Part shown: one piece after another, positions 1 through 64,000 of the stretch
Position numbering within the stretch: position 1 is the stretch's first letter
Layout of the letters: every line of letters starts with the position of its first letter
NCBI GenBank assembly: GCA_002269645.1
Contig: NIVC01000283.1
Span: 496,001-560,000 of the forward strand
Length of the DNA: 64,000 bases
Direction: 5' to 3'
Source: Macrostomum lignano
Lineage: Eukaryota
The notes under the pieces: generated by a model
The model's input: only the letters and a program-made list of their open reading frames with translations
Told to the model about the DNA's origin: nothing
The model's database searches: none
Translations under genes and position numbers: made by a program

Positions 1-1490
1 ATGAAAGTGCCACCATGTAAAACATTAAAGAGCCACCATGTCAAACATTAAAGAGCCACCAGGTCAAACATATACATGACTCCATGTCAAACATTAAAGA
101 GCCACCATGTCGAACATAAAAGGGCCACCATGTCAAATATTAAAGAGCCACCATGTCAAACATTAAAGAGCCACCAGGTCAAACATGAAAGTGCCACCAT
201 GTAAAACATTAAAGAGCCACCATGTCGAACATTTAAGAAGCACCATGTCAAACATAAAATAGCCACCATGTGAAACATATAGGTGACTCCATGTAAAACA
301 TTAAAGAGCTACCATACCAGACATATACATGACTCCATGTCAAACATATACGTGACTCCATGTTAGACATTTAAGAGCCACCATGTCGAACATTAAAGAG
401 CCAACGTGTTAAAAATACAAGAGCCACCAGGTCAAACATATATATGACTCCATGTCAAACATTAAAGAGCCACCATGTCGAACATAAAAGGGCCACCATG
501 TCAAATATTAAAGAGCCACCATGTCAAACATTTAAGAGCCACCATGTCAAACATATACATGACTCTATGTCAAACGTTAAAGAGACACCATGTCAAACAT
601 TACAGAGCCACCATGTCAAACATTTAAGAGCCACCAGGTCAAACATGAAAGTGCCACCATGTAAAACATTAAAGAGCCACCATGTCAAACATATACGTAA
701 CTCCATGTCAAACATTGAAGAGACCCCATGTCAAACATTAAAGAGCCACCACGTCGAACATAAAAGAGCCACCATGTAAAACATATACGTAACTCCATGT
801 CAAACATTGAAGCGACACCATGTCGAACATAAAAGAGCCACCATGTCGAACATTAAAGAGCCACCATGTCGAACATAAAAGAGCTACCATGTCAAACATT
901 AAAGAGCCACCATGTTAAACATAAAAGAGCCATCATGTCAAACATATAAGTGACTTTATGTCGAACATTAAAGAGCCACCATGTCTAACATTAAAGAGCC
1001 ACCATGTCCAACATTAAAGAGCCACCATGTCAAAAATTAAAGAGCCACCATGTCTATCATTAAAGAGCCATCATGTCAAACATTAAAGAGCTACTTTGTC
1101 TAACATTAAAGAGCCACCATGTCAAACATTAAAGAGCTACTTTGTCTAACATTAAAGAGCCACCATGTCAAACATTAAAGAGCCACCATGTCAAACATTA
1201 AAGAGCCACCATGTCAAACATAAAAGAGCCACCTTTTTGAACATTAAAAAGCCACTTTGTAAAACATAGAAGAGCCCCCATGTCAAACATAGAAGAGCCC
1301 CCATGTCAAACATAGAAGAGCCCCCATGTCAAACATAGAAGAGCCCCCATGTCAAACATAGAAGAGCCACTATGTCAGACATTGAAAAGCCACCGTATCA
1401 AACATAAAAGAGTTACCATGTACGAGCGTAGAACATAAAAGAGCCACCCTGTTAAACATAAAAAGATACACAATTTCAAACGTAAAAGTA
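1..1490. repeat. Minisatellite, ~22-23-bp unit (consensus AAACATTAAAGAGCCACCATGTC), running off the left edge
   Basis: The unit is read directly dozens of times, with variants (AAACATATACATGACTCCATGTC; AAACATAGAAGAGCCCCCATGTC clustered at ~1260-1380). The ORF at 444-779 is an artefact of the repeat. Confidence 0.95.
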
Positions 1491-1546
1491 AGCGAATTTT
1501 AAAGGAGCCGCTATAATGCTAAGGAAATTGTCGCACTAGCTACTTA

Positions 1547-1990
1547 TTGTCTGGTGGATGCTTGCTATTTGGGGATGCTATCTATCTTGGGGATGCTTGC
1601 TATCTGGGGGATGCTTGCTATCTGGGGGATGCTTGCTATCTGGGGGATGCTTGCTATCTGGGGGATGCTTGCTATCTGGGGGATGCTTGCTATCTGGGGG
1701 ATGCTTGCTATCTGGGGGATGCTTGCTATCTGGGGGATGCTTGCTATCTGGGGGATGCTTGCTTTCTGGGGGATGCTTGCTATCTGGGGGATGCTTGCTA
1801 TCTGGGGGATGCTTGCTATCTGGGGGATGCTTGCTATCTGAGGGATGCTTGCTATCTTGGGGATGCTTGCTATCTGGGGATGCTTGCAATCTGGGGGATG
1901 CTTGCTATCTGGGGGATGCTTGCCATCTTGGGGATGCTTGCTATCTAGGGGATGCTTGCTATCTGGGGGATGCTTGCAGTCTTGGGATGA
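1547..1990. repeat. Minisatellite, 18-bp unit GGGGGATGCTTGCTATCT, >20 copies
   Basis: Near-perfect tandem copies; six-frame ORFs are pure 6-aa repeats (LGDACY, PDSKHP). Confidence 0.97.
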
Positions 1991-2464
1991 TTTCTTTTTG
2001 CAATGCACTTCATTTGAGCAGTTTGTCTGTTGTCTTTTTGAAGGATTTTTGGCTGTCTTTTTGTTACTTTAGAAAACAGAGATTCTATCCAGATGTCCCC
2101 CATCGGGGGGCGAAGATTGCTAGTCTAATATACTAAAAATGAAAAAAATGCTTGCTTGCTCGTTTGCTCGCTTGGGTTGGTTTTGGAGTGGAGCGGTGAA
2201 ATGCATGCATTGGCTCGGAAGAGGGGGTGTGATGCGTGAATCCCACCAATGATCGAAGTTGATTTGTCCCATTTGGGACGAATTTGTCCCCATTGGCTCC
2301 GCATTTAAGGAGCGAAAAGCAAAACTTCTGGTTTAATATATATCCCATCTATTCTTGGACGGACCACCTCTTAGCAAAGTCACGGTCTAAATCTTAGCTT
2401 TACACTCCGCTTTCACATCTTAATCATAAGCTTTTCCAGCTGCATTATTATTTTTCACGACGAT

Positions 2465-4379
2465 ATGGAGGTTATTGAAGTGCCCTCTTCTTCTGTTTTT
2501 CTTGGAGAAGAGCAGCACTACACACGCGACGATTGGCTAAATCTTCCAAGGTATTACGAAACACCAATCGAGTGTAAAGTTTTATACAACGACGAGCTGT
2601 ACAGCGCCACAGTGCTGCAAATTATTTTGGCAAAGGTGGATATGTCTGATTGTGTTAGGCGACTGCGAGATTTGGTCTCTCTCAAGAAGAAAAAAATTCC
2701 ATATCTGCTGTCTGCTGTCATTCGGGTGAACGCTGCTACACGGAACCGCTTTCCGAACTTTAATGTAAGTTGCTGATATTTATATGCTATACATTTGCTG
2801 AATATGATTTTATGTCAGATGTAGATTTGACGGCAGATTTTGGCATATCTGCCAAAATTATACAACTGAAATACTCCCTTCAAATTACACACAGTTCTAC
2901 GCTGCTACTAATAAGTAGCAATAAGTGGACAACCAGCTTAAAATACAATATATTTGTTCCCAAACGACTTTCCAGACCATTGAGACATCAGCCTGCGAGA
3001 GTGCGGCCAGCGAAAGCGAAGCAGAGGAAGTCACAAAGCAGAAGCAGAAGCAGATGAGGCAGTGTCAGGCCAATGCTGAGGAGGAGGACGGTAACGAAGA
3101 AGCCCCATCACTCGTGCCGCCACCATCTGCATCCGGGTTATCAACGCCTATTGCAACGCTTTCTCGCTCGACAGTCTGTGATGCATCGTCAACAGTGGCA
3201 AAGCATCCGGCCTGCGAAACAGGACAGTGCACGCCTGCTAATCCACTTCCAAGAGCGGCGACAGGTAGCAGAGCGAGTGACACTGAACTCTCACTTTCCC
3301 GAAGCCTTCATGCCAGTCAGCTGGGACACTACGAGGACCTCGTCAAGTCCAAGACGGGGCACTCCTTCGAGAGCAAAGCGGGTCGTGCCTGCATGCAAAT
3401 GGCAACATTGCGACACGCATGCGCCATAGATGACCGACTTGGTCGACTCGAGAAAAATTTGCTTCCGCGACTGATGTCCATGGTCGAGCAGCTTACAACG
3501 CAAGTGGCAGCCCTGGAGATTCAGAACCACCAGCTGCTGCGCAACCGTGGTACTGCTCAGCAGGAGACCGAGGATCCGAGGAGGACCAACCTGACTCCTA
3601 TCGACTCGTGGGCCGAGTACGCCGCCTTCATAACATCTAAGGCCGTACAAGATAGACTCGTGAGTCAATTTTTAAATGAATTATGACTTTCTAATTTAAC
3701 GTAAATGTCTTTCAGTATCCTTAGGGCAGGCTCTGATATCAATATGTTTTTTATTAAATGCGAATATATTGTTACATCAGCAAAAGTAAATACCTATATA
3801 GATGTTCAAATATAAGCGACGCGGTTAAGAAGACGGGTCACTTTAACCTTTACTATTCTGATAGATGCCACATCTCCGTGGATGTCGCTCTGGAACGGTG
3901 CATGACACATTGAAGAGAATGATCGAAAAGTGTCTGTCAACGAAGATGCAGCTTTGTGTCAACTTCAGCGGGAGAGGAATGCAGCAGCGATCACAGCTGG
4001 ATTTATCAGATGTGAAACTGGGCTTTCGCAACGCACTGCCACTTTTTCAAGGTAAGTGAAATTGACATTAAATATAATCCTTTCTCCAGTCAACTCACAA
4101 TAAAGCTTAGTGCAACTGGAAAGCGTAAAACTCTAAACCTTTCTCCCCTTTGATGCTGTCGCCACGGTCTATCCAGACATCACAAAGAGGCCATCCGAGA
4201 GGGAGGTCGAGCTAGGGATCATGACAGTCCTGAAGCATGCGGCCGACCGTGAAGCGGCCAAACAAAGGCGACGGCAAACGCTTCCTGCTGCTTCAACAGC
4301 TGCCTGTGGCGAAGACCAGCCGGCGAGATGTGAGAAGAGGATACGACCTGACAGTTCTTCGGATGAGGAGAATGTGTAG
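2465..4379 (+). CDS. Multi-exon DUF4806/BEN-like accessory protein of a CACTA/EnSpm-type element
   Basis: GC-richer exons separated by GT-AG introns (e.g. TTTCAAG|GTAAGT ~4051). Includes a coiled coil (RLGRLEKNLLPRLMSMVEQL), then LTPIDSWAEY, TLKRMIEKCLSTKMQLCVNFSGRG and VELGIMTVLKHAADRE, matching the DUF4806-type C-terminus of animal EnSpm ORF2 proteins. Exon boundaries only partly resolved. Confidence 0.6.
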
Positions 4380-5959
4380 ATGGGATTTTAAAACTTTATT
4401 TTCTAAAGCCAGAAATTTTTGTATCAAAATTTGTTTGCCTTTTGCTGGTCACTTAATTATTCTAGAAGAACTTATATCATGTGTAAATAATGTTGATGGA
4501 TTGGAGAAGACTGCCATATAGTATATTTGAATAGCCTATAGCCTAGTTTATAACTATAATAGCAGAAAACATTAGATGGGGCATATACAGAAACAGACTG
4601 CTTAAATTTTGTACTTAAGGATAATTACGGAATAGAATGTTACATACACTGCTCACAATAGTTGAATGAGTCTAGCATTGATGCCGTTTGATAATTTTCT
4701 ACCAAAGAGTTCTTAAACTAATTAAACAAGTTTCGGGGTAGATATTCGTCCCGAATCGGGGAATACCCGGCTGAGTCCGGGTTCCTCTTGCTCCTTGTGC
4801 TACTCTCCAACCCCTTGGCCTGGCCCTCTATATACGACGTAGAGCTGGATAGCAAAAAAGCCTTGATTCTTGCAGCCCTATAGGTAGACGGTCTTTCTGC
4901 CTGTTAGGAGACTCGCCCATCGCATTGCAATAAGCTTCCAGCTCGCTCCAATAGATAAGCCTTTTTCGTAGACTAGGATATTTCCTCTCTCGGACCGCTT
5001 AAGCATACCAATATTGTTTAGAGCTGGGTATTGAAGAAGCCTTGAGGGGGGCTCGCAGCCCTATAGGAGGGTTTTGGTTGGGGACCTCTTGATAGGAGAC
5101 TCGCCCTTGGTGTTGGTAAAGAAGCTGCCCAGAATTGCCCCAAAATTAAGCCTTCTCTGTAGATTTCGGGTCTCCCCACTCTCGGACCACTTTAAGTAGT
5201 ATTTCAAACATTTTGCAATCTTTTTTTGCGCGCACTTCCTAAGATTTGTCTGCTGGGGGTGGCTTGGATGGACTCAGTCTTAGCACTGTCCCTGATTCCA
5301 TTGTTGGTCAGCGGTGTCTTAGTCCATAGGTTTGGGTTAGTAGCTCTAATAAGGTTATTCTCGTGGCCATGAGGCCAGGACCCAATTTGGGCCACTCTAT
5401 ATGCCCCTGGTAGATAGGCCCCCATTTTCTAGCGGCAGAGCCTTTCCCTGGGCTGATCCGCGGAAGCCCCCTAGGCTACCCACCCTCGTTTAACAACAAC
5501 AAGTAAACAAGTTTACAGTTTTATTAGTGTGTAAACACATCTATTAGGATAGCTAGCTAACGGTTTTAGCTGTAGGTTATATACAAAGGCAAATAAACAA
5601 TTTTTTTGCTCTGTGCTATTCGTCGACTCTTCAAAAACTGTGTAAACTGACAAAGTATAATTATTGCTATGCGTTTTTAAATTGCGGACATCAGCTTTAT
5701 TTATATTTGTATCGTTTGATGCATATCGCGTGTTTTATCATTCTGATAGCGTATGTGCTACGAGCTATCAGCATGCTAGCTTGTGCACTGCTACTACAAT
5801 ACTGATGCTACTACAATACTGACTATAAAAAATAAACTCCAATACGCAATATTTTTGCCATTTAAGTTGAATTTAGAATATTGTGCTACTATAAAAAATA
5901 TTAGTCGCCACTTATTCAACAGAATCATATGATATCGGACTGCGAAAAGTTGCGTCCTA

Positions 5960-6075
5960 TTCTAGTCCCATTTCCTTCGACGTCGGATCCGATCCGACGT
6001 CCTGTCGGTCATACATTCGGGTACAGTGGGGACGCCGATTTATCGCCGTCCCATTGACTGATTTTTTTTACTGGG
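5960..6075. repeat. Probable right terminus of a CACTA/EnSpm-like element (…TTTTTTACTGGG) with palindromic subterminal motifs
   Basis: Ends in CTGGG (reverse complement CCCAGTAAAAA) and is preceded by the imperfect palindrome GACGTCGGATCCGATCCGACGTC. The matching left end was not found in the window. Confidence 0.4.
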
Positions 6076-6338
6076 CTAGTGGTCCTTGTGCAAATCAAAG
6101 TTATTATAGTACTATCAGTAAGCATTTAGTACTAACTACTCAAAAGGAAATTTATTTGAAAAAACTGACCAACAAAGCAGAAGGTTTCCTATTTTGTTTA
6201 ACCAGTAGTCATTTTCTAATCCAAAAGCTTACTTTTGAACAGCCCTTTTTATATTTCTATTAAAACTAGGAGCTTGAGATTTAAAAAATAGTCTCGTTTT
6301 AAAGACATTTACTAATTGCACAACACAATGATTAGTGC

Positions 6339-7656
6339 TCAGTTGATATTTGCTTTCACACAACCCCACAAACTCAAACTTAAATTATCTGGACTTTTTT
6401 GGCCTTGGTAGACAGGTAGACAATCAATCTGATTGATGGACGATCGAACAGCTTTCCATTGGTATGTTCCGAACCAATTGCCCAGGACTTCGTGAGTTTG
6501 CTGCACATCTTCCGTGGCCATTGTCATTCGCTTGGAAACCTTGCTAGGCTCGATTATTGCGCTGTAGCAATAGTTCTCGCCGTGTTTCCGCAAGACGAAT
6601 TCCCGAGCAAAAGTCGTAGGATTGTTAGACGAAAGCTGAGAGAGTGAAAATGGAGCAGCGTCGCATCCTCTAAACGTCATATCTTCGCGGTTCTGGCTTT
6701 CACGAGGTGCCAGAATATCTCTCAATAGAGAATTTTTGCTCGTCACCCTGTTTATCAAGTTGCCTAAGCAGACTCGTTTGGATGCGCGCCTCCAATAGAA
6801 GCAAATGAGTGGACGAAACTCCAGCTGCTTTCTTAACTCCGCCACTGGGCGTTCCCTGCATGTTAAATTCCGGCCCCTGGCTTTTGTTTGTTACAGGAGT
6901 GGCACGGTTTTCTAGCGCTGCTGATGCTAAGGTTGGTGTCCGTGGAAGAGAAACATCTTCCGATTCGTTTTCAAAAGCATAAGCTCCTAAAAGATGCATC
7001 TCCTTCTGCCGTTCCAGAAGAACCCTCTTTGCCGAGGATGCATTTCGAGCAGAACAGGCGGTCGCAGCAGAGGCCACACGATATGTCGCAGCAGAGACAG
7101 AGGCCAGACCAGACGTCCCAACAGAGGCAGGCCCCGATGTCACAGGCACAGGCACAGCGGAGGCCGGACCCGATGTCGGAGCAGAGACCAGACCAAGAGT
7201 CGAAGAAGATGCCACAGCAGAAGCGGTAGAAGCCGGGACGATGGTAGTCGGAGAGGACTCGGGGGATGGCCGATAGTTGGGGTCTTCCACGCTGTCATCG
7301 TCACTGTCCAGGTCTGCGGACACGGAGTCATTTCCCAATTCGGCTAGAATAGTGTCAGTTTGCATTCCGGATTCAGCAAAGTGCTCAACACGCTTCTCGG
7401 CTTTGTTGACATCGTCGAAACTGCCGAGTTTAAGAATTAACGCCTCGTGATACCCGCCGGCGAAGCGAATACGGACACTCTGATTCTCTTGCAGTCGTGC
7501 CTTCTCACCAGGATCCAGATGCGAAAATGCCGCCGAGTGTATGTACAAGGCACCGCTATAAATATTAGTCTTACGGAACCACAGCAGAATGTGATCGAAG
7601 GGGCATTCTACAAACTTGTCGTTCACCTTTCTCTTGGTTCTTTTTGATGGCAGCAT
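6339..7656 (-). pseudogene. BEN-domain accessory gene (EnSpm ORF2-like), frameshifted
   Basis: Two overlapping ORFs (6700-7656, 6339-6845). The C-terminal TTFAREFVLRKHGENY…VSKRMTM…VLGNWFGTYQWKAVRSSINQI resembles a BEN domain. It lies immediately downstream of the EnSpm transposase on the same strand. Confidence 0.55.
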
Positions 7657-8241
7657 CGCGAAAACTCGTTGCTGTAATGAGCGGAAATTTTAGTTGTGAA
7701 AATATCTGAGTTTACGAGTAAACCTGCTTATACGAGCTATATGGCTGAAAATACCTCTGCTCCGTACTAGAAAAGAATGTATATTTGATTAGATAAGAAA
7801 CGTGAGAATTGTGCTATTTAAGTCCTGATACGGTATTTTTCTATAGTAAATTAATATTAACGAACTAATCCAGTGGATTTGAGGGTAAAAAAAGTTATTT
7901 TATTGATTGACGTTCGCTACCAGATACTAATTTGGATTAAAGAAATTAAAAAGCTTAATTCCGTACTGCTCCAGCATAAGCATTAATAAGTAAATAGAAA
8001 ACACTTATTGTTCCAGTAGTCGTCACGCCCTAAAATGCTTTATTATGTACTATCCATAACTTTTTAAAGTGACTCAGTCCTTATGGATATCTGCCCCCCC
8101 CCCTAGCAATTCTATAGGACAATTCTATGAATAAATTCGCATAACCGGATATATGATTACCACACATTTGCTATAACTGTACGAACCATGTAAGCAACGA
8201 ATAAGTTATTTCAATATGACGTGGGCTTTATTGTCCGGAAT

Positions 8242-9700
8242 TCATCCGTAATCTGGCACAATATCATCGACAGTCAGCACCAAAACATTTTCATCAGAAA
8301 GAACACCAGAGAATGCAGCACAAGCAAAATAAATCTCAGTAGCGGGAAACACACAAACACTTTCGGAAGGTACGCAAACAAGAAAAAACCGATCAATGAA
8401 ATAAGACACAGCATTTGCTAGAGCTTCATCTGCATTGCGCAAGGAAAACATCGGACCGGGCACTGGTTTGCAAAGTTGCACGCGCATCATAGCAATTCCG
8501 ACATCACTGAGAAAAAATTCTAGGATCTTACCAAACGATTGATTGCGAAAATAGTAATAACAAGACGCATTGTTACTTGAGCCAGCTGCAAAAAAATTTC
8601 GACTACCACGCGAACTGCAATGCTTTGATAAAAACTGGACATCCTGTACATCGGTTGGTAGATCATTGCACAAGAGTGACAACAGCTCAGCCTTTCCAGT
8701 GAATTGACTGATTAAAAAAGAAATGGGAAACCATTTTTAGCAGGGATTTTTCGCAAGTCTGCTTGAGATGAAAGCGCGTTCCTCGGCAGTACTTTTTAAT
8801 GCTGACAAAGTTGTTTTCAAGGGAAAACATCGATCCTCTAGCCATGGGTCCAAATTTCTGAACTTGAGATGGAAGGCGCAAAAGCAGATGAAAGTTCATA
8901 GTCATGGTATTTTGATCGAATACGCTCGTACATTAGACAGTTCAGACAGAAAGAAGTTCGTCAGAACAGTTAAAGATCCAGAGAAGCTGGCAGCATCAGC
9001 ATGGTTTGCAACACGACAGAAAATAGAAAAAATTACAATGAGATTAGCTTGCCGAAACCGTTTTCGCTGACAGAGACACAGAGCCATTACAGGGCAGAAG
9101 GCCAGAATTCCAGAATGCACGCTCACCAATGTTCTGAGGCTGCGATAGGTAACTAGGGACCCTTGCATTGCGTAGCAGCTTATTAAAATAATCCTTGCTT
9201 CTGCCTAAATAATACTCATTTTGCCAGTGTGGAGGGTCAAAAAGATACTTTAAAATCATTTTCGTACAGTTTTCATACAAAACATGAAGAGAATCAAGCA
9301 AAACATTTTTTGGAATTTCAAGATAGTCTAACAGCACAGATCGACCCATAACTCCAAACAATGAGGCAGAGCCTGACTGAGCAACAGCATTAGCTCTACG
9401 ACGAAAATCATGGGAAGAAACATCATTGAACACTAAGTTAGGAAATTTTATTGAAAGACCGTGGCCAACTTTTACGACATCACCAAGAGTGTCACAATAC
9501 AGGCAACCAAACTCTCCACTGAAACTTTTGTGATTCAAAATACTTGCCATGGCAGGCAAATCAAATACAGCAGTAAAAATCTTATACTGCACTTGTACAA
9601 TACAATTTTTTACTTTTATAGGGGTCGTGAGGGAGGTTAGTTGATCCTTATTGCTGACACCAAATTTGTTTTAGGGGTCGGGGTTACTCGGGATTTTCCA
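8242..9700 (-). pseudogene. CACTA/EnSpm (CMC) transposase, frameshifted
   Basis: Motifs VFDLPAMASILNHKSFSGEFGCLYC, LLDSLHVLYEN and TMNFHLLLRLPSQVQKFGPMARGSMFSLEN, split over ORFs 9044-9592, 8687-8905 and 8242-8682. Confidence 0.88.
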
Positions 9701-10722
9701 AGCGTTTCTCAGGATTTGGGGAGGAAAATGCAATTTATTCTACTTACAGGAGTAAGCCTTAGGTTGCTCCTGGTGGCGTGGTGTGTCCGAGCGGCAAGAC
9801 AATTTCCTACTCAGTCCGGGGAAATATAAATGGGGGAGGTAAGGGCTTCGCGATGGATTAGAGTTGCCTGGCGCGCTAATGGGGAATTCTAGTGGTTAGT
9901 AGGGAATGCTGGCATGAGGGCAGGTATAAAAAAATATATTTTTTATATTTTTATATTATTTATTTGTATTTCATTGAGAATTAAGTAGCGGGAATAGAAC
10001 GTCTAATACTAAGGGACAATTAGTCGGGGCGAGCAGTGACTTGACAGTCGATATGTCTGGGGAAGAGCGGGGAGGGGTTGGGATGCAGGGCCGATTCTTC
10101 TGGGGAAGCGCTCACGGGAGGAAAGGGAGGGAGAGTGACTGTGCGTCTCTACTGTACGCTCCTCTGAAAAAGGAAGGAAGGCTGACGAATACTAAATTCT
10201 ATTTTTAGCACAACTGTTCATCTAATGCTCGAGAACAGGATAGGAGTATTGGAGCCAAGTGGCAAACCAAGCGAACACAAGTTATCTTTTCTACCGTATA
10301 TTTTCTTGCTTGTATAGAAAACTTTATAAAAATGGCGGATACATTATAACAATAGTGTCAATTTTATAAAGATACGAACATAGTTATACAAATGATAACA
10401 TGTAATAATGAGTATTTGTATTTTAGGAAAACTCACTTCATAACTAAATATTGATAAAAAGAAAATAGCATGCGTAATTTACGGAGGCACAACTTAGGGC
10501 TACCACATTACAACAAAACTGTGCACCTGGTTGAATCCGATTGCAGACAGATATTGCTCAAGAAACTCAGTCCAGATTGGCTTCTTGTTGGAAATTGACA
10601 CACATTTGCTTATTGTTAAACGATAGTAACGTATGTATAGACTTATTGTCACTATCGTTTAGCATACTCAACTAGAAGCATTGTTTAACGCTGAAGCGTT
10701 GTTTAATGCCGATTGTTTAACG

Positions 10723-11240
10723 ATGTCTCAGCGAATCAGAAACGTCCTAGACTGCGCAGGTTTTGGCCAGAGACATCGACAACGACATCGACACTGCCAT
10801 AGGAAGCGCTATGGAGCGATTCCAACTGTACCATAGACTATCGAGTGAATATATAGTAGAGAAATGCAGGGGACTGTGGCTTGATATAAGCTTGCTTGCT
10901 TTAACATCAACCACTAAAATGCATCTAATAAATTGGAAAAATCTGCCTACTGATTCTCTTAACGGAGTAAGCGAAATGGATTTCCTTTCTCTGCTGAGTG
11001 CAACCGACCACGCTGGCGACGCTGACCTAACGGAGTTCATCCGTTTTTTTTAGAAGATCCTACGATGGATGACCATTCGGTTCTGGATACACCCCTACCG
11101 AATATATAAGATGACGCTCCTCTGACGGTTGGCGACCTGGATCGCATTGAAATCGATTCGCTTCCTAAATCTACGCGAGAACAGATGTTCCAACGTGGTA
11201 AAGCATTTGTGGATTTTTTTAAGTAGACAAACGGAACTGT
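10723..11240 (+). pseudogene. Putative 5' fragment of a Crypton-like tyrosine recombinase
   Basis: After a frameshift at the poly-T (~11045) the frame reads DLDRIEIDSLPKSTREQMFQRGKAFVDFL. This resembles the N-terminal helix of the Crypton at 27019 (RDSRIPKTTATKVRSNWNKLCAWY). No catalytic domain follows. Confidence 0.35.
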
Positions 11241-13699
11241 CTCACTACACACATTTTAAAATGCATTCTATGTTTTTTCTATGCTTGGTTTTGTTAAAAT
11301 GTGTGCTTAAATGCGTATTCTGTTTCTCTGTGCTCAATTTGGTGACATGTGTGTGTAAAGTGCATATTCTAAGTTTTTTCTATGCTCTCAAATGTTTAAA
11401 TGTATGTAAAAATGCGTATTCTGCGTTTTTCCGCGCTCAATTTGTTAACGATTGTTAACGCACAGTTTGTGTTCAAATGCGTATTAAGTTCATCTATGCT
11501 TTTTGTTTTGTTCATCCATGTATTTGTTAGCGCATGTGTTAAAATGCGTAGCTTTCCTATGATTTCTATTCCTGTTTTTCATGCATTGAACGTTTAGTAC
11601 AATACAGATAAATAAATTGTCTATGGCAAAATTTTCAATCATCGTTAAACAATCAATCTTTGACTGAAGCGTTGTTACTATGGTTTACCATACTATGGTT
11701 GACTCAGCCAAAGCCTGAAGGATTGAGTCAATTCCCGACTCAGGCAGGCCAAGACTAGCAGCAAAAAAATATTGCCATAGACATTATTGTAATTGTGCCA
11801 TGTTCACTAAAGAAACTACTTGGCAATGCTGCTGGCAATTTAGAAAGACTCAATGAAATTGAGTCCTCGATGGGGATGAGTTTTTTCAGATGCTCAATCT
11901 CAACAATTTCAATGCTGGCGGGCAACTGGTGGGTTGTAATGTCATCTTTTTGGTCTTCAAGACCCTCATCAATTGTCCCTAGGGACAAAAGAGCTTGGAG
12001 GAACTCCATTAGTTTTGTTGACATACTGGAAAGGGTATGATTTGACTAAATATAACTTCTGTTAAATTTTTGCAAATTGCAAAAACCAGAAATTATTCTG
12101 AGTAGTTATATAATTTTTCATCCAAAGAGCCAAAGCAGACCATATCAAGGATATACATACATATAAGATTTTGCTTGCCCCAATTACAATTTTATTGTAT
12201 ATCATTCCAAACATTAAAGGCATTGTTGTGCATCCCAAGGTCATACAAACTTAGCATAGGGCCACAACAAGGAAGTATCTATGGTATGTTTGATTGGTAA
12301 TTGTCAAAAGCAAATAGAATAGAGATTTATTTAACTTTGTATTCCTATTGCCTACGGCAACCAATATGAGCTAAAGCCAGCCTATATACTTGTATATTGA
12401 AAAAAACCAATTGTCATTTTTAGCAATTAAAAAATATAAATTTTAAATTCTAAACACCAAATAATTGATACAATTTAAATGCTATTAGATCATATAAAAC
12501 ATTCGAGTAGAAACCTAGGCTGATATAAAAACTAAGTTTTTCTACATCAATAAATAGAAATGAAATTAATTAGGGCATAATTATTATTACCCAGGTTTAT
12601 ATTCCATCTGAAAGTAAAACATACCATAATTCAACATTACATTAGGGGTATGCCTAGAAAGTTAAAAGTAAACATTAATGCTAAAAAATATATTTGCATG
12701 TCAAGTCAATTCAGTTGCTATAAAAATACTTTAGGACTTGTACTATCAAGTCTCAGGTAAAAGAGTTAACATTACTAGGCAGCAGCTAGGCCTAGAACAA
12801 AAACAAAGAACTAAAATAAAGAAGTTAGCTAGACAATGCAACTAGACAATGCAATATTGCCAAAAAAGCTATTCTAAATTGTAGGCCTAATTAAAAGAAA
12901 AGTATAATTGCATTGGTCAAGAAATAGTATAATGTATGCTTAGCAATTGACCTAGGCCTAATAATTAGTAGCTGGCCAAAAGCCGGCCATTTTGAAATAA
13001 AAAAGCAACAAAAGAATTTAAAAATATTTGAGCATTCATTCAGTTAACTACAAAATTATTTGTAATATAATTTAGTATAAGATATGCCTATGCCTATTGA
13101 TTAATACATTAGTAATGGAATGGAACATGGATAAATAAAATCGTATAAAAATGGAAATGCAATAAATATTTTCCTTTTTTATCAAACTATTTGGCCTATG
13201 GCCCCTTTGCATATTTAAAACTGTTAAGCAGATCACATGTTATATTAAGTAGCTAACACAGGTTTGAAACTACATACATAGTACAAAAACGATTGGCATA
13301 TCCTTGATCATAATCATTCCCCTTGTTAAGTTACTTAATGTGTTATTGGTGTCAATGTAACATTGTTGGCCTAACAATCTTAATACTTATTGCTCTGGTT
13401 AAATTGGGCCAATAAACTGAAATCATTTCTTTTTCTTCCCTTCTTTGCCCCTTTCCAAATACTTAGTCTAAGTTAAAGTGAAACCCCAGTAATATTTGAA
13501 TAATTGTTAATTATTAAGAGTGATTATTTATAATGACACATAAAATGTCACAAAAGTTAATGTAGATCAGTTACTAGGCCTGTTTCCCTGTTATAGCCAC
13601 CACCACACAGCAGACACAACACAACACCATGGATTATTGCTTCCATTCTAAATTAGCTAATGCAGGACGGAGCCAATAATGAATAATTAAAAGGCAAAA

Positions 13700-16127
13700 A
13701 ATATCTGAATTGTAGCTAAACTACTTTTTAGCGAATCCAGAAAAATATTGATTGTTCTTTGCGAGAGTTCGATTGCAGCACAGAAACAACGGACAGTAAG
13801 TCAGCAAGTTCCATATGGTCCATGAACTACGAGGACTTCAATTAAGCCCAAAAAGACGCAAAATGAATTTTAAATTATTTGGGAATCATCACGCGGATAA
13901 ATAAATATAAAATTTAACTTTTTATGCGATAAGCTTACTATTGCTAAACTTCATAAATAGCATCAATTCAGTTAAATATATCAGATTGTTTTGAGTGCAA
14001 TCGCTTATTTAATGACAAAACACGTAAATCAAATTAGATTTTTATGACAAATTTAATAACGAAGTGGCTGATAAATTCATTTCATATATGGACTACTGCT
14101 ATAATACTGCTCTCTTAATAGAATTATAGCATTATTGCTATGAAGAGAAATTTTAGGCATGGCTACATTGCATAGACAACGAGCAAAGACAATTGTTAAA
14201 AGAGCAGAACGAAATTATTATCTTTTCTAATTTGATGTCACCTGAACTAAAAACCTTGATAAAAAGAAGCTTATGCATTAAAAAATGATCGAGTCAGGCT
14301 AATTTAATGCTTTACTGCTTGAAAATACACGCGCCGTACTTAAACAGGCTATAGTGTGCATGCATATACATGTATATGTTTCAACATCAAAGTGTTCAAC
14401 TCATTCCATGAAAGTTAATCTCGGGATGCTGAAGCTCGATTCTTTATCACAATAAGCTTCTTCAAATAATTTTTGTCGCTCGCGTTTGTGCAAATGTAAT
14501 TTAATTACGATACTCAATTGCTAAAATCGCAATTAAATTATCACGCCAATTGTAATTAAAGCAAGAAAAAAAGTTTCCTTGCAATTTTGCCAAGAAAAAC
14601 AATTTTCTTATGTTTTTTTGTAATTTCCGACAATAAAATTGCAATTGTGATATTATTTCTTCGCAATTCGGGTGTCAGGTGTGCTTCCAAAATACGATAC
14701 AAAACACCGTGTATGTTGGATTGCTTCCGCTCAATGTCGTTGATTCGAAACAGCAGTTTGCGAAACCACTCTGAAACAATATTTAAAAGCATTTTGTTGG
14801 AGACTTTCGCTAAGCTTCAGATTCATAAACCAAAATACGAGTTCAAGAACTCACGTTGTATATTGGCACACTGGTAGGAATTATTGTTGGTTAAATTTCC
14901 GCCTAAAACGTTAGCCTGCAGCTCTTCGGTAGAACAAGCAGCTTCATTAGGTCCAGTAGAATCGATTGCTCCGGTTTGCTGCTAAAAGATTGGCACAAAA
15001 ATGCAATGCAATGTAAATTAGAATGAAGTTTCTCTACTTCCAGTTACCTAGCTAATCTGAAAATATTGCTGTTATGCATGGCCCAAACGCAATTTTATAC
15101 CAGAGCCACTTTCGTGTATGAGTTCTTACACTATCCAGTAAAGGCGTTTGACGGACCTCAGACGACTCCAAAGTGAACCCCAAGCTCATTCTCGAATGTT
15201 GTGTTTCTGGAGGCACGACTTCGTGACGAATAGCATTGCCAGCTGCACTACAACTGCCCCCCCCCATGACAGAAGTCATTTGAGCATTGGAGTCGCAGCA
15301 TTGGAGCAGTTCTATAGCATTAGAGTTGCGCGAGCTCATCTGGTTGACCTAGGAGTTAAAAGTAAAACTTATACTAAATATAGCTAAGAAAAAAATTGCA
15401 CTTTGCAAATACTAGCTCACGGGATTAAACTGGCAAGTTTTAGTAGAGACAAGGGTGGATTTGGCATTGTGAGAATAGAAAAATTATTAAGTAACAAACG
15501 TACATGATAAAGCAGTTCACTATATAACAGGGACAAAGCTGATAGCTAAGGACTTCAAAATTATCTTTTAAACAACGCAGGACTTTATAAAGTAGATGTT
15601 ACAAACCGATTCTATCTCTTCTGAAAGCGCCCTTAACGTCGATACCATTAAAGCGGCAGCGGGTGACTTAACTGAAGATTAAAGGGGTGCTTTGACGATG
15701 CTTCTTTTTAGCGGGCGACCTGTACTCCTCTGAGAGTCGAATAGAAGGGCAGCGGCTTCGAGCACGTAATTCGCTTTCGCTTTCGCTGCTAAGTGTGCCT
15801 TTTTGCGAAAACTTCTTTTCGAGCCGCCGCAGCTTTTCGATGTTATCTTGCAAAAAGAGGTAAAGATAAGAAAGTTCAGTGCGGATGAGAAAATTAAAAA
15901 ATAAATAAATGAGAAATAACCCATTCTCTATTACCATCGGAAAAGACTGTATTCGTCTTGTAGCGCTTCCATTCGGGATTCAGTGGTGTTTGATCACGGC
16001 AGAATTCGCCTAACTTTCGGTAAAGATTTTTTGGCGGGAAAAATGACTGGTCATCACGAACCCATGAAGATGGAACAACGGCTGAGGGTTCACCCGGCTC
16101 TTCATAAAACTCGATTATGGAGAACAT
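13700..16127 (-). pseudogene. Degenerate multi-exon DUF4806-type accessory gene (EnSpm ORF2)
   Basis: First exon FSIIEFYEEPGEPSAVVPSSWVRDDQSFFPPKN…PLNPEWKRY is the typical V-x-F…VP-x-x-W…PP…W N-terminus. Later exons (LRRLEKKF…, LLFRINDIERKQ…) decay leftwards, so the left boundary is approximate. Starts ~70 bp after the transposase stop. Confidence 0.6.
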
Positions 16128-16197
16128 CTGAAAATTTAAGCATACAAAGCTAAGAATTCAAGTGAATTCAATTTGTGCAGTTGCAACAGACTAAAGG

Positions 16198-18108
16198 TCA
16201 AATAACAAAAAATAATGTCACAAAGATGTACCGAAGTGTATTCAGGACTGTACATGCATAATATTCAGACTCCTTTTGAGGCACAGCAGAAAGCTTAGAC
16301 TGCACAACGTGTGCCTCAGAAACTTGAATCCGCCTTTGCAGTCCAAAGAGACGATAAATTCCTATTTTGGACGACTTAAATAGTAGACTATAGAAGCTTT
16401 CACACACAGAGAACTGTTGATAAGCTAGCAATGTCTCTTGACTGGATATATTTTGCAGAATATTGATCAACTTGCAGGCTTTAAATGTGCCATTGTTGTC
16501 TCTCATAGTAAAGAAAGCATCTCGTTGCTTTAGTGACAGCTTTAGATCCTTGCTTAGCGCAACTTGCTTGAACATAGCATGCTCCTTACAGAAATCAGGT
16601 AATTTATAAAGCCTAGTAAAATGCTGGCTGGAAACCTGTAGAAAGGTAGTAGTATCAATGGTCAGCCTGCCTAGGCATTGATTCGTCTCCAAAACTCTGT
16701 TTGCTAATTTGCTCCAAAGGCTAACGATTGAAGTTTTCAAAGATGAATGAAGAAAACTGTTCAATGGGCCTCTACGAGGCCTCCTCGTATAATCTTCTAC
16801 GAGGTGCTGAAGACCATGCACAACAGGACTGAAGAAACTGCATCCAAAAAGGTCATCGACACAAGAGTAGAAGTCGCAAAATATCTTATCTAAGATGCAT
16901 TTCTGGTTATGGATAACATTTTGAGTATTTAGCGACACTGCAATTAAATGCAAACACAAAAACGAACCCATCAAACGTGGGTTATCCCTAGGCATAAAGT
17001 GAGGCAACACAAGTGGAATCAGATATATAGTAAGAAATCTGATTTCTGTTGCCTTCCAGAGCCGAATATGCTTAAATGCCTTGGGTTTCCTTTGAAATTC
17101 TGAAGGGACATACCTTCCAATTTGATTTAAAAGACAACTTAATTCCTTCTCACAAGCATTATTCAGGTGGAATGGACCAGTATGCAGAAGCAACAAAACT
17201 TTTAATGAGACACCTTTGTAGAGAACATGCAATGAATCCGTTGTAAATGAATCATTCATGTTCACTGGCAAATACTCAATTAAGAGCTTGGAAACCCTGT
17301 TCTATGATGCTCTTCTTGATCACGAGAACGAAGTGACTGGTCAGTTCGCCTTAATGCATTTCTTTCTGGAAATACAATGCTTCTAGATTCTTCACTGTGT
17401 TGCCCTCGAGTGGTGCAACGATCACATAAAAAATACCCGGTTACACCAGTAGTTTTTTCACAAAATTCTTAGCTGGCATGTCACAAATAATCCATTTTAA
17501 AGCTATGTTTAGCTGATAACCATAGATGCTAAGTGGCTCATTGCTGATAACAAGTAGTTCCTGGCAGAGTTGTTTCAAAAATTAATTTGAAGAGTCCGGT
17601 TTGTTGCTTCCATAATAAATACCAATAATGAAGACAGAGTTTGGCACTTCATTAATAGCACCTAGAATAGTCCATAGTCCAGAAACAGAACTTTGGAAAA
17701 GAGGTACTTCATCAATGTTTAATGACAAAGTAAATTCTTGAGCAGTTTGAAAGTTCGATTGCCCTTTAATAGTTGAAAAAATATACTTGATTCCTTTGAT
17801 AACTTCAAAATGGCAATATTTCCCCGGCTGAATGTCAAAAAATTGAAAAGTTCCTTATTCTCTAAAGAAGGCTTGAGTAATGTTTTTCCAGTAGCAGGCA
17901 AACTTGGAATACGTTTCTTCAAAATCTTTAATAATGAAGTCAAATCTAGCTTAATATTGCATGTTGTAGCCCAAACCTGAATTTCTTTTTGAATAGCCAA
18001 GTCTTCACTTAATTGCTCATAGGAAAAGTTTGAAATGCTTGAAAGAGATCCATCACAACTACTAGTAATATTGCTTTTGTCAGCCCAACTGAGAATAAAG
18101 CCACCCAA
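16198..18108 (-). pseudogene. Second CACTA/EnSpm (CMC) transposase, with stops and frameshifts
   Basis: Motifs QVWATTCNI…LPATGKTLL, NIDEVPLFQSS…LWTIL, ICDMPAKNFVK, RTDQSLR…EEHH, VPSEFQRKPK…WKATEIRFLTIY and SPVVHGLQHLVED…GPL. Confidence 0.92.
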
Positions 18109-19399
18109 AGAGAATCCTGCCTACGCTGACTGCGAAGGGCCTGGCTGCGTGCAGCCTTAGTCTATGGGTCATAGACAATAAAGGACAAGCAAAGTGATAA
18201 AAAGCCTAATATAAAAGCCCTAATATAAAAAAGTAGTTAAAAATAATTTGTACCAATAAAATAGCAAAGACTAAAACAATAACACAGCTATATAGCTTAT
18301 TAAGTATAGGCCTAGTAATACTAGTAGTATTCTAGCTAGGGCCTAGTAGGCGTATAGTCACAGCATTTTACAAACATTCCACAAGACGGAACCTGGCATA
18401 GATAGGGCCCAACACAGTTAAGGTAAAGTTCGAATTTTCAGAACTTGAGGACAAAGTGAGGAAGAGTGGCAAAGGCTGCCGCCTCCAACACTATACAGCC
18501 GTAGGCATTTTGCCTTTGGTAGGTCTAGGTCAGCTTTTTCTGCAAAAGAAAACATTTTTTTTTAAATTAAGAAGAGGCTGTACCACCTCCGTAGATGTAG
18601 CAACGTATGACAATAATGCAAAAAGAAATTATAATGTAACTTCTAATCCAAAATCAAAGGCCCTTAGGCTTAGCTAACTATAAGATCGATACACAAAAAC
18701 TGTGACAGGAACGCTTTCAAAAATTGCTTCTATCTGGTTAACGTCATAAAGGCAAAATACTTTTAAAATGTGCAGATAAGAATCAATAAGCCCTAATAGC
18801 GTTGTGTGTAACTTTAATCACAGGACTAAACTAATGCAGCAACTATAGCTAGCAACTATCTGTATCATTATCAAGTAAAATAAAACTGCAGAGGGCCAAA
18901 ATGACCCGCTGGGAAAAATTTAGCAATGTCGACAGGCTAATGACGACAAGTCGTCATGTGTCGTCACCCGGTCGTAGTTTGTCGTCCCCCTGTCGACACA
19001 ACTAGCCGTCTCAACCAATCAGAGGCCGCCAAAAAGCAGGCAGTGAAGCAAATTAAGAAGCGTGCATTCGAATGATACTACTGAATTAAGTAGCACCGTG
19101 AGAAAATTAAGCCCTTATTTTATGCGACAGCATGCAAAAATTTGATATTTTTACGATTTTTAACGAAATTGGATGCAAATTCGACAGATCTCATCATAAT
19201 ATTAACGGGTTTTAACAGTTAAAACAGTCGCTTAACAAAATACATATGTATTCTAGCCAGAACTGCAGTCATAAAAGCAGCTAATTAAATGATTCAAGAA
19301 ATAGGAGAGCGTAAAAACGAGCAACAGCAAGCAGGATGTATACGTTGAAATTCGGGAAGCTATTAATAAATTTTAACTTTTAATTTTATGATTATCAGT

Positions 19400-20170
19400 C
19401 TGTGGCCTGAAAATGAACATAATTGCCAGTCCGTGACCTGAAAAAGAAGCCTGACTATCTGCAGTCCGTGACCTGAAAAATGAACTGATTATTATCAGTC
19501 TGTGACCTGAAAAGTGAACTGATTATCAGTCTGTGACCTGAAAAATGAACCCGATTATCAGTCTGTGACCTGAAAATGAACATAATTACCAGTCCGTGAC
19601 CTGAAAAAGAAGCCTGACTATCTGCAGTCCGTGACCTGAAAAATGAGCCCGATTATCAGACCTGAAAAGTGAACTGATTATCAGTCTGTGACCTGAAAAA
19701 TGAACATAGTTATCAGTCTGTGACCTGAAAAATGAACTGATTATCAGTCTGTGACCTGAAAAATGAACTGATTATCAGTCCGTAACCTGAAAAATAAACC
19801 TGATTATCAGTCTGTGACCTGAAAAATGAACCTGATTATCAGTCCGTGACCTGAAAAAAGAAGCCTGACTATCTGCAGTCGGTGACCTGAAAAATAAACT
19901 GATTAAAAGTCTGTGACCTGAAAATTAATATAATTATCATTTATATGATGAATATATATTATCACACTTGACAAACGGATCAAAACGATCAAACGAATAA
20001 AACGGATGACAAACCTGGTTATCAGTCTGACTTGAAAAATGAACATAATTATCAGTCCGTGACCTGACAAACGGATCAAAACGGGTCAACACTGAAAAAC
20101 AGATAAAAAACCTGATTATCAGTCCGTGACCTAAAAAATGAACAGCTGAATATCAATCTGTAACCTGAAG
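19400..20170. repeat. Minisatellite, ~31-33-bp unit ATTATCAGTCTGTGACCTGAAAAATGAACTG
   Basis: Tandem copies with variants read directly. Confidence 0.93.
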
Positions 20171-20399
20171 ATATGCAACATACAAGAAAATTGGTTTAAA
20201 AACATTCTGGATTCGGTTAAAATTCAACGGCTTGGTTAAGGTTATGGCATTGCAACAGGTAAGTAATTAATAACTTGAAATTTCATGTTATTCAAAGCAA
20301 ATACACGCAGGTCAAGGCAGACAAAGATGACTCGCAAAGCAAGAATGCTAACACACAGGCAATACCTGCACTTACGGCAGGGTGTCGGCAAACTCCGGC

Positions 20400-21990
20400 A
20401 GGCGGGCCACATGCCGTCCGCTAAGCCTCTATATCCGGTCATCGGGTCCTTTGAACTTCACAATAGCAATACGGCCCGCTTAAGGTTGGTGTCTCTTCTA
20501 GCCGACTTCTCTTTTCTCTTTTATTTTCTCATCTCTGCTCTCCCCTCTGTCCTCTTCTTCTCTCTCCACTCGTCTCTCCTCTCCTCTCGCTTGCTTCACT
20601 ATTCCCTCTCACCAACGTCGCCGTCTGTGTGATCGAACTCGTCCACACCGCGACCATCACCTTCATCTGGTTTAAGTGTCGGTAGACCTACAAAAAGTTT
20701 GTGTGAGTAGTGTACAAAGAGCAGATGGGTAAGTAATTAGCGAGTGCGTCAATCGTACGCTCTTACCTACACGATCGCCGAATACACCTGCAGCATGGTC
20801 CGTCTTTGTCTCGGTCTTCGACTGCAGCACCACATTCCTCAGACATGACCTCGGTCTGAACGTCAGCCTCGACCTCAGCATCGTGCATTCGTCGGCTGCG
20901 ATTGCGTCATGACTGGCTTGATCAGCAGTAGCTTCAGGCTTGATCGGCATAAACGTCTGCAACAGAGGATGGCATCTGGCATGAGCACTTAGTGGACTGA
21001 CTGTTCAATCAGCGAAAAAAATTTGGCTTACCTGATTCGACATCATAAAAATCATATCAGCACTTGCAGCAATATCAGCGACTGGAGCATTACCCGTGAC
21101 GTCATTGTTGGCCAAACCGTTTCCGGAGTCACGTGTACTACTTGTGCCTGCACCGGAACGACTGCGACTGCCTGACGCGGCCTTGAAGTAGTCGTCTGAA
21201 GAAAAATGGTTCAGTGATAAATTTTGTACTTGTCAATCTCTACATAGAGACAAACTATTAGAGCGTGACATTTTACCGGGATGTTCAGGTGGCCATTTAA
21301 AAAAAGGCATCATGCTATGCGCATTTGGCAACTCGCATGCGCATGAGCCTTCTAGTTCCACGTTAAGGCTCAGCCTGCTCGTCCGCGGGGCAGCATCACT
21401 TCATAGCTGAAGAGGAGAGTTGGAGTGCATTGTAAGAGTAGCTATTTGTCCAGCTATCGGCGCGCTGCTACGGCGCTTGTGCAACCTGACTGGCCTGACC
21501 TGACTTGAACTAACCTGACCTGATCTGATCTGACCTGTTTCCCTTTTCTTTTATGCGACGGATCGATGAAATTTACCAGCGCACAATTGTCTACATGAAT
21601 GTTGCTAAGTCACTGAAGTACCTACGTATCTACCATGGTAACTCACAAAGTTGGCAACGCAGCGCTTGGACTCTGCTTGGACTCTGTCAGCTTTCTAGCT
21701 TCTTTGGTCTCCGCCACTTCTTTCAGCAGCGACCAGATGGCAACCTCCACCCTGCAGGCAGTTCTCCGGTCTATTGGACCACACAATACGCATGCTGACA
21801 GGTCCGACTTATATAAACCATAAGGTGCAGCTTTAACATGGGTGCCAAACCCCAAAGAAATCGAGGTTGAGCGCGCTGCACCTCCTGGCATAACAGTAGT
21901 CTGTTGAGACGGCACCTCCTGAATGCTGACGGCATCTACAACAATTATCTTTAATGAATTATAGTCTTGAATAACATAGTAGGTTGACAT
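20400..21990 (-). pseudogene. Spliced accessory-type gene relic inside the TIR element
   Basis: GC-rich segments bounded by GT-AG signals on the minus strand; first exon MSTYYVIQDYNSLKIIVVDAVSI… No diagnostic domain recognised. Confidence 0.35.
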
Positions 21991-24900
21991 GTTTCTGAAA
22001 TGAAGCAGAATATACCTCTAATCTCTCCTACCAATCCATATTTTGTAACAATTGTAGACTTAATTAATATTAAATAAAATTAGGAATACAGCATTTAGGG
22101 ATACTGGATAAGGGCAGTAGACAGCAAAACATCTATATAATGTGCTTTATTATGCTATGCTTTATTCTTGTCTTCTACACAGGAATATACACTACTAATT
22201 GGGCTTAAACTACAATATAAGCATTTATAAAGTAAAACTTTACAGCATAACTAAGACATTATATGACAATATTATATGCTTAACATCTATAATCTATAGT
22301 AACACTAGCCTAGTATATTTCTAATGATTTTTTACAGCAGGTTGACTTTCCATATTGTATCTAGCAGTAATTAATTTGTTGCATAGCTAGTTTAAACATG
22401 ATACTTGGTGTGAAGCATTATATTACCACTACTACACTTTCATGATAGTATATTACTGTTCTATGCACCAATTAATTACATTTATACCATTTTTGACAAA
22501 TAAGAAAGCATTACATATTTGATATTTATGTGGGTTTTTACTCTATTAAACCATACTTTTTAAAAGTAATCATTCATATTTCTTTGTCCATTATCCATCA
22601 TTCTTTATCCATTATCTATCAACAATTTAGAAATGTGGATTGCCAATCTATTGTAGACATTTCCCATGACTAACTTTATTTTTCATGCCAAATGCTATAT
22701 CACTATTCAAAGTTTAGAGCCACAAGTTCCATAAAATAAAAGATAACTTGGCTGGATCTTTAGAATATATATTTTTACTCTGCAATCAAAACTCTACAAC
22801 CATTGTTTTTCCAACCAGAAGTAAATCAATGTAATTCTAGTTCATTTAGACTCTTTTTTAACAAGAAAAACTTTTTTAAAACTAGGCCTATAGTTAAAAA
22901 AAATATGATTATATATTTTCAGATTTATTCAAAACACAAAGGATATAAAACTTTAGCTGCAGGCTGCCGCATGAATTTTCACTGCACTGGGTACAATGTG
23001 CAAGTAGAAAAGAGTCTAACTCTATCCATATGTTCTTTCATAGAAAATTTTCCATGCATTTCTACTATACATAATTAAGCATATACTTCCTGTTTATTTA
23101 GCGTAAAAAGTATAAATGTAACTTTTACTGTATTTGCATTTAGATAGAAACAATTCAGAATTTTAAAATATAAAATTGAACTTGATGATAGTAAGTAAAG
23201 TATGAAAATTACACTCTTTTAGGCATTCAACTCGAAAAAGTATAAAATTTGATAATATGATTTAAATCCACATACAGAGAAGGCAAAATGTGGGCTTCAT
23301 TGACCAAGGTAGTAAGAAATAGGACGTCAATATCTTCTGCCATTGATATGATCGTGTAAGTGGTTACTTCTAGATGTGAGTTATCATATTAATTTGTAGA
23401 GTGGATTAACTTTACGGGTAACAATCAAGGGAATAATTATTCTCTGGTTCATTACACACGCACGTATAGTAGCAGGCTTGAAAATGTATACTCGTCTTAA
23501 TTGCATCGTGCATTTTCGCATGCACGCAAATCAAATCGAGAATTTTTTATTTCACTTTTTTCTAAGCTTAAAACTCCATATAAATATTACAACTAATTTG
23601 TATTTAACGTGATTATTCGTGTAATGCAACCGACGCAATGAATAATACATAATAGACTTTGTTTAATCGGTTAAAATCGACAAGGGCTATCGTCATATAG
23701 CTGTCGACTCAAGTCGTCAATGTGTCGTCGCTGCTAATTTTTTCCCAGCAGGGAAACCGAAAAACACTAAATAATACTTTTAAAATAAGACAAGATATAA
23801 CAAACGATACAGTTCTTTTCTAAAATAGTGTTATGCTGAAGCATAGAAAATGCAAAAATTCATTAAATTTTCGGTTTTTAAAATACTTGAGCCTGTTTTA
23901 GTTACATTCTATTATTTCAAAAGAGTTCATTTAATGCTCGTCGCATTGCAGTTGACATCCGACGTCTACAGACCGACTAAAACAAGACGATGTATTTCTT
24001 TTCCGCTTAAAAGTGAAGAAAAAATTTGAAATTATCAATAAAACGTTTAAAATAAATTAAAAAACGTTTGCTTTTTTATCTCAGATGGCTCCAAATTTTT
24101 TAAATTGCGAGCAAAGTAATCGTCTAGTTTCGACGTCCTTCCGACCTCTGGCCGACGTCGAATTTCCGTACGGGACTGGTTGTGGATTTCATGTTTGCCA
24201 CCGGACGACCTCTTTGGCTGCGAAAGGAATTCTCCTTTCGCGAATCAGTGGTGTCGTCCGATGAGTCCGAGGACGAAATCGATGATGAAACAGTCTCCAC
24301 GGATGTCCGTTTGCGAGAACCGGATGGCTCTCCGAAAGGAGCGTTCTTTGGTCGTGTTGACTCCACAGTCGGCAATCCGGGCGGTGATGCATTTATGTCG
24401 GCCGTTTGGTTGCTCTTGGAATTTCTTTTCTTTGATTGCCCGACGTAGTCCAAACCAAGAGGCAAATCCAGGACGCCGCTGGTTCTGTTGCATGTCAGGT
24501 CGAGCTGCGCTGCCAAACGACTGATGTTGGCTGCCAGACAGCCTGAGTCAGGATGCGTGTGCAGCGCCGAGTTGGCCGATGCAGAACGTGACCGTACTGC
24601 GAATCTGATAGTTGCTGAAACTACAGTAAAAACAATAGTCAGTAACTCGCGGCCCAAAGTTGCTCAGTCGCCATCTTCGTCCACTTCAGACAATAGCAGA
24701 AGCAACAGAAATAAATCAAGCGCTTTTGATGACGATTAGACTCGTGAAGCTCAAGAATCGTGTATCGAATTTGCGCGGCTCATCGCCACCGTCAGTGGTG
24801 TGTGTGAACGACCGAGCATAGCAGAAAACTGTGAATTCTTTAATCGCAGCTGGGCGAGCTCGAGCTCTGTCCAACGAGGGCTGCTGTACTAACTAAGCTG

Positions 24901-26744
24901 GCTAGCTTAGAAAAACAAACCATCTCAGAGAGTTCTGGTTGTTCCAGACACAGCAAATTGGTAGTCAGATATTACCGCGATTTAAATCACTGCGGAGGCA
25001 TTGAGTCATTAGTGCCTTACCGTCTTTATTATTTCGGTGTTCGTCACAATGAATTGTTAATATATTTGTGATAGATACAATAAATGTACATAGCATGCGC
25101 GATAAGCAATTATTTAGGCCCTAGACAAACCTACTTGGAGCGTTCGGAGATTTTAAAGCTATTGGCCCTAATTGCCTATCGCCGGTCGGCGAGTCCTACC
25201 AGTCTTTCTCCAATAGTCGCAGGTACAGTACAAGAAAAGAAAGAACGCGAGGGAACACGAACCGAATATATTTAGAGAGTGATACTACCAATGAGAATAG
25301 CTAATAAGTAATTGACTTGACGATTTAATTTGACAAGTTATATCAAGTCACAAGGTTCTTAATACGATTCACGGCGCAGATAAATTGACACTGATGATAA
25401 TAACGATTAATAACTAATTAATTACGCAACTTGCAAGCGGATCTCAGCTGAAGAAGAAGAAACCGAACAGGACCACGGAGAAGACTCCTAACCCCTGGCC
25501 TAAACCAGAACCTACACTCGAACGAGAGCTCCGCCGAATTGACCGTTCAACGGAGCACTGACTAAATTCTATCAGCACTGCCCTTCAGTGTGACACTGAG
25601 GCCCTCAGGATCGAGGCCACGTACTTGGTCAAATCCGACAGTCTCTATCTAACCGCGCTTGATAGCGACGACTTCAGACAAATTTTCTGTAGACGTTACG
25701 CTACAAGACTGAAGCGGTCGGGCGGGGGACAAAAATATGGACCGGGGGTGATGAACTCAAGCGCCTCAAAGCGCGAACCAAAACAATCGGGCAAGCGGCC
25801 GGGAAGCTGGACAAAACCAAGAACCGGGGAAAGAAGGCGAGATCCGATTGCCAAACACACTTTCATATATAGTCAGAGTCAAACCCTCAAACCCCCCCCC
25901 CTCAAGCCGGGTGGTGGTCGTCTGGCCGGCCGCCCGCTAAGCTGAATTGCACTGTGCCCGCGGCGCCGGGTAGACTTGGATTTTGCCGCGTTGCCAGGGT
26001 CCAGGCCGGTTCTGATTGGCTGGCCGCGCAAAGCCGGGGTTCGCAGAAAAACTCAACCCTCCGCTGAGTCACAGAATTGGCGTCTAACTTCTAACCTGTT
26101 GACGCAAAATAAGCTGTAACTAACAAGAAAAGTACATTAGACCGCGTGACTAAATTGAAGCAAAATAATAATTCAATAACAATAATACAGAAGCTAACTA
26201 AATAATAGAATTCACAAAAGATGCTTACACTGCATATTGTATAATGAAATTTAAATTAAATTTAAATTGGTGCAAAAGCATACATTGCTAATATATTTCA
26301 TAATTCAGTTTGCCACTGCTTCTCTTCTTCTTGCTTGCATTTCTCTATTCAAACATAGATCTACCAAAAAGTTTTAAAGAACAAATTAAAGGAGGGAGGA
26401 AAGTTCTCATGTTTGGGTATTAAAATAGGCAGAAAAGTAGCTTTAATACCAACTTACTATTAAATGGCTAAGCATTTGCAAAGATATTGAAACTAAATAC
26501 TTTTTTGCACTAAACATGGCTTTCCTAGTACGCCCAATGAGAAAAAAAACATTAAAATAGGCCTAGCCCCAGGCAAGGTCTTTAGCTAATATTATCAGAA
26601 ATTGACAGTTTATAGCAAAATTTTATTAAAAAAATACAACCCGGAACCTAATTATGCTAAAAATATAGATAATATTTTTTCGACTTGCCAAGACAAACTT
26701 GCCACGAACGCACGCCCACTCTATATTGAAATTGCAGTAATGGG

Positions 26745-28589
26745 TTAAATGTGTAATAAACCACTGAAACGAGGAGATACTCTATGGCAAAATCTCCGAG
26801 GCGAGTATCTCCTCGTTTCAGTGGTTTATTTTAATTTAATCAACAGCCTGTAAGCCTCGAGGCAATCTATATTTAGCACGAGTTAATCTCCGGCGGAGAT
26901 TTAAATCTCCGCTTCCTGTATTGTCTATGGTAAAATACTAAGTCTAAATCAAAGAGGACTGATGGTTTAGGAAGAGAGAAGCAAACTGTGAAATAAACAA
27001 GCCACAAATTTTACCAAAATGGAGGAGCTAACCGCTGACGATTTAATGGAAGTGATGCAAACGATTACCAATGAAGAAGCGTCTACAGTGCAAAGCACTA
27101 GCACCAACGTTGACGTCCGGCTTGCCGAATTTAGAGACTCGCGAATTCCAAAAACAACGGCCACAAAGGTTCGTAGCAATTGGAATAAACTGTGCGCTTG
27201 GTATACTGACTGGTGAGTGCGCCAAACTGCTCAGTTGAAAGTTGTGAAGGATATGTTCGAGTGGAGCAAGAAGGAATGGGACTACGTGCTGCAGTGCTTT
27301 CTGCTTAAACTGCGTAAAGACAACGGAGATATGTACCCGCCTGCCACGATCAAAGGTTTTGTCGCCAGTGTACAGTTCCACCTACGTACAAACAAAGTTT
27401 CTGCATGATTGGTCCATCTTCAAGGACAACGAGTTCGTCCTAACCAGGCAGTGCATCGACGCCGCCATGAAATTAAGTGCCAAATCAGGTTTTCATCTTA
27501 CACCAAAGCGAGCGAGGGTAATCGGCCTAGACGAAGAAGTGCAACTCTGGGCAGAGGGACGTTTCGGAATGTCTAATCCGACGCAGCTGGTGAATACCCT
27601 GCTGTACCACTTAGGTCTGCACCTATCGCTCAGAGCGAGTGCTGAACATCGCGCGTTAGAATTCGGTGAGCGATCGCAGCTTGTGCTCGTCAAGGAAAAT
27701 GTCACTGAATGTCTGGTGTACACCGAGCGAATGTCGAAGAACGGGAGAGTTGGTTTGCACAAGGCACACGTTGAGCCGAAAACAACCAGGATCTATTTGA
27801 ATGGCGACCCAGACAAATGTGTCATCACGATGTATAAGACCTACGTTCGTCACCGGCCGGAGCAATTCGGACTCAAGGGTCACTCTGCGTTCTATCTGAC
27901 ACCGATCAAGGCGCCGACATCTGATATATGGTATCGTAGTCAACCAATGGGTGTGCATACGATAGAAAACGTCGTGAAGAATCTGTTCTCTGGCAAGCAG
28001 ATTGTAGCCGGCAGTACGACCGGACCTATCACGAACAGTAGTCTGCGTCGGACCTGCAAGACTAGGTTGGTGGAAGGCGGCATCAGTAAGGAAATAGCAA
28101 GCCAGAAGACTGGAAGGATTACCGAAAAGGCTGACAGGTCCTACATCGACCTCCGTAAGTCAGAGAATAACATGTCGGCAGTACTATATGGAGAGCCCAC
28201 TGCCGCAGCCAAAACGAGCGGCGTGAGTGAGGTTGCAACAGCAATTGCCAACGGCAACTCCAATATTTCCGGACCGCAGGCTTTGGCTCTAAGTCAACAA
28301 TGGTCCGCCCCTGTACTAACCTTCTACGGGCCAACCACGATCAATTTCAGTTCCCCGACAAACAAGATGCAATAGTGATAGCAATAAAAAGTTGTAGACT
28401 AACGAACTAAAAGAACTATAACTGACTAACTATAACTGACTACCGTTTTAACGTTCAATAAATATACGTGTTCTTGTTTTACTATCAATTTTAAGTTTGT
28501 CTATGTTAGCGGAGTTAACGCTACCAATAATCTCCGCGAGCTTAACACTAGGGACATAGGCAAGGCGAACAGGCAAAGTTGATTAAATG
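26745..28589 (+). mobile_element. CryptonA element with 7-bp terminal direct repeats (TTAAATG) and a 28-bp-stem hairpin
   Basis: TTAAATG at 26745-26751 and 28583-28589. Perfect inverted repeat 26755-26782/26803-26830. ATTTAATCAAC (26834) pairs with GTTGATTAAAT (28578). Contains a DUF3504-type recombinase gene. Confidence 0.75.
27019..28375 (+). pseudogene. CryptonA (DUF3504/KIAA1958-like) tyrosine recombinase, one frameshift at ~27400
   Basis: Motifs FLLKLRKDNGDMYPPATI, LHLSLRASAEHRAL, MSKN, FYLTP…WYRSQPMG, ITNSSLRRT and KTGR…RSY. ORFs 27019-27216, 27217-27408 and 27359-28375 join with one indel. Confidence 0.92.
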
Positions 28590-28715
28590 GGGCAAACGCG
28601 TCAGTAACTTGATAGTCTATGGCTGTCTTCCATGCATTTAAATGGGGCAGAGTCATCAGTAGTGCTTATGGGGCAAAGTCGTCAGTAATGTTTTAGCTGG
28701 GGCAGACGCGTCAGT
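28588..28715 (+). repeat. Four direct 18-bp repeats, consensus TGGGGCARASKCRTCAGT
   Basis: Copies at 28588-28605, 28643-28660, 28669-28686 and 28698-28715. Confidence 0.9.
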
Positions 28716-28936
28716 TAGATGGTTTTGAAAAGAATAACTACTTATAATCGTATAATCGTTGAATTGATTGATTGACTGCTTTACCTTTCAAATATAAGTT
28801 TTTACCTAAAATACTAAGTGTGGATTTAATATTACTGAGCGGCGGCAGCAGCGATGGAGTCGAGCTGGACAGAAGCCTGTACATATGATTTGCCAGTTAT
28901 TAATTGGATCACCGCATTGTGTGCTGTCGTAACAGA

Positions 28937-31197
28937 ATGTCTTCTTGGCAAGACCAGTTTACGGACAGCGACGACGAGCGCATCGCAGCTGCATTAGATG
29001 AGTACGAGCAAGAGAGAGCCGCTGCTGCCCAGAATACGACTGCAGGCCCCGTGTCTTCTGTCCGCAAGCGGGAAGTTTCCGCCGATGGTATCCCACCTGC
29101 TGGTCAGCCGGCACAGAAACGGCGGAACGCCACGACGGACGACGAAAAATCCGACGACGAGTTCAGTGTGCTGGCGTTTAGTAGAGCTACGCAGCGGCTA
29201 CCACAGCCGACACTGCCGTCACAGTCAACAATGCAGCAGCAGTCATCCGCCTCCTACGAGCTTGATGAGATGGACTCGGACGACCGGGCGGCCCTCAACG
29301 CCATGCTCGACTACGAGGCGTCCATAAGCCCTGCCGTGCCGCAGCAAAAACCGCCGCCGGAACCTGCTGCAGCTGTCGCCAACCCTGCCGAGCTCTCAAC
29401 GCTGCCGAAACCGCCAGCAGTAGCCGCCGAGCTGCATCGTCAACAGCAGCAGCAGCAGCAGCAGCAGAAGCAGACTGAAGGGCAGCGATTAACGCAGCAG
29501 AGGGAGCCGTACTCGCAATGGTCAATGCAGACCATGCCTCTGGCGAGCCAACGACGGACCTGGAACCGGCCTGAAGCTCGAGCCGCCGCCGAGGAGCTTC
29601 GACCGGACGAACTGTCCTCGTTAAGCTACAGCCCGCCGTCATCTGCTGAACAGTTAATTCGAATGCTACAGCGCTCGGAGTCTGGCAGTACCATCAGCAT
29701 CAGCAGCAGCTCCAGCTCCCGACGCAACAGAGGCGCAGCGGCAAACGGTCGAGGCAGAGGCGTCGGCGTCCGACAAATCGGCCAGAATCCGCTGCTGCAG
29801 GCCGACGCGTTCCGCCAACAGTTCACGGTCACTCGATCAGCTAGCCGTTCGCTACCGCTGTATGGTGCCGCTCCGGTACAGCGGCTGGTTGAGGACACCG
29901 GAATACTAACTGTGCGGCGCTATCTGCACGTCTTCCACATCGATAATTTGCGCTTCATCGGTGAGTAGTAGTAGTAGACTACTCTTCTCCCTGCTTAACT
30001 TTATACTTATGCATGCAACGCCACAACAATCCCATGTCAGGCCGTGCAAAGGTGTACTTGGGCGAGGCGCTCGAGCCGCACTGCACCGAGTTGCTATTGG
30101 CGTCCAGTCCGGAACTTAACGTCGGCATGGACGAGTCGTGTGACCGCCGGCTAGTGGAGGACCCGCTGGCTGTCGACGAAGAGCAGCAGCAGCAGCAGCA
30201 GCACCAGCAGCATCGCACCTTGTCGGGCTACATTCGGCTTGTGACCAACACCGCCGGCTGGCACGTTTACGAGCTGCTGCACAGACTGCTGCCGGGATCC
30301 GAGGTGGGCCGAGGTTTCGTGCTCAACAACCTCACAACGCTGACAGTCTGCGGTGTGCGTTCCCCTGATACGATTGTGCGAAGTCTTACGCAGCACGACG
30401 GATACCCGCTCCTGGTCGGCATTGGCGTATCTCAATGCAGCATGCTGGTGCAGGCAACGCGCTGGGTGCTCTCCTACCCGCGGACGGCCAGCCTGCCAAA
30501 TAATACCGATGGCTTTCTGCTAGCTCACCAGCAGATGCGGGCGGCACTCCTTACGATGTTTAAGGATATCCAGCGCCAGCGTCGCATCCGTCAGGAGTGC
30601 CTCCAACGCTGCTCGGCTTGCTCAGAAGCACTGAAGCAGACAATGCGACACCTGAAGCACCGTCAGTGCCCGCTCCGGGTGGCCGTGTGCAATGCCCTAC
30701 TCCGGACATCAGGTGTCGTGTACCTTTACGGGCCATCAGGAGTCGGAAAAACCACGGCCGTTGAGCGCTACTGGGGCCTAGAGCGAGTATTCTGCCCAGC
30801 AATCAAGCCTTTCGGTGGCAACTTCATATTTGATGGGTTCGACATCAACAGGCACTCTGTCATCTTCATTGACGAAATTCGGCCCCAATATTTTGAAGGG
30901 AGTAGTGACCTACAAGCGACGCTACTGCGACTGTTGAATGGGAACTCGTTTCTAATTAACGCGAAGCATCAATCGCATGTGTACATCGACTGGGCGCAAA
31001 GACTCATAGTCCTGGCCGGGCACGCCTCGCCTGAAGAATACAGTCCGGATTTTCAGCGCCGGCTGCGAAACGAGAATAATGTCGCTATAGAAATGGATCA
31101 CGACATTGAAGAATGTCATGGGGAGTGCCAGCCAGTACCTGATGGCGCCTACGCTGCTGACGCCGCCGACGATGAGCCCGACAATGGCATGTACTGA
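28937..31197 (+). CDS. Spliced Rep/NS1-like protein with C-terminal SF3 helicase (~726 aa; intron 29961-30040)
   Basis: Donor ATCG|GTGAGT at 29961 and acceptor ATGTCAG|GC at 30040 join the ORFs in frame. Walker A LYGPSGVGKTT, FIFDGF, Walker B VIFIDE, LLRLLNG…INAKH and arginine finger FQRRL. Preceded by a C-x2-C…H…C cluster. No stops or frameshifts. Confidence 0.85.
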
Positions 31198-32422
31198 TCT
31201 TTTGATCGATCGATCGTTTAATGTTCTGTTTCTTGACTAATAACTTGGCTACTACTACTATTAGAGACTACTCTGGCCTAATAACGGTTCTTTGTTTAAA
31301 AATCAATCAATTCATTTATTCAGCTAGCCAGCCAGTCAGTCAGCTTTTCCCCCCTCCCCCGATATTTTTTCGCATAGTTTAAGGCCTTCTTAAGCCTATT
31401 GTTCCTGTATATTGACTATACAGTTTTCCGTTGACTAAAAACTGCAGGTATGAAGATTTCTTACCTTGTTGATAATAATATTGATCCACAACAATGGACA
31501 ACAGCGATGAGCAGCGGTAGATGATTAACAACAACGGCGGCAGAAGAAAAAAGACGTAAAAAAATCAAATAGCGCGCCAAAGCAGAAAGCTTAGTCTCAA
31601 TAATAAAATCTCTATATAACTATCAATCGTATCAGAAAAAGAAATTAAACGCTAGCTAGCTAGCTGCTGTTAGGGATGCGACTTAAATCTTCCTTGTCTT
31701 TACAGTCGAATACATTAATACTTTATGGCTTTAAGTTTGATTACATCTATAAATAACTGATGCATTTACATAATAAATAATAATATAATAATAATAACAT
31801 TGAACATCTGATCGCGCAATATCAAAAGATGAAAAAATTTATAAACAATGGCTGGCTAACTAACGCATGTCCATCGTACAGTTCATAGTGCGCGCATAAT
31901 TCCCTAAAATAATACGAATAGCTAAATGGATCGAGTCCCTTATAATTTTATAGTTTAATGCGCGCACTGTCAACTGTACGTAATTTTCATGCTCTCGAAC
32001 AATTAACACAGTATAGGCAATGATGAGTATAGCGGTAACAAAAATACGAGCATACAAGCATATCTGATTGCACAAATCGAACGCGTACAGTTTATAGTGC
32101 GTGCACAACTCCTAAAAATATATAAATGTGGAAATTGATTGACATTTGCAAATCTCTTAATTTTTTAGAGTTTTATGCGCGCACTATCGACTGTACTAAT
32201 AATTATATTGCAATACTATAACTGAAAACTATGTCAACAATTAGTACATGCAGAGTCTGTAGCGGTACATAAATAAAAGCACTGCCAAATAAATTAATCA
32301 TTGAAGAACGTATAAAGCGCGCACATTATACGTTATTGTTATTAATTAATTAATCAAGTTAGTGAGAACCTAGCATTCAACGCTGCCCGCGCATCACCTT
32401 AGCCTGCTGCTGCTGCTGCTGC

Positions 32423-32693
32423 TGTTGTTGTTGTTGTTTCGGTGACGCACCCGCGCCACCGGCCGACGTTAGGCCGATTTCCGTCCTCCTCCGGGCTCGG
32501 GTGGGAGGTCCCGGTACCATCTCCACATGGCCAAGGCGTTCTCCTGACTCCTGCTGAGGTCCGACAGCCCGTGCACACCAAACCGGCCCCTAGCTCTCAC
32601 CGTCGCGGCGCACTCACACACATGCTGCACCGTTTCCTCCTCGCACCCGCAGGCCCGGCACATGCCGCTGGTCTCCTTGCCGATCCTCTTCCG
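32423..32693 (-). mobile_element. 5'-truncated non-LTR retrotransposon 3' end with (CAA)5 tail
   Basis: Reads RKRIGKETSGMCRACGCEEETVQHVCEC…ALAMWRWY*, the C-x2-C-x8-H-x3-C Zn knuckle of LINE ORF2 C-termini. A short 3' UTR and a (CAA)n tail follow. Flanked on both sides by (TGC)5-6. Confidence 0.8.
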
Positions 32694-34742
32694 TGCTGCT
32701 GCTGCTGCGAGAATTCAGCTGCATCAGCCCTTCTCCTCCGCCGCTGACGAATTCCGTGCAATATGGAATCAGCACGCTGGGTCGGCCGAATCGCAGCGGA
32801 ATACTCTTCGCCACAGTCGCCGCCACCGCTGCCATTACTGCCAGCGAACATTGCTGCTCGTCGGACAACAAGAGCGGAGGATATTGCCGCAGCAGCGCCG
32901 CCGTCGACGACTGCTGGAGCAGATACTGGGGCGGCAGATGACGATGTTGACGACGACAAAGATGACATTCCCATCGCGGAGCTGTTGCCAACCGCCTGAC
33001 ATGAGCGGACCACGGCGCCCATTTGCAGAGCTCGGTGCGCATTATAACCGTAATTACGGTATACAACTGCAGCAGAGGTGCCGTGGGCGCGTGCAAATGC
33101 GTGCAGCTGCGCAGGCTCCATCGCCAGGACAACGCTGCTCAAGGTCCGGCGCCAGTCTGTCGCTACAATCGCTCTCCTTCGGCGCTGATCATCCGGCTGA
33201 AGGCGCTCTCAGTGTAAACCCGGCCGAAGATGTCCAGAAACACCGTGGACACCTCGACCGCAGGAGCAGCAACTCCGCGCGCAGCCAGGCTCGGCTGGAT
33301 ATAGCAGTCGTGCAGGCGCAGCAGGGCGTCGCAAAACGTATCCGACAGCACCATGGTAGCCGGCTCGCCATTGTGCCCGGCCTTGTGCGGAACCTCTGTC
33401 AGCGGCATCACCAGGTGCGAGTGACCCTCCAGATCGGACTCCGTGGCGCTGATCGAGGTGTCCCGAAACAGCTGATCCATGTCGTCAGCTGCCCGGTGTC
33501 GCACCCTACGGTCCAGCAGATGCTGTCGCCGCAGATAGATCCACGGCAGGAGTCGCACTGGCTGTTCGACACTGCAGAAGAACAAGCACTCCTGCACGAT
33601 GCGGCGGACACAGGCCACCTTGGCGCATAAGTTCTCATCGCCGGCGTCTGCGTGGTCGTCGGCGGCGGCGGCGCTCAGGTTGCCAGTCTCCGGCAGTCTC
33701 TGCCAACTGTGCTCGAAGAGCATCTTAAAGAAGCGGTCGCGCCGGTCGAAGATGGCGCCGACCTCGCTCCGCTTAACGTAGCTGGCCATGTAGGTCATCT
33801 GACGACCGTGATGGCCCAGCTTGTTCAGCTGTTCCTGCAGGGAGCGGATGGCGGCAAACTCGCCCTTGGCCTCGTTCAGCAACGAAAGCAAGCGTGAGAC
33901 TGTCAGCTGCCTGGCAGCCAGCGAATCCTTACAGCAGTCGTCACCGCCGCCGCCATCATCTTTGCTGCTATTTTTTCCCTCGCTCAAAATTTCTGACTGG
34001 CGCAGCCCGATTGCGTCGAGCACCTTTTGGAAACAACGGTTGCCGCGCACATTCAGCCAGCCCTCCAAACACAGAAAAATCGACACCATCTCTTGGCACT
34101 TGCGGCCGGCTGTTGAAGGTGCCAACTTTAACTCCTGGGCGACAACCTCAAGCCCGGAGACACTGGCGACGAGGTCGGGTCGCAGCACTAAGTCGGCCAG
34201 AGTCAGCTGCTTCCGAAGCCAGAGCCGTTCCAGCGTGGCGCCAACAGAGCAGCAAATTTTCTGCCAGCGACGGCTGTGGCTCTGGTTGGCAGAGACGTGC
34301 AGTTTAACTGGTGCGGACCACCAGAGTGCTGTCAATCGACCAAGCATGGCATCAATGGACGGTCGATCTGCTGCTACTCCAAGGGCCACCTTTCTGGCGG
34401 GGTGCTCTTTCGGTGGTAAAGGTTCCAGCCTGAAATAGCGTCGGTGCTGTCCTCCTGGTTGCAGCGTTTTTCCGTTTTTCCTTTGTTCTATCTCGCCTTC
34501 TTTCTGCGAGGAAGCAGCAGCAGCATAATCAGAGTCACCAACCTCAGGACTAGTCGGCTGCTGCAACTCGGGCGCCGCTATTTCCAGTGGTTTAGACGCA
34601 ACGACGGCACTTAGGTCGGAAGCTTTGTCGTTCAACTGAATGCAATCAGTAGTCGGCTGCTGCTGCGGCGACACAGGTATTAAACTGCTGCAGGCTGCTC
34701 GTCCCATTGAATCTGCAGCAACCATCAGACGATCGTAGATCG

Positions 34743-35125
34743 CCCCGTCGTCGTAATATTCTGCTGATGCTCTTAACGCAGCAGACCTCATTGCCCCGTC
34801 GTCGCCATCCTCTGCTGATGCTCTTAACGCAGCAGACCTCATTGCCCCGTCATCGCCATCCTCTGCTGATGCTCTTAACGCAGCAGACCTCATTGCCCCG
34901 TCGTCGCCATCCTCTGCTGATGCTCTTAACGCAGCAGACCTCATTGCCCCGTCGTCGCCATCCTCTGCTGATGCTCTTAACGCAGCAGACCTCATTGCCC
35001 CGTCGTCGCCATCCTCTGCTGATGCTCTTAACGCAGCAGACCTCATTGCCCCGTCGTCGCCATCCTCTGCTGATGCTCTTAACGCAGCAGACCTCATTGC
35101 CCCGTCGTCGCCATCCTCTGCTGAT
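34743..35125 (-). repeat. In-frame 51-bp VNTR (SAEDGDDGAMRSAALRA x7 plus a partial copy) within the recombinase
   Basis: Near-identical tandem copies read directly; the frame is preserved. Confidence 0.97.
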
Positions 35126-37459
35126 GATGTCACCGCAGCAGACTGATGCTCGGTTGTCACTGGCCGATGGACAGATAATGGGCATAGATGAGCTCGCAGT
35201 CGGCGGCGTGACTGTCCGCAGGCGGAACAAACGCCTATCACTTCTAGGCGATGACTGGCCTTGGTGCTGCGGCTGCATTTGATTGCCAGCCAGATCATGT
35301 CTTGCCGCTGTTTGGTAGTTGCGGCCGCCCATTCGTTCTCTGTTGGCCGCATCCGCTCCGGCATATCACTAACTTTGAACGATATATTTCTCGTGCCGGT
35401 TTTTGTAGTGCCTCTTTAGATTTCCACCGGGCACGCACTCACAGCACAATGGGCAGACGGAGCTTCTTCTTCCAGAGGGCATCTTTCTCTAATAATTATT
35501 ACAAATCAAAGGATACAGTGTTGGAAAAAATACCCGGTCCCCATCCAGCATATATATATATATGTAGAGATATGTAGAGATAGGAGCTTCATATTTAAAG
35601 CATTCTCCCTTAACCCGCCTCCTCATATTTCATTGATAGCAAGCTTATTGGCTTTCAGCTCAGTCAAGTGATCACTATTAAACGATTGACTTAATAACTA
35701 TTGGTTAAATCAACTGCAGGTCTGGGCTTGGCTGGCTGGCTGGCTGGCTTGTACTCTTCTGACTGAGTAATTTGATGCTTTTTACCATAGACTAAAGTTT
35801 ACGGTCTAGCCCTCACTAGTGGAATTTTCCGTAGTTTCTTTTAACCATAGACTGCTGCAGACCTGTCCGCTTGGGTTTATAAAACTCAGTCAGTCCCTTC
35901 CCTCCGTCAAACTGCAAGCATCAGCGCCCCAGCCTAGCCTACAGTTTCTACAGCTTTTCGAGTAAGTTACATTCATATCTGCTGCTCTGTGCATTATTCT
36001 ATTACGAAAACAATCAGCTTTCACTACAGGGCCCTTACAGGTGCTGCAGTTACAGGTGGAGCAGCAGCCTCTCCCTCTCTCTGATATAATATATACCCCT
36101 TTGTAATTAATTTGAACATGCAGCTTTTCTAACATTTTCTATTCGCACTTAACTGCTGCTATGCCTCTAATCAGTATACATATAGTATTGGAGCGAAATA
36201 ATAAACGTGTCAATAATCAGACTGTTGTCAATCAATCAATCCATCGCTTTACACCAAAAGCATGGAACCTGTACTGTACGTATACATACACCGCTGCTCT
36301 GATTCGCTGCAATATCAACACAGAGAGTGAATTCGTGTGTTCGTGCGATTATAGCGCAAAAACCATAGACTTGTTATTATCAGCTAAGCGAATTGCATAA
36401 ACTGATGCTGCCAATCTAAAAATAGCCACAACTGGCTAGCTTATACTTGGTGGAATTTCGTGTTTCATTTCTTGTTATTAAAGAGGCCGGATGAAAATGT
36501 TTGATTTCTGAAAAAAAGCTCGATTCATTAAAAAACGCTGTTGCTTCCGGTTGCTTCTGCGCTTGGAAATATAAAACTGAATAATAAGTGTTTTTTCGCG
36601 CCTCTGCAGCTTTTGATGTGGCTCAAATGAGCCTAGGGAAACCGGATAAGAACCGGATAATTAGGAAAGTAGTATAACAAAATTTGTGGAATTCCGTATG
36701 CCTTGCAGGGCAAGACTACCACGCGAAAAATTGTGGTATGATTTAGTTCGTCTAATAAAGGATAGTATAAACTTTCCTTCATACTGTGACTTGACATTTT
36801 GCATTCGTTCTGGGGCGATTGTCTTTTCGAAGTATCGCAATATGATGCCATCCTATTGCATCAGTAATAGCTAGAAAATAAAGGTAGAAGGAATTAAATC
36901 TTATATATCGAGTCTAGCTGCTTAGCTTTATAAATTGATGATATAATAATTTGATAACTAGGTAAATTCAAAAGTTTTTGTGCTGATAAAAGTAAAATAT
37001 TTGTTAAAACAAATTAGACCAGCCGTAGAACAAAAGACAACGTGTATAACATTTACCGACCGATATTTCGACCGATATTTTAGTGTACTAAAACAAAATT
37101 TACAGCAACTAGATTTTCCAATTTTTTCTGCTAAAATTACTATTACAAACAAATTATTTTTGTTTTTTATTATTTAGTAATCATAAAAAACAATCAAAAA
37201 ACAATTATTTCAGGCCATATTTACGTATCATAAAATGCAGCTCATCTTTTATGAGGACTTGAATTTCAACACTAAAATACCATAAAAGTAACAAATAATT
37301 TTTTTTTTCAATCACTCCACCTTCAAATTAACTGCTGAAGTCAGAATAGTGCATGAACTAAAAAGACAAAGCTTTAACAGTTCTTGTTAAACATTAGAAC
37401 GCAACATAATAAAATGTTTTCATAGTACGAGATATTAGCTGCAAGAATAGGCCAAATTC

Positions 37460-38085
37460 AACTGTCGGGACGAAGCATTAACTGTCGGGATATGGCCGAA
37501 TTTAACTATCGGGACGAAGCATTAACTATAGAGACGAAGGATTAACTGTCGGGATATGACCGAATTTAACTGTCGGGACGAAGCATTAACTGTCGGGATA
37601 TGGCCGAATTTAACTGTCGGGACGAAGCATTAACTGTCGGGATATGGCCGAATTCAACTGTCGGGATGATCTGTCAGGTAACCCGTTTGATCGCTAAATT
37701 TAATGCTGCAAAGCCTTTAACAATACTTTTTATTATCCATGATGATTTTCAGGCTCCGAAGCATTAACTGTCGGGATATGGCCAAATTTAACTGTCGGGA
37801 CGAAGCATTAACTGTCGGGACGAATCATTAACTGTCGGGATATGGCCGAATTTAACTGTCAGGACGAAGTATTAACTGTCGGGTCGAAGCATTAACTGTC
37901 GGGACGAAGTATTAACTGTCGGGACGAAGCATTAACTGTCGGGACGAAGTATTAACTGTCGGGACGAAGCATTAACTGTCGGGACGAAGTATTAACTGTT
38001 GGGACGAAGCATTAATTGTCGGGATATGACCGAATTTAACTGTCGGGACGAAGCATTAACTATCGGGATATGGCCGAATTTACCT
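37460..38085. repeat. Minisatellite built on TTAACTGTCGGGACGAAGCA (20 bp) and TTTAACTGTCGGGATATGGCCGAA variants
   Basis: Tandem copies in two blocks separated by a unique spacer (~37670-37755). Confidence 0.93.
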
Positions 38086-40283
38086 GATGACTTAATATGA
38101 CTCAAAGCTGACTTGCGCGCAAGAATCCTTGAAAGCGCCGGATTATAAACCTGTCTAAAGTTTGATGTCTATATTCTTATGATTGACAGCGTCTGTAAGC
38201 GCTGAACTTGCCTGTAGACAGCTTTACTTTTGGTAATTTTTTTGTGAAAAAATGATGTTTTAATTATTTCTGCGTTGGTGATCCATTATTCGTTGCAAAT
38301 AAAAACGAATGGAAACTGAGAGAAAGTCGATTTTTTAAAGATAAGCCAGGGCAGGACTTGCCCGAAAAATCTAACGATGCAAGTTCAATAATTTACTTAA
38401 TGGCAAAAATATTGCAATACAAAAATGCTTGTCCATAATTGTAGCAAGTCGGGCTAATGCATAGAGAAAGTTCAAATGCAAAATAAATATTTGGATACAC
38501 AGAAAAACATGGTTTGGAAGCGCTTAACTCCTTAAAAGCAGAATAAAAAACTGTAGAAATTGTGCGCTAGAGAAAAAACTGCTTTACGTGTTGGTGTTGT
38601 GGCACTACAATAGAAAGCCCTTTAGGCACGAATAACTAAATTATGAACTATTCATTAGCTGCTTAAAATGCACAAACAACGCATTTTTATTTGCCACGCA
38701 TGTCAATCGGTAAAAACTTCGAAATTTATTTCGAAGTTCAAATTTAAAGCTTACTTTGAAAACAAAAATTTTATTAAACAACGGAAAAATAGAGCATGAT
38801 AAAGGCTGTGAAGAAAGTGTTACTAGCTATTTACCGACTTTAAAGATTGTTTATTCTAGCCAAGAGCGGGCACTAGTGAATTCAGGAAGGGCTCTTGACC
38901 AGACAGTCTTGCTTACATAATAAACGTCTACGTCTGTATGGTCACAAATGGGCGCATACCATACGCAGATATTGCAGTCATTTCTGGTAATGATATGTGC
39001 TATCACTTTTTTTGTCTTTAGTTGCACTGCTTCAGTATGATTGTTTAAACTCTATGGTACACTAGTACCATTATGAAAACAGCTATTATCTTGCCATAAA
39101 TGCACTGTAGGCTTTCATCATAGTTAAAAAGTAAGGCTGTGTCAAAATGAAAAAACGAAGCACGTGACTTATAAAGGTAAAGCAGGTACGAACCATAACG
39201 AACCAGGTATAGGATGCCATCGGCAGTGGGTAACATTCCGACAATAGTGCCCGTAATCAAATTGATCACCTAATTTAGGGCCGAATTGATATCGAATTTA
39301 TCACCAGCAGATCTTTTCTAGAGGATAAATATGAGTCTCCGAATCTGGTATTCTGCTTGTATACATGCTAATTAGGAACGCGCCAATAAAACCGTCACAA
39401 GATCTGCGATCCTAGGATGATGGGGGTTGAATACCGAATTGCAAACATCTTGGCGAAGAATACTTAATGCAAAAAATGCTACCCGAAAGAAATATAAACA
39501 TGCTTTTGTGGTTCTGATATCCGCATAAATTAAAGTTAAATGAATCACATAACAATTATTATCGATCGACTCTTTCATTTTGGATACACCTCGTAACGAA
39601 GTTGCGCAAAAGTGCAAGTCAAATCCTGTCACAGAAGACACAAGTTGAAATGCATGATTGTCGAATGCACGCTTCGTGGAACCAGATGAAACATTTTTCG
39701 CACTGTATCTAAAAGGAAAAGGAAAAATCTAAATTGGAGTTTACTGCCAAGACACTGCTCAGCAATACCTTTATGAAATCTCTTTTTGATACATTTCCAA
39801 AATTTACGACATCGTAATAACGCTTCGTACTCGTACGCATAAGCCACAGCCAGGAAGACGGTAGAATCCTCGGAATTTTCCGGCGCAAATCAGCAATTTG
39901 CCGGCGCACGGCGCACACTTCACTGCGCCGCGCGCATGGGCTCGGCGCATCGGCGCATGGCTCGGTGCATCGGTGCATGGCTCGGCGCATGGCACACAAG
40001 GTACGTCAGTGTACGTGACAATACAATAATGAATAATAAAAAAAATGTATATTAAATGTCAATCAATCAATATAATAAACGATAGTCGATACGATAGTCG
40101 TTATTTCTAATGTTGTTTCTATTTCAAAATTCAAATTTCATTAATCGTAGCTTTTAACAATTGCAATGCAACGAGCAACTCAGCATTCAGCAATGGACTC
40201 ATCTCATGGAGCATCTTCAGTTGCATCTTCAGATGCAGATTTTGAAGTTGAAGTTACGGGCACGGCTACTACCATCAGTAAAA

Positions 40284-43200
40284 ATGCCAAAGGTGGGTCG
40301 TTCGTCCAAATCCAAGTGGAGTCAAATTCCAAATTTGAATTTCCAGTGATGACTATCAATTATCAAAAATCGAATATCATATATCATGATATGATATGAT
40401 ATTCATGACTTCAATGACCAATGTTACATTTTTACAATTACAAAGTTACTTAATTACTTACTGTCTGACTGACTGTTAAGTGATACTGTTATTGTTAATT
40501 TTTACTTTTAGTGTTTACTATTATGACTTATGTGAAGTGAATGTCTATTATTCGTAATTAAATTAGTTACTTATAAAGTTATTATTTTATCACTTTTATG
40601 TTTAGACTTTAGTTGTTAAAAACTCTTACTCTTGCACTTGCTTGAGTTGTCTTAAATATTGGATAGAAATTTAGAATTGGATAGAATTTATATAATTATA
40701 AATTATATAAGATTTTATAAGAGTAAGATTAATAGTATTTTAAAATTAATAAGTTAATAACAAATAAAACTGAAGGGCATTTTTAAATTTAAATTAGCAA
40801 TAGAAGTCACTTGTGGTTGTGACTTGTCTTGATAGCCCCATACTTTGTAACTCTGATACTTAGGGCTTAGCCTAGCTAGGGGTAATCAAAGAAATTTTTC
40901 TGGGAGGCACAACACAGGCTGCACAGCCACTGAGCCACATAGGCCATACATACATACCCATGGCCATGGCCATATGGGCCATATTTTCAATAATTGAAAG
41001 GGCATAGGCTATGGCTATGGCTATTGGCTATGCGCCGAATGCGCAGCGCGGCGCGCAGGTAATGCACCTAGGCAATAGCGGTAGCGATGTATATTTTTGT
41101 AAGGTTTGTTACAATTCAAATAATTTTGTGTACCTATAAGAGTAGAGAGACTAAAGAGTGGAGTCAAGTGTAGCGGGCTTCAGCTTAGGCTAAAACTAAG
41201 GCTGAAGCCAAAAATATATTAGAAAATGAAATTTTTCAAATTTTCAACAAAATTTTCAATAGCAAAAGCAAATCACCATTCTAAATATAATTCTAGGCTA
41301 CTAGTGCTAAGGCTAGTCTGGCTAGACTACTTAAAGGCCATTTGGACATGCCCATAACAATGATAATAGCCCATTGGGGATTTGGATTTGGGGGTCAATA
41401 AAACTAGAAGCTCAAACTAGTATAAACAATTTAAGCCATTATTTTATTTTTTAGCTATTCAGGAAAAGGAATGGAGTTTCCTGACTAAGTCTGGTGGTGT
41501 GGGAGCACCTGGCACTGGTACTTCTCACAGAAGCTCTGCAGCAGCAGCAGCATCAAAACGGAAAGGGTCAGCATCAACAAGCACTGCAACTGCTGCAGAT
41601 ACAGAGCCGTCAGCAAGACAGCCTCAGATCTTTTACTGCATAAATTGCCTTCAGAATGACAAAAAAGATCTCGAAAAATGCCAATTTGTTCGAGGCAATC
41701 CATCCTCCAAAAAGCGACATATTCGCAACAATCATGACACTGTTGATGCTCACAATGTGAGCTTTGGAACCGCTGACCTTGAAATCGTCCAGAGTCTTCT
41801 CAGGGCCAGGGAGGAGAAGAGTAAAAGAATTGATCGGAAGCGATCTCATTCTGCAGCCAATTCTGATGCTGCAGCCAATTCTGCTGATGCTGCTGCCAAT
41901 TCTGCTGATGCTGCTGCCAAATCTGCTGATGCTGCTGCCAATTCTGCTGATGCTGCAGCCGTTGCTACTGTCACTGATGCTTCCTCTCTCCAGCTGTTTG
42001 TTCAGCTGCCACGTTCAGACTTATCATTATCAGGTAAGTCATAGAAGCAGCACATTAATCTTTTATTAAAAAAATGAATTAAGTTAAGTAATTCTTACTG
42101 TAGCTATGGCATGATTCACTGATCAAAGAGATACGACCACCTACTTTTCATTTTCTCTAATGTCTATTAAACAGGTGCAGCAGCTGTTCAATCAACGCCA
42201 GCTATTTTTGAGCCGCAGCGTTCCACTAGTGCATCTGCTCCACCCGGAGCTGTCAGTGTTGAACAATTTGAGTCGCTATGTGGTCTAGTAAATAATCAAT
42301 CGCAGCAAATTTTGCACCTGACTGAAGCCCTAAAAAGTCTTGCTGCTGCTGTAAAGGCTGGTAGCCATAGTGCAGCTGCTGCTCCTAGTCTTCCAGTTGA
42401 TGAGCAGTACACTATGATTAAAAGTGCCAAAAATATTGCCGAGTTGCTGGACCATCCATTCGTTGGTGTGGCATCATGCGGCGTCGACCACATCGTTTTC
42501 TGTGAACCTTGCTTCGCTAGGTGTCGCAAAGTTCCGAGTCTTCACCTGCCAGCGGAATGTTCTATAGAAGAAGCTTTTCTAAAAATGTAAGTCAGGTAAC
42601 ATGGCGAAGCAGATGCTGAGATGTAGAACCTAATACAGTAACACTAACACGCTACAATACATTGACATAAAATCCTCTATAATTTAACCCTCATAATTAT
42701 ACAGGAACCCCTTGAAGAAAGGTTCTCTCAGCACTGGTCTGTTAGTTTTATCAACAACCATGCAGCAGTACCACAGCGACCATTCGAAATTCTGCCACTT
42801 TCGAGCAACTGTCGCAGATCACTTTTCGGGTGTTGCCGGCAAGGAACACTCAAACGCTGTGAGAGAATTTCATGACGATAAGAAGCGCCAATCAGGCAAT
42901 GAGAAGGTTGTAAGAACACTACTGCGCAGCGCTATCTTCATCATACAAATCGGAACCGCTAATGCGCACTACGAGGACCTTATGTGCCATTTGGACGCAT
43001 CTGATGCAGCTATCGGCAACATTGGTCACGGCTTGTAAGTTCTTGGTTTCTTGGTTTGTTTGTAGGCTAACATTAAAATTATTATTAGTAAGTTTTTTTC
43101 AAAACTAAAATTGGAATTCGCATTTCCCACGCTTCTTATTCAGCGCTTTCTGCAAAGAACTCTGGCATCTTCTCGAGTATTGCGTTGACCGAGATGCCTC

Positions 43201-45550
43201 TACGTTTCTGCACGAGGCGCTTCCATCCACTGGCCATCCGCCCTTGGTCTGCCTTACCTGCGACAAAAGCACACCAAGCCGGACCACTAATCAAGCCGCC
43301 CTAATTCTTGCTAGAGATTCATCAGGTGGAGCGGTGGCAATTCCGGCTGGCGCACCGCCTATTTATGATGACGACATGGATGCCGGAGGGGAAGCCTTAG
43401 CCAATCTTCTATTGGAAAGTGTTCAAAAGCTTAACCTTCCGCTGCCAAGCGTTGTTGGCTTTGTTGGAGATGGTCAGTATCATCAAAACGGGCCTTTTGT
43501 CGCAACTCTACGCGAGAAACTCGGCTATCATAAAAATGACAACAGCTTACCAGTCTGCTGGGATGCAGCTCATTTTTTAAATCTCGGCGTTCAGGACGTC
43601 CGTGACGTCAAGGAAATGGAGTTCTTTAAGCGATTTATAAAGCGAGCTAATGTCTTCCCCAAAATGTTTGGGCGCGGCCGTGGCTTTGCTGCTCTCGAAA
43701 AAGCAGCCAAAGCTCAGCAGGAGGCGAAGGAAAGTGCGAGGGCAAGGTGCATCTCAGTTTTTGCTGCACAACGCTTCCTGAGCTCTGCAATGAAGATGTG
43801 GGAGGCCGTTGAAGAATCATACGAAGTAAGTTTTTTACTGCTTACAGAAATTAAAGACTGAAAAGGGGGAAATATTACTGGTAATATTGAAGTAAATACA
43901 ATCAATTCCTTTCTTTTAAATGTCTAATACAGGCACTATACTCTGCCTTCCGGAAAGAGCGTCCGGAGAGCAACCCAAACGAGAAAATCCAATATTGGCT
44001 CTTTGGCTACGACTTCCTGTTCGATTTGCTTGGCCTACTAGACTTGCTGGATCCCGTCCGAAAGCTATTGGAGCTTGTTCAAGATCTGGAACAGCCTCAT
44101 TGGAAGTTGGCGCTTTTATGGCCGAAGGTGGCTAGCTTCTTAGAATGCCGAGCTCGAGGCTTTAATGTCGAGGATTATCCGAGGCTAAAAGCTTGTTACG
44201 GATCGCTTCATCCAGGTAGACTCAGACTGGGTGCTAAATCTTATTTTTATTAATTTATAAAAATTCCTGTAAGCTAGCCCAAGCAACATATTTTCAATAA
44301 ATCAAATTCTATCAACAGGTGGTACATTCCGCGGTGTGCCCCTGCTCGACGGCTGGCTTACGGACGATGACGAGAGAGACCAGCGTGTCAACTGGACTGC
44401 TCGGGACCTCCGTGACATGGAGCAGGACTTGGTCCGGCTGTCTGCTGCCCTGCTTGAGAGCCTCTCATCACGTATAGCGAAGGCTGACAAGCACTCCTCT
44501 GTGGCTGCTAGTGCGATGGTCATGGATGCGGCTAATATTATCCTGCTTCTCACCTCCGCCAACCCCGAAATTAGCACTGAGGAGTTCACCACCTCTGCCG
44601 CCGTTCTGAAGTTCGTCGAGCAGGCTGAGAAGCACCAGAGTCTGCGTGTGAGGTCTCAGCTGGCTCGGAAGTACGTGGCCGACTATGCCGGTGCCATTCA
44701 CCAGGCATTTTTGTCTGGTGTTGGCCGCGATTCCTGGCTCGAACCCAGCGTGAAAGGGCCCATCAAACGAGTCGTATGCCCAGAGTCGTGTGCTCCAAAC
44801 GTGCTTTCGCTTCAGTTGCAGCTCGTTGTGACTACTGAGTCCGGATACAAGAGCTCAGTACGGCTGAACGAAGCTGCCGTGTACAGGTCGCTGTACTCCG
44901 ATCCAAGGCTTTACAAAGCAGCCGGCCAGGAGGCATGCCGCTTGCTAGACTTTGCGCTTCATCTTGGAGGCACAGGTGAAAATAATTTTTTTATGCCTTT
45001 CGTAAAGTATTTTAGTAATTCTTAAAGTATTTTGATGTCCATACGAGTTTCTTTCTGCTTGTAAAGTTTCTGTATGTAGAAATAGGTTTAAAAAGTACGA
45101 GCTACATGTACTGTTAGCAATTATAAAATATGACAATAGACAGGAGAAACAGCATATACTTTAATTTCAGAGGCGATAGTCGAAACGTATTACTCAGTAA
45201 TGCGATCGCAGGAGCAGCAAGGGGGCCAAACTAATGACACTCTAGCGTTACGAACTAAACTAAGCTGGATGCTGCCCCCCAAAGTAAATACGCGGGAGTG
45301 CCGACTGCTTTTGAACGAAGCTGCTAGGCTCTTTTTTGTCGGAGACAGGCAACGCGGTCTTCGGCCTCATCGTGGCCCATTTTTCTACGACATTCAGCAG
45401 CGGGCAGCAAAAAAGTATCGCGTAAGCAAGGTTGTTGACCGGCACAGCAACTCCATCCCTCGCTGTCCCTTCATTGGCCGGTATCAGCATCAGCGGCGTC
45501 AGTTGGCTGAGGAAGCGGAAGCTGAGGAGCAAAGTGACGAGTCTAGCTAG
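40284..45550 (+). CDS. hAT-superfamily transposase, multi-exon, apparently intact
   Basis: Exons from 41463 (~41463-42033, 42175-42587, 42704-43035, 43144-43826, 43933-44216, 44319-44974, 45171-45550) splice in frame via GT-AG. Motifs LTCDKST (D), FVGDGQY (D), CWDAAHFLNL (CxxH-like), AQRF, GTFRGVPL and GTEAIVETYYSVM (E). The start is uncertain; a possible mini-exon ATG CCA AAG|GTGGGT lies at 40284. Confidence 0.82.
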
Positions 45551-45839
45551 AGTAGGTTGGTCTATGAGTTGAATAAAAAAATTACATGATCACACAAAAT
45601 TTGGTCTCTTTGACCGGTGTGAATTTTTGAATGGAAGATACTTAATACTTGATTGTGCTTTTTCAAGTTTATTTTTCTCGGCGCATGGCGCACAAGTAAT
45701 TTTTTTTCTCGGCGCACGCGGCGCACAACAAAAATTTTGATGGATGTTATTCCGGCGCACACGCTGCACCTTCCTGACCATGGCGCATAAGAAGGTAAAA
45801 TTTTCGCTAAAACATACCAACCAATGCATACTACTCACC

Positions 45840-46350
45840 CAATTATTGTAGGCACCATCATGTGAAGCCGCCTCTTTCTCTCCACACATACAGCATAAAT
45901 TTTCTTGGTCAACCGCCCTGAGAAGCAAAGTTTTCCACAATTCCAAACGGCTCAGAGAGCTATCTAGTGATATTTAGTGACTAAAGAGATATTTAGTGAG
46001 CTATCGGATAGTAGCAAATCAGCGAATTTACACACTAACACTCCGCAGCTATTCCCGTCCTGCTGAATCGAGTGCTTTATAGTAATAGGCTGCATTGCAT
46101 GCCAGCCAAAGCAGCGTGGATCGGAGCTGAGGGCAGAATAAAACACGAGCAGTAATAGAACAACAAACATAATGGCATGCGTTAGTTTCCTGTCTAATCA
46201 GCAATCAGTTTAGTAAAAAATAGAGCACTAATATAAGTAATTAGTACTCGTGATAAGAGGTGACTGTTGGGTTGCGCAGGTCGTTTGGTAGTGGTAAAAT
46301 ATATTAAATAGATATTCGGCGCCAGTGATCCGCCCTAGATACGAGTATCT
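45840..46350 (-). pseudogene. Ulp1/SENP-like (C48) cysteine-protease C-terminal relic followed by a Cys-rich (PHD-like) stub
   Basis: ADHWRRISI (His motif, different frame) and IQQDGNSCGVLVCKFAD (Q-x-D-G-x-S-C-G catalytic Cys), then LCCMCGE…NNW. Confidence 0.65.
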
Positions 46351-48150
46351 TAGGCAATCTGGCAATTCAACCAGTGTCGCGAATAGTAGCTAAAAAGGTA
46401 AGGTCCCTTGACACAATATCATGAGACTTTCTCTTATATGCTATGTTTTGAGATTTTTAGTTTTTTGCATACCATAATAGTTAAAATGACAAAAATTGGA
46501 TTTTTACTATAGCATTCATCTACTTAAACTGATTGTCTCTAAATATTACATAGTTCATATTGAACTATTTCCTAATGTACTTTCCAATTAAAAAGACTTA
46601 ATTATTAAACTTTAGTTTAGACTTTCCTTGAACTAAACTGTTATATCTAAAAGTCAGCTTCCTTCAGTGATACAACCACAAACTGCCTTCTACTTCTTTA
46701 CTTATTACTTTTAACTTTCATATAGCAAAGAGAATTTTAGGACTAACTTGCAATAACTATAGAAGAATGGTATATATATATATAAAATAGTCGAAAAGAT
46801 GGATATGAAAGAAGGACAAAGAGAAAAGAGAAGACAGAGGCAAAAAAATTAAAGAACATTGGCAGAAAGATATAGTAAGGATAAGAGAATAGAGGGAAAG
46901 AGGATAGATAAAAAGTGGTAGATTAAAATAGAAGAAACACAAAGGATTGACAGAATTGAGGTTGGGTAGAGAGAAGAGAGAAGGTAAAAATAGAGAGTAG
47001 AAAAATAGTATTTGAAGAGTTTTCAAGATGATATAGGGAAGGTAGGGATAGATATAATAGATAGTAGAGATAAAAAATGAAAAAATAGAATAGAGAAAGA
47101 TAAAAAAATAGATAAAAGGGAGAAGGGAGGAGGAAACTTTGGAGGAGAATTGGGGAGAAAAGATAGAAGAGAAGTAGAAAATAATAGAAACAATAAAGTA
47201 TTTTTATATGTAGCTAAAAGAAAACTTTTTTGGTTGATTCTAATCGAATCATCATCATTAAAACTAAAAGAAAGTTTTTTAATCTAAGAACAATAAAAAT
47301 ACTAACATGGTTTGAAATTCCATAGGTTCAAGTTCTACAGGTTCCTATTCTCTAGGTTATAATAGCTAGTAGTTTTTTATTTCAAATCTCTATCCTTTAA
47401 AAAAGACTAGGCTTTAACATATGTTGCTTCAAGGTTGATAGTTCAAAACAAAAAGTAAAATAGTATAGAAATCTGAATATACAATTTTTTAATATGTAAT
47501 TTTTTATTTAGTTAATAATTGCCCATTATTTCTTTCTTGGAAACGCAGCCAAACGCAAATAGAATACTAAGGAGGGGTTCTTGGATTGGAGTTCCAATTT
47601 ATTAAATAACACACTTGCTTGTAAAGGCAAAGCTCGAGGTGTACCACGTTAGCTGACTTAGTTAGTGTGTGAGGTGGGGCGGAGGAAGTTTTTCTTCTTG
47701 GAATAGGGTGTTTTGAAAATTTGTTGACACCAGTGAGGTGGGGTGGATGCCACCTTTGAATTTCCGCCGGCGTTGCGTTCGCGCGATTAAAGCCGAAAAT
47801 CGCGCAGACGAATCACAACGAATTATTTCCTCCTGTTTTACTCCGACAGCCGGGTTCTCAAGTCCGGGGGGAGGGTAGTCGTAATCGTAGTCGAGCGGTC
47901 GTGAGCGGCACGGTCGTTCAGACTTTAGACTCAAGGGTCTAGACACCGTAAATCTGTTTTCTGAGTTGCTGAACTGATTACTTTCAGTAGAGTAGCGCTG
48001 CCACCACCGTAATTGCGTATTACGGAACGTTGAGATCTCAGAGCTCGTTCGGAGATGAGATTAATTTGGTTGTTTAACGCCCCACGGGCAAATGACTCAA
48101 GATAAACTATTAAGGGCTTCGATTAACGAACGAACTGTTATCATTGTCAA

Positions 48151-48189
<39 letters not shown>

Positions 48190-49055
48190 GCAGGCGGTAT
48201 TAAATTTTTAAATAGAAATATTATTAAACGAAGATGATCGCGGCAGGTGCCGGGTGCCAATCAACTAACAAAACAATCAAAAAGCTAATTAAGTTATTAA
48301 ACGGCGATCGCTATTGAACTCACTAAGAAATAAATGACGGGCAGAATAAACAAACGGATCGAATGAAGAATGCGCACGCGAACGCGGAAAAGGAACTAAA
48401 ACCAAAAGGAAACAAAACCACACAAGAGTAAGCAAACTGGCGGCCCGAATTGGCCTTATAAATAGTGAAAGTGTCGTCCGGACAGGGATGGGGCAACAGG
48501 CAACAGGCAAGGCAGGGGATGGGGCAGAGGATGGGGCAAACGATGGGGCAACGGAAACGTAAACGGGAAATAACAAAAAACGTCTTCGTCAAAAGATGGG
48601 GCGAGGGGTGGGGCAAGGGGCGGCGCACTGGGTGACAAAAGGAGTCATAGCAAAATTTCACCACCTGACGAAATCTCGCTCAGACAGTGGTAGATCGCCC
48701 TACCACATGTGAAAGCTCTGCGAAAGCGAAAAGTGGGGCAATCACAGTTTTAATTTTTTTAAATTTAAACAAATTTTGATTCAAGTACACACAAATGTAG
48801 TAAAATCATACAGTTCTGTGACTTTTGATTCTATAAACAATTTTTATTCTAAATATATATAGTCTTGATGTCTTTGCTAATTATTACCCATTCGCGCTTT
48901 TTATTTGTATGTAAAACCGCATAATTAACACTAAATGGAAAAAATATTTTTCATCAAAATCTATTTTATACTCATGAGCACAAAAAATCAATCCAAGACT
49001 TGTAGATACAAATTGTGTCCCCTCAATTCATTTTAAATTCGAAAACCTATAAGGA

Positions 49056-50742
49056 GGGTTACACCGAATTCGTCAACATCTAATTCGTCAACAGACCTCA
49101 AATGTGAGAAATTGGAGGAAGTCGAATTCGTCAAGAGTTAAAACAAGCTGAGAGAATTCGTCAACAAAATGAGGCAGAATTACTAAAAGTTGTTTCGTAT
49201 CTCAATAATGTAAATTTCTTTTAAATTTAAAGATTTAGTATATAGAAAGATAGTATATTTGGAAGATTGAAGAGCCTTCGTACATCAGAATACACAAACC
49301 CAACTTGAATGTGCAACTAGCTGGCAATGGGGTGGAGCGTGAGCTAATTGAGTTCTGTGAGCAATGCCGTGCCTATTTTTTCTCTCTCTCCCTTCGTTTT
49401 GTACTTAGGCTCTTTTGAAATTCTACCGGACTGTATTTGACCCGCCCAAGGATTGTACAGTTTGTTGTTCTTAAATATATTGGCGTATTGAATTAAGGTG
49501 AAGTGAATTGGCTCTGACTCTGTTAAGACGAGCACTGCACTTCTACAGTTCTTTGGACCAAACAAAACTAAAGTATTGTTTAGACTTCATATATCACTTC
49601 GTGAATGTACATGCATGCAATAAAAATTGTACATAGTTGAGTATCCAGATACATAATTGTATATTGTACAATACACATGCACATGTATATCCAAAGTGGC
49701 AGATCGAGTCAGCTAGGGTAGTGCAGCTTGTTATGCAGCCGAGCTCTGTAATGCAGCTGGACCACAGAGTCTTGTGCTCGACTTTGAAGCGGCTGCATGG
49801 CAGGCGGCTCGCAAGATCTGGCCAGTGGTCACTATCACCGGCTGTCTATTCCACTATTCGCAAGCCATTTGGCGTAGAGTTCAACAGGAAGTTCTGCAAC
49901 AGGTGAGTTGGGATTATGAAAGTACATTTACATGTACATGTACTTTATAAAGAGGCAGGGACATGTACAGCGTAATTAAAACGGATTGACAGGCATTTTC
50001 AACCGACCAGGCAGTAAAGGACTCGCTAAAGCAGCTGATGTCTCTGCCTTTTTTGCCTGGCCACGCCATGCGCGAAGCATTTGGCTATTTAGTGCAGCAG
50101 ACGCAGGACCTACGGGTGCGCCGGGTATATGAATATGCAGAAGCCACTTGGCTGGACCACTCGATTTGGAGTGTTGATGACGTTAGCATTCACAAGCGGA
50201 GCACGCGAACAAACAATGAGGTCGAAGGCTGGCACCGTCGTTTGAAGACCCGCGCCTACAGAGGCCAGTTACAGCTGTACGTGCTATTCGATTGAATTGA
50301 AATCACTGTACCGCAGGTATGACGGTCAGGAGCTGACACCTGTGGAGCTTCTCCGAAGGTGCAGCATGCTGCATTGAATTTTTATTTTTTTAATTTTAGT
50401 TTTTTTTACTTCTTCGGACTCTTTTCGTTTCTAAAAAATAATCTTGTTTCTAAGAACTCTTTTCGTTTCGTTTTAACTGCAAGTTTAACTTTATATTTTC
50501 GCATAAACAATGAATACACAAATAACCATGGGTTTGTATAACCATGCATTCGCCTTCGTTTTACTTTCGAAATTGGCTTTCGTCTTTTTTTAATTTTATT
50601 TCTTCGGTATATTTTTGAGACTGCATGTATATTGGACAGGCCTACTCAGATAGATAACCGAATTCGTCAACAGTGCCTATTAAGGTAACGGAATTCGTCA
50701 ACAGAGTTGACGAATTAAATGTTGACGAATTCGGTGGCACCC
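49056..50742 (+). mobile_element. Internally deleted MULE/MuDR element with ~40-bp TIRs and 9-bp TSD CTATAAGGA
   Basis: TIRs GGGTTACACCGAATTCGTCAACATCTAATTCGTCAAC and its imperfect inverse ending at 50742. TSD at 49047-49055 and 50743-50751. AATTCGTCAAC subterminal repeats. Confidence 0.93.
49770..50295 (+). pseudogene. MULE transposase C-terminal fragment (one intron)
   Basis: DFEAAAWQAARKIWP…ITGCLFHYSQAIWRRVQ and RTNNEVEGWHRRLK. Confidence 0.9.
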
Positions 50743-51679
50743 CTATAAGGACAATGGGCGTTGAAAGAACTTAAAAAGATCTGATAAGAAACCCCAATTA
50801 AGAACTTTTATTTTATACTGAGTAGCAAAAGTTAGCTAACTGGTATTTTATTAAATAAAACACTTGTTGAATAAATTACAAATATTTTTCTACGATATTT
50901 TTGCCCCATAAGCAGCTGATTTTGTTCTTGACTCTTCTGATCAGAACATGTAAAATCTGATAAGAAATCGCAATTGCCGTCAGATCTTACCAGACGAAAA
51001 GTAAGATTGTCAACTAGGGATAGGCCTACTCATACTTATGGGAGTAAGAGACAAGCCTATATATATATAGCATACATTTCATAGCCTGTCAATGTCAATT
51101 TTTTATATTAATGACGCGATCCACTCTACATTTAAAGCCATTGCTATACTCAACAAAAATTTTCTGGCAAAAAATAGTGATACTACACTATGAAGCGATT
51201 CAAGGAATAAAAAATTAAGTCTTCGGCTAGGTTCAAAGAAAGAACTAAGAATTTGGATAAATCGGAAAAGCAAGAATTCAAACTAAACGGGTCCACTATA
51301 TTCATATTAGCGAAAAGAATATTTAAACAAATCGTTTAAAAAACGTAATTACTATTATGTTAAATATTTTGTGGAAAAAACAATTGACATTTTTCAAAAC
51401 TGGTCTGTACAGATCTGCAAGAACTGATCTGACAAGATCCAGCAGAGAAATGTGAAAATATATGAAAGTTTTTTTTTCTGATACACAGTTCGCCATTTTA
51501 TTTTTTCTTTACCTAATAATAAGTCTTTTCTAAAAAACCATGTATGCTTTTTTACGTATCAGATGGTAAAAACGACTTGCAAATATTTGTAAGATCTTGT
51601 AAGACAAAATCAGATACAGATCTGCTAAGAGACTTAAGTAAGAACAGATCTGTTAAGAATTAGTGAACAGAACTTAATC

Positions 51680-51850
51680 TAGAGGGTGGTTGTTGTCGTA
51701 GGGGGTAGCGTAATGTGGGGGGCTGCTGCCCCCACACCCCTCGCTCCCCACCCCCGTTCCCCACCCCCTCCCCTTGAGTTGTTGTTGTAGGGAGTTGCGT
51801 AATGTTGGGGGCTGCTGCGCCCCACAGCCTTGCTCTGCCCACCCCTCCTC
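51680..51850. repeat. Two ~85-bp GC-rich tandem copies containing a GGGGGCTGCTGC(G)CCCC hairpin
   Basis: GTTGTTGTCGTAGGGGGTAGCGTAATGTGGGGGGCTGCTGCCCCCAC is repeated imperfectly at ~51780. Confidence 0.75.
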
Positions 51851-52116
51851 AACTTTGCCCACATCTACACACATCTTTTTAGCATGCTACATGTAAGCCT
51901 TATGGCTACCAGACATGCCATACTTGCCGACATGTATCGAAAAATATTTTCTTGCACTAACAATTATCTGTGCCGCACTTTAACATTCAGTGTTACCTTT
52001 AAAATAAAAAATTTAAATTAAAATAAAATAAAATAAACTAAAATTGTATAAAAAGTAAAGGAGAAAAAAAATACAAAAAATATATTCGCGCTAAAAAACT
52101 AAAATAATAAGTCTTT

Positions 52117-52188
52117 GATCCCTTGGGATTCGAACCCTGCTACACTCGAATACAAAGCAGTTGACTTATCCACTGAGCCAGCTCTTGC
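52117..52188 (-). other. tRNA-like segment (tRNA pseudogene or SINE head)
   Basis: Minus strand has A box TGGCTCAGTGG and B box GGTTCGAATCC at tRNA spacing. The acceptor and anticodon stems do not pair cleanly. Confidence 0.6.
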
Positions 52189-53729
52189 TTGAGCGAAAGG
52201 CCTACAGTACACGCAATTATATCGAAGATCGCCCATAGCAGCCATTTCTAACATTTTTGCTGCTTTTTCAAACATTTCTGCTCACTGCCTTGAACGGCTT
52301 CACCTACAAGCACGAGTCGCATTTATCTAATGCATTTTCAAACTATGTCAACAAATTTTACGGCTCCTAGGCGCCAAATTATGCATATTTACATGTTCTG
52401 ACAGGTATTCAAACAGTTATTGAGACATGTTAGCCTAAGAATCAGTTTTCAAAAACTGATTTAGTTGCATATTGCATCCGTAGTGCTGTAGTTAGACACC
52501 AAACTTGAGTCTCTAGGACTTGCCAATACAGTGTTATTAGCAAAAGTGAAAAAGAGGCAATTTTCTCGAAAATACACTTCTCCAGCCATATTGGCGTATG
52601 ACTGGTTAAACTTCAGCTATTCGGCTACACAATGTTGAAAAAAATTTCTAGAGTGTCTTGCGTCGTTCGAACAGGCATCCGATGAGCTGCAATTTGACAC
52701 CACACTCTAAAAAATTCGCCCGTTTTAAAAATTTTTCGTTAACAACGTCTAATTTTAAGAAGAGCCCCCGGCCTAATTTTTCCGTGGTTTCCGGGCCACT
52801 GCTCAGCACAGGTATCTTAAAATGCTTAGAAAATTCAGGAAAACATTTCCATACGTTGGACACGTTGTGTTAAAGTCTCGACACTGTAGCATATAACACT
52901 TTTTCAAGTTTGGAGACAACTGTTTAAAACGCGATACAATTTTTCAAAAACGACGGTTTTAAGCACTTTTCGGCACCTGGGCAAGTTATTAATGGCCCAA
53001 TCGGCCAGATATCGGTGTTTCCAAATAGATGACATCCATTAGAGTGATTAATTGTAAAAAAGCAAAAATAAAGTTTTCTGTCTCGACCAGATAGGCCTCA
53101 AAAGTGCACTAAAAATTTGTACTTTTAAAGTGAAGATAGGCAGCCATGTGAAAAGTACATTTTAGCCCGAAAAACTATAGCGCATCTAACAGGCCCAGGT
53201 GTTGTTGACTCTAGGAGGCAGCTCAAAAGCCGCGCGAAAGCGCGTCCTTTTCGCTACGGTGAGGCAAAAGCCAAATTTCGACCTTAAAAACACATTTTTT
53301 TACTTTTAGCCTGCAAGTTAAAGTGCAATAAAAATCCATTTCAGATCATTGTAGCGTTTGAATGCCCGTGTTTACTAAGCTTGCTCGCTAAGCGCTGCCA
53401 TATTCTCAATCCTTACTTTTTGAGTTCAAATTTTTTTAAGTCGAAAAATGGAGGTTTTGGTTGCCATGGCCACCAAAACGCCTTGCTATGGCAACTAAAC
53501 ACTACGGCTCTGGTAGCCCTAGGTCTTTGTCGCATTTTGGCAAAAACCGTTTGTAAATTGGTCAAGCCGTTTAAAAATGGCAGCATTTAAAAGTTGAAAA
53601 CGTCATTTTAGTGTGTGACATATGGCGCACATCTTATTAGGGACGATATCGCAACGGTAAGTACCATAGAAAAAAAATTTCCTTTAGTACTTACTGGCTC
53701 CATCGTCCCACAATTAGGGTGAAGGGGGC

Positions 53730-54135
53730 GCCTTCAAACAAATAGCCGCGATAACTTCGTCTCCTAGGATTCTGGCGGAAATTCAAACCAAACGTCTCTA
53801 TTAAAATCTTCAAGTTTACTAAAGCAAATACGGAGTGTAGATCAAAGTACACAGACAAATTTCGCATATCTTCTGGTTCAATGGACTGGGAGTGCCTAGC
53901 TCAGCCACTGGATGCAGTGAATTTACGTACTATTGCCTTCAGCGTCGCGTTAGCGGCATAAAATGCATCATCGTCGATGATGTTTAGTTGCCTAAGGAAG
54001 CGGAAGATTGCCGCACGGATGCAGATTAACGTCGCCGGCGCATAAAACCTACCATCAGGCTTTCGAGACGCACCATAAAAAAGCCGTAACAAACGATTGA
54101 TGGCTCCGTAGTCCGCAGTCATCAGGTCAATCCTT
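53730..54135 (-). pseudogene. CryptonA recombinase fragment
   Basis: INRLLRLFYGASRKPDGRFYAPATLICIRAAIFRFL…IIDDDAFYAANATL, then HSQSIEPEDM after a stop. Confidence 0.85.
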
Positions 54136-54225
54136 AGACGCGAAATTGCAAACTTCAGCGGCATATTGGTGAACAGTGACACGACGTCAAAACTGAGAAG
54201 TCTGTCAGCCGAACCGGTAGTGATC
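54136..54225 (-). mobile_element. Penelope-like (PLE) reverse-transcriptase scrap
   Basis: LLSFDVVSLFTNMP is the characteristic PLE RT motif; only ~30 codons are present. Confidence 0.65.
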
Positions 54226-57200
54226 ATTTTTTCTGAACCAATATGCAATCTACAGAATGCAGAGCCAATATGGGTATTGGTAACATTGTTTTTATTGTTT
54301 ATTACTTAAGACTTTGTGACTCCGTCTGCTGTGAGAGAACTACTGTGGTGAATTTATATCCAAATTTAGAAAGTACATCCACGGTATAATTTTTAGAAAA
54401 AATAGAAAATTCTTATTAGTAACGTTAAAATTTTCTTCTAGAAATGTCGCTAATATAATTTAAAGCTAACTTTAGTTCTAAGGCCTTAGTATAAATTTTA
54501 TATTAGTAAAATTTCTAGCTCTAGCTCGTACGGTAACAATACGTATAATAATTTAACACTAGCAGTTATTGTTTCAATGAATGAAGTTTCCAGAGATTGC
54601 GGCAATATACTACGCCATAATATAAATAAACATGTACCCAGTCAACAGCGTTTAAGTTCTTCTGCCAAATCTGATTTTCTTAAGCAAAAACCCCTGCCTA
54701 GCTCTATTTTTTGGCAATAAACCACCTTACAGCCCCACTTCTGTAAGTTTCTGGGCAATGCAAACTAGTCGAAGTGCACGAATTAAAAATTCACAAAGTC
54801 TGTTTTTTAAGCGTTCATCTATATTTCAACTACTGATTTTTAACAAATTGTGTAAAAAAATTTGATGTGTTATTTTATTTTTAGGCCAAGTTTTAGAGCT
54901 TAGATTTTATTATTTCATTTTAGAGAAATTCGCTAGCCCAATGCCAGCCCTGCGCAAGCCCACTCAAACAAAAATTTAACTGCCTGAGAAATGAAGCCAG
55001 TGTGATTTAATAAGCTGACATCTTTTAGGGCATAAATTTGGATTATACGAGCGTAATCTCTAAGTTTTACTTCAACGGCATCTGGAAAATAAGTTTAAAA
55101 TTTTGACGCGGCTGGGGTCATGGAATTATTATAACACAATTATCGTACGAGACTGCGCGAAACTTGTAATTTTAATACAATTGAATTAAAAATTTTGGCA
55201 ATATTTTTTACGTCTATTACAAGTATATGGTATTTAATTTTAATGAATTGTAATATTTTGTCAAAAACAGTTAAATTGCAATTCAATTATTGATGATAAT
55301 ACCCTTTAGCATTTCACTGTATGGCCACACCATTTTTATCGGCATTTGTAAGCTGCACAACTCAGGATTTTTTTCCCTGGCTATGTTATGATAAAAGTCA
55401 AATTCACTAAGACGCAAAATTTAAAATGCCCGGAAAAGGTACTCACGCGCGAGATTTGTGTGCACGCTTGATAAATTCGACAGTCCAAATTTCTTGCTGG
55501 AATGATTCATCAAATCACGTTCCTACCCATTACAATATAAATATAGCTCACTTAGCTTCTTAGTTCAATTACATCGAAATTTCGTAATATTTTCTAATTC
55601 ATTGTGCAGGAATTGTCAATTGCAATTTAAAAGGCGTGCATTCCAATTTCATTGCAACTATTTCCTTTATAGATGCACCTAAAATTACAATTTTACTTCG
55701 ATACACACTTTCAAATTTACACATATTCACATTGCTACTTAAAGTAGCGTATGCTCGTACCGTGGCGGTAGTTTATTGAGTTAGATTTATTTCTGAAAAG
55801 TAAAAAAGCTTAAAGCAAAAAGGTATTTAAGCCACATAAAAAATGGTCGCTAAATAGATGAGAGACCATCCTTCAGCGACCATTGACCTGTCACGCCGTA
55901 ACCATCATATAGCTACCATCCTCCCTGACCACCCGAACGACTATCCGTGCTATCATCGAAGCGACCATTCGTGCGACCATCAACGCGACCATCAGAGTGA
56001 CCATCCCTGGGACCAATAATATGACCAATCGGGCTAAACTTCCATACCTGAAGACCGTCCCAACTGTCACTGTCCCTGTTACGGCCTGTTTGTCGACTAA
56101 TAAAACTAATAGACGCCTACCTTAAGATACGTAGTTGGAATATACTATATCATATATTTCAACTACCTATTTATTTTAACTTGCAGTGTACTGTTCCATC
56201 TTCGACCTGATTTATACTTCAGGTCGCTATTTAAAACTTGTTCTGAACTTCACTGTCATAATGTGTGAGCAAAATGGCTCGTAGACTTTGCAAAGTCTAC
56301 ACTTTGCCAATGGGTTATCGGTTTCAGTGTATTTATTATCGCATGTGCATATCAGGAAAGAAAGCAAACGTTATATAGAGAAGCACCTGAAGTGCGTGCG
56401 CACTGTATCCGGCCCCTGGTGGTTGCTGTTAATTAAAATTCACCTTCTGACATTCGAGAGTGACTCTCATCAAAAGGAAGGCAAGTTGAAAGAGGCAGTT
56501 GCAACTCCCTAAATTAATCGAGGGTTAGCAGAGAGAGGAGGAGTATGCAAAGCGGAAGAGGAAGGGAAGGTAGAGGGAAAGTGAGGGTGGAGTGCGGATA
56601 GAGGGAAAGGAAGGGTGGTGGGTTAAATTAACCAAGCTGGGCTTTTTATGTACAAAAACTTACATAAGTAAATTTGCTTAAGAAAAAATGCACCACGATA
56701 TGTGTGGAGTAAAGAAAAGTAAAGGCGGAGGAGAGTACGTATTATTCCTTACAGAAATGAATAGACCGACACTGGATGGAAAGGTAGTTACATAAAAACG
56801 GGTAGGTACTATTTTTACACAGCTAAAATAAAACTGTGAAGTGTGTAAAATACTAAGTGACTGAATGTTATCAAATGGTACTAATTGTAATATAAGGCAT
56901 ATAAATGACATGCCAGCTGTTAGGCGCTGGAAAAGGGAGGGTTACTGGTACACGTACACCGGAAAATCCGTAAGATTACCGTATTAGAATTGATATATTT
57001 TTTCCTTCGGAGCTATAATCAGCCCGGTCCGTAGTTTCGCCAGCTCTGCCCGCAGCACACTCGGTAACAACTGTGGTAGCAGGAGAGTCGGGAGCCTGAA
57101 CCGACGCGCTGCATACCCCGTCCGAAGCATGCTCGACAGCTGCTGTGGTAGCTCGATAGTCGGAAGGCTGATCCGAAGGGCCGCTAGCAGCTTTGTTCAC

Positions 57201-58105
57201 AGCGTGATTCGTTGATTTCGCCTCTCGGTCGGAATCAGCAGAGCTGGCGCTAGGCAGCGCGCCGACCGATCGTTGGGTCTTCGAGGAGCTGGCCTTGCCG
57301 ATAGCAGCAGCGCCGGCATTAGCGTCGCCACGTTCCTGTGTGCTGTGTGTTCGTCTAAATTAAATACATTGTGGTGCCCGGGTGCACTTGCACCGATGAG
57401 CAATCTCTGGCTCTCGGTCAAAGTGTGCCCGACTCTGCACTCCCACCCCCCCGGCCGCGTGCCTGCGCCAACCCCCCCCCCATTCTGTCTGCGTCAACCC
57501 CCCTCCAGTTGCACCACCCCACTGCCTGTTAGGCCAGCTGGCTTTGGCTGGCTGCGGCCCCAGTGCGCCCCCTCGCTCACCCTGCGATTGGCTGGTGGTC
57601 CAGCCAATCGGTTTGTTTCCTCTCCCCTCCAATCGCGACCCCGACTTGTAACTTTTTTTGTTGGATAAGACGATCGTAATTTTAGCTAGCTGGGCCTGGG
57701 GTAGCAATACCCCAGGGCTTAACCAGCTAGCACAAATATAAATATATGTAGGAGCGGCAATAGGGGAGGCATCTCTCTCTCTTTCCTTGGAATTGTGCAA
57801 GTCACAGCCATAAGTCTAATACTACAATCCAGATACCTGTCTATTCTATATACTGAAGAGAGAACATTGAGAGAAGCCACCCCTGCTGCCGCCACCGCTG
57901 TTACCCGGAGAAACAGAGTGAGTCGCGTGTCTTTCTTATTTGAGGGACTGGCGGGAATTAATCTGTGCATTAGGGACGGGCTGATTAAGTCTCCTGACGC
58001 GATCCCCCGCTCAGAGTCCGAATTCAGTCCGGCCAGTTGACTGACGCCATCTTCAGCTCGTTCACTGTGATAGTCAGGGTAGTGATCCGGCCTATAGCAC
58101 AACAT

Positions 58106-58123
58106 TGGTGCCGTGACCAGGAT
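58106..58123 (+). promoter_or_regulatory. Primer-binding site complementary to the tRNA-His 3' end
   Basis: TGGTGCCGTGACCAGGAT, one base after an LTR-like …CAACA end (58104). It matches the reverse complement of the eukaryotic tRNA-His 3' end (TGGTGCCGTGACTCGGAT) at 16/18. Confidence 0.8.
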
Positions 58124-58271
58124 TGTTTAAGGTTTAGTTTACTAGTAGAGAACCTGGGTTGTACTTTTATGATCTAGCAGTTTGGAGTGCACTTGATATT
58201 TAGTCTGATTTTCTGCCTAGACTACTCGTAGTTGAATCTTCCCATCTTGCTTTCTCCTCGTCGCCGCCATA

Positions 58272-59193
58272 ATGGCCAACATCGATGCCCTAATTGACGC
58301 ACTCGCCACCAGAGTGCAGAACTAAATGAATATCGGACAGAGAGTCCCCAGACCGTCAAATTTTGCCCTACGCCAGGACTTCCAACTTTGGTTCCAACAG
58401 TTTACAGCGTACTGTGAGGCTGCAGAAATCCCTGAGGAAGATAGGAAGCAGCACCTACTCAGTATGATGGACTTAAACTCAGCTTACCGAGCCATTGCCA
58501 ACCTTGAGTTGCCAGACAATCTAGAGTTTGACGATTTTGTTGAGCGCCTTTCACAGCGGTTTAATCAGCATTAAGGATGAATCTGTGGAAGATTATGCCG
58601 ACGCCCTTCGAGAAATTGTCCGCCGGGCCTACCCAAACCTGCCGGTGGAACAGAGAGATGAGTTAGCAAGAGACCGGTTCCTACTAGGTGCCAGAATCGC
58701 CGATAGAATTCGTGAACACTTGCTATTGGAGGAACCGGGTACCCTCGACGCAGCTTGTAGGCGTGTAAGGCAGAGTATGGCATCCCTCCGCACAGCTCCA
58801 GCGAGCACTGAGAAACCTTGGCCCTCAGCGAACGTATCCGCAAGTAACACACAAGATGAGGCAGTCAGACTCCGCGAAGAGCTGAAAGAACTGAGAGCGG
58901 AGCTGCAAGTCCTGAAGGCTGGATCGGGAACTGGAGTCCGCTATCATGAGCACCCTAATCCCCAACCCGGCCAGGCTGCAGCACCAGCTCAGAGAACTTT
59001 CCAGTGTGGTCGTTGCCTTGAGACCACCCACACGACCCAGCAATGCAGAAATCCTATAGTTTGCAATTACTGCAACCGGCCTGGTCACAAACGGGCCAGG
59101 TGTTTTAAACTGCAGAGAGACCAGCAGCAAACGGGAAACGGTCAGGGGACCTGGAGGCGGAGCCGCCCAGGCACCCACCCGAACCAGCAGTAG
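58272..59193 (+). pseudogene. gag: Ty3/Gypsy gag (stop near the start, frameshift ~58570), two CCHC knuckles
   Basis: DFQLWFQQFTAYC, ESVEDYADALREIVRRAYP…LARDRFLLG, CGRCLETTHTTQQC and CNYCNRPGHKRARC. Confidence 0.9.
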
Positions 59194-59199
59194 AGGCCC

Positions 59200-61270
59200 A
59201 ACCCAGCGCACCGAGCCAACCCGCACAAGGTACAGAACTTGGTTTTGTCGATGTGATATTTGAAGGCAGATTACGAATGTGTCGGGAGAACCTGTAGTAC
59301 TGACAAAAGGAAAGCAGATTGGCTGGTTCTCGCCCGTCCATGGCAGCCAACCAAATCATGATGAAGCACCCAAGGCACAAGTTAACCAGGTCTCTTGACA
59401 AAGACTGGGATCCTGTAGAGCATCTGGGCAGCTGGGACTCGCCGGACTTGTCCGAAGACCAGCAGATGTCGTTCATAAAGTTGATCCGTCAGAACAGAGA
59501 TGTCTTCGCCAAGGATGATAGCGAGCTGGGTTCAACTGACCAGGCAATGCATACCATAGACACCGGGGACGCCAGGCCAACTAGAGAACCACCACGCCGC
59601 ATCCTGCCGCACATAAGGCCAGAAATCGATAAAGAAATCGACAGGCTAATAGACTGCGGTAGGATCTACGAGTGTCAATCCCCGTGGGTCAGCCCGGTCG
59701 TACAAGTGCGGAAGAAGGACGGATCCATCAGGCTGTGCCTGGATTATCGCCGACTAAATGAAGTAACCAATCCTGACCCATTTCCGCCGCCGCGAATGGA
59801 TGAAACTTTAGAAGCACTTGCAGGAAATGCTAATTTTTCAACTCTAGACTTGGCTTCAGGCTATCATCAATGCCCGCTAGATCCAAAAGATCAACTTAAG
59901 ACGGCATTCGTAGTTCCAAATAGAGGTCAGTTCGCCTGGCGATATGTGAGTTTTGGGCTAAGAAATGCCCCGGCGACTTTCATCAAGCTGATGAACCTTG
60001 TCATGGCTTGGCTGACATGGAGAGAGTGTCTTGTGTATTTGACGATGTAATAGTTTTTTCAAAGTCCTACGAAGAGCATTTTGAGCGGCTCCAGCATGTT
60101 TTCGATCGCTTACGAACTGCTGGGATCCGCTTGAAAGCCAAGAAATGCCATTTTTTGTCCAAGGAAGCCAAGTTCTTAGGGCACGTCGTATCGTCTGAAG
60201 GTATTGCGACAGATCCTGCGAAGACACAAGAAATTCGAAACTGGCCCACACCCAAGAATATAAAAGAACTGCAGTCATTTTTGGGCCTCTGCTCCTACTA
60301 CAGAAATTTCGTGAATGACTTCTCAGTTAAGGCAGCCGCGTTGTTGAAGCTCATGCGCAAGGACTCACAGTTTATGTGGGGCCCAGAACAACAGCAGGCG
60401 TTTTCCGAACTCAAGAAATCGCTAACATCAGCGGAGATCATGGCCTATCCAGACTTTTCCGAGGGAGCTGGACCATTTGTGCTGGACACCGACGCCAGCT
60501 CAAAGATTGGGATCGGTGCAGTCTTGTCACAATGCCAACCCGATGGGTCAGAGCGCGTCATTGCCTATGGATCCAGGTCGCTGGCAGATTGTGAAAGAAA
60601 CTACTGTACTACCAGACTAGAACTCCTAGCGATAGTTCACTTCGTAAAGCTGTACAAGTACTATTTGCTGGGAAGGAAATTTAAGATACGGACAGACCAT
60701 AGCGCTCTCTCGTGGTTGACAAATCGAGGACGTCGAGGGGCAATGTGCTAGATGGCTTGAGACGCTGCAGCGTTACGACTTTGAGATCTCGCACAGGAAG
60801 GGAATTTTCCATCAGAATGCGAATAGCCTTTCGCAGAAATTTCGACGGCATTGGGCTCAAGACTCGTGCCCAACGTTCAGCAGTCCACCCCTTGTTAAAG
60901 AACAGGTAAACGTAATGCTGGCTTCGCCGCTAAACAAAGATCATCTCAAGGAGGCTCAAAATCAAGATCCGGCTCTGGTACGAATCAGGCAGTTTTTAGA
61001 TGGCAAGATCACGCAAATAGACCCAATCATCAGTCCAACCATGAGAGAAATCTGGGCCCACCGAAATCAGATAGAAGTGGACGATGAACTCTTCCTAATT
61101 CGAGTTCCAGGCACCTCGCGAAAAAAATAGTCTTGCCTGACTGTCTCTTCGAGGAAGTCGCCAAAATCTTACACGATGGTGCAAGCGGCTGTCACCTAGG
61201 AATTAAAAAAACCCAAGCGAAATTCATACAGCGGTTTTGGTGGCCGGGACTGTCCCGCAAGGTTGAAGAG
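59200..61270 (+). pseudogene. pol: Ty3/Gypsy pol: RT, RNase H and integrase N-terminus; protease core missing; 3'-truncated; several frameshifts
   Basis: RLCLDYRRLNE, LDLASGYHQ, YL/DDVIVFS (frameshift ~60045), LDTDASSKIGIGAVLSQ, TRLELLAI, IRTDHSALSWL and LHDGASGCHLG…RFWWPG. Ends before the integrase C-x2-C and DDE core. Confidence 0.95.
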
Positions 61271-61430
61271 GTGCTGCTGCTGCTTCTCGTCCTGCTGTTG
61301 CTGCTGCTGCTGCTGATGCTGCTGCTTATGCTGCTGATGCTGCTGCTGCTGCTGCTGCTCTTGGGGCTGTTGCCCATCGTGCCGTTGCTTTTAGCTCTGA
61401 TGCAGTTGCAGTTGCAGTTGACAGATGTAT
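61270..61430. repeat. Degenerate (CTG)n microsatellite at the Gypsy breakpoint
   Basis: GCT/GAT/GTT triplet run read directly. Confidence 0.85.
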
Positions 61431-63339
61431 GGATACGGCAAAATTGGATAGGGTTGTGTAAAAAAACATCGATGGGTATGGAGAGAAGCCAGGGAAGAAG
61501 TAATTCATTTGAGTAAGATGAAAGGAAACGAGAAATTGAAAGAAAAGAAATAAAAATGAAATGAAAAGAAGTGAAAATGAAAAGAAAAGAAATGACATGA
61601 GCCAAGAGTAATAATTTCTTTCGAAAAATGTAGAAATTAGAAAGTGATAAACTTGCAGCGTGAGGCACAGCTGAGAAAAGTTTCAGATCTGTCGCCGAAT
61701 CGATCGATGCATTCTATTTTTATTTCAAACGCAGAGTTACGTTTCTTACTCATCTAACGAATATAATAACTTCAAGTGCACATGAAGGATTTACGAAGTG
61801 TAGGATTTACGAGTGTGGTACTTATGCACTTGAAGTTATAATAACTACTGAGTTTCGCAACAACCCTCGGACCACTATTTTAGTTTAATTGATTGAATTG
61901 AGAGGCGGGTGTCGCTATTAAAGTGATATTATTATCGAAATTTTTGAATAAGAAGTCCTGGGCATTGGCTTGGTTGTTAATTTCAATGCATCAACTTGCA
62001 GGCCTCTCACTGTAGCTGGCGCTGAATGTACACCTTATAAATTTGAATGCTTTAAAGCAGGAATTTTCAATCGTTGTTTGTGCTTCGAATTTTTTTTCAG
62101 AAGAGAGCCTTGTATTGCTGAAAAGAGCTAGAAACACTGAGTTCGGGAATATAATTTTTTGCTGAGATTTGAAAAATTAAAAGCACAGCATTAAAAAGAA
62201 GATTTCCATGCATTTTACTTTATATACTCATTGTACGCTCTCCCATATCGAAAAACCCTTCTGTGACGAATTTAGGATGACTATTTACGAAGTAGTGAAC
62301 GATGTCGATGTTGCGTCGGATGTCGAGAGTTTATTTTAATCAATTCACAATTGATAATAACCTAGTTCGTCTGATACTATAGATAGCGATGAGCGTTGGT
62401 AGTACTAGTAGTATTGTAATGAAACGGTGTGGAGGAAGGCATGAGCGAGAGGAAGAAAAATATTTGAATAAGTTTTATATACTGCTAACTATTTCTATGA
62501 ATTATACGGTATTACAAAAATACGTCAACGCTAATAAATTAAATAAGTAGGTTGAATTTAAGTGTAATGTACATGTAAAAAGAGATTATATACTGTATGT
62601 TTTACAGGTACGACGCAGAATAGGAAAGAAGTATGAAAGTGACATCGTCACACTCGCCTCTTTTCCAAAAAGAGGTTTAGCTCGTAGCTACACTACTTAC
62701 AAGTAGAAGGCTGTGTGCATACTAATTATTGAAAGAATATCGAACGTCCTAGAGTGAACATGTGTCTTTAAAAAGCATATTGTTGAGTTATTTTGAGTAT
62801 AGTTTCATTAATAGGAAAGCTTCAGAGCAAAACATCAAATCGAAGATTGTACGAGCTACTATTAAGACAAGGCAAAAAGCGAATCAATAATTGCTGAAAA
62901 TTATCGAATTAAAGTAAATAATGCATCAATATTTGAAGTGTAAATTAAAAACAAACAAATGCAATATCAAAGAATTTCAACCTATGTAGAGTAAGAATAA
63001 TAAGTAATATGCAGATGGGTCAATGAAAAAACCAGCAGAATTAAGCACACTGGAAGACGCCGCCGATGCGACGGAGTTGAGAAGGCGAAAACGATGCAGA
63101 ATGCATCCGCTGCAGAGTGCAGCCAGCCGACAGACGGCTCACCAGCTGGGCCGGTTTCGGTGGACCGCACGGGCGCGCCCCCGATGGGACGCAGAAGCCG
63201 CCCAGACTCGCGCACAGTGGCGCAGAAAAAACAGGCACATAGAAAAGAAAGAACGCTGAAAAACGCCTATGGCGTCCGGCTTTCGAGGGCCGGTACCGCA
63301 ACAAATAGAATGTTTCACACGCTCAAATTGCTGAGATGT

Positions 63340-63960
63340 CAAGGCTTGTAGGGGGGATTGCTGAGATGTTAAGGCTTAAGAGGGAATTGCTGATGTGTCA
63401 AGTCTTGCTGAGGGAAATTGCTGAGAGGCCAAGGCTTAAGAGGGAATTGCTCGGATGTCAAGGTTTGGGGGGAATGTTTGAGCAAATAAAAAGTAAAAAT
63501 AATGTAAAATAAGAATAAAAATAATAGCCTTAAAAATAGTAATTGGTGAAATATCAGGGCTTAAGATAGAATTGCTGAGATGTCAAGGCTCAAGAGGAAA
63601 TTGCTGAGATATCAAGGAATAAGATGAAATTTCTGATAGGTCAAGGCTTGAAGATTGGAAATGCTGAGATTTCAACGCTTAAGGCGGATCTCTGAAATGT
63701 CAAGTCTTGGGAGGAAAATTACTGAGATGTCAAGGCTTGAGGTGAATCGGTGAGAGGTCAAGGCTTTGGACGGGGAGAAATTTCTAAGATGTCAAGACTT
63801 AGTGGAGGAATTACTGAGATGTCAAGGCTTTGGACGTGGAGAATTTGGTAAGATTCCAAAACTTGCGCCGGAATCGCTGAGATGTCAATGCTTGGGGGGA
63901 ATTTCTGAGGTGTCAAGGCTTAGGGAATTGCTGAGATGTTTAAGGTCTTGGGGGGAATTC
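63340..63960. repeat. Degenerate minisatellite, ~30-35-bp unit GAATTGCTGAGATGTCAAGGCTT…
   Basis: The core TGAGATGTCAAGGCT recurs many times with variable spacers and one AT-rich interruption. Confidence 0.85.
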
Positions 63961-64000
63961 TATGGATTGGGGATTCTTTGGATGAGGGAGGGGTGCTTCT

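What the first reader, a model, noticed from the sequence alone, without database searches (positions are those of the whole stretch)
28588..35860. Candidate new integrative element: tyrosine recombinase plus Rep/NS1-like SF3 helicase
Seen: two large convergent genes, a spliced open helicase gene (28937-31197, +) and a ~900-aa YR (35364-32377, -). They sit in one GC-rich island with iteron-like repeats and a TAATATTAC nonamer at the left, double hairpins in the middle, and a 10-bp inverted match between the ends (TAGTCTATGG 28613 / CCATAGACTA 35785). Established: Cryptons encode only a YR, DIRS adds RT, Helitrons use HUH plus an SF1 helicase, and small SF3 helicases of this type are replication proteins of CRESS-DNA viruses and parvoviruses. 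Inference: the YR excises and integrates a circle while the helicase supports its replication, like a eukaryotic integrative plasmid or capsid-less virus. No capsid ORF is visible. I know of no standard TE class with this two-gene layout, but could not search for one.
Basis: partly seen in the sequence, partly recalled or inferred. Interest (0 to 1): 0.9.

Follow-up and report, generated by a model that had tools for sequence, protein, structure and literature searches.

The report
Dead-nuclease Rep helicase gene pair, flatworm
A flatworm genome carries, in at least two places, a bounded two-gene DNA unit: a virus-type replication helicase whose DNA-cutting site is lost, and a large unknown protein; the unit looks like a decayed integrated replicon, but the claim that the second protein is a tyrosine recombinase could not be confirmed.

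Summary
The window is Macrostomum lignano DNA. The two convergent GC-rich genes are real. Gene 1 (28937-31197, one 80-nt intron) is a Rep/NS1-type two-domain protein. Its SF3 helicase keeps Walker A, Walker B and the Arg finger. Its HUH nuclease domain has lost the His-x-His and catalytic Tyr positions, as have its nearest relatives. Gene 2 (35482-32597, minus strand, two frame breaks here) has no detectable homolog or domain in any search. Its tyrosine-recombinase identity rests only on a short motif resemblance.

The pair recurs in the same order and orientation at a second M. lignano locus (L001) with unrelated flanks. There, gene 1 differs by dS about 0.05 and gene 2 by dS about 1 or more, with omega 0.1-0.2. 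So the two halves have different histories.

The four iteron-like repeats are real and conserved. So are the two central hairpins: their 22-25-nt arm site recurs (23/25) beside a 44%-identical Rep-like gene from another organism. The TAATATTAC nonamer is chance. The 10-bp inverted "ends" are a motif that is 8-fold enriched across the window.

A genuine Crypton-type (DUF3504) gene lies just to the left, but it is a nested insertion absent from L001.

Verdict: a low-copy, decayed, replicon-like element. The recombinase part is unproven.

The parts
26699..26751 (.). Left terminal segment of the block shared with L001. A nested insertion separates it from the rest of the unit.
   Evidence: About 94% identical to L001 7881-7935. 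Similarity to L001 stops sharply to the left of it.
26752..28582 (+). Nested Crypton-like insertion, not part of the two-gene unit. It is flanked by the 7-bp direct repeat TTAAATG and has a 28-bp-stem hairpin at its left end (26755-26831).
   Evidence: Absent from L001, where the two flanks are contiguous. Hairpin z-score -12.6. Short terminal direct repeats are the Crypton hallmark (PMC3212892).
27019..28375 (+). Crypton-type YR-family gene (QRICH1 and DUF3504 domains) inside the nested insertion. It is broken by one in-frame stop and one frame break.
   Evidence: Pfam DUF3504 at 1.6e-24 and QRICH1 at 3.7e-06. Eight homologs of 290-460 aa, one of which also hits PF00589.
28583..28716 (+). Four iteron-like 24-nt direct repeats upstream of gene 1. 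The first copy reads TTAAATGGGGCAAACGCGTCAGTA.
   Evidence: the repeat finder family D1, 75-100% identity. TRF also finds it. Three copies are kept in L001. The region has no significant fold (z -0.23).
28613..28622 (+).
   Evidence: Present and conserved in L001. The motif is enriched across the whole window.
28937..31197 (+). Gene 1: Rep-derived protein of 726 aa. Exon 1 is 28937-29960, the intron is 29961-30040, and exon 2 is 30041-31197. It is intact in the window.
   Evidence: splice; identity.
30079..30387 (+). HUH-nuclease-like domain that lacks the catalytic residues. Motif II reads TLSGY where relatives have H-x-H. Motif III reads SLTQHD where relatives have Y-x-T-K-E-D.
   Evidence: Column table: 10 of 10 distant homologs keep the first motif II His (9 H-x-H, one H-x-Q), and 9 keep the Tyr. 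None of the near relatives keeps either (0 of 4 for motif II, 0 of 6 for motif III, counting the window). The model has a beta-alpha-beta-alpha-beta-alpha order.
30700..31092 (+). SF3 helicase domain. Walker A is GPSGVGKT, Walker B is IFIDE, and the Arg-finger region is FQRRL. The motif C column has Gly-His where relatives have Ser-Asn.
   Evidence: Model pLDDT is 80-97 here. PDB and BFVD fold matches.
31875..32337 (.). Cluster of inverted-repeat sites between the two genes: hairpin 1 (31875-31980), hairpin 2 (32085-32196) and a palindrome (32304-32337). The arm copy at 31875-31896 reads CGTACAGTTCATAGTGCGCGCA.
   Evidence: The arm site recurs at 23/25 in L003 next to a 44%-identical Rep-like gene (score 20, null maximum 16, window controls 11-15). 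One copy is kept in L001.
32597..35482 (-). Gene 2: a large protein of about 950 aa with an N-terminal C2H2-like zinc finger, a CxxC..HxC knuckle, a 17-aa acidic repeat, a conserved C-terminal domain of about 420 aa and a low-complexity tail. It has two frame breaks in the window.
   Evidence: Omega is 0.10-0.19 at dS 0.9-1.6 against the L001 copy. No homolog or domain was found.
32984..34188 (-). Conserved C-terminal domain of gene 2. It carries the YR-like pattern D-W-R-R-T, then 19 residues, then A-H-G-T-S, then a Tyr 8-13 residues later.
   Evidence: 66-83% amino-acid identity to L001. The resemblance is at motif level only. All homology tests were negative.
34742..35143 (-). A 51-bp tandem repeat, 7.9 copies, inside gene 2. 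It encodes a 17-aa acidic repeat.
   Evidence: TRF score 741. Absent from the L001 copy.
35785..35853 (-). The shared block fades out at about 35870.
   Evidence: The core CCATAGACTAAAGT is identical in L001 at 18627, inside otherwise unalignable DNA.

Best explanation
The region is one copy of a low-copy, roughly 7.3-kb two-gene DNA unit of Macrostomum lignano. In the window it spans about 26699 to 35870 and is interrupted by a nested Crypton. It is best read as a decayed, integrated replicon-like element that descends from a small Rep-encoding DNA replicon.

Shown:
- Gene 1 is a Rep-type protein. Its SF3 helicase keeps Walker A, Walker B and the Arg finger. Its HUH domain has lost the metal-binding His pair and the nicking Tyr, so it cannot start rolling-circle replication the way CRESS-DNA or parvoviral Reps do.
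- The unit carries two kinds of conserved repeated sites: four iteron-like repeats upstream of gene 1, and a cluster of inverted-repeat hairpin arms between the genes. The second kind is conserved next to a distant relative's Rep-like gene.
- Gene 2 has evolved under purifying selection and stays linked to gene 1, tail to tail, at two loci.

Inferred:
- The dead HUH domain acts as a site-specific DNA-binding (origin-binding) domain on the repeated sites, and the helicase melts and unwinds there. This is the division of labour seen in papillomavirus E1 and polyomavirus large T, whose origin-binding domains are inactivated HUH domains (PMC6668415).
- DNA breakage and joining for integration or resolution would then fall to another protein. 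Gene 2, a zinc-finger protein with an R..RRT..H..Y-like tail, is the only candidate in the unit. I put its being a tyrosine recombinase at about 0.3.

Both known copies carry broken reading frames, so the copies seen are probably inactive.
For: - Organism and second copy.
- Collinear pair with unrelated flanks and a sharp left boundary.
- Rep/SF3 identity.
- Loss of the HUH and Tyr residues in the window protein and its nearest relatives, against retention in 9 distant homologs.
- Splice model supported by the intron-less relative L003.
- Iterons conserved in L001.
- Hairpin arms are significant and recur next to a 44%-identical Rep-like gene in L003.
- Gene 2 under purifying selection (omega 0.10-0.19 at dS 0.9-1.6).
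- Both genes share an unusual GC content of 0.57-0.61.
- Diverged Rep-like paralogs exist in M. lignano (P0003, 49% identity), and three diverged ones occur in a single metagenome sample. This is a multi-lineage family, as expected of a mobile or viral element.
Against: - Only two copies could be examined. No empty site, target duplication or defined right end was found.
- The two halves differ about 20-fold in synonymous divergence, so the unit did not simply duplicate as a whole.
- Gene 2 has no detectable relative anywhere, and the YR assignment failed or was inconclusive in every test.
- No Rep-like relative outside M. lignano could be shown to have a gene 2 neighbour. All those contigs are 3.4 kb or shorter.
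- The helicase motif C Asn is replaced, so ATPase competence is uncertain.
- Omega for gene 1 is only 0.35-0.55, on few substitutions.
- The frame breaks could be long-read assembly errors.
- No evidence of any extrachromosomal form was available.
Confidence: 0.5

Rival explanations
1. Chance or secondary juxtaposition. An endogenous Rep-like viral or element fragment (about 26699-31650, with its iterons) lies next to an unrelated old multi-copy gene or transposon (gene 2). The pairing at two loci would come from segmental duplication followed by gene conversion of the left half, or from site-preferring insertion next to the hairpin cluster.
For: - dS is about 0.05 for gene 1 and about 1 or more for gene 2. 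Identity steps down near 31647: 93%, then 85-87%, then 72%.
- In L003 the hairpin cluster lies upstream of the Rep-like gene, not between two genes.
- Rep-like endogenous elements are common in eukaryotic genomes.
Against: - Same order, orientation and tail-to-tail spacing at both loci, with unrelated outer flanks.
- Both genes share the same atypical GC content.
- The conserved hairpin site sits exactly between the genes in both copies.
- Independent insertion next to the same gene twice would itself need a specific mechanism.
Confidence: 0.25
2. Domesticated host genes. A Rep-derived helicase that lost its nuclease was exapted for a host function, and gene 2 is a lineage-restricted host gene. 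The block is simply a duplicated host segment.
For: - The dead-nuclease version is conserved as a clade. The motif III column pattern x-x-T-Q-x-D recurs in the window protein, P0004 and P0009.
- Gene 1 has an intron and a long low-complexity N-terminal exon.
- Gene 2 is under purifying selection.
- P0001 is annotated from a transcriptome-guided annotation.
Against: - Both copies of gene 2, and the L001 copy of gene 1, carry frame breaks or stops.
- Several nested insertions are tolerated in and around the unit.
- Gene 2 is not annotated in either proteome source.
- Conserved iterons and hairpin-site arrays are not expected for an ordinary host gene.
- Several diverged family members occur in one sample.
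Confidence: 0.15
3. One reading: a Crypton-like tyrosine recombinase (gene 2) plus a Rep helicase form an integrative plasmid with a CRESS-type nonamer origin and terminal inverted repeats.
For: - The pair is linked at two loci.
- A YR-like pattern, R-R-T, then 19 residues, then H-G-T-S, then Tyr, is conserved in both copies. Its spacing resembles the R-R-T..G-R/H..Y tail of the DUF3504 family aligned here.
- The inverted 10-mer is conserved in both copies.
Against: - Every homology test for YR was negative, and the model was unusable.
- The His of the H-x-x-R position is absent.
- The nonamer is chance and is not conserved.
- The 10-mer is a motif enriched across the window.
- The Rep lacks nicking residues, so a CRESS-type origin would have no function.
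Confidence: 0.2

Closest known systems
Rep proteins of CRESS-DNA viruses (Cressdnaviricota, e.g. PCV2 Rep) and parvoviral NS1 / AAV Rep68
   Same: Gene 1 has the same two-domain order: an N-terminal HUH-type fold, a linker, then an SF3 helicase. The family profile hits PCV2 Rep (1.8e-10), AAV Rep40/68 and B19 NS1. Foldseek gives near full-length matches to Cressdnaviricota Reps and parvoviral NS1. More distant sequence homologs on 2.0-2.7-kb contigs keep all the HUH motifs.
   Different: The His-x-His and catalytic Tyr positions are substituted. The motif C Asn is replaced. There is no stem-loop origin and no capsid gene. The gene has an intron and a disordered N-terminal exon of about 340 aa. 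It is chromosomal and linked to a second large gene.
Papillomavirus E1 and polyomavirus large T antigen (initiators with an inactivated HUH domain plus an SF3 helicase)
   Same: The logic is the same: a catalytically dead HUH-fold domain fused to an SF3 helicase, with arrays of repeated and palindromic sites nearby. The profile hits E1 helicase at 6e-9 to 2e-8. The precedent for the HUH domain switching from an enzymatic to an origin-binding role is in PMC6668415.
   Different: There is no specific sequence affinity to E1 or LT beyond the shared SF3 core. There are no capsid or regulatory genes. The unit sits in an invertebrate chromosome. Binding of gene 1 protein to the repeats is inferred, not shown.
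Cryptons (YR-only DNA transposons; the CryptonA / DUF3504 group)
   Same: The nested insertion at 26752-28582 fits. It has a single DUF3504/QRICH1 gene and short terminal direct repeats; no inverted repeat between its two ends was looked for.
   Different: The two-gene unit itself does not fit. Gene 2 shows no similarity to DUF3504 or Crypton YRs (hhalign probability 0.5%), and Cryptons encode no helicase.
Integrative replicons with a YR integrase plus an SF3 (primase-)helicase: phage-satellite elements of bacteria (the fold search returned the SaPI5 primase-helicase) and YR-bearing Polinton-like viruses of eukaryotes
   Same: The proposed division of labour is the same: a recombinase for integration plus an SF3 helicase for replication. 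The SaPI5 primase-helicase appears among the fold hits. PLVs with a YR and an SF3 helicase are described in PMC5499653 and PMC11296320.
   Different: There is no primase domain and there are no morphogenetic genes. The helicase here is Rep-derived rather than D5/primase-type. The recombinase identity is not established.
Helitrons and Replitrons (eukaryotic HUH transposons)
   Same: They are chromosomal eukaryotic elements that encode a Rep-superfamily protein.
   Different: Helitrons use an active Y2 HUH domain plus an SF1B helicase. Replitrons use an active Y1 HUH domain without a helicase and were described from plants, algae and protists (PMC10288648). Here the HUH domain is dead and the helicase is SF3.

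Membership tests
Tyrosine recombinase (gene 2) | Significant sequence or profile similarity to a YR catalytic domain (PF00589, DUF3504 and similar) | tested here: not met
   There was no hit in Pfam, PHROGs or NCBIfam at E up to 10, in the PDB phmmer or hmmsearch runs, or in the 5.8-billion-protein search. hhalign against the DUF3504 alignment gave a probability of 0.5%.
Tyrosine recombinase (gene 2) | The catalytic R-H-R-Y tetrad (plus Lys and His/Trp) in the canonical order | tested here: inconclusive
   Candidate Arg (YLRRQ), Lys (VPHKAG), R-R-T, A-H-G-T-S and a C-terminal Tyr are conserved in both copies. There is no His three residues before the Arg. With only two sequences, the columns cannot be validated.
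Tyrosine recombinase (gene 2) | YR / topoisomerase-IB-type catalytic fold | tested here: inconclusive
   The single-sequence AlphaFold2 model had mean pLDDT 36.5 and is unusable.
Rep (HUH endonuclease plus SF3 helicase) of CRESS-DNA viruses / parvoviral NS1 (gene 1) | SF3 helicase domain with Walker A, Walker B, motif C and an Arg finger | tested here: met
   Walker A is GPSGVGKT, Walker B is IFIDE and the Arg-finger region is FQRRL. The motif C column has Gly-His instead of Ser-Asn. Profile and fold hits go to PCV2 Rep, E1, AAV Rep and NS1.
Rep (HUH endonuclease plus SF3 helicase) of CRESS-DNA viruses / parvoviral NS1 (gene 1) | HUH motif II and the catalytic Tyr of motif III | tested here: not met
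   The window protein has TLSGY and SLTQHD in those columns. No near relative keeps H-x-H (0 of 4, counting the window) or the Tyr (0 of 6). All 10 distant homologs keep the first His (9 H-x-H, one H-x-Q) and 9 keep the Tyr.
CRESS-DNA virus genome | Stem-loop origin with a conserved nonanucleotide in the loop, and a capsid gene | tested here: not met
   The nonamer at 28827 is not in a stem-loop (z -0.45), is expected by chance (0.73 per window), and is not conserved in L001. No third ORF exists in the shared block.
Crypton (the two-gene unit) | A YR as the sole or core gene, short terminal direct repeats and no TIRs | tested here: not met
   A YR was not demonstrable for gene 2. The ends of the unit are not defined, and there is no direct repeat at the two boundaries.
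Crypton (nested insertion 26752-28582) | A DUF3504/YR gene, short direct repeats at the termini and no TIRs | tested here: met
   DUF3504 at 1.6e-24 and QRICH1 at 3.7e-06. A 7-bp TTAAATG direct repeat flanks it, and it is precisely absent from L001. The absence of TIRs was not checked by a direct comparison of the two ends. The gene carries one stop and one frame break.
Helitron | Y2 HUH Rep fused to an SF1B (Pif1-like) helicase | tested here: not met
   The helicase is SF3 by sequence and by fold, and no HUH or Tyr is present.
Polinton-like virus / virophage-type element | Jelly-roll major and minor capsid genes and a packaging ATPase | tested here: not met
   The shared block holds only two genes. 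Gene 2 is predicted to be largely helical (low confidence). No capsid-specific structural search was possible.

The most novel reading that the evidence does not exclude
This would be an animal chromosomal copy of a previously undescribed kind of integrative dsDNA replicon. A Rep protein has lost its nuclease and become an E1/large-T-like origin-binding helicase, an independent replay of the step thought to have produced papilloma- and polyomavirus initiators. The DNA cutting and joining would be supplied by a linked, highly divergent recombinase (gene 2), which acts on the conserved inverted-repeat site cluster.
Probability: 0.2. Interest if true: 0.85.

Novelty: new variant of a known kind. 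Interest (0 to 1): 0.55.

Why it matters
Inactivation of the Rep nuclease, with the SF3 helicase kept, is the proposed key step from rolling-circle ssDNA replicons to dsDNA replicons such as papilloma- and polyomaviruses. Few intermediates or parallels are known.

This family has a whole clade of dead-nuclease Reps, conserved cis sites and a tightly linked second gene under selection. It offers a second, independent case that can be studied by sequence, structure and distribution alone.

If gene 2 proves to be a recombinase, this would be a two-gene layout (recombinase plus Rep-derived helicase, no capsid) that no eukaryotic transposon class covers. If it does not, the finding is still a well-bounded endogenous Rep-like element with unusual features.

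Tried and rejected
1. YR identity of gene 2. I tried the 5.8-billion-protein word-indexed search; Pfam, PHROGs and NCBIfam at E up to 10 on the whole protein and on domain pieces from both copies; PDB phmmer and profile searches; and hhalign against a 9-sequence DUF3504/Crypton alignment. All were negative. The AlphaFold2 single-sequence model had pLDDT 36 and was not used for fold search.
2. More copies or relatives with context. Two metagenome scans gave nothing (gene 2) or only marginal unrelated SF3 hits (helicase). Viral-contig scans with gene 2, with the helicase and with the 22-nt site gave nothing. The locus of the third M. lignano paralog, P0003, is not on record. Seven relatives' contigs were fetched; all are 3.4 kb or shorter and none holds a gene 2 homolog.
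3. CRESS-type origin at the nonamer: rejected.
4. Hairpin or origin structure in the iteron region, at the left terminus or in the right motif region: none.
5. Terminal inverted repeats. An inverted copy of the left terminus at 36307-36345 scores only marginally (18 against a null maximum of 17) and has no counterpart in L001. I did not adopt it.
6. A zinc-finger (zf-RVT-like) motif read in another frame downstream of gene 2 has no Pfam hit and is not conserved in L001. I dropped it.
7. tRNA or other RNA genes as integration targets: none in 20-42 kb.
8. Replitron, Helitron and PLV membership: rejected on domain content.

Full report
ORGANISM AND SETTING
The helicase ORF is 95% identical to a Macrostomum lignano hypothetical protein, BOX15_Mlig013629g1 (P0001). 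The window is therefore flatworm nuclear DNA. The two genes form a GC-rich island (0.57-0.61) in AT-rich surroundings of 0.35-0.45. Elsewhere the window holds an eIF2B-like ORF and a reverse-transcriptase ORF. No tRNA or Rfam RNA lies nearby.

GENE 1 (28937-31197, plus strand)
- Two ORFs are joined by an 80-nt GT..AG intron (29961-30040) that preserves the frame. A relative from a JGI metagenome contig (L003) has one uninterrupted 444-aa ORF across exactly this junction. This supports the splice model.
- Pfam alone gave only weak AAA and DUF5906 hits. An exhaustive HMMER search of 1.84 billion representatives returned 25 proteins. Their Pfam domains are DUF5906, PPV_E1_C, Parvo_NS1, RNA_helicase (PF00910) and, in one case, Viral_Rep.
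- A profile of the family hits PCV2 Rep (1.8e-10, both domains), other replication-associated proteins, papillomavirus E1, AAV Rep40/68 and parvoviral NS1.
- An AlphaFold2 model built on 26 sequences has mean pLDDT 77, rising to 80-97 over the helicase. In BFVD it matches Reps of uncultured viruses and Cressdnaviricota and parvoviral NS1 over 370-460 alignment columns. In the PDB it matches AAV2 Rep68, E1, B19 NS1 and the PCV2 Rep ATPase.

THE NUCLEASE IS DEAD
- In the family alignment, the distant homologs with an N-terminal domain come from 2.0-2.7-kb Logan contigs. They all show motif I (hydrophobic-x-T) and motif II (nine H-x-H, one H-x-Q), and nine of them keep motif III, Y-x-T-K-[EQ]-D.
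- The window protein has TLSGY and SLTQHD in the motif II and III columns. Its nearest relatives (P0004, P0006, P0009, P0013, P0014 and L003) also lack the His pair and the Tyr (none of them keeps either).
- Walker A, Walker B and the Arg-finger region are kept. The motif C Ser-Asn is Gly-His in the window clade.
- So this is a clade of Rep-derived proteins that keep the helicase but cannot nick DNA.
- The known precedent is E1 and large T, whose origin-binding domains are inactivated HUH domains (PMC6668415).

GENE 2 (35482-32597, minus strand)
- The long minus-strand reading frame is real, but in the window it is interrupted by two frame breaks. It ends at 32597, not at 32377.
- From the N-terminus the protein has a C2H2-like zinc finger, a CxxC..HxC knuckle, 7.9 copies of a 51-bp repeat that encodes an acidic 17-mer, a conserved domain of about 420 aa, and a low-complexity tail.
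- Every test for what it is came back empty:
  - the 5.8-billion-protein search;
  - Pfam, PHROGs and NCBIfam at E up to 10, on both copies and on sub-domains;
  - PDB sequence and profile searches;
  - hhalign against a Crypton/DUF3504 alignment, probability 0.5%;
  - an AlphaFold2 single-sequence model, unusable at pLDDT 36.
- What remains is a motif-level resemblance that is conserved in both copies: D-W-R-R-T, then 19 residues, then A-H-G-T-S, then a Tyr 8-13 residues on. Upstream candidate Arg and Lys residues also exist. The spacing resembles the R-R-T..G-R/H..Y tail of the DUF3504 proteins aligned here.
- This is a lead, not a test. I put the YR reading at about 0.3.

SECOND COPY AND BOUNDARIES
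- P0001 led to M. lignano contig NIVC01001938.1 (L001). BLASTN shows a collinear block:

| Window | L001 | Identity |
|---|---|---|
| 26692-26751 | 7874-7935 | 94% |
| 28583-28661 | 7929-8007 | 95% |
| 28682-31647 | 8224-11200 | 93% |
| 31647-31948 | two pieces | 85-87% |
| 32981-34410 | 15289-16767 | 72% |
| 35181-35370 | 17375-17564 | 74% |

- Nothing else in the 64-kb window matches the 20.8 kb of L001, apart from one unrelated repeat near 62.1 kb. The neighbouring genes of L001 (COG7, EME1) are absent from the window.
- The pair therefore recurs in the same order and orientation in a different genomic context.
- The left boundary is sharp, at about 26699. The right side fades because of divergence. 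A 14-nt core, CCATAGACTAAAGT, is identical at 35785 in the window and 18627 in L001.
- L001 carries extra insertions inside the unit. It has one frame break in gene 1, and one stop and at least one frame break in gene 2.
- Both assemblies are long-read based, so some of these breaks may be assembly errors.

UNEQUAL HISTORIES
- Nei-Gojobori estimates between the copies are as follows:

| Gene | dS | omega |
|---|---|---|
| Gene 1 | 0.05-0.06 | 0.35-0.55 |
| Gene 2 | 0.9-1.6 | 0.10-0.19 |

- Gene 2 has therefore been a selected coding gene for a long time.
- The left half of the unit was either recently exchanged or converted between lineages, or it arrived separately.
- This is the main argument for the rival 'juxtaposition' reading. 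It is also the pattern expected if diverged lineages of one element recombine.
- Diverged Rep-like lineages do exist. P0003 in M. lignano is 49% identical, and three contigs with diverged Rep-like genes come from one JGI sample.

CIS ELEMENTS
1. The four 24-nt direct repeats at 28583-28716 are real, and L001 has three of them. They have no significant secondary structure.
2. The two central hairpins are strong, with z-scores of -6.4 and -5.2.
   - Their arms are four copies, in alternating orientation, of a 22-nt site. The copy at 31875-31896 reads CGTACAGTTCATAGTGCGCGCA. A fifth, degenerate copy lies in the palindrome at 32304-32337.
   - The same site occurs in L003 at 23 of 25 positions. 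L003 also has a perfect 18-nt-arm palindrome that shares GTGCGCGCATAAT with the window.
   - The match scores 20. The maximum over 200 shuffles is 16, and eight other non-coding window stretches score 11-15.
   - The L003 Rep-like protein is only 44% identical, so neutral DNA would be saturated. The site is therefore under constraint and belongs to this Rep-like family.
   - In L003 the cluster lies upstream of the gene, and the contig begins inside it.
3. The TAATATTAC nonamer is chance.
4. The inverted 10-mer is conserved in both copies, but it is not specific to the element.
   - GTCTATGG occurs 10 times in the window against 1.3 expected. It also occurs twice in L003 as TAGTCTATG.
   - It lies in sense orientation upstream of the Crypton ORF, gene 1 and gene 2.
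   - A shared promoter-type motif explains it at least as well as a terminal repeat does.

THE REAL CRYPTON NEXT DOOR
- The stretch 26752-28582 is absent from L001. It is flanked by the direct repeat TTAAATG and begins with a 28-bp-stem hairpin (z -12.6).
- It encodes a QRICH1 + DUF3504 protein (1.6e-24) with eight 290-460-aa homologs. The gene carries one stop and one frame break.
- This matches the published description of Cryptons: a YR gene and 4-6-bp terminal direct repeats (PMC3212892).
- It inserted into the first iteron, and it is a separate, nested element.

SYNTHESIS
- I read the unit as a decayed copy of a low-copy, replicon-like integrated element. Its Rep has become a nuclease-dead, site-binding helicase that presumably acts on the conserved repeated sites. 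A linked large protein of unknown fold is the only candidate for DNA breakage and joining (confidence 0.5).
- The rivals are secondary juxtaposition of two unrelated entities (0.25) and domesticated host genes (0.15).
- I found no published family with this layout in the searches made. Those searches cover open literature only.
- The decisive evidence would be a genus-wide census of co-occurrence and ends, and a confident fold for gene 2.

Noticed in passing
window 26752-28582: A compact (1.83-kb) Crypton-like element is nested in the first iteron of the unit. It has 7-bp TTAAATG direct repeats at its ends and a near-perfect 28-bp-stem hairpin at its left end (26755-26831). Its QRICH1 + DUF3504 gene carries one stop and one frame break. 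Its homologs lie on 1.5-2.4-kb contigs.
   Followed up: partly
window 10831, 11619, 11775, 18160, 26923, 28615, 35785, 35845, 36363, 59554; L003 3112 and 3232: The octamer GTCTATGG is about 8-fold over-represented in the window (10 copies against 1.3 expected). It lies upstream, in sense orientation, of three genes here, and it recurs in the metagenome relative L003. It may be a Macrostomum promoter-type motif. No description of it turned up in the one M. lignano genome paper I searched by keyword.
   Followed up: partly
window 26931-26943 and 28808-28820: An identical 13-nt string, TAAAATACTAAGT, lies about 80-130 bp upstream of the start codons of both the Crypton ORF and gene 1. Its meaning is unknown.
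   Followed up: no
window 34742-35143: A 51-bp tandem repeat, 7.9 copies at 97% identity, lies inside gene 2 and encodes a 17-aa acidic repeat. The L001 copy lacks it entirely, so it is a recent expansion.
   Followed up: partly
window 36307-36345: There is a marginal inverted match to the left terminus of the unit (score 18, against a shuffle maximum of 17), about 0.5 kb beyond the right-hand motifs. L001 has no counterpart.
   Followed up: partly
L003, L009, L012 (JGI metagenome 3300040801): One environmental sample holds three contigs with Rep-like genes of this family. They are 44%, 44% and 27% identical to the window protein, so they are diverged from it. This points to a multi-lineage family in an unidentified eukaryote.
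   Followed up: partly
L002 and other Logan contigs of 2.0-2.7 kb (P0010, P0012, P0020, P0022, P0023, P0025): The nearest homologs with intact HUH motifs sit on contigs the size of small DNA virus genomes. L002 has two further same-strand ORFs (127 and 186 aa) with no Pfam hit, and it has no exact terminal redundancy.
   Followed up: partly
L001 11200-11912 and 12062-14698: The second copy has two extra insertions between the two genes. One holds a 111-aa ORF that looks by eye like a transposase helix-turn-helix. This was not tested.
   Followed up: no
window 58528-60751: ORFs with a C2H2 zinc finger (2.8e-07) and a reverse-transcriptase domain (RVT_1, 2.5e-15) point to a retrotransposon unrelated to the finding.
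   Followed up: no
window 32472-32663 (minus strand, a different frame from gene 2): A Cys/His-rich stretch looks like the zinc motif found at the C-terminus of some reverse transcriptases. It has no Pfam hit and is not conserved in L001, so it is probably spurious.
   Followed up: yes

Follow-up and report, generated by a model that had tools for sequence, protein, structure and literature searches.

Results

A Rep gene within a bounded mobile element

The Rep gene at 28937..31197 of the window (the whole 64,000-nucleotide stretch of Macrostomum lignano DNA analysed here) very probably belongs to a bounded mobile unit with recombination-type junctions, paired genes and a nick-less Rep that is under selection. 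With moderate confidence we further propose that this two-gene element of 8.15 kb is excised and integrated by its own likely recombinase, and that the nick-less Rep-helicase copies the excised circle in the manner of polyomavirus LT and papillomavirus E1. The element has the following parts.

26693..36684, no strand: whole element, 8154 bp (8.15 kb) without the nested insert
26693..26700, + strand: left junction core ACAAACTT, 8 bp; a single copy lies between the same flanks at contig C105
26701..26744, no strand: left end, common to the copies on C150, C51, C1789 and C1938
26745..28582, + strand: nested DUF3504 (CryptonA-type) insert, outside the element proper; 1838 bp at TTAAAT; Pfam DUF3504 E 2e-24
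28583..28716, + strand: four direct repeats of 16-24 nt (GGGCA.A..C.TCAGT; family D13); candidate Rep binding sites or origin
28937..31197, + strand: Rep CDS, ATG at 28937; 2181 nt, i.e. 726 aa, once spliced
31875..32196, no strand: cluster of four inverted repeats centred on TGCG(C/T)GCA, in the interval where the two genes converge; further candidate origin
32377..35482, - strand: tyrosine-recombinase-like gene, convergent to Rep; 3' coordinate approximate; N-terminal C2H2-type finger
36677..36684, + strand: right junction core ACAAAATT, 7/8 identical to the left core

The boundaries were read from five close copies, which share with the window the sequence 28583-36685 and the short piece 26693-26744. 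An empty site on C105 (G000:C105:735687-735694) carries the element's flanks around one ACAAACTT. In family C, an element of 8090 bp has the left core GCTATCTTG, and GCAAACTTG both as right core and at its empty site. Families A and C thus have junction cores of 8-9 bp, with empty sites and no inverted repeats; a candidate terminal inverted repeat at 28754/36227 was rejected because it lies away from the true ends. Among the C105 and C1600 sites (L061 and L062), the empty C105 site reads ACAAACTT and an old paralog ACAAAAGT, next to ACAAAATT as the right core of the window; judging from this one-base difference, C105 may be an excision footprint instead of a pre-insertion site.

The 764-Mb genome holds six close Rep copies (95-100% identity) and 48 exon-level matches; the four Rep families stand at about 35-46% helicase identity. 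Family A occurs on at least five different flanks (window, C150, the C51 group, C3646 and C277), and three of the six close copies sit at one shared site. Families A and C measure 8.1-8.2 kb, with two genes each. Without the nested insert, the element has only two long ORFs and no reverse transcriptase match in Pfam. In family A, three non-coding parts were checked; since none of them holds a stop-free stretch of more than 94 codons, and hence no third ORF, there is no capsid gene in them. Family B loci (L041-L046, L059-L060 and L076) are larger and rearranged, have an intron within the helicase, and also carry additional zinc-finger ORFs and recombinase genes split by introns. In run X10, one contig connects window position 31322 to 36228, which suggests an internally deleted, non-autonomous derivative. 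Elsewhere in the window, at 43109-45550 and 58525-61516, there are ORF remnants that by eye look DNA transposase-like and Gypsy-type gag-pol-like.

The DUF3504 gene upstream of Rep was considered as its partner and rejected as an unrelated nested insert. The insert is missing from all five other close copies compared, and a joint from 26744 to 28583 that skips it was present in four of four runs compared. Its left end has many genomic copies, and a perfect 28-bp hairpin lies at 26755-26830. Run X10 also contains an end-to-start joint of the insert, from 28588 to 26755, which would fit an excised circle as well as a tandem copy.

The second gene is likely to encode a tyrosine recombinase

The preliminary description had linked Rep to a tyrosine recombinase. 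The link fails for the upstream DUF3504 gene and holds for the downstream, convergent gene. In the window, this gene is damaged by frameshifts near 35400 and 33165 and by an insertion of ~264 nt near its 3' end; the frames are open over 885 aa in C150 and 880 aa in C3646. Within the gene, at 34688-35194, the window has seven to eight tandem 51-nt units, and C150 and C3646 have fewer. In the domain at the end of the protein, the residues Arg, Lys, Arg and Tyr are found, in this order, in 5, 6, 6 and 5 of six distinct rows, the C1938 copy being without the first Arg and the Tyr. Relative to the Crypton catalytic set, Arg-(His)-Arg-Tyr, the element recombinase thus has Arg, Lys, Arg and Tyr and lacks the His of HxxR, which is missing from all six rows.

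The gene scored 0.95 against Phage_integrase clusters in Atlas, and PHROGs returned a weak integrase match for one of seven rows (E 0.0087); no homolog was found in Pfam, PDB or two word-based database searches. BLASTP shows no relationship with the DUF3504 protein, a comparison made with CryptonA only among groups A, F, I, S and V. The dN/dS ratio between subfamilies is 0.16. From its sequence, and with independent support from the junctions, the second gene is likely to be a tyrosine recombinase.

A recombinase match lies within 10 kb at 15 of the 23 Rep loci (a hand count in which some entries represent one site more than once), and these loci span all four families. No match was found within this distance at the other eight, which are mostly family B. 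Rep and recombinase are convergent in family A and tandem in families C and D. Five recombinase loci had no Rep in the stretches examined.

Rep is a spliced nuclear gene of CRESS-type origin

Rep is a spliced nuclear gene derived from ssDNA viruses (CRESS-type). Its parts are as follows.

28937..29960, + strand: exon 1; low-complexity aa 1-330, then the probable motif-I strand HVFHI (aa 331-335)
29961..30040, + strand: intron of 80 nt, GT-AG (GTGAGT..CAG), in frame, inside the nuclease-fold region
30041..30410, + strand: HUH-derived domain without catalytic residues; TLS stands at HUH, Ser456 at the motif-III Tyr and Ser at the beta-2 Glu position
30217-30225, + strand: TLS at the HUH position, aa 401-403
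30382-30384, + strand: Ser456 at the motif-III Tyr position, within VRSLTQ
30411..30690, + strand: helical middle (oligomerisation-like) region with CxxC at 30610-30621 and Cys551; putative zinc site
30691..31197, + strand: SF3 helicase/ATPase with Walker A, Walker B, motif C with His, Arg finger and C-terminal H..C.GxC
30730-30753, + strand: Walker A GPSGVGKT, aa 572
30868-30876, + strand: Walker B IDE, aa 618-620
31012-31023, + strand: motif C LAGH, His669 replacing Asn
31054-31065, + strand: Arg finger QRR, aa 680-682

The in-frame GT-AG intron and nuclear expression had both been put forward in the preliminary description, and both are borne out. The C150 copy has an intron of 81 nt, likewise in frame, and exactly the 80 nt of the window intron are skipped in one contig of the public run X5, taken to be RNA by guess, as no run is recorded as RNA. 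The joint was absent from the contigs of the other three of the four runs compared. A splice acceptor AG at 28934-28935, immediately 5' of the Rep ATG, is used in a contig of run X7 that starts in an exon ~400 bp outside the C150 copy (L079:1380-1524). Part of Rep transcription is therefore read-through from a flank exon.

As had been noticed earlier, the N-terminal ~330 aa are of low complexity (hydrophobic fraction 0.19 vs 0.36), and no Pfam match was found there. A word-based database search with Rep gave a 95%-identical Macrostomum lignano protein as its sole match. Searching 1.84 billion proteins with a profile yielded 265 matches, and what follows concerns the best 150 of them. Among the matches listed, the nearest relatives are fragments from other assemblies; CRESS-like Reps, in which the FAVTV, HHH and YITK motifs are intact, come next. 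The window Rep has no LT or E1 match in Pfam, and 37 of the search matches, when scanned, gave at most matches of the helicase part to PPV_E1_C and none to an LT family. Metagenome scans yielded no relative, nor did a scan of viral contigs, which was a close-match search only. Ten clade rows cluster with an SH-aLRT of 98 in a quick tree, which covers 116 of 131 rows, the 15 short ones having been dropped; the sister group drawn there consists of misaligned canonical Reps and is not trusted.

The nicking residues of Rep are lost throughout the clade

The loss of HUH nicking was suspected from the outset, and the alignments support it with different motif assignments. We compared a profile of the clade N-terminal region with a profile of Tyr-bearing Reps, built from 85 Reps whose best-scoring search stretch lay outside that region. 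By hhalign the two match with 92.8% probability (E 4e-7), in a register that places HHH onto TLS and YITKED onto SLTQHD. Single sequences score weakly against the Tyr-bearing profile: the window reached 1.0 bit, a value that 7 of 200 shuffles also attained, and four of nine sequences scored above all shuffles. Because the 131-row alignment A3 puts motif II elsewhere than the profile alignment does, the motif-II register rests on the other alignments, including hhalign.

With HUH aligned to TLS, WHVY is ruled out as its counterpart, and the alignment also excludes FVLNN as motif I; one of these two strings lies in a helix and the other in a loop. Motif I is most likely HVFHI, at the end of exon 1, as judged by where it lies, directly ahead of the aligned helix, so that the motif order is normal and not unusual as had been thought, and splicing would complete the nuclease fold. 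The reading of VRSLTQ as a motif III without the catalytic Tyr was correct, Ser456 taking its place. Of the clade rows, 13 span motif III, and none of them has the Tyr (they have Ser, Arg, Trp, Ala, Lys or Thr there) vs 95 of 106 other rows, and most of the Tyr-less exceptions inspected among the 11 remaining rows are misaligned canonical Reps. The losses of HUH, motif-III Tyr and motif-C Asn are common to the four M. lignano families and the fragments from other assemblies.

The region without catalytic residues is conserved. Between two family B copies its dN/dS is 0.19 (p 1e-8), and between the window and C150 it is 0.11 (p 0.05); the dead nuclease region is therefore maintained by purifying selection and is not decaying. 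For exon 2, window vs C150, we counted eight synonymous and five non-synonymous changes (dN/dS 0.19, p 0.004); the value against C3646, 0.45, was not significant. The first 330 Rep codons have no synonymous and six non-synonymous changes.

The helicase is Rep-like in sequence and in predicted structure

Walker A, Walker B and the arginine finger are intact, and the motif-C Asn is replaced by His669, both as first described. All 14 clade rows that extend this far have lost the Asn (to His, Val or Cys), which 96 of 106 other rows possess; despite this loss, the clade retains both Walker motifs and the Arg finger. Processive helicase activity is therefore not assured. The Cys/His cluster noted earlier ahead of the ATPase was confirmed in part: CSAC is present at aa 532-535, and the CxxC, Cys551 and the C-terminal H..C.GxC are kept in other families, where both His of HLKH are not.

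A structure model of Rep built from 131 alignment rows reached a pLDDT of 84.8 (an earlier model from 10 rows was poor, at 48.7). Its top Foldseek matches in PDB were Vientovirus Rep, E1 and AAV Rep, and in BFVD it matched CRESS or parvovirus Reps. VIA gave Z scores of 11.2 for ClpB, 11.1 for SV40 LT, 10.8 for PCV2 Rep and 10.3 for Vientovirus Rep; MuB and TnsC, at 9.1-9.2, fall below LT and PCV2 Rep, with all values close and generic for AAA+ folds. The SV40 LT alignment pairs model residues 132-353 with LT 266-549 (rmsd 4.8, 179 aligned). We rejected a cellular AAA+ origin, since ClpB, although at the top of VIA (140 aligned), covers the ATPase only, Vientovirus Rep aligns across model residues 1-360, and the inspected profile matches are Reps. 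The original assignment to ssDNA-virus-like SF3 helicases is thereby upheld.

Candidate origins and a proposed replication cycle

The GGGCA.A..C.TCAGT repeat occurs four times within the element and not at all in the rest of the window. The inverted-repeat cluster at 31875-32196 has a DNA fold z of -4.64 vs 100 shuffles. Judged by these repeats, either 28583-28716 or 31875-32196 is a candidate origin. The nonamer TAATATTAC at 28827 is one of two loose matches in the element vs six per strand elsewhere in the window; since matches are also common outside the element, they give no evidence for a rolling-circle origin.

In the cycle that we propose, the recombinase would join both 8-bp cores and release a dsDNA circle. 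The catalytically dead HUH fold would serve as an origin-binding domain on the repeats close to the left end, the middle region would drive formation of a Rep hexamer, and the SF3 motor would melt and unwind DNA for synthesis by host primase and polymerases, in the way known for LT of polyomaviruses and E1 of papillomaviruses. Extra circles would then re-integrate at similar AT-rich cores. Labour would be divided between a recombinase that excises and integrates and a Rep that binds and unwinds without nicking; the window copy would need recombinase in trans. Against this cycle, no circle junction, from right to left end, was found among the joints of the four runs, whose contigs drop rare forms; the low copy number and the lost motif-C Asn also weigh against it.

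Discussion

Alternative roles for Rep

The proposal that Rep copies an excised circle has to be weighed against four others. The Rep-derived ATPase might regulate transposition, binding element or target DNA and delivering or activating the recombinase like MuB, TnsC and IstB, with no replication involved. We think this unlikely, and it keeps what weight it has because the sensor Asn is lost clade-wide, with both Walker motifs and the Arg finger kept; the low copy number and the tight Rep-recombinase linkage also suit it. Against a regulator, Rep retains, under selection, all the parts of its architecture, from the HUH fold through the helical middle to SF3, MuB and TnsC resemble the model less than LT and PCV2 Rep do, albeit within the narrow and generic range of Z scores given above, and Cryptons are described as moving with the recombinase alone (PMC3212892, in the text available).

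Two further readings are less likely still, and equally so. If the element were an integrated virus, satellite or segment, with its capsid encoded elsewhere or lost from these copies, one would expect the closest intact relatives to be CRESS-like Reps, as they are among the matches listed, and the larger family B loci with further ORFs would fit. The compact two-gene format of families A and C, the lack of a longer stop-free stretch in the non-coding parts of family A, the introns, and a close-match search of viral contigs that returned no relative all speak against a virus. Alternatively, Rep could be passive cargo, an endogenous viral gene caught in a Crypton-like element, or could face the host, e.g. 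as an antiviral dominant-negative Rep. Read-through transcription from the flank and the five recombinase loci without Rep are in line with such a role; the pairing, however, persists in four deeply diverged families with differing gene orientation, and selection was measured between mobile copies at different sites.

The idea, raised in the preliminary description, that the recombinase supplies the nick for rolling-circle replication is hardly credible: Rep lacks the Tyr and a tyrosine recombinase is linked to it, but tyrosine recombinases form a 3'-phosphotyrosine and free a 5'-OH, which leaves the 3' end blocked and provides no 3'-OH primer, so that they cannot replace the Rep nick, and the TAATATTAC nonamer offers nothing in its favour.

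Relation to known elements and viruses

Our reading of Rep as the replicase of a recombinase-mobilized element places it between several known systems. Cryptons are described as having unequal short direct repeats that reflect target microhomology, no TIRs or TSD, and a proposed circular intermediate; the near-identical but unequal cores and the lack of a target duplication therefore fit the Crypton model (PMC3212892, PMC13465315, PMC9977147, in the sections available). The element shares with Cryptons short imperfect direct repeats, the absence of TIR and TSD, dispersed sites and the absence of a reverse transcriptase, and probably also the use of a tyrosine recombinase. Unlike them it carries a Rep-SF3 gene, and its recombinase is not DUF3504-like. 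The second genes or domains described for Cryptons in the same sections are a DDE transposase, a C48 peptidase and HTH/GCR1_C (PMC3212892, PMC13465315, PMC9977147).

LT and E1 are the known initiators that combine an inactivated HUH domain with SF3 (PMC6668415, in part). By sequence and model, the element Rep likewise has an SF3 helicase behind an inactivated HUH domain, and its model aligns with theirs over the middle and helicase regions; origin binding is predicted only. In contrast to LT and E1, the element has no capsid, no J-domain was seen, it has its own recombinase, and the motif-C Asn is replaced. As Rep groups by sequence with CRESS-like Reps and not with LT or E1, this points to an independent loss of nicking. 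With the CRESS-DNA virus Reps of an invertebrate and metagenome group (among them P0010, P0019, P0035 and P0047) it shares a colinear nuclease fold, the DPF(V/L)L linker and the SF3 helicase, and P0035 and P0047 also have Cys551 and the C-terminal H..CxGC. It keeps Walker A, Walker B and the Arg finger of the CRESS SF3 set, with the motif-C Asn replaced, and differs from these Reps by the loss of HUH, Glu and Tyr, the long low-complexity N-terminus, the intron and the absence of a capsid.

Prokaryotic integrative elements (phage satellites and integrative plasmids) pair an integrase with a replication helicase, and the yeast 2-micron has Flp. The logic is alike, namely recombinase excision and autonomous copying; the proteins differ. 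Replitrons, Helitrons and the ssDNA-virus-like transposons of Liu et al. are eukaryotic mobile elements with Rep-derived proteins (PMC10288648, PMC3198968, in the portions available). Replitrons and Helitrons, however, use an active HUH transposase, whereas the element Rep is without HUH and Tyr; and of the elements of Liu et al., the one from Tuber combines Rep, transposase ORFs and TIRs, and the acorn-worm element has a capsid ORF (both papers, same portions). The word 'recombinase' is absent from the main text of PMC3198968.

Our literature search for the combination of Rep and recombinase found no such element described; Repbase, supplements and subscription journals were outside its scope, and Repbase may list the element under a different name. 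An element that joins a recombinase to a convergently LT/E1-like replicase is apparently an undescribed kind. Tentatively, and with slightly less confidence than we place in the replication cycle itself, we suggest a group of capsid-less animal episome-transposons across several hosts, with a new tyrosine-recombinase lineage for integration and a CRESS-derived initiator that would amplify the excised circle and that made the nick-less switch independently. Clean excision is reported for Cryptons, and yet their copies increase in number in a way that is described as unknown (PMC9977147, in the part available); an element with a candidate replication initiator makes 'copy the circle' testable as an answer. 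A further gain would be a recombinase lineage not recognised by Pfam. Why the Reps of polyoma- and papillomaviruses gave up nicking and became structural binders of the origin has been called obscure (PMC6668415, in part). The element Rep looks like a separate case of this switch, with close Tyr-bearing relatives in databases, and in a laboratory animal. Outside the clade, the CRESS-like Rep P0023 is also without HUH and has Gln for Tyr, and its sequence possibly records another independent loss of both.
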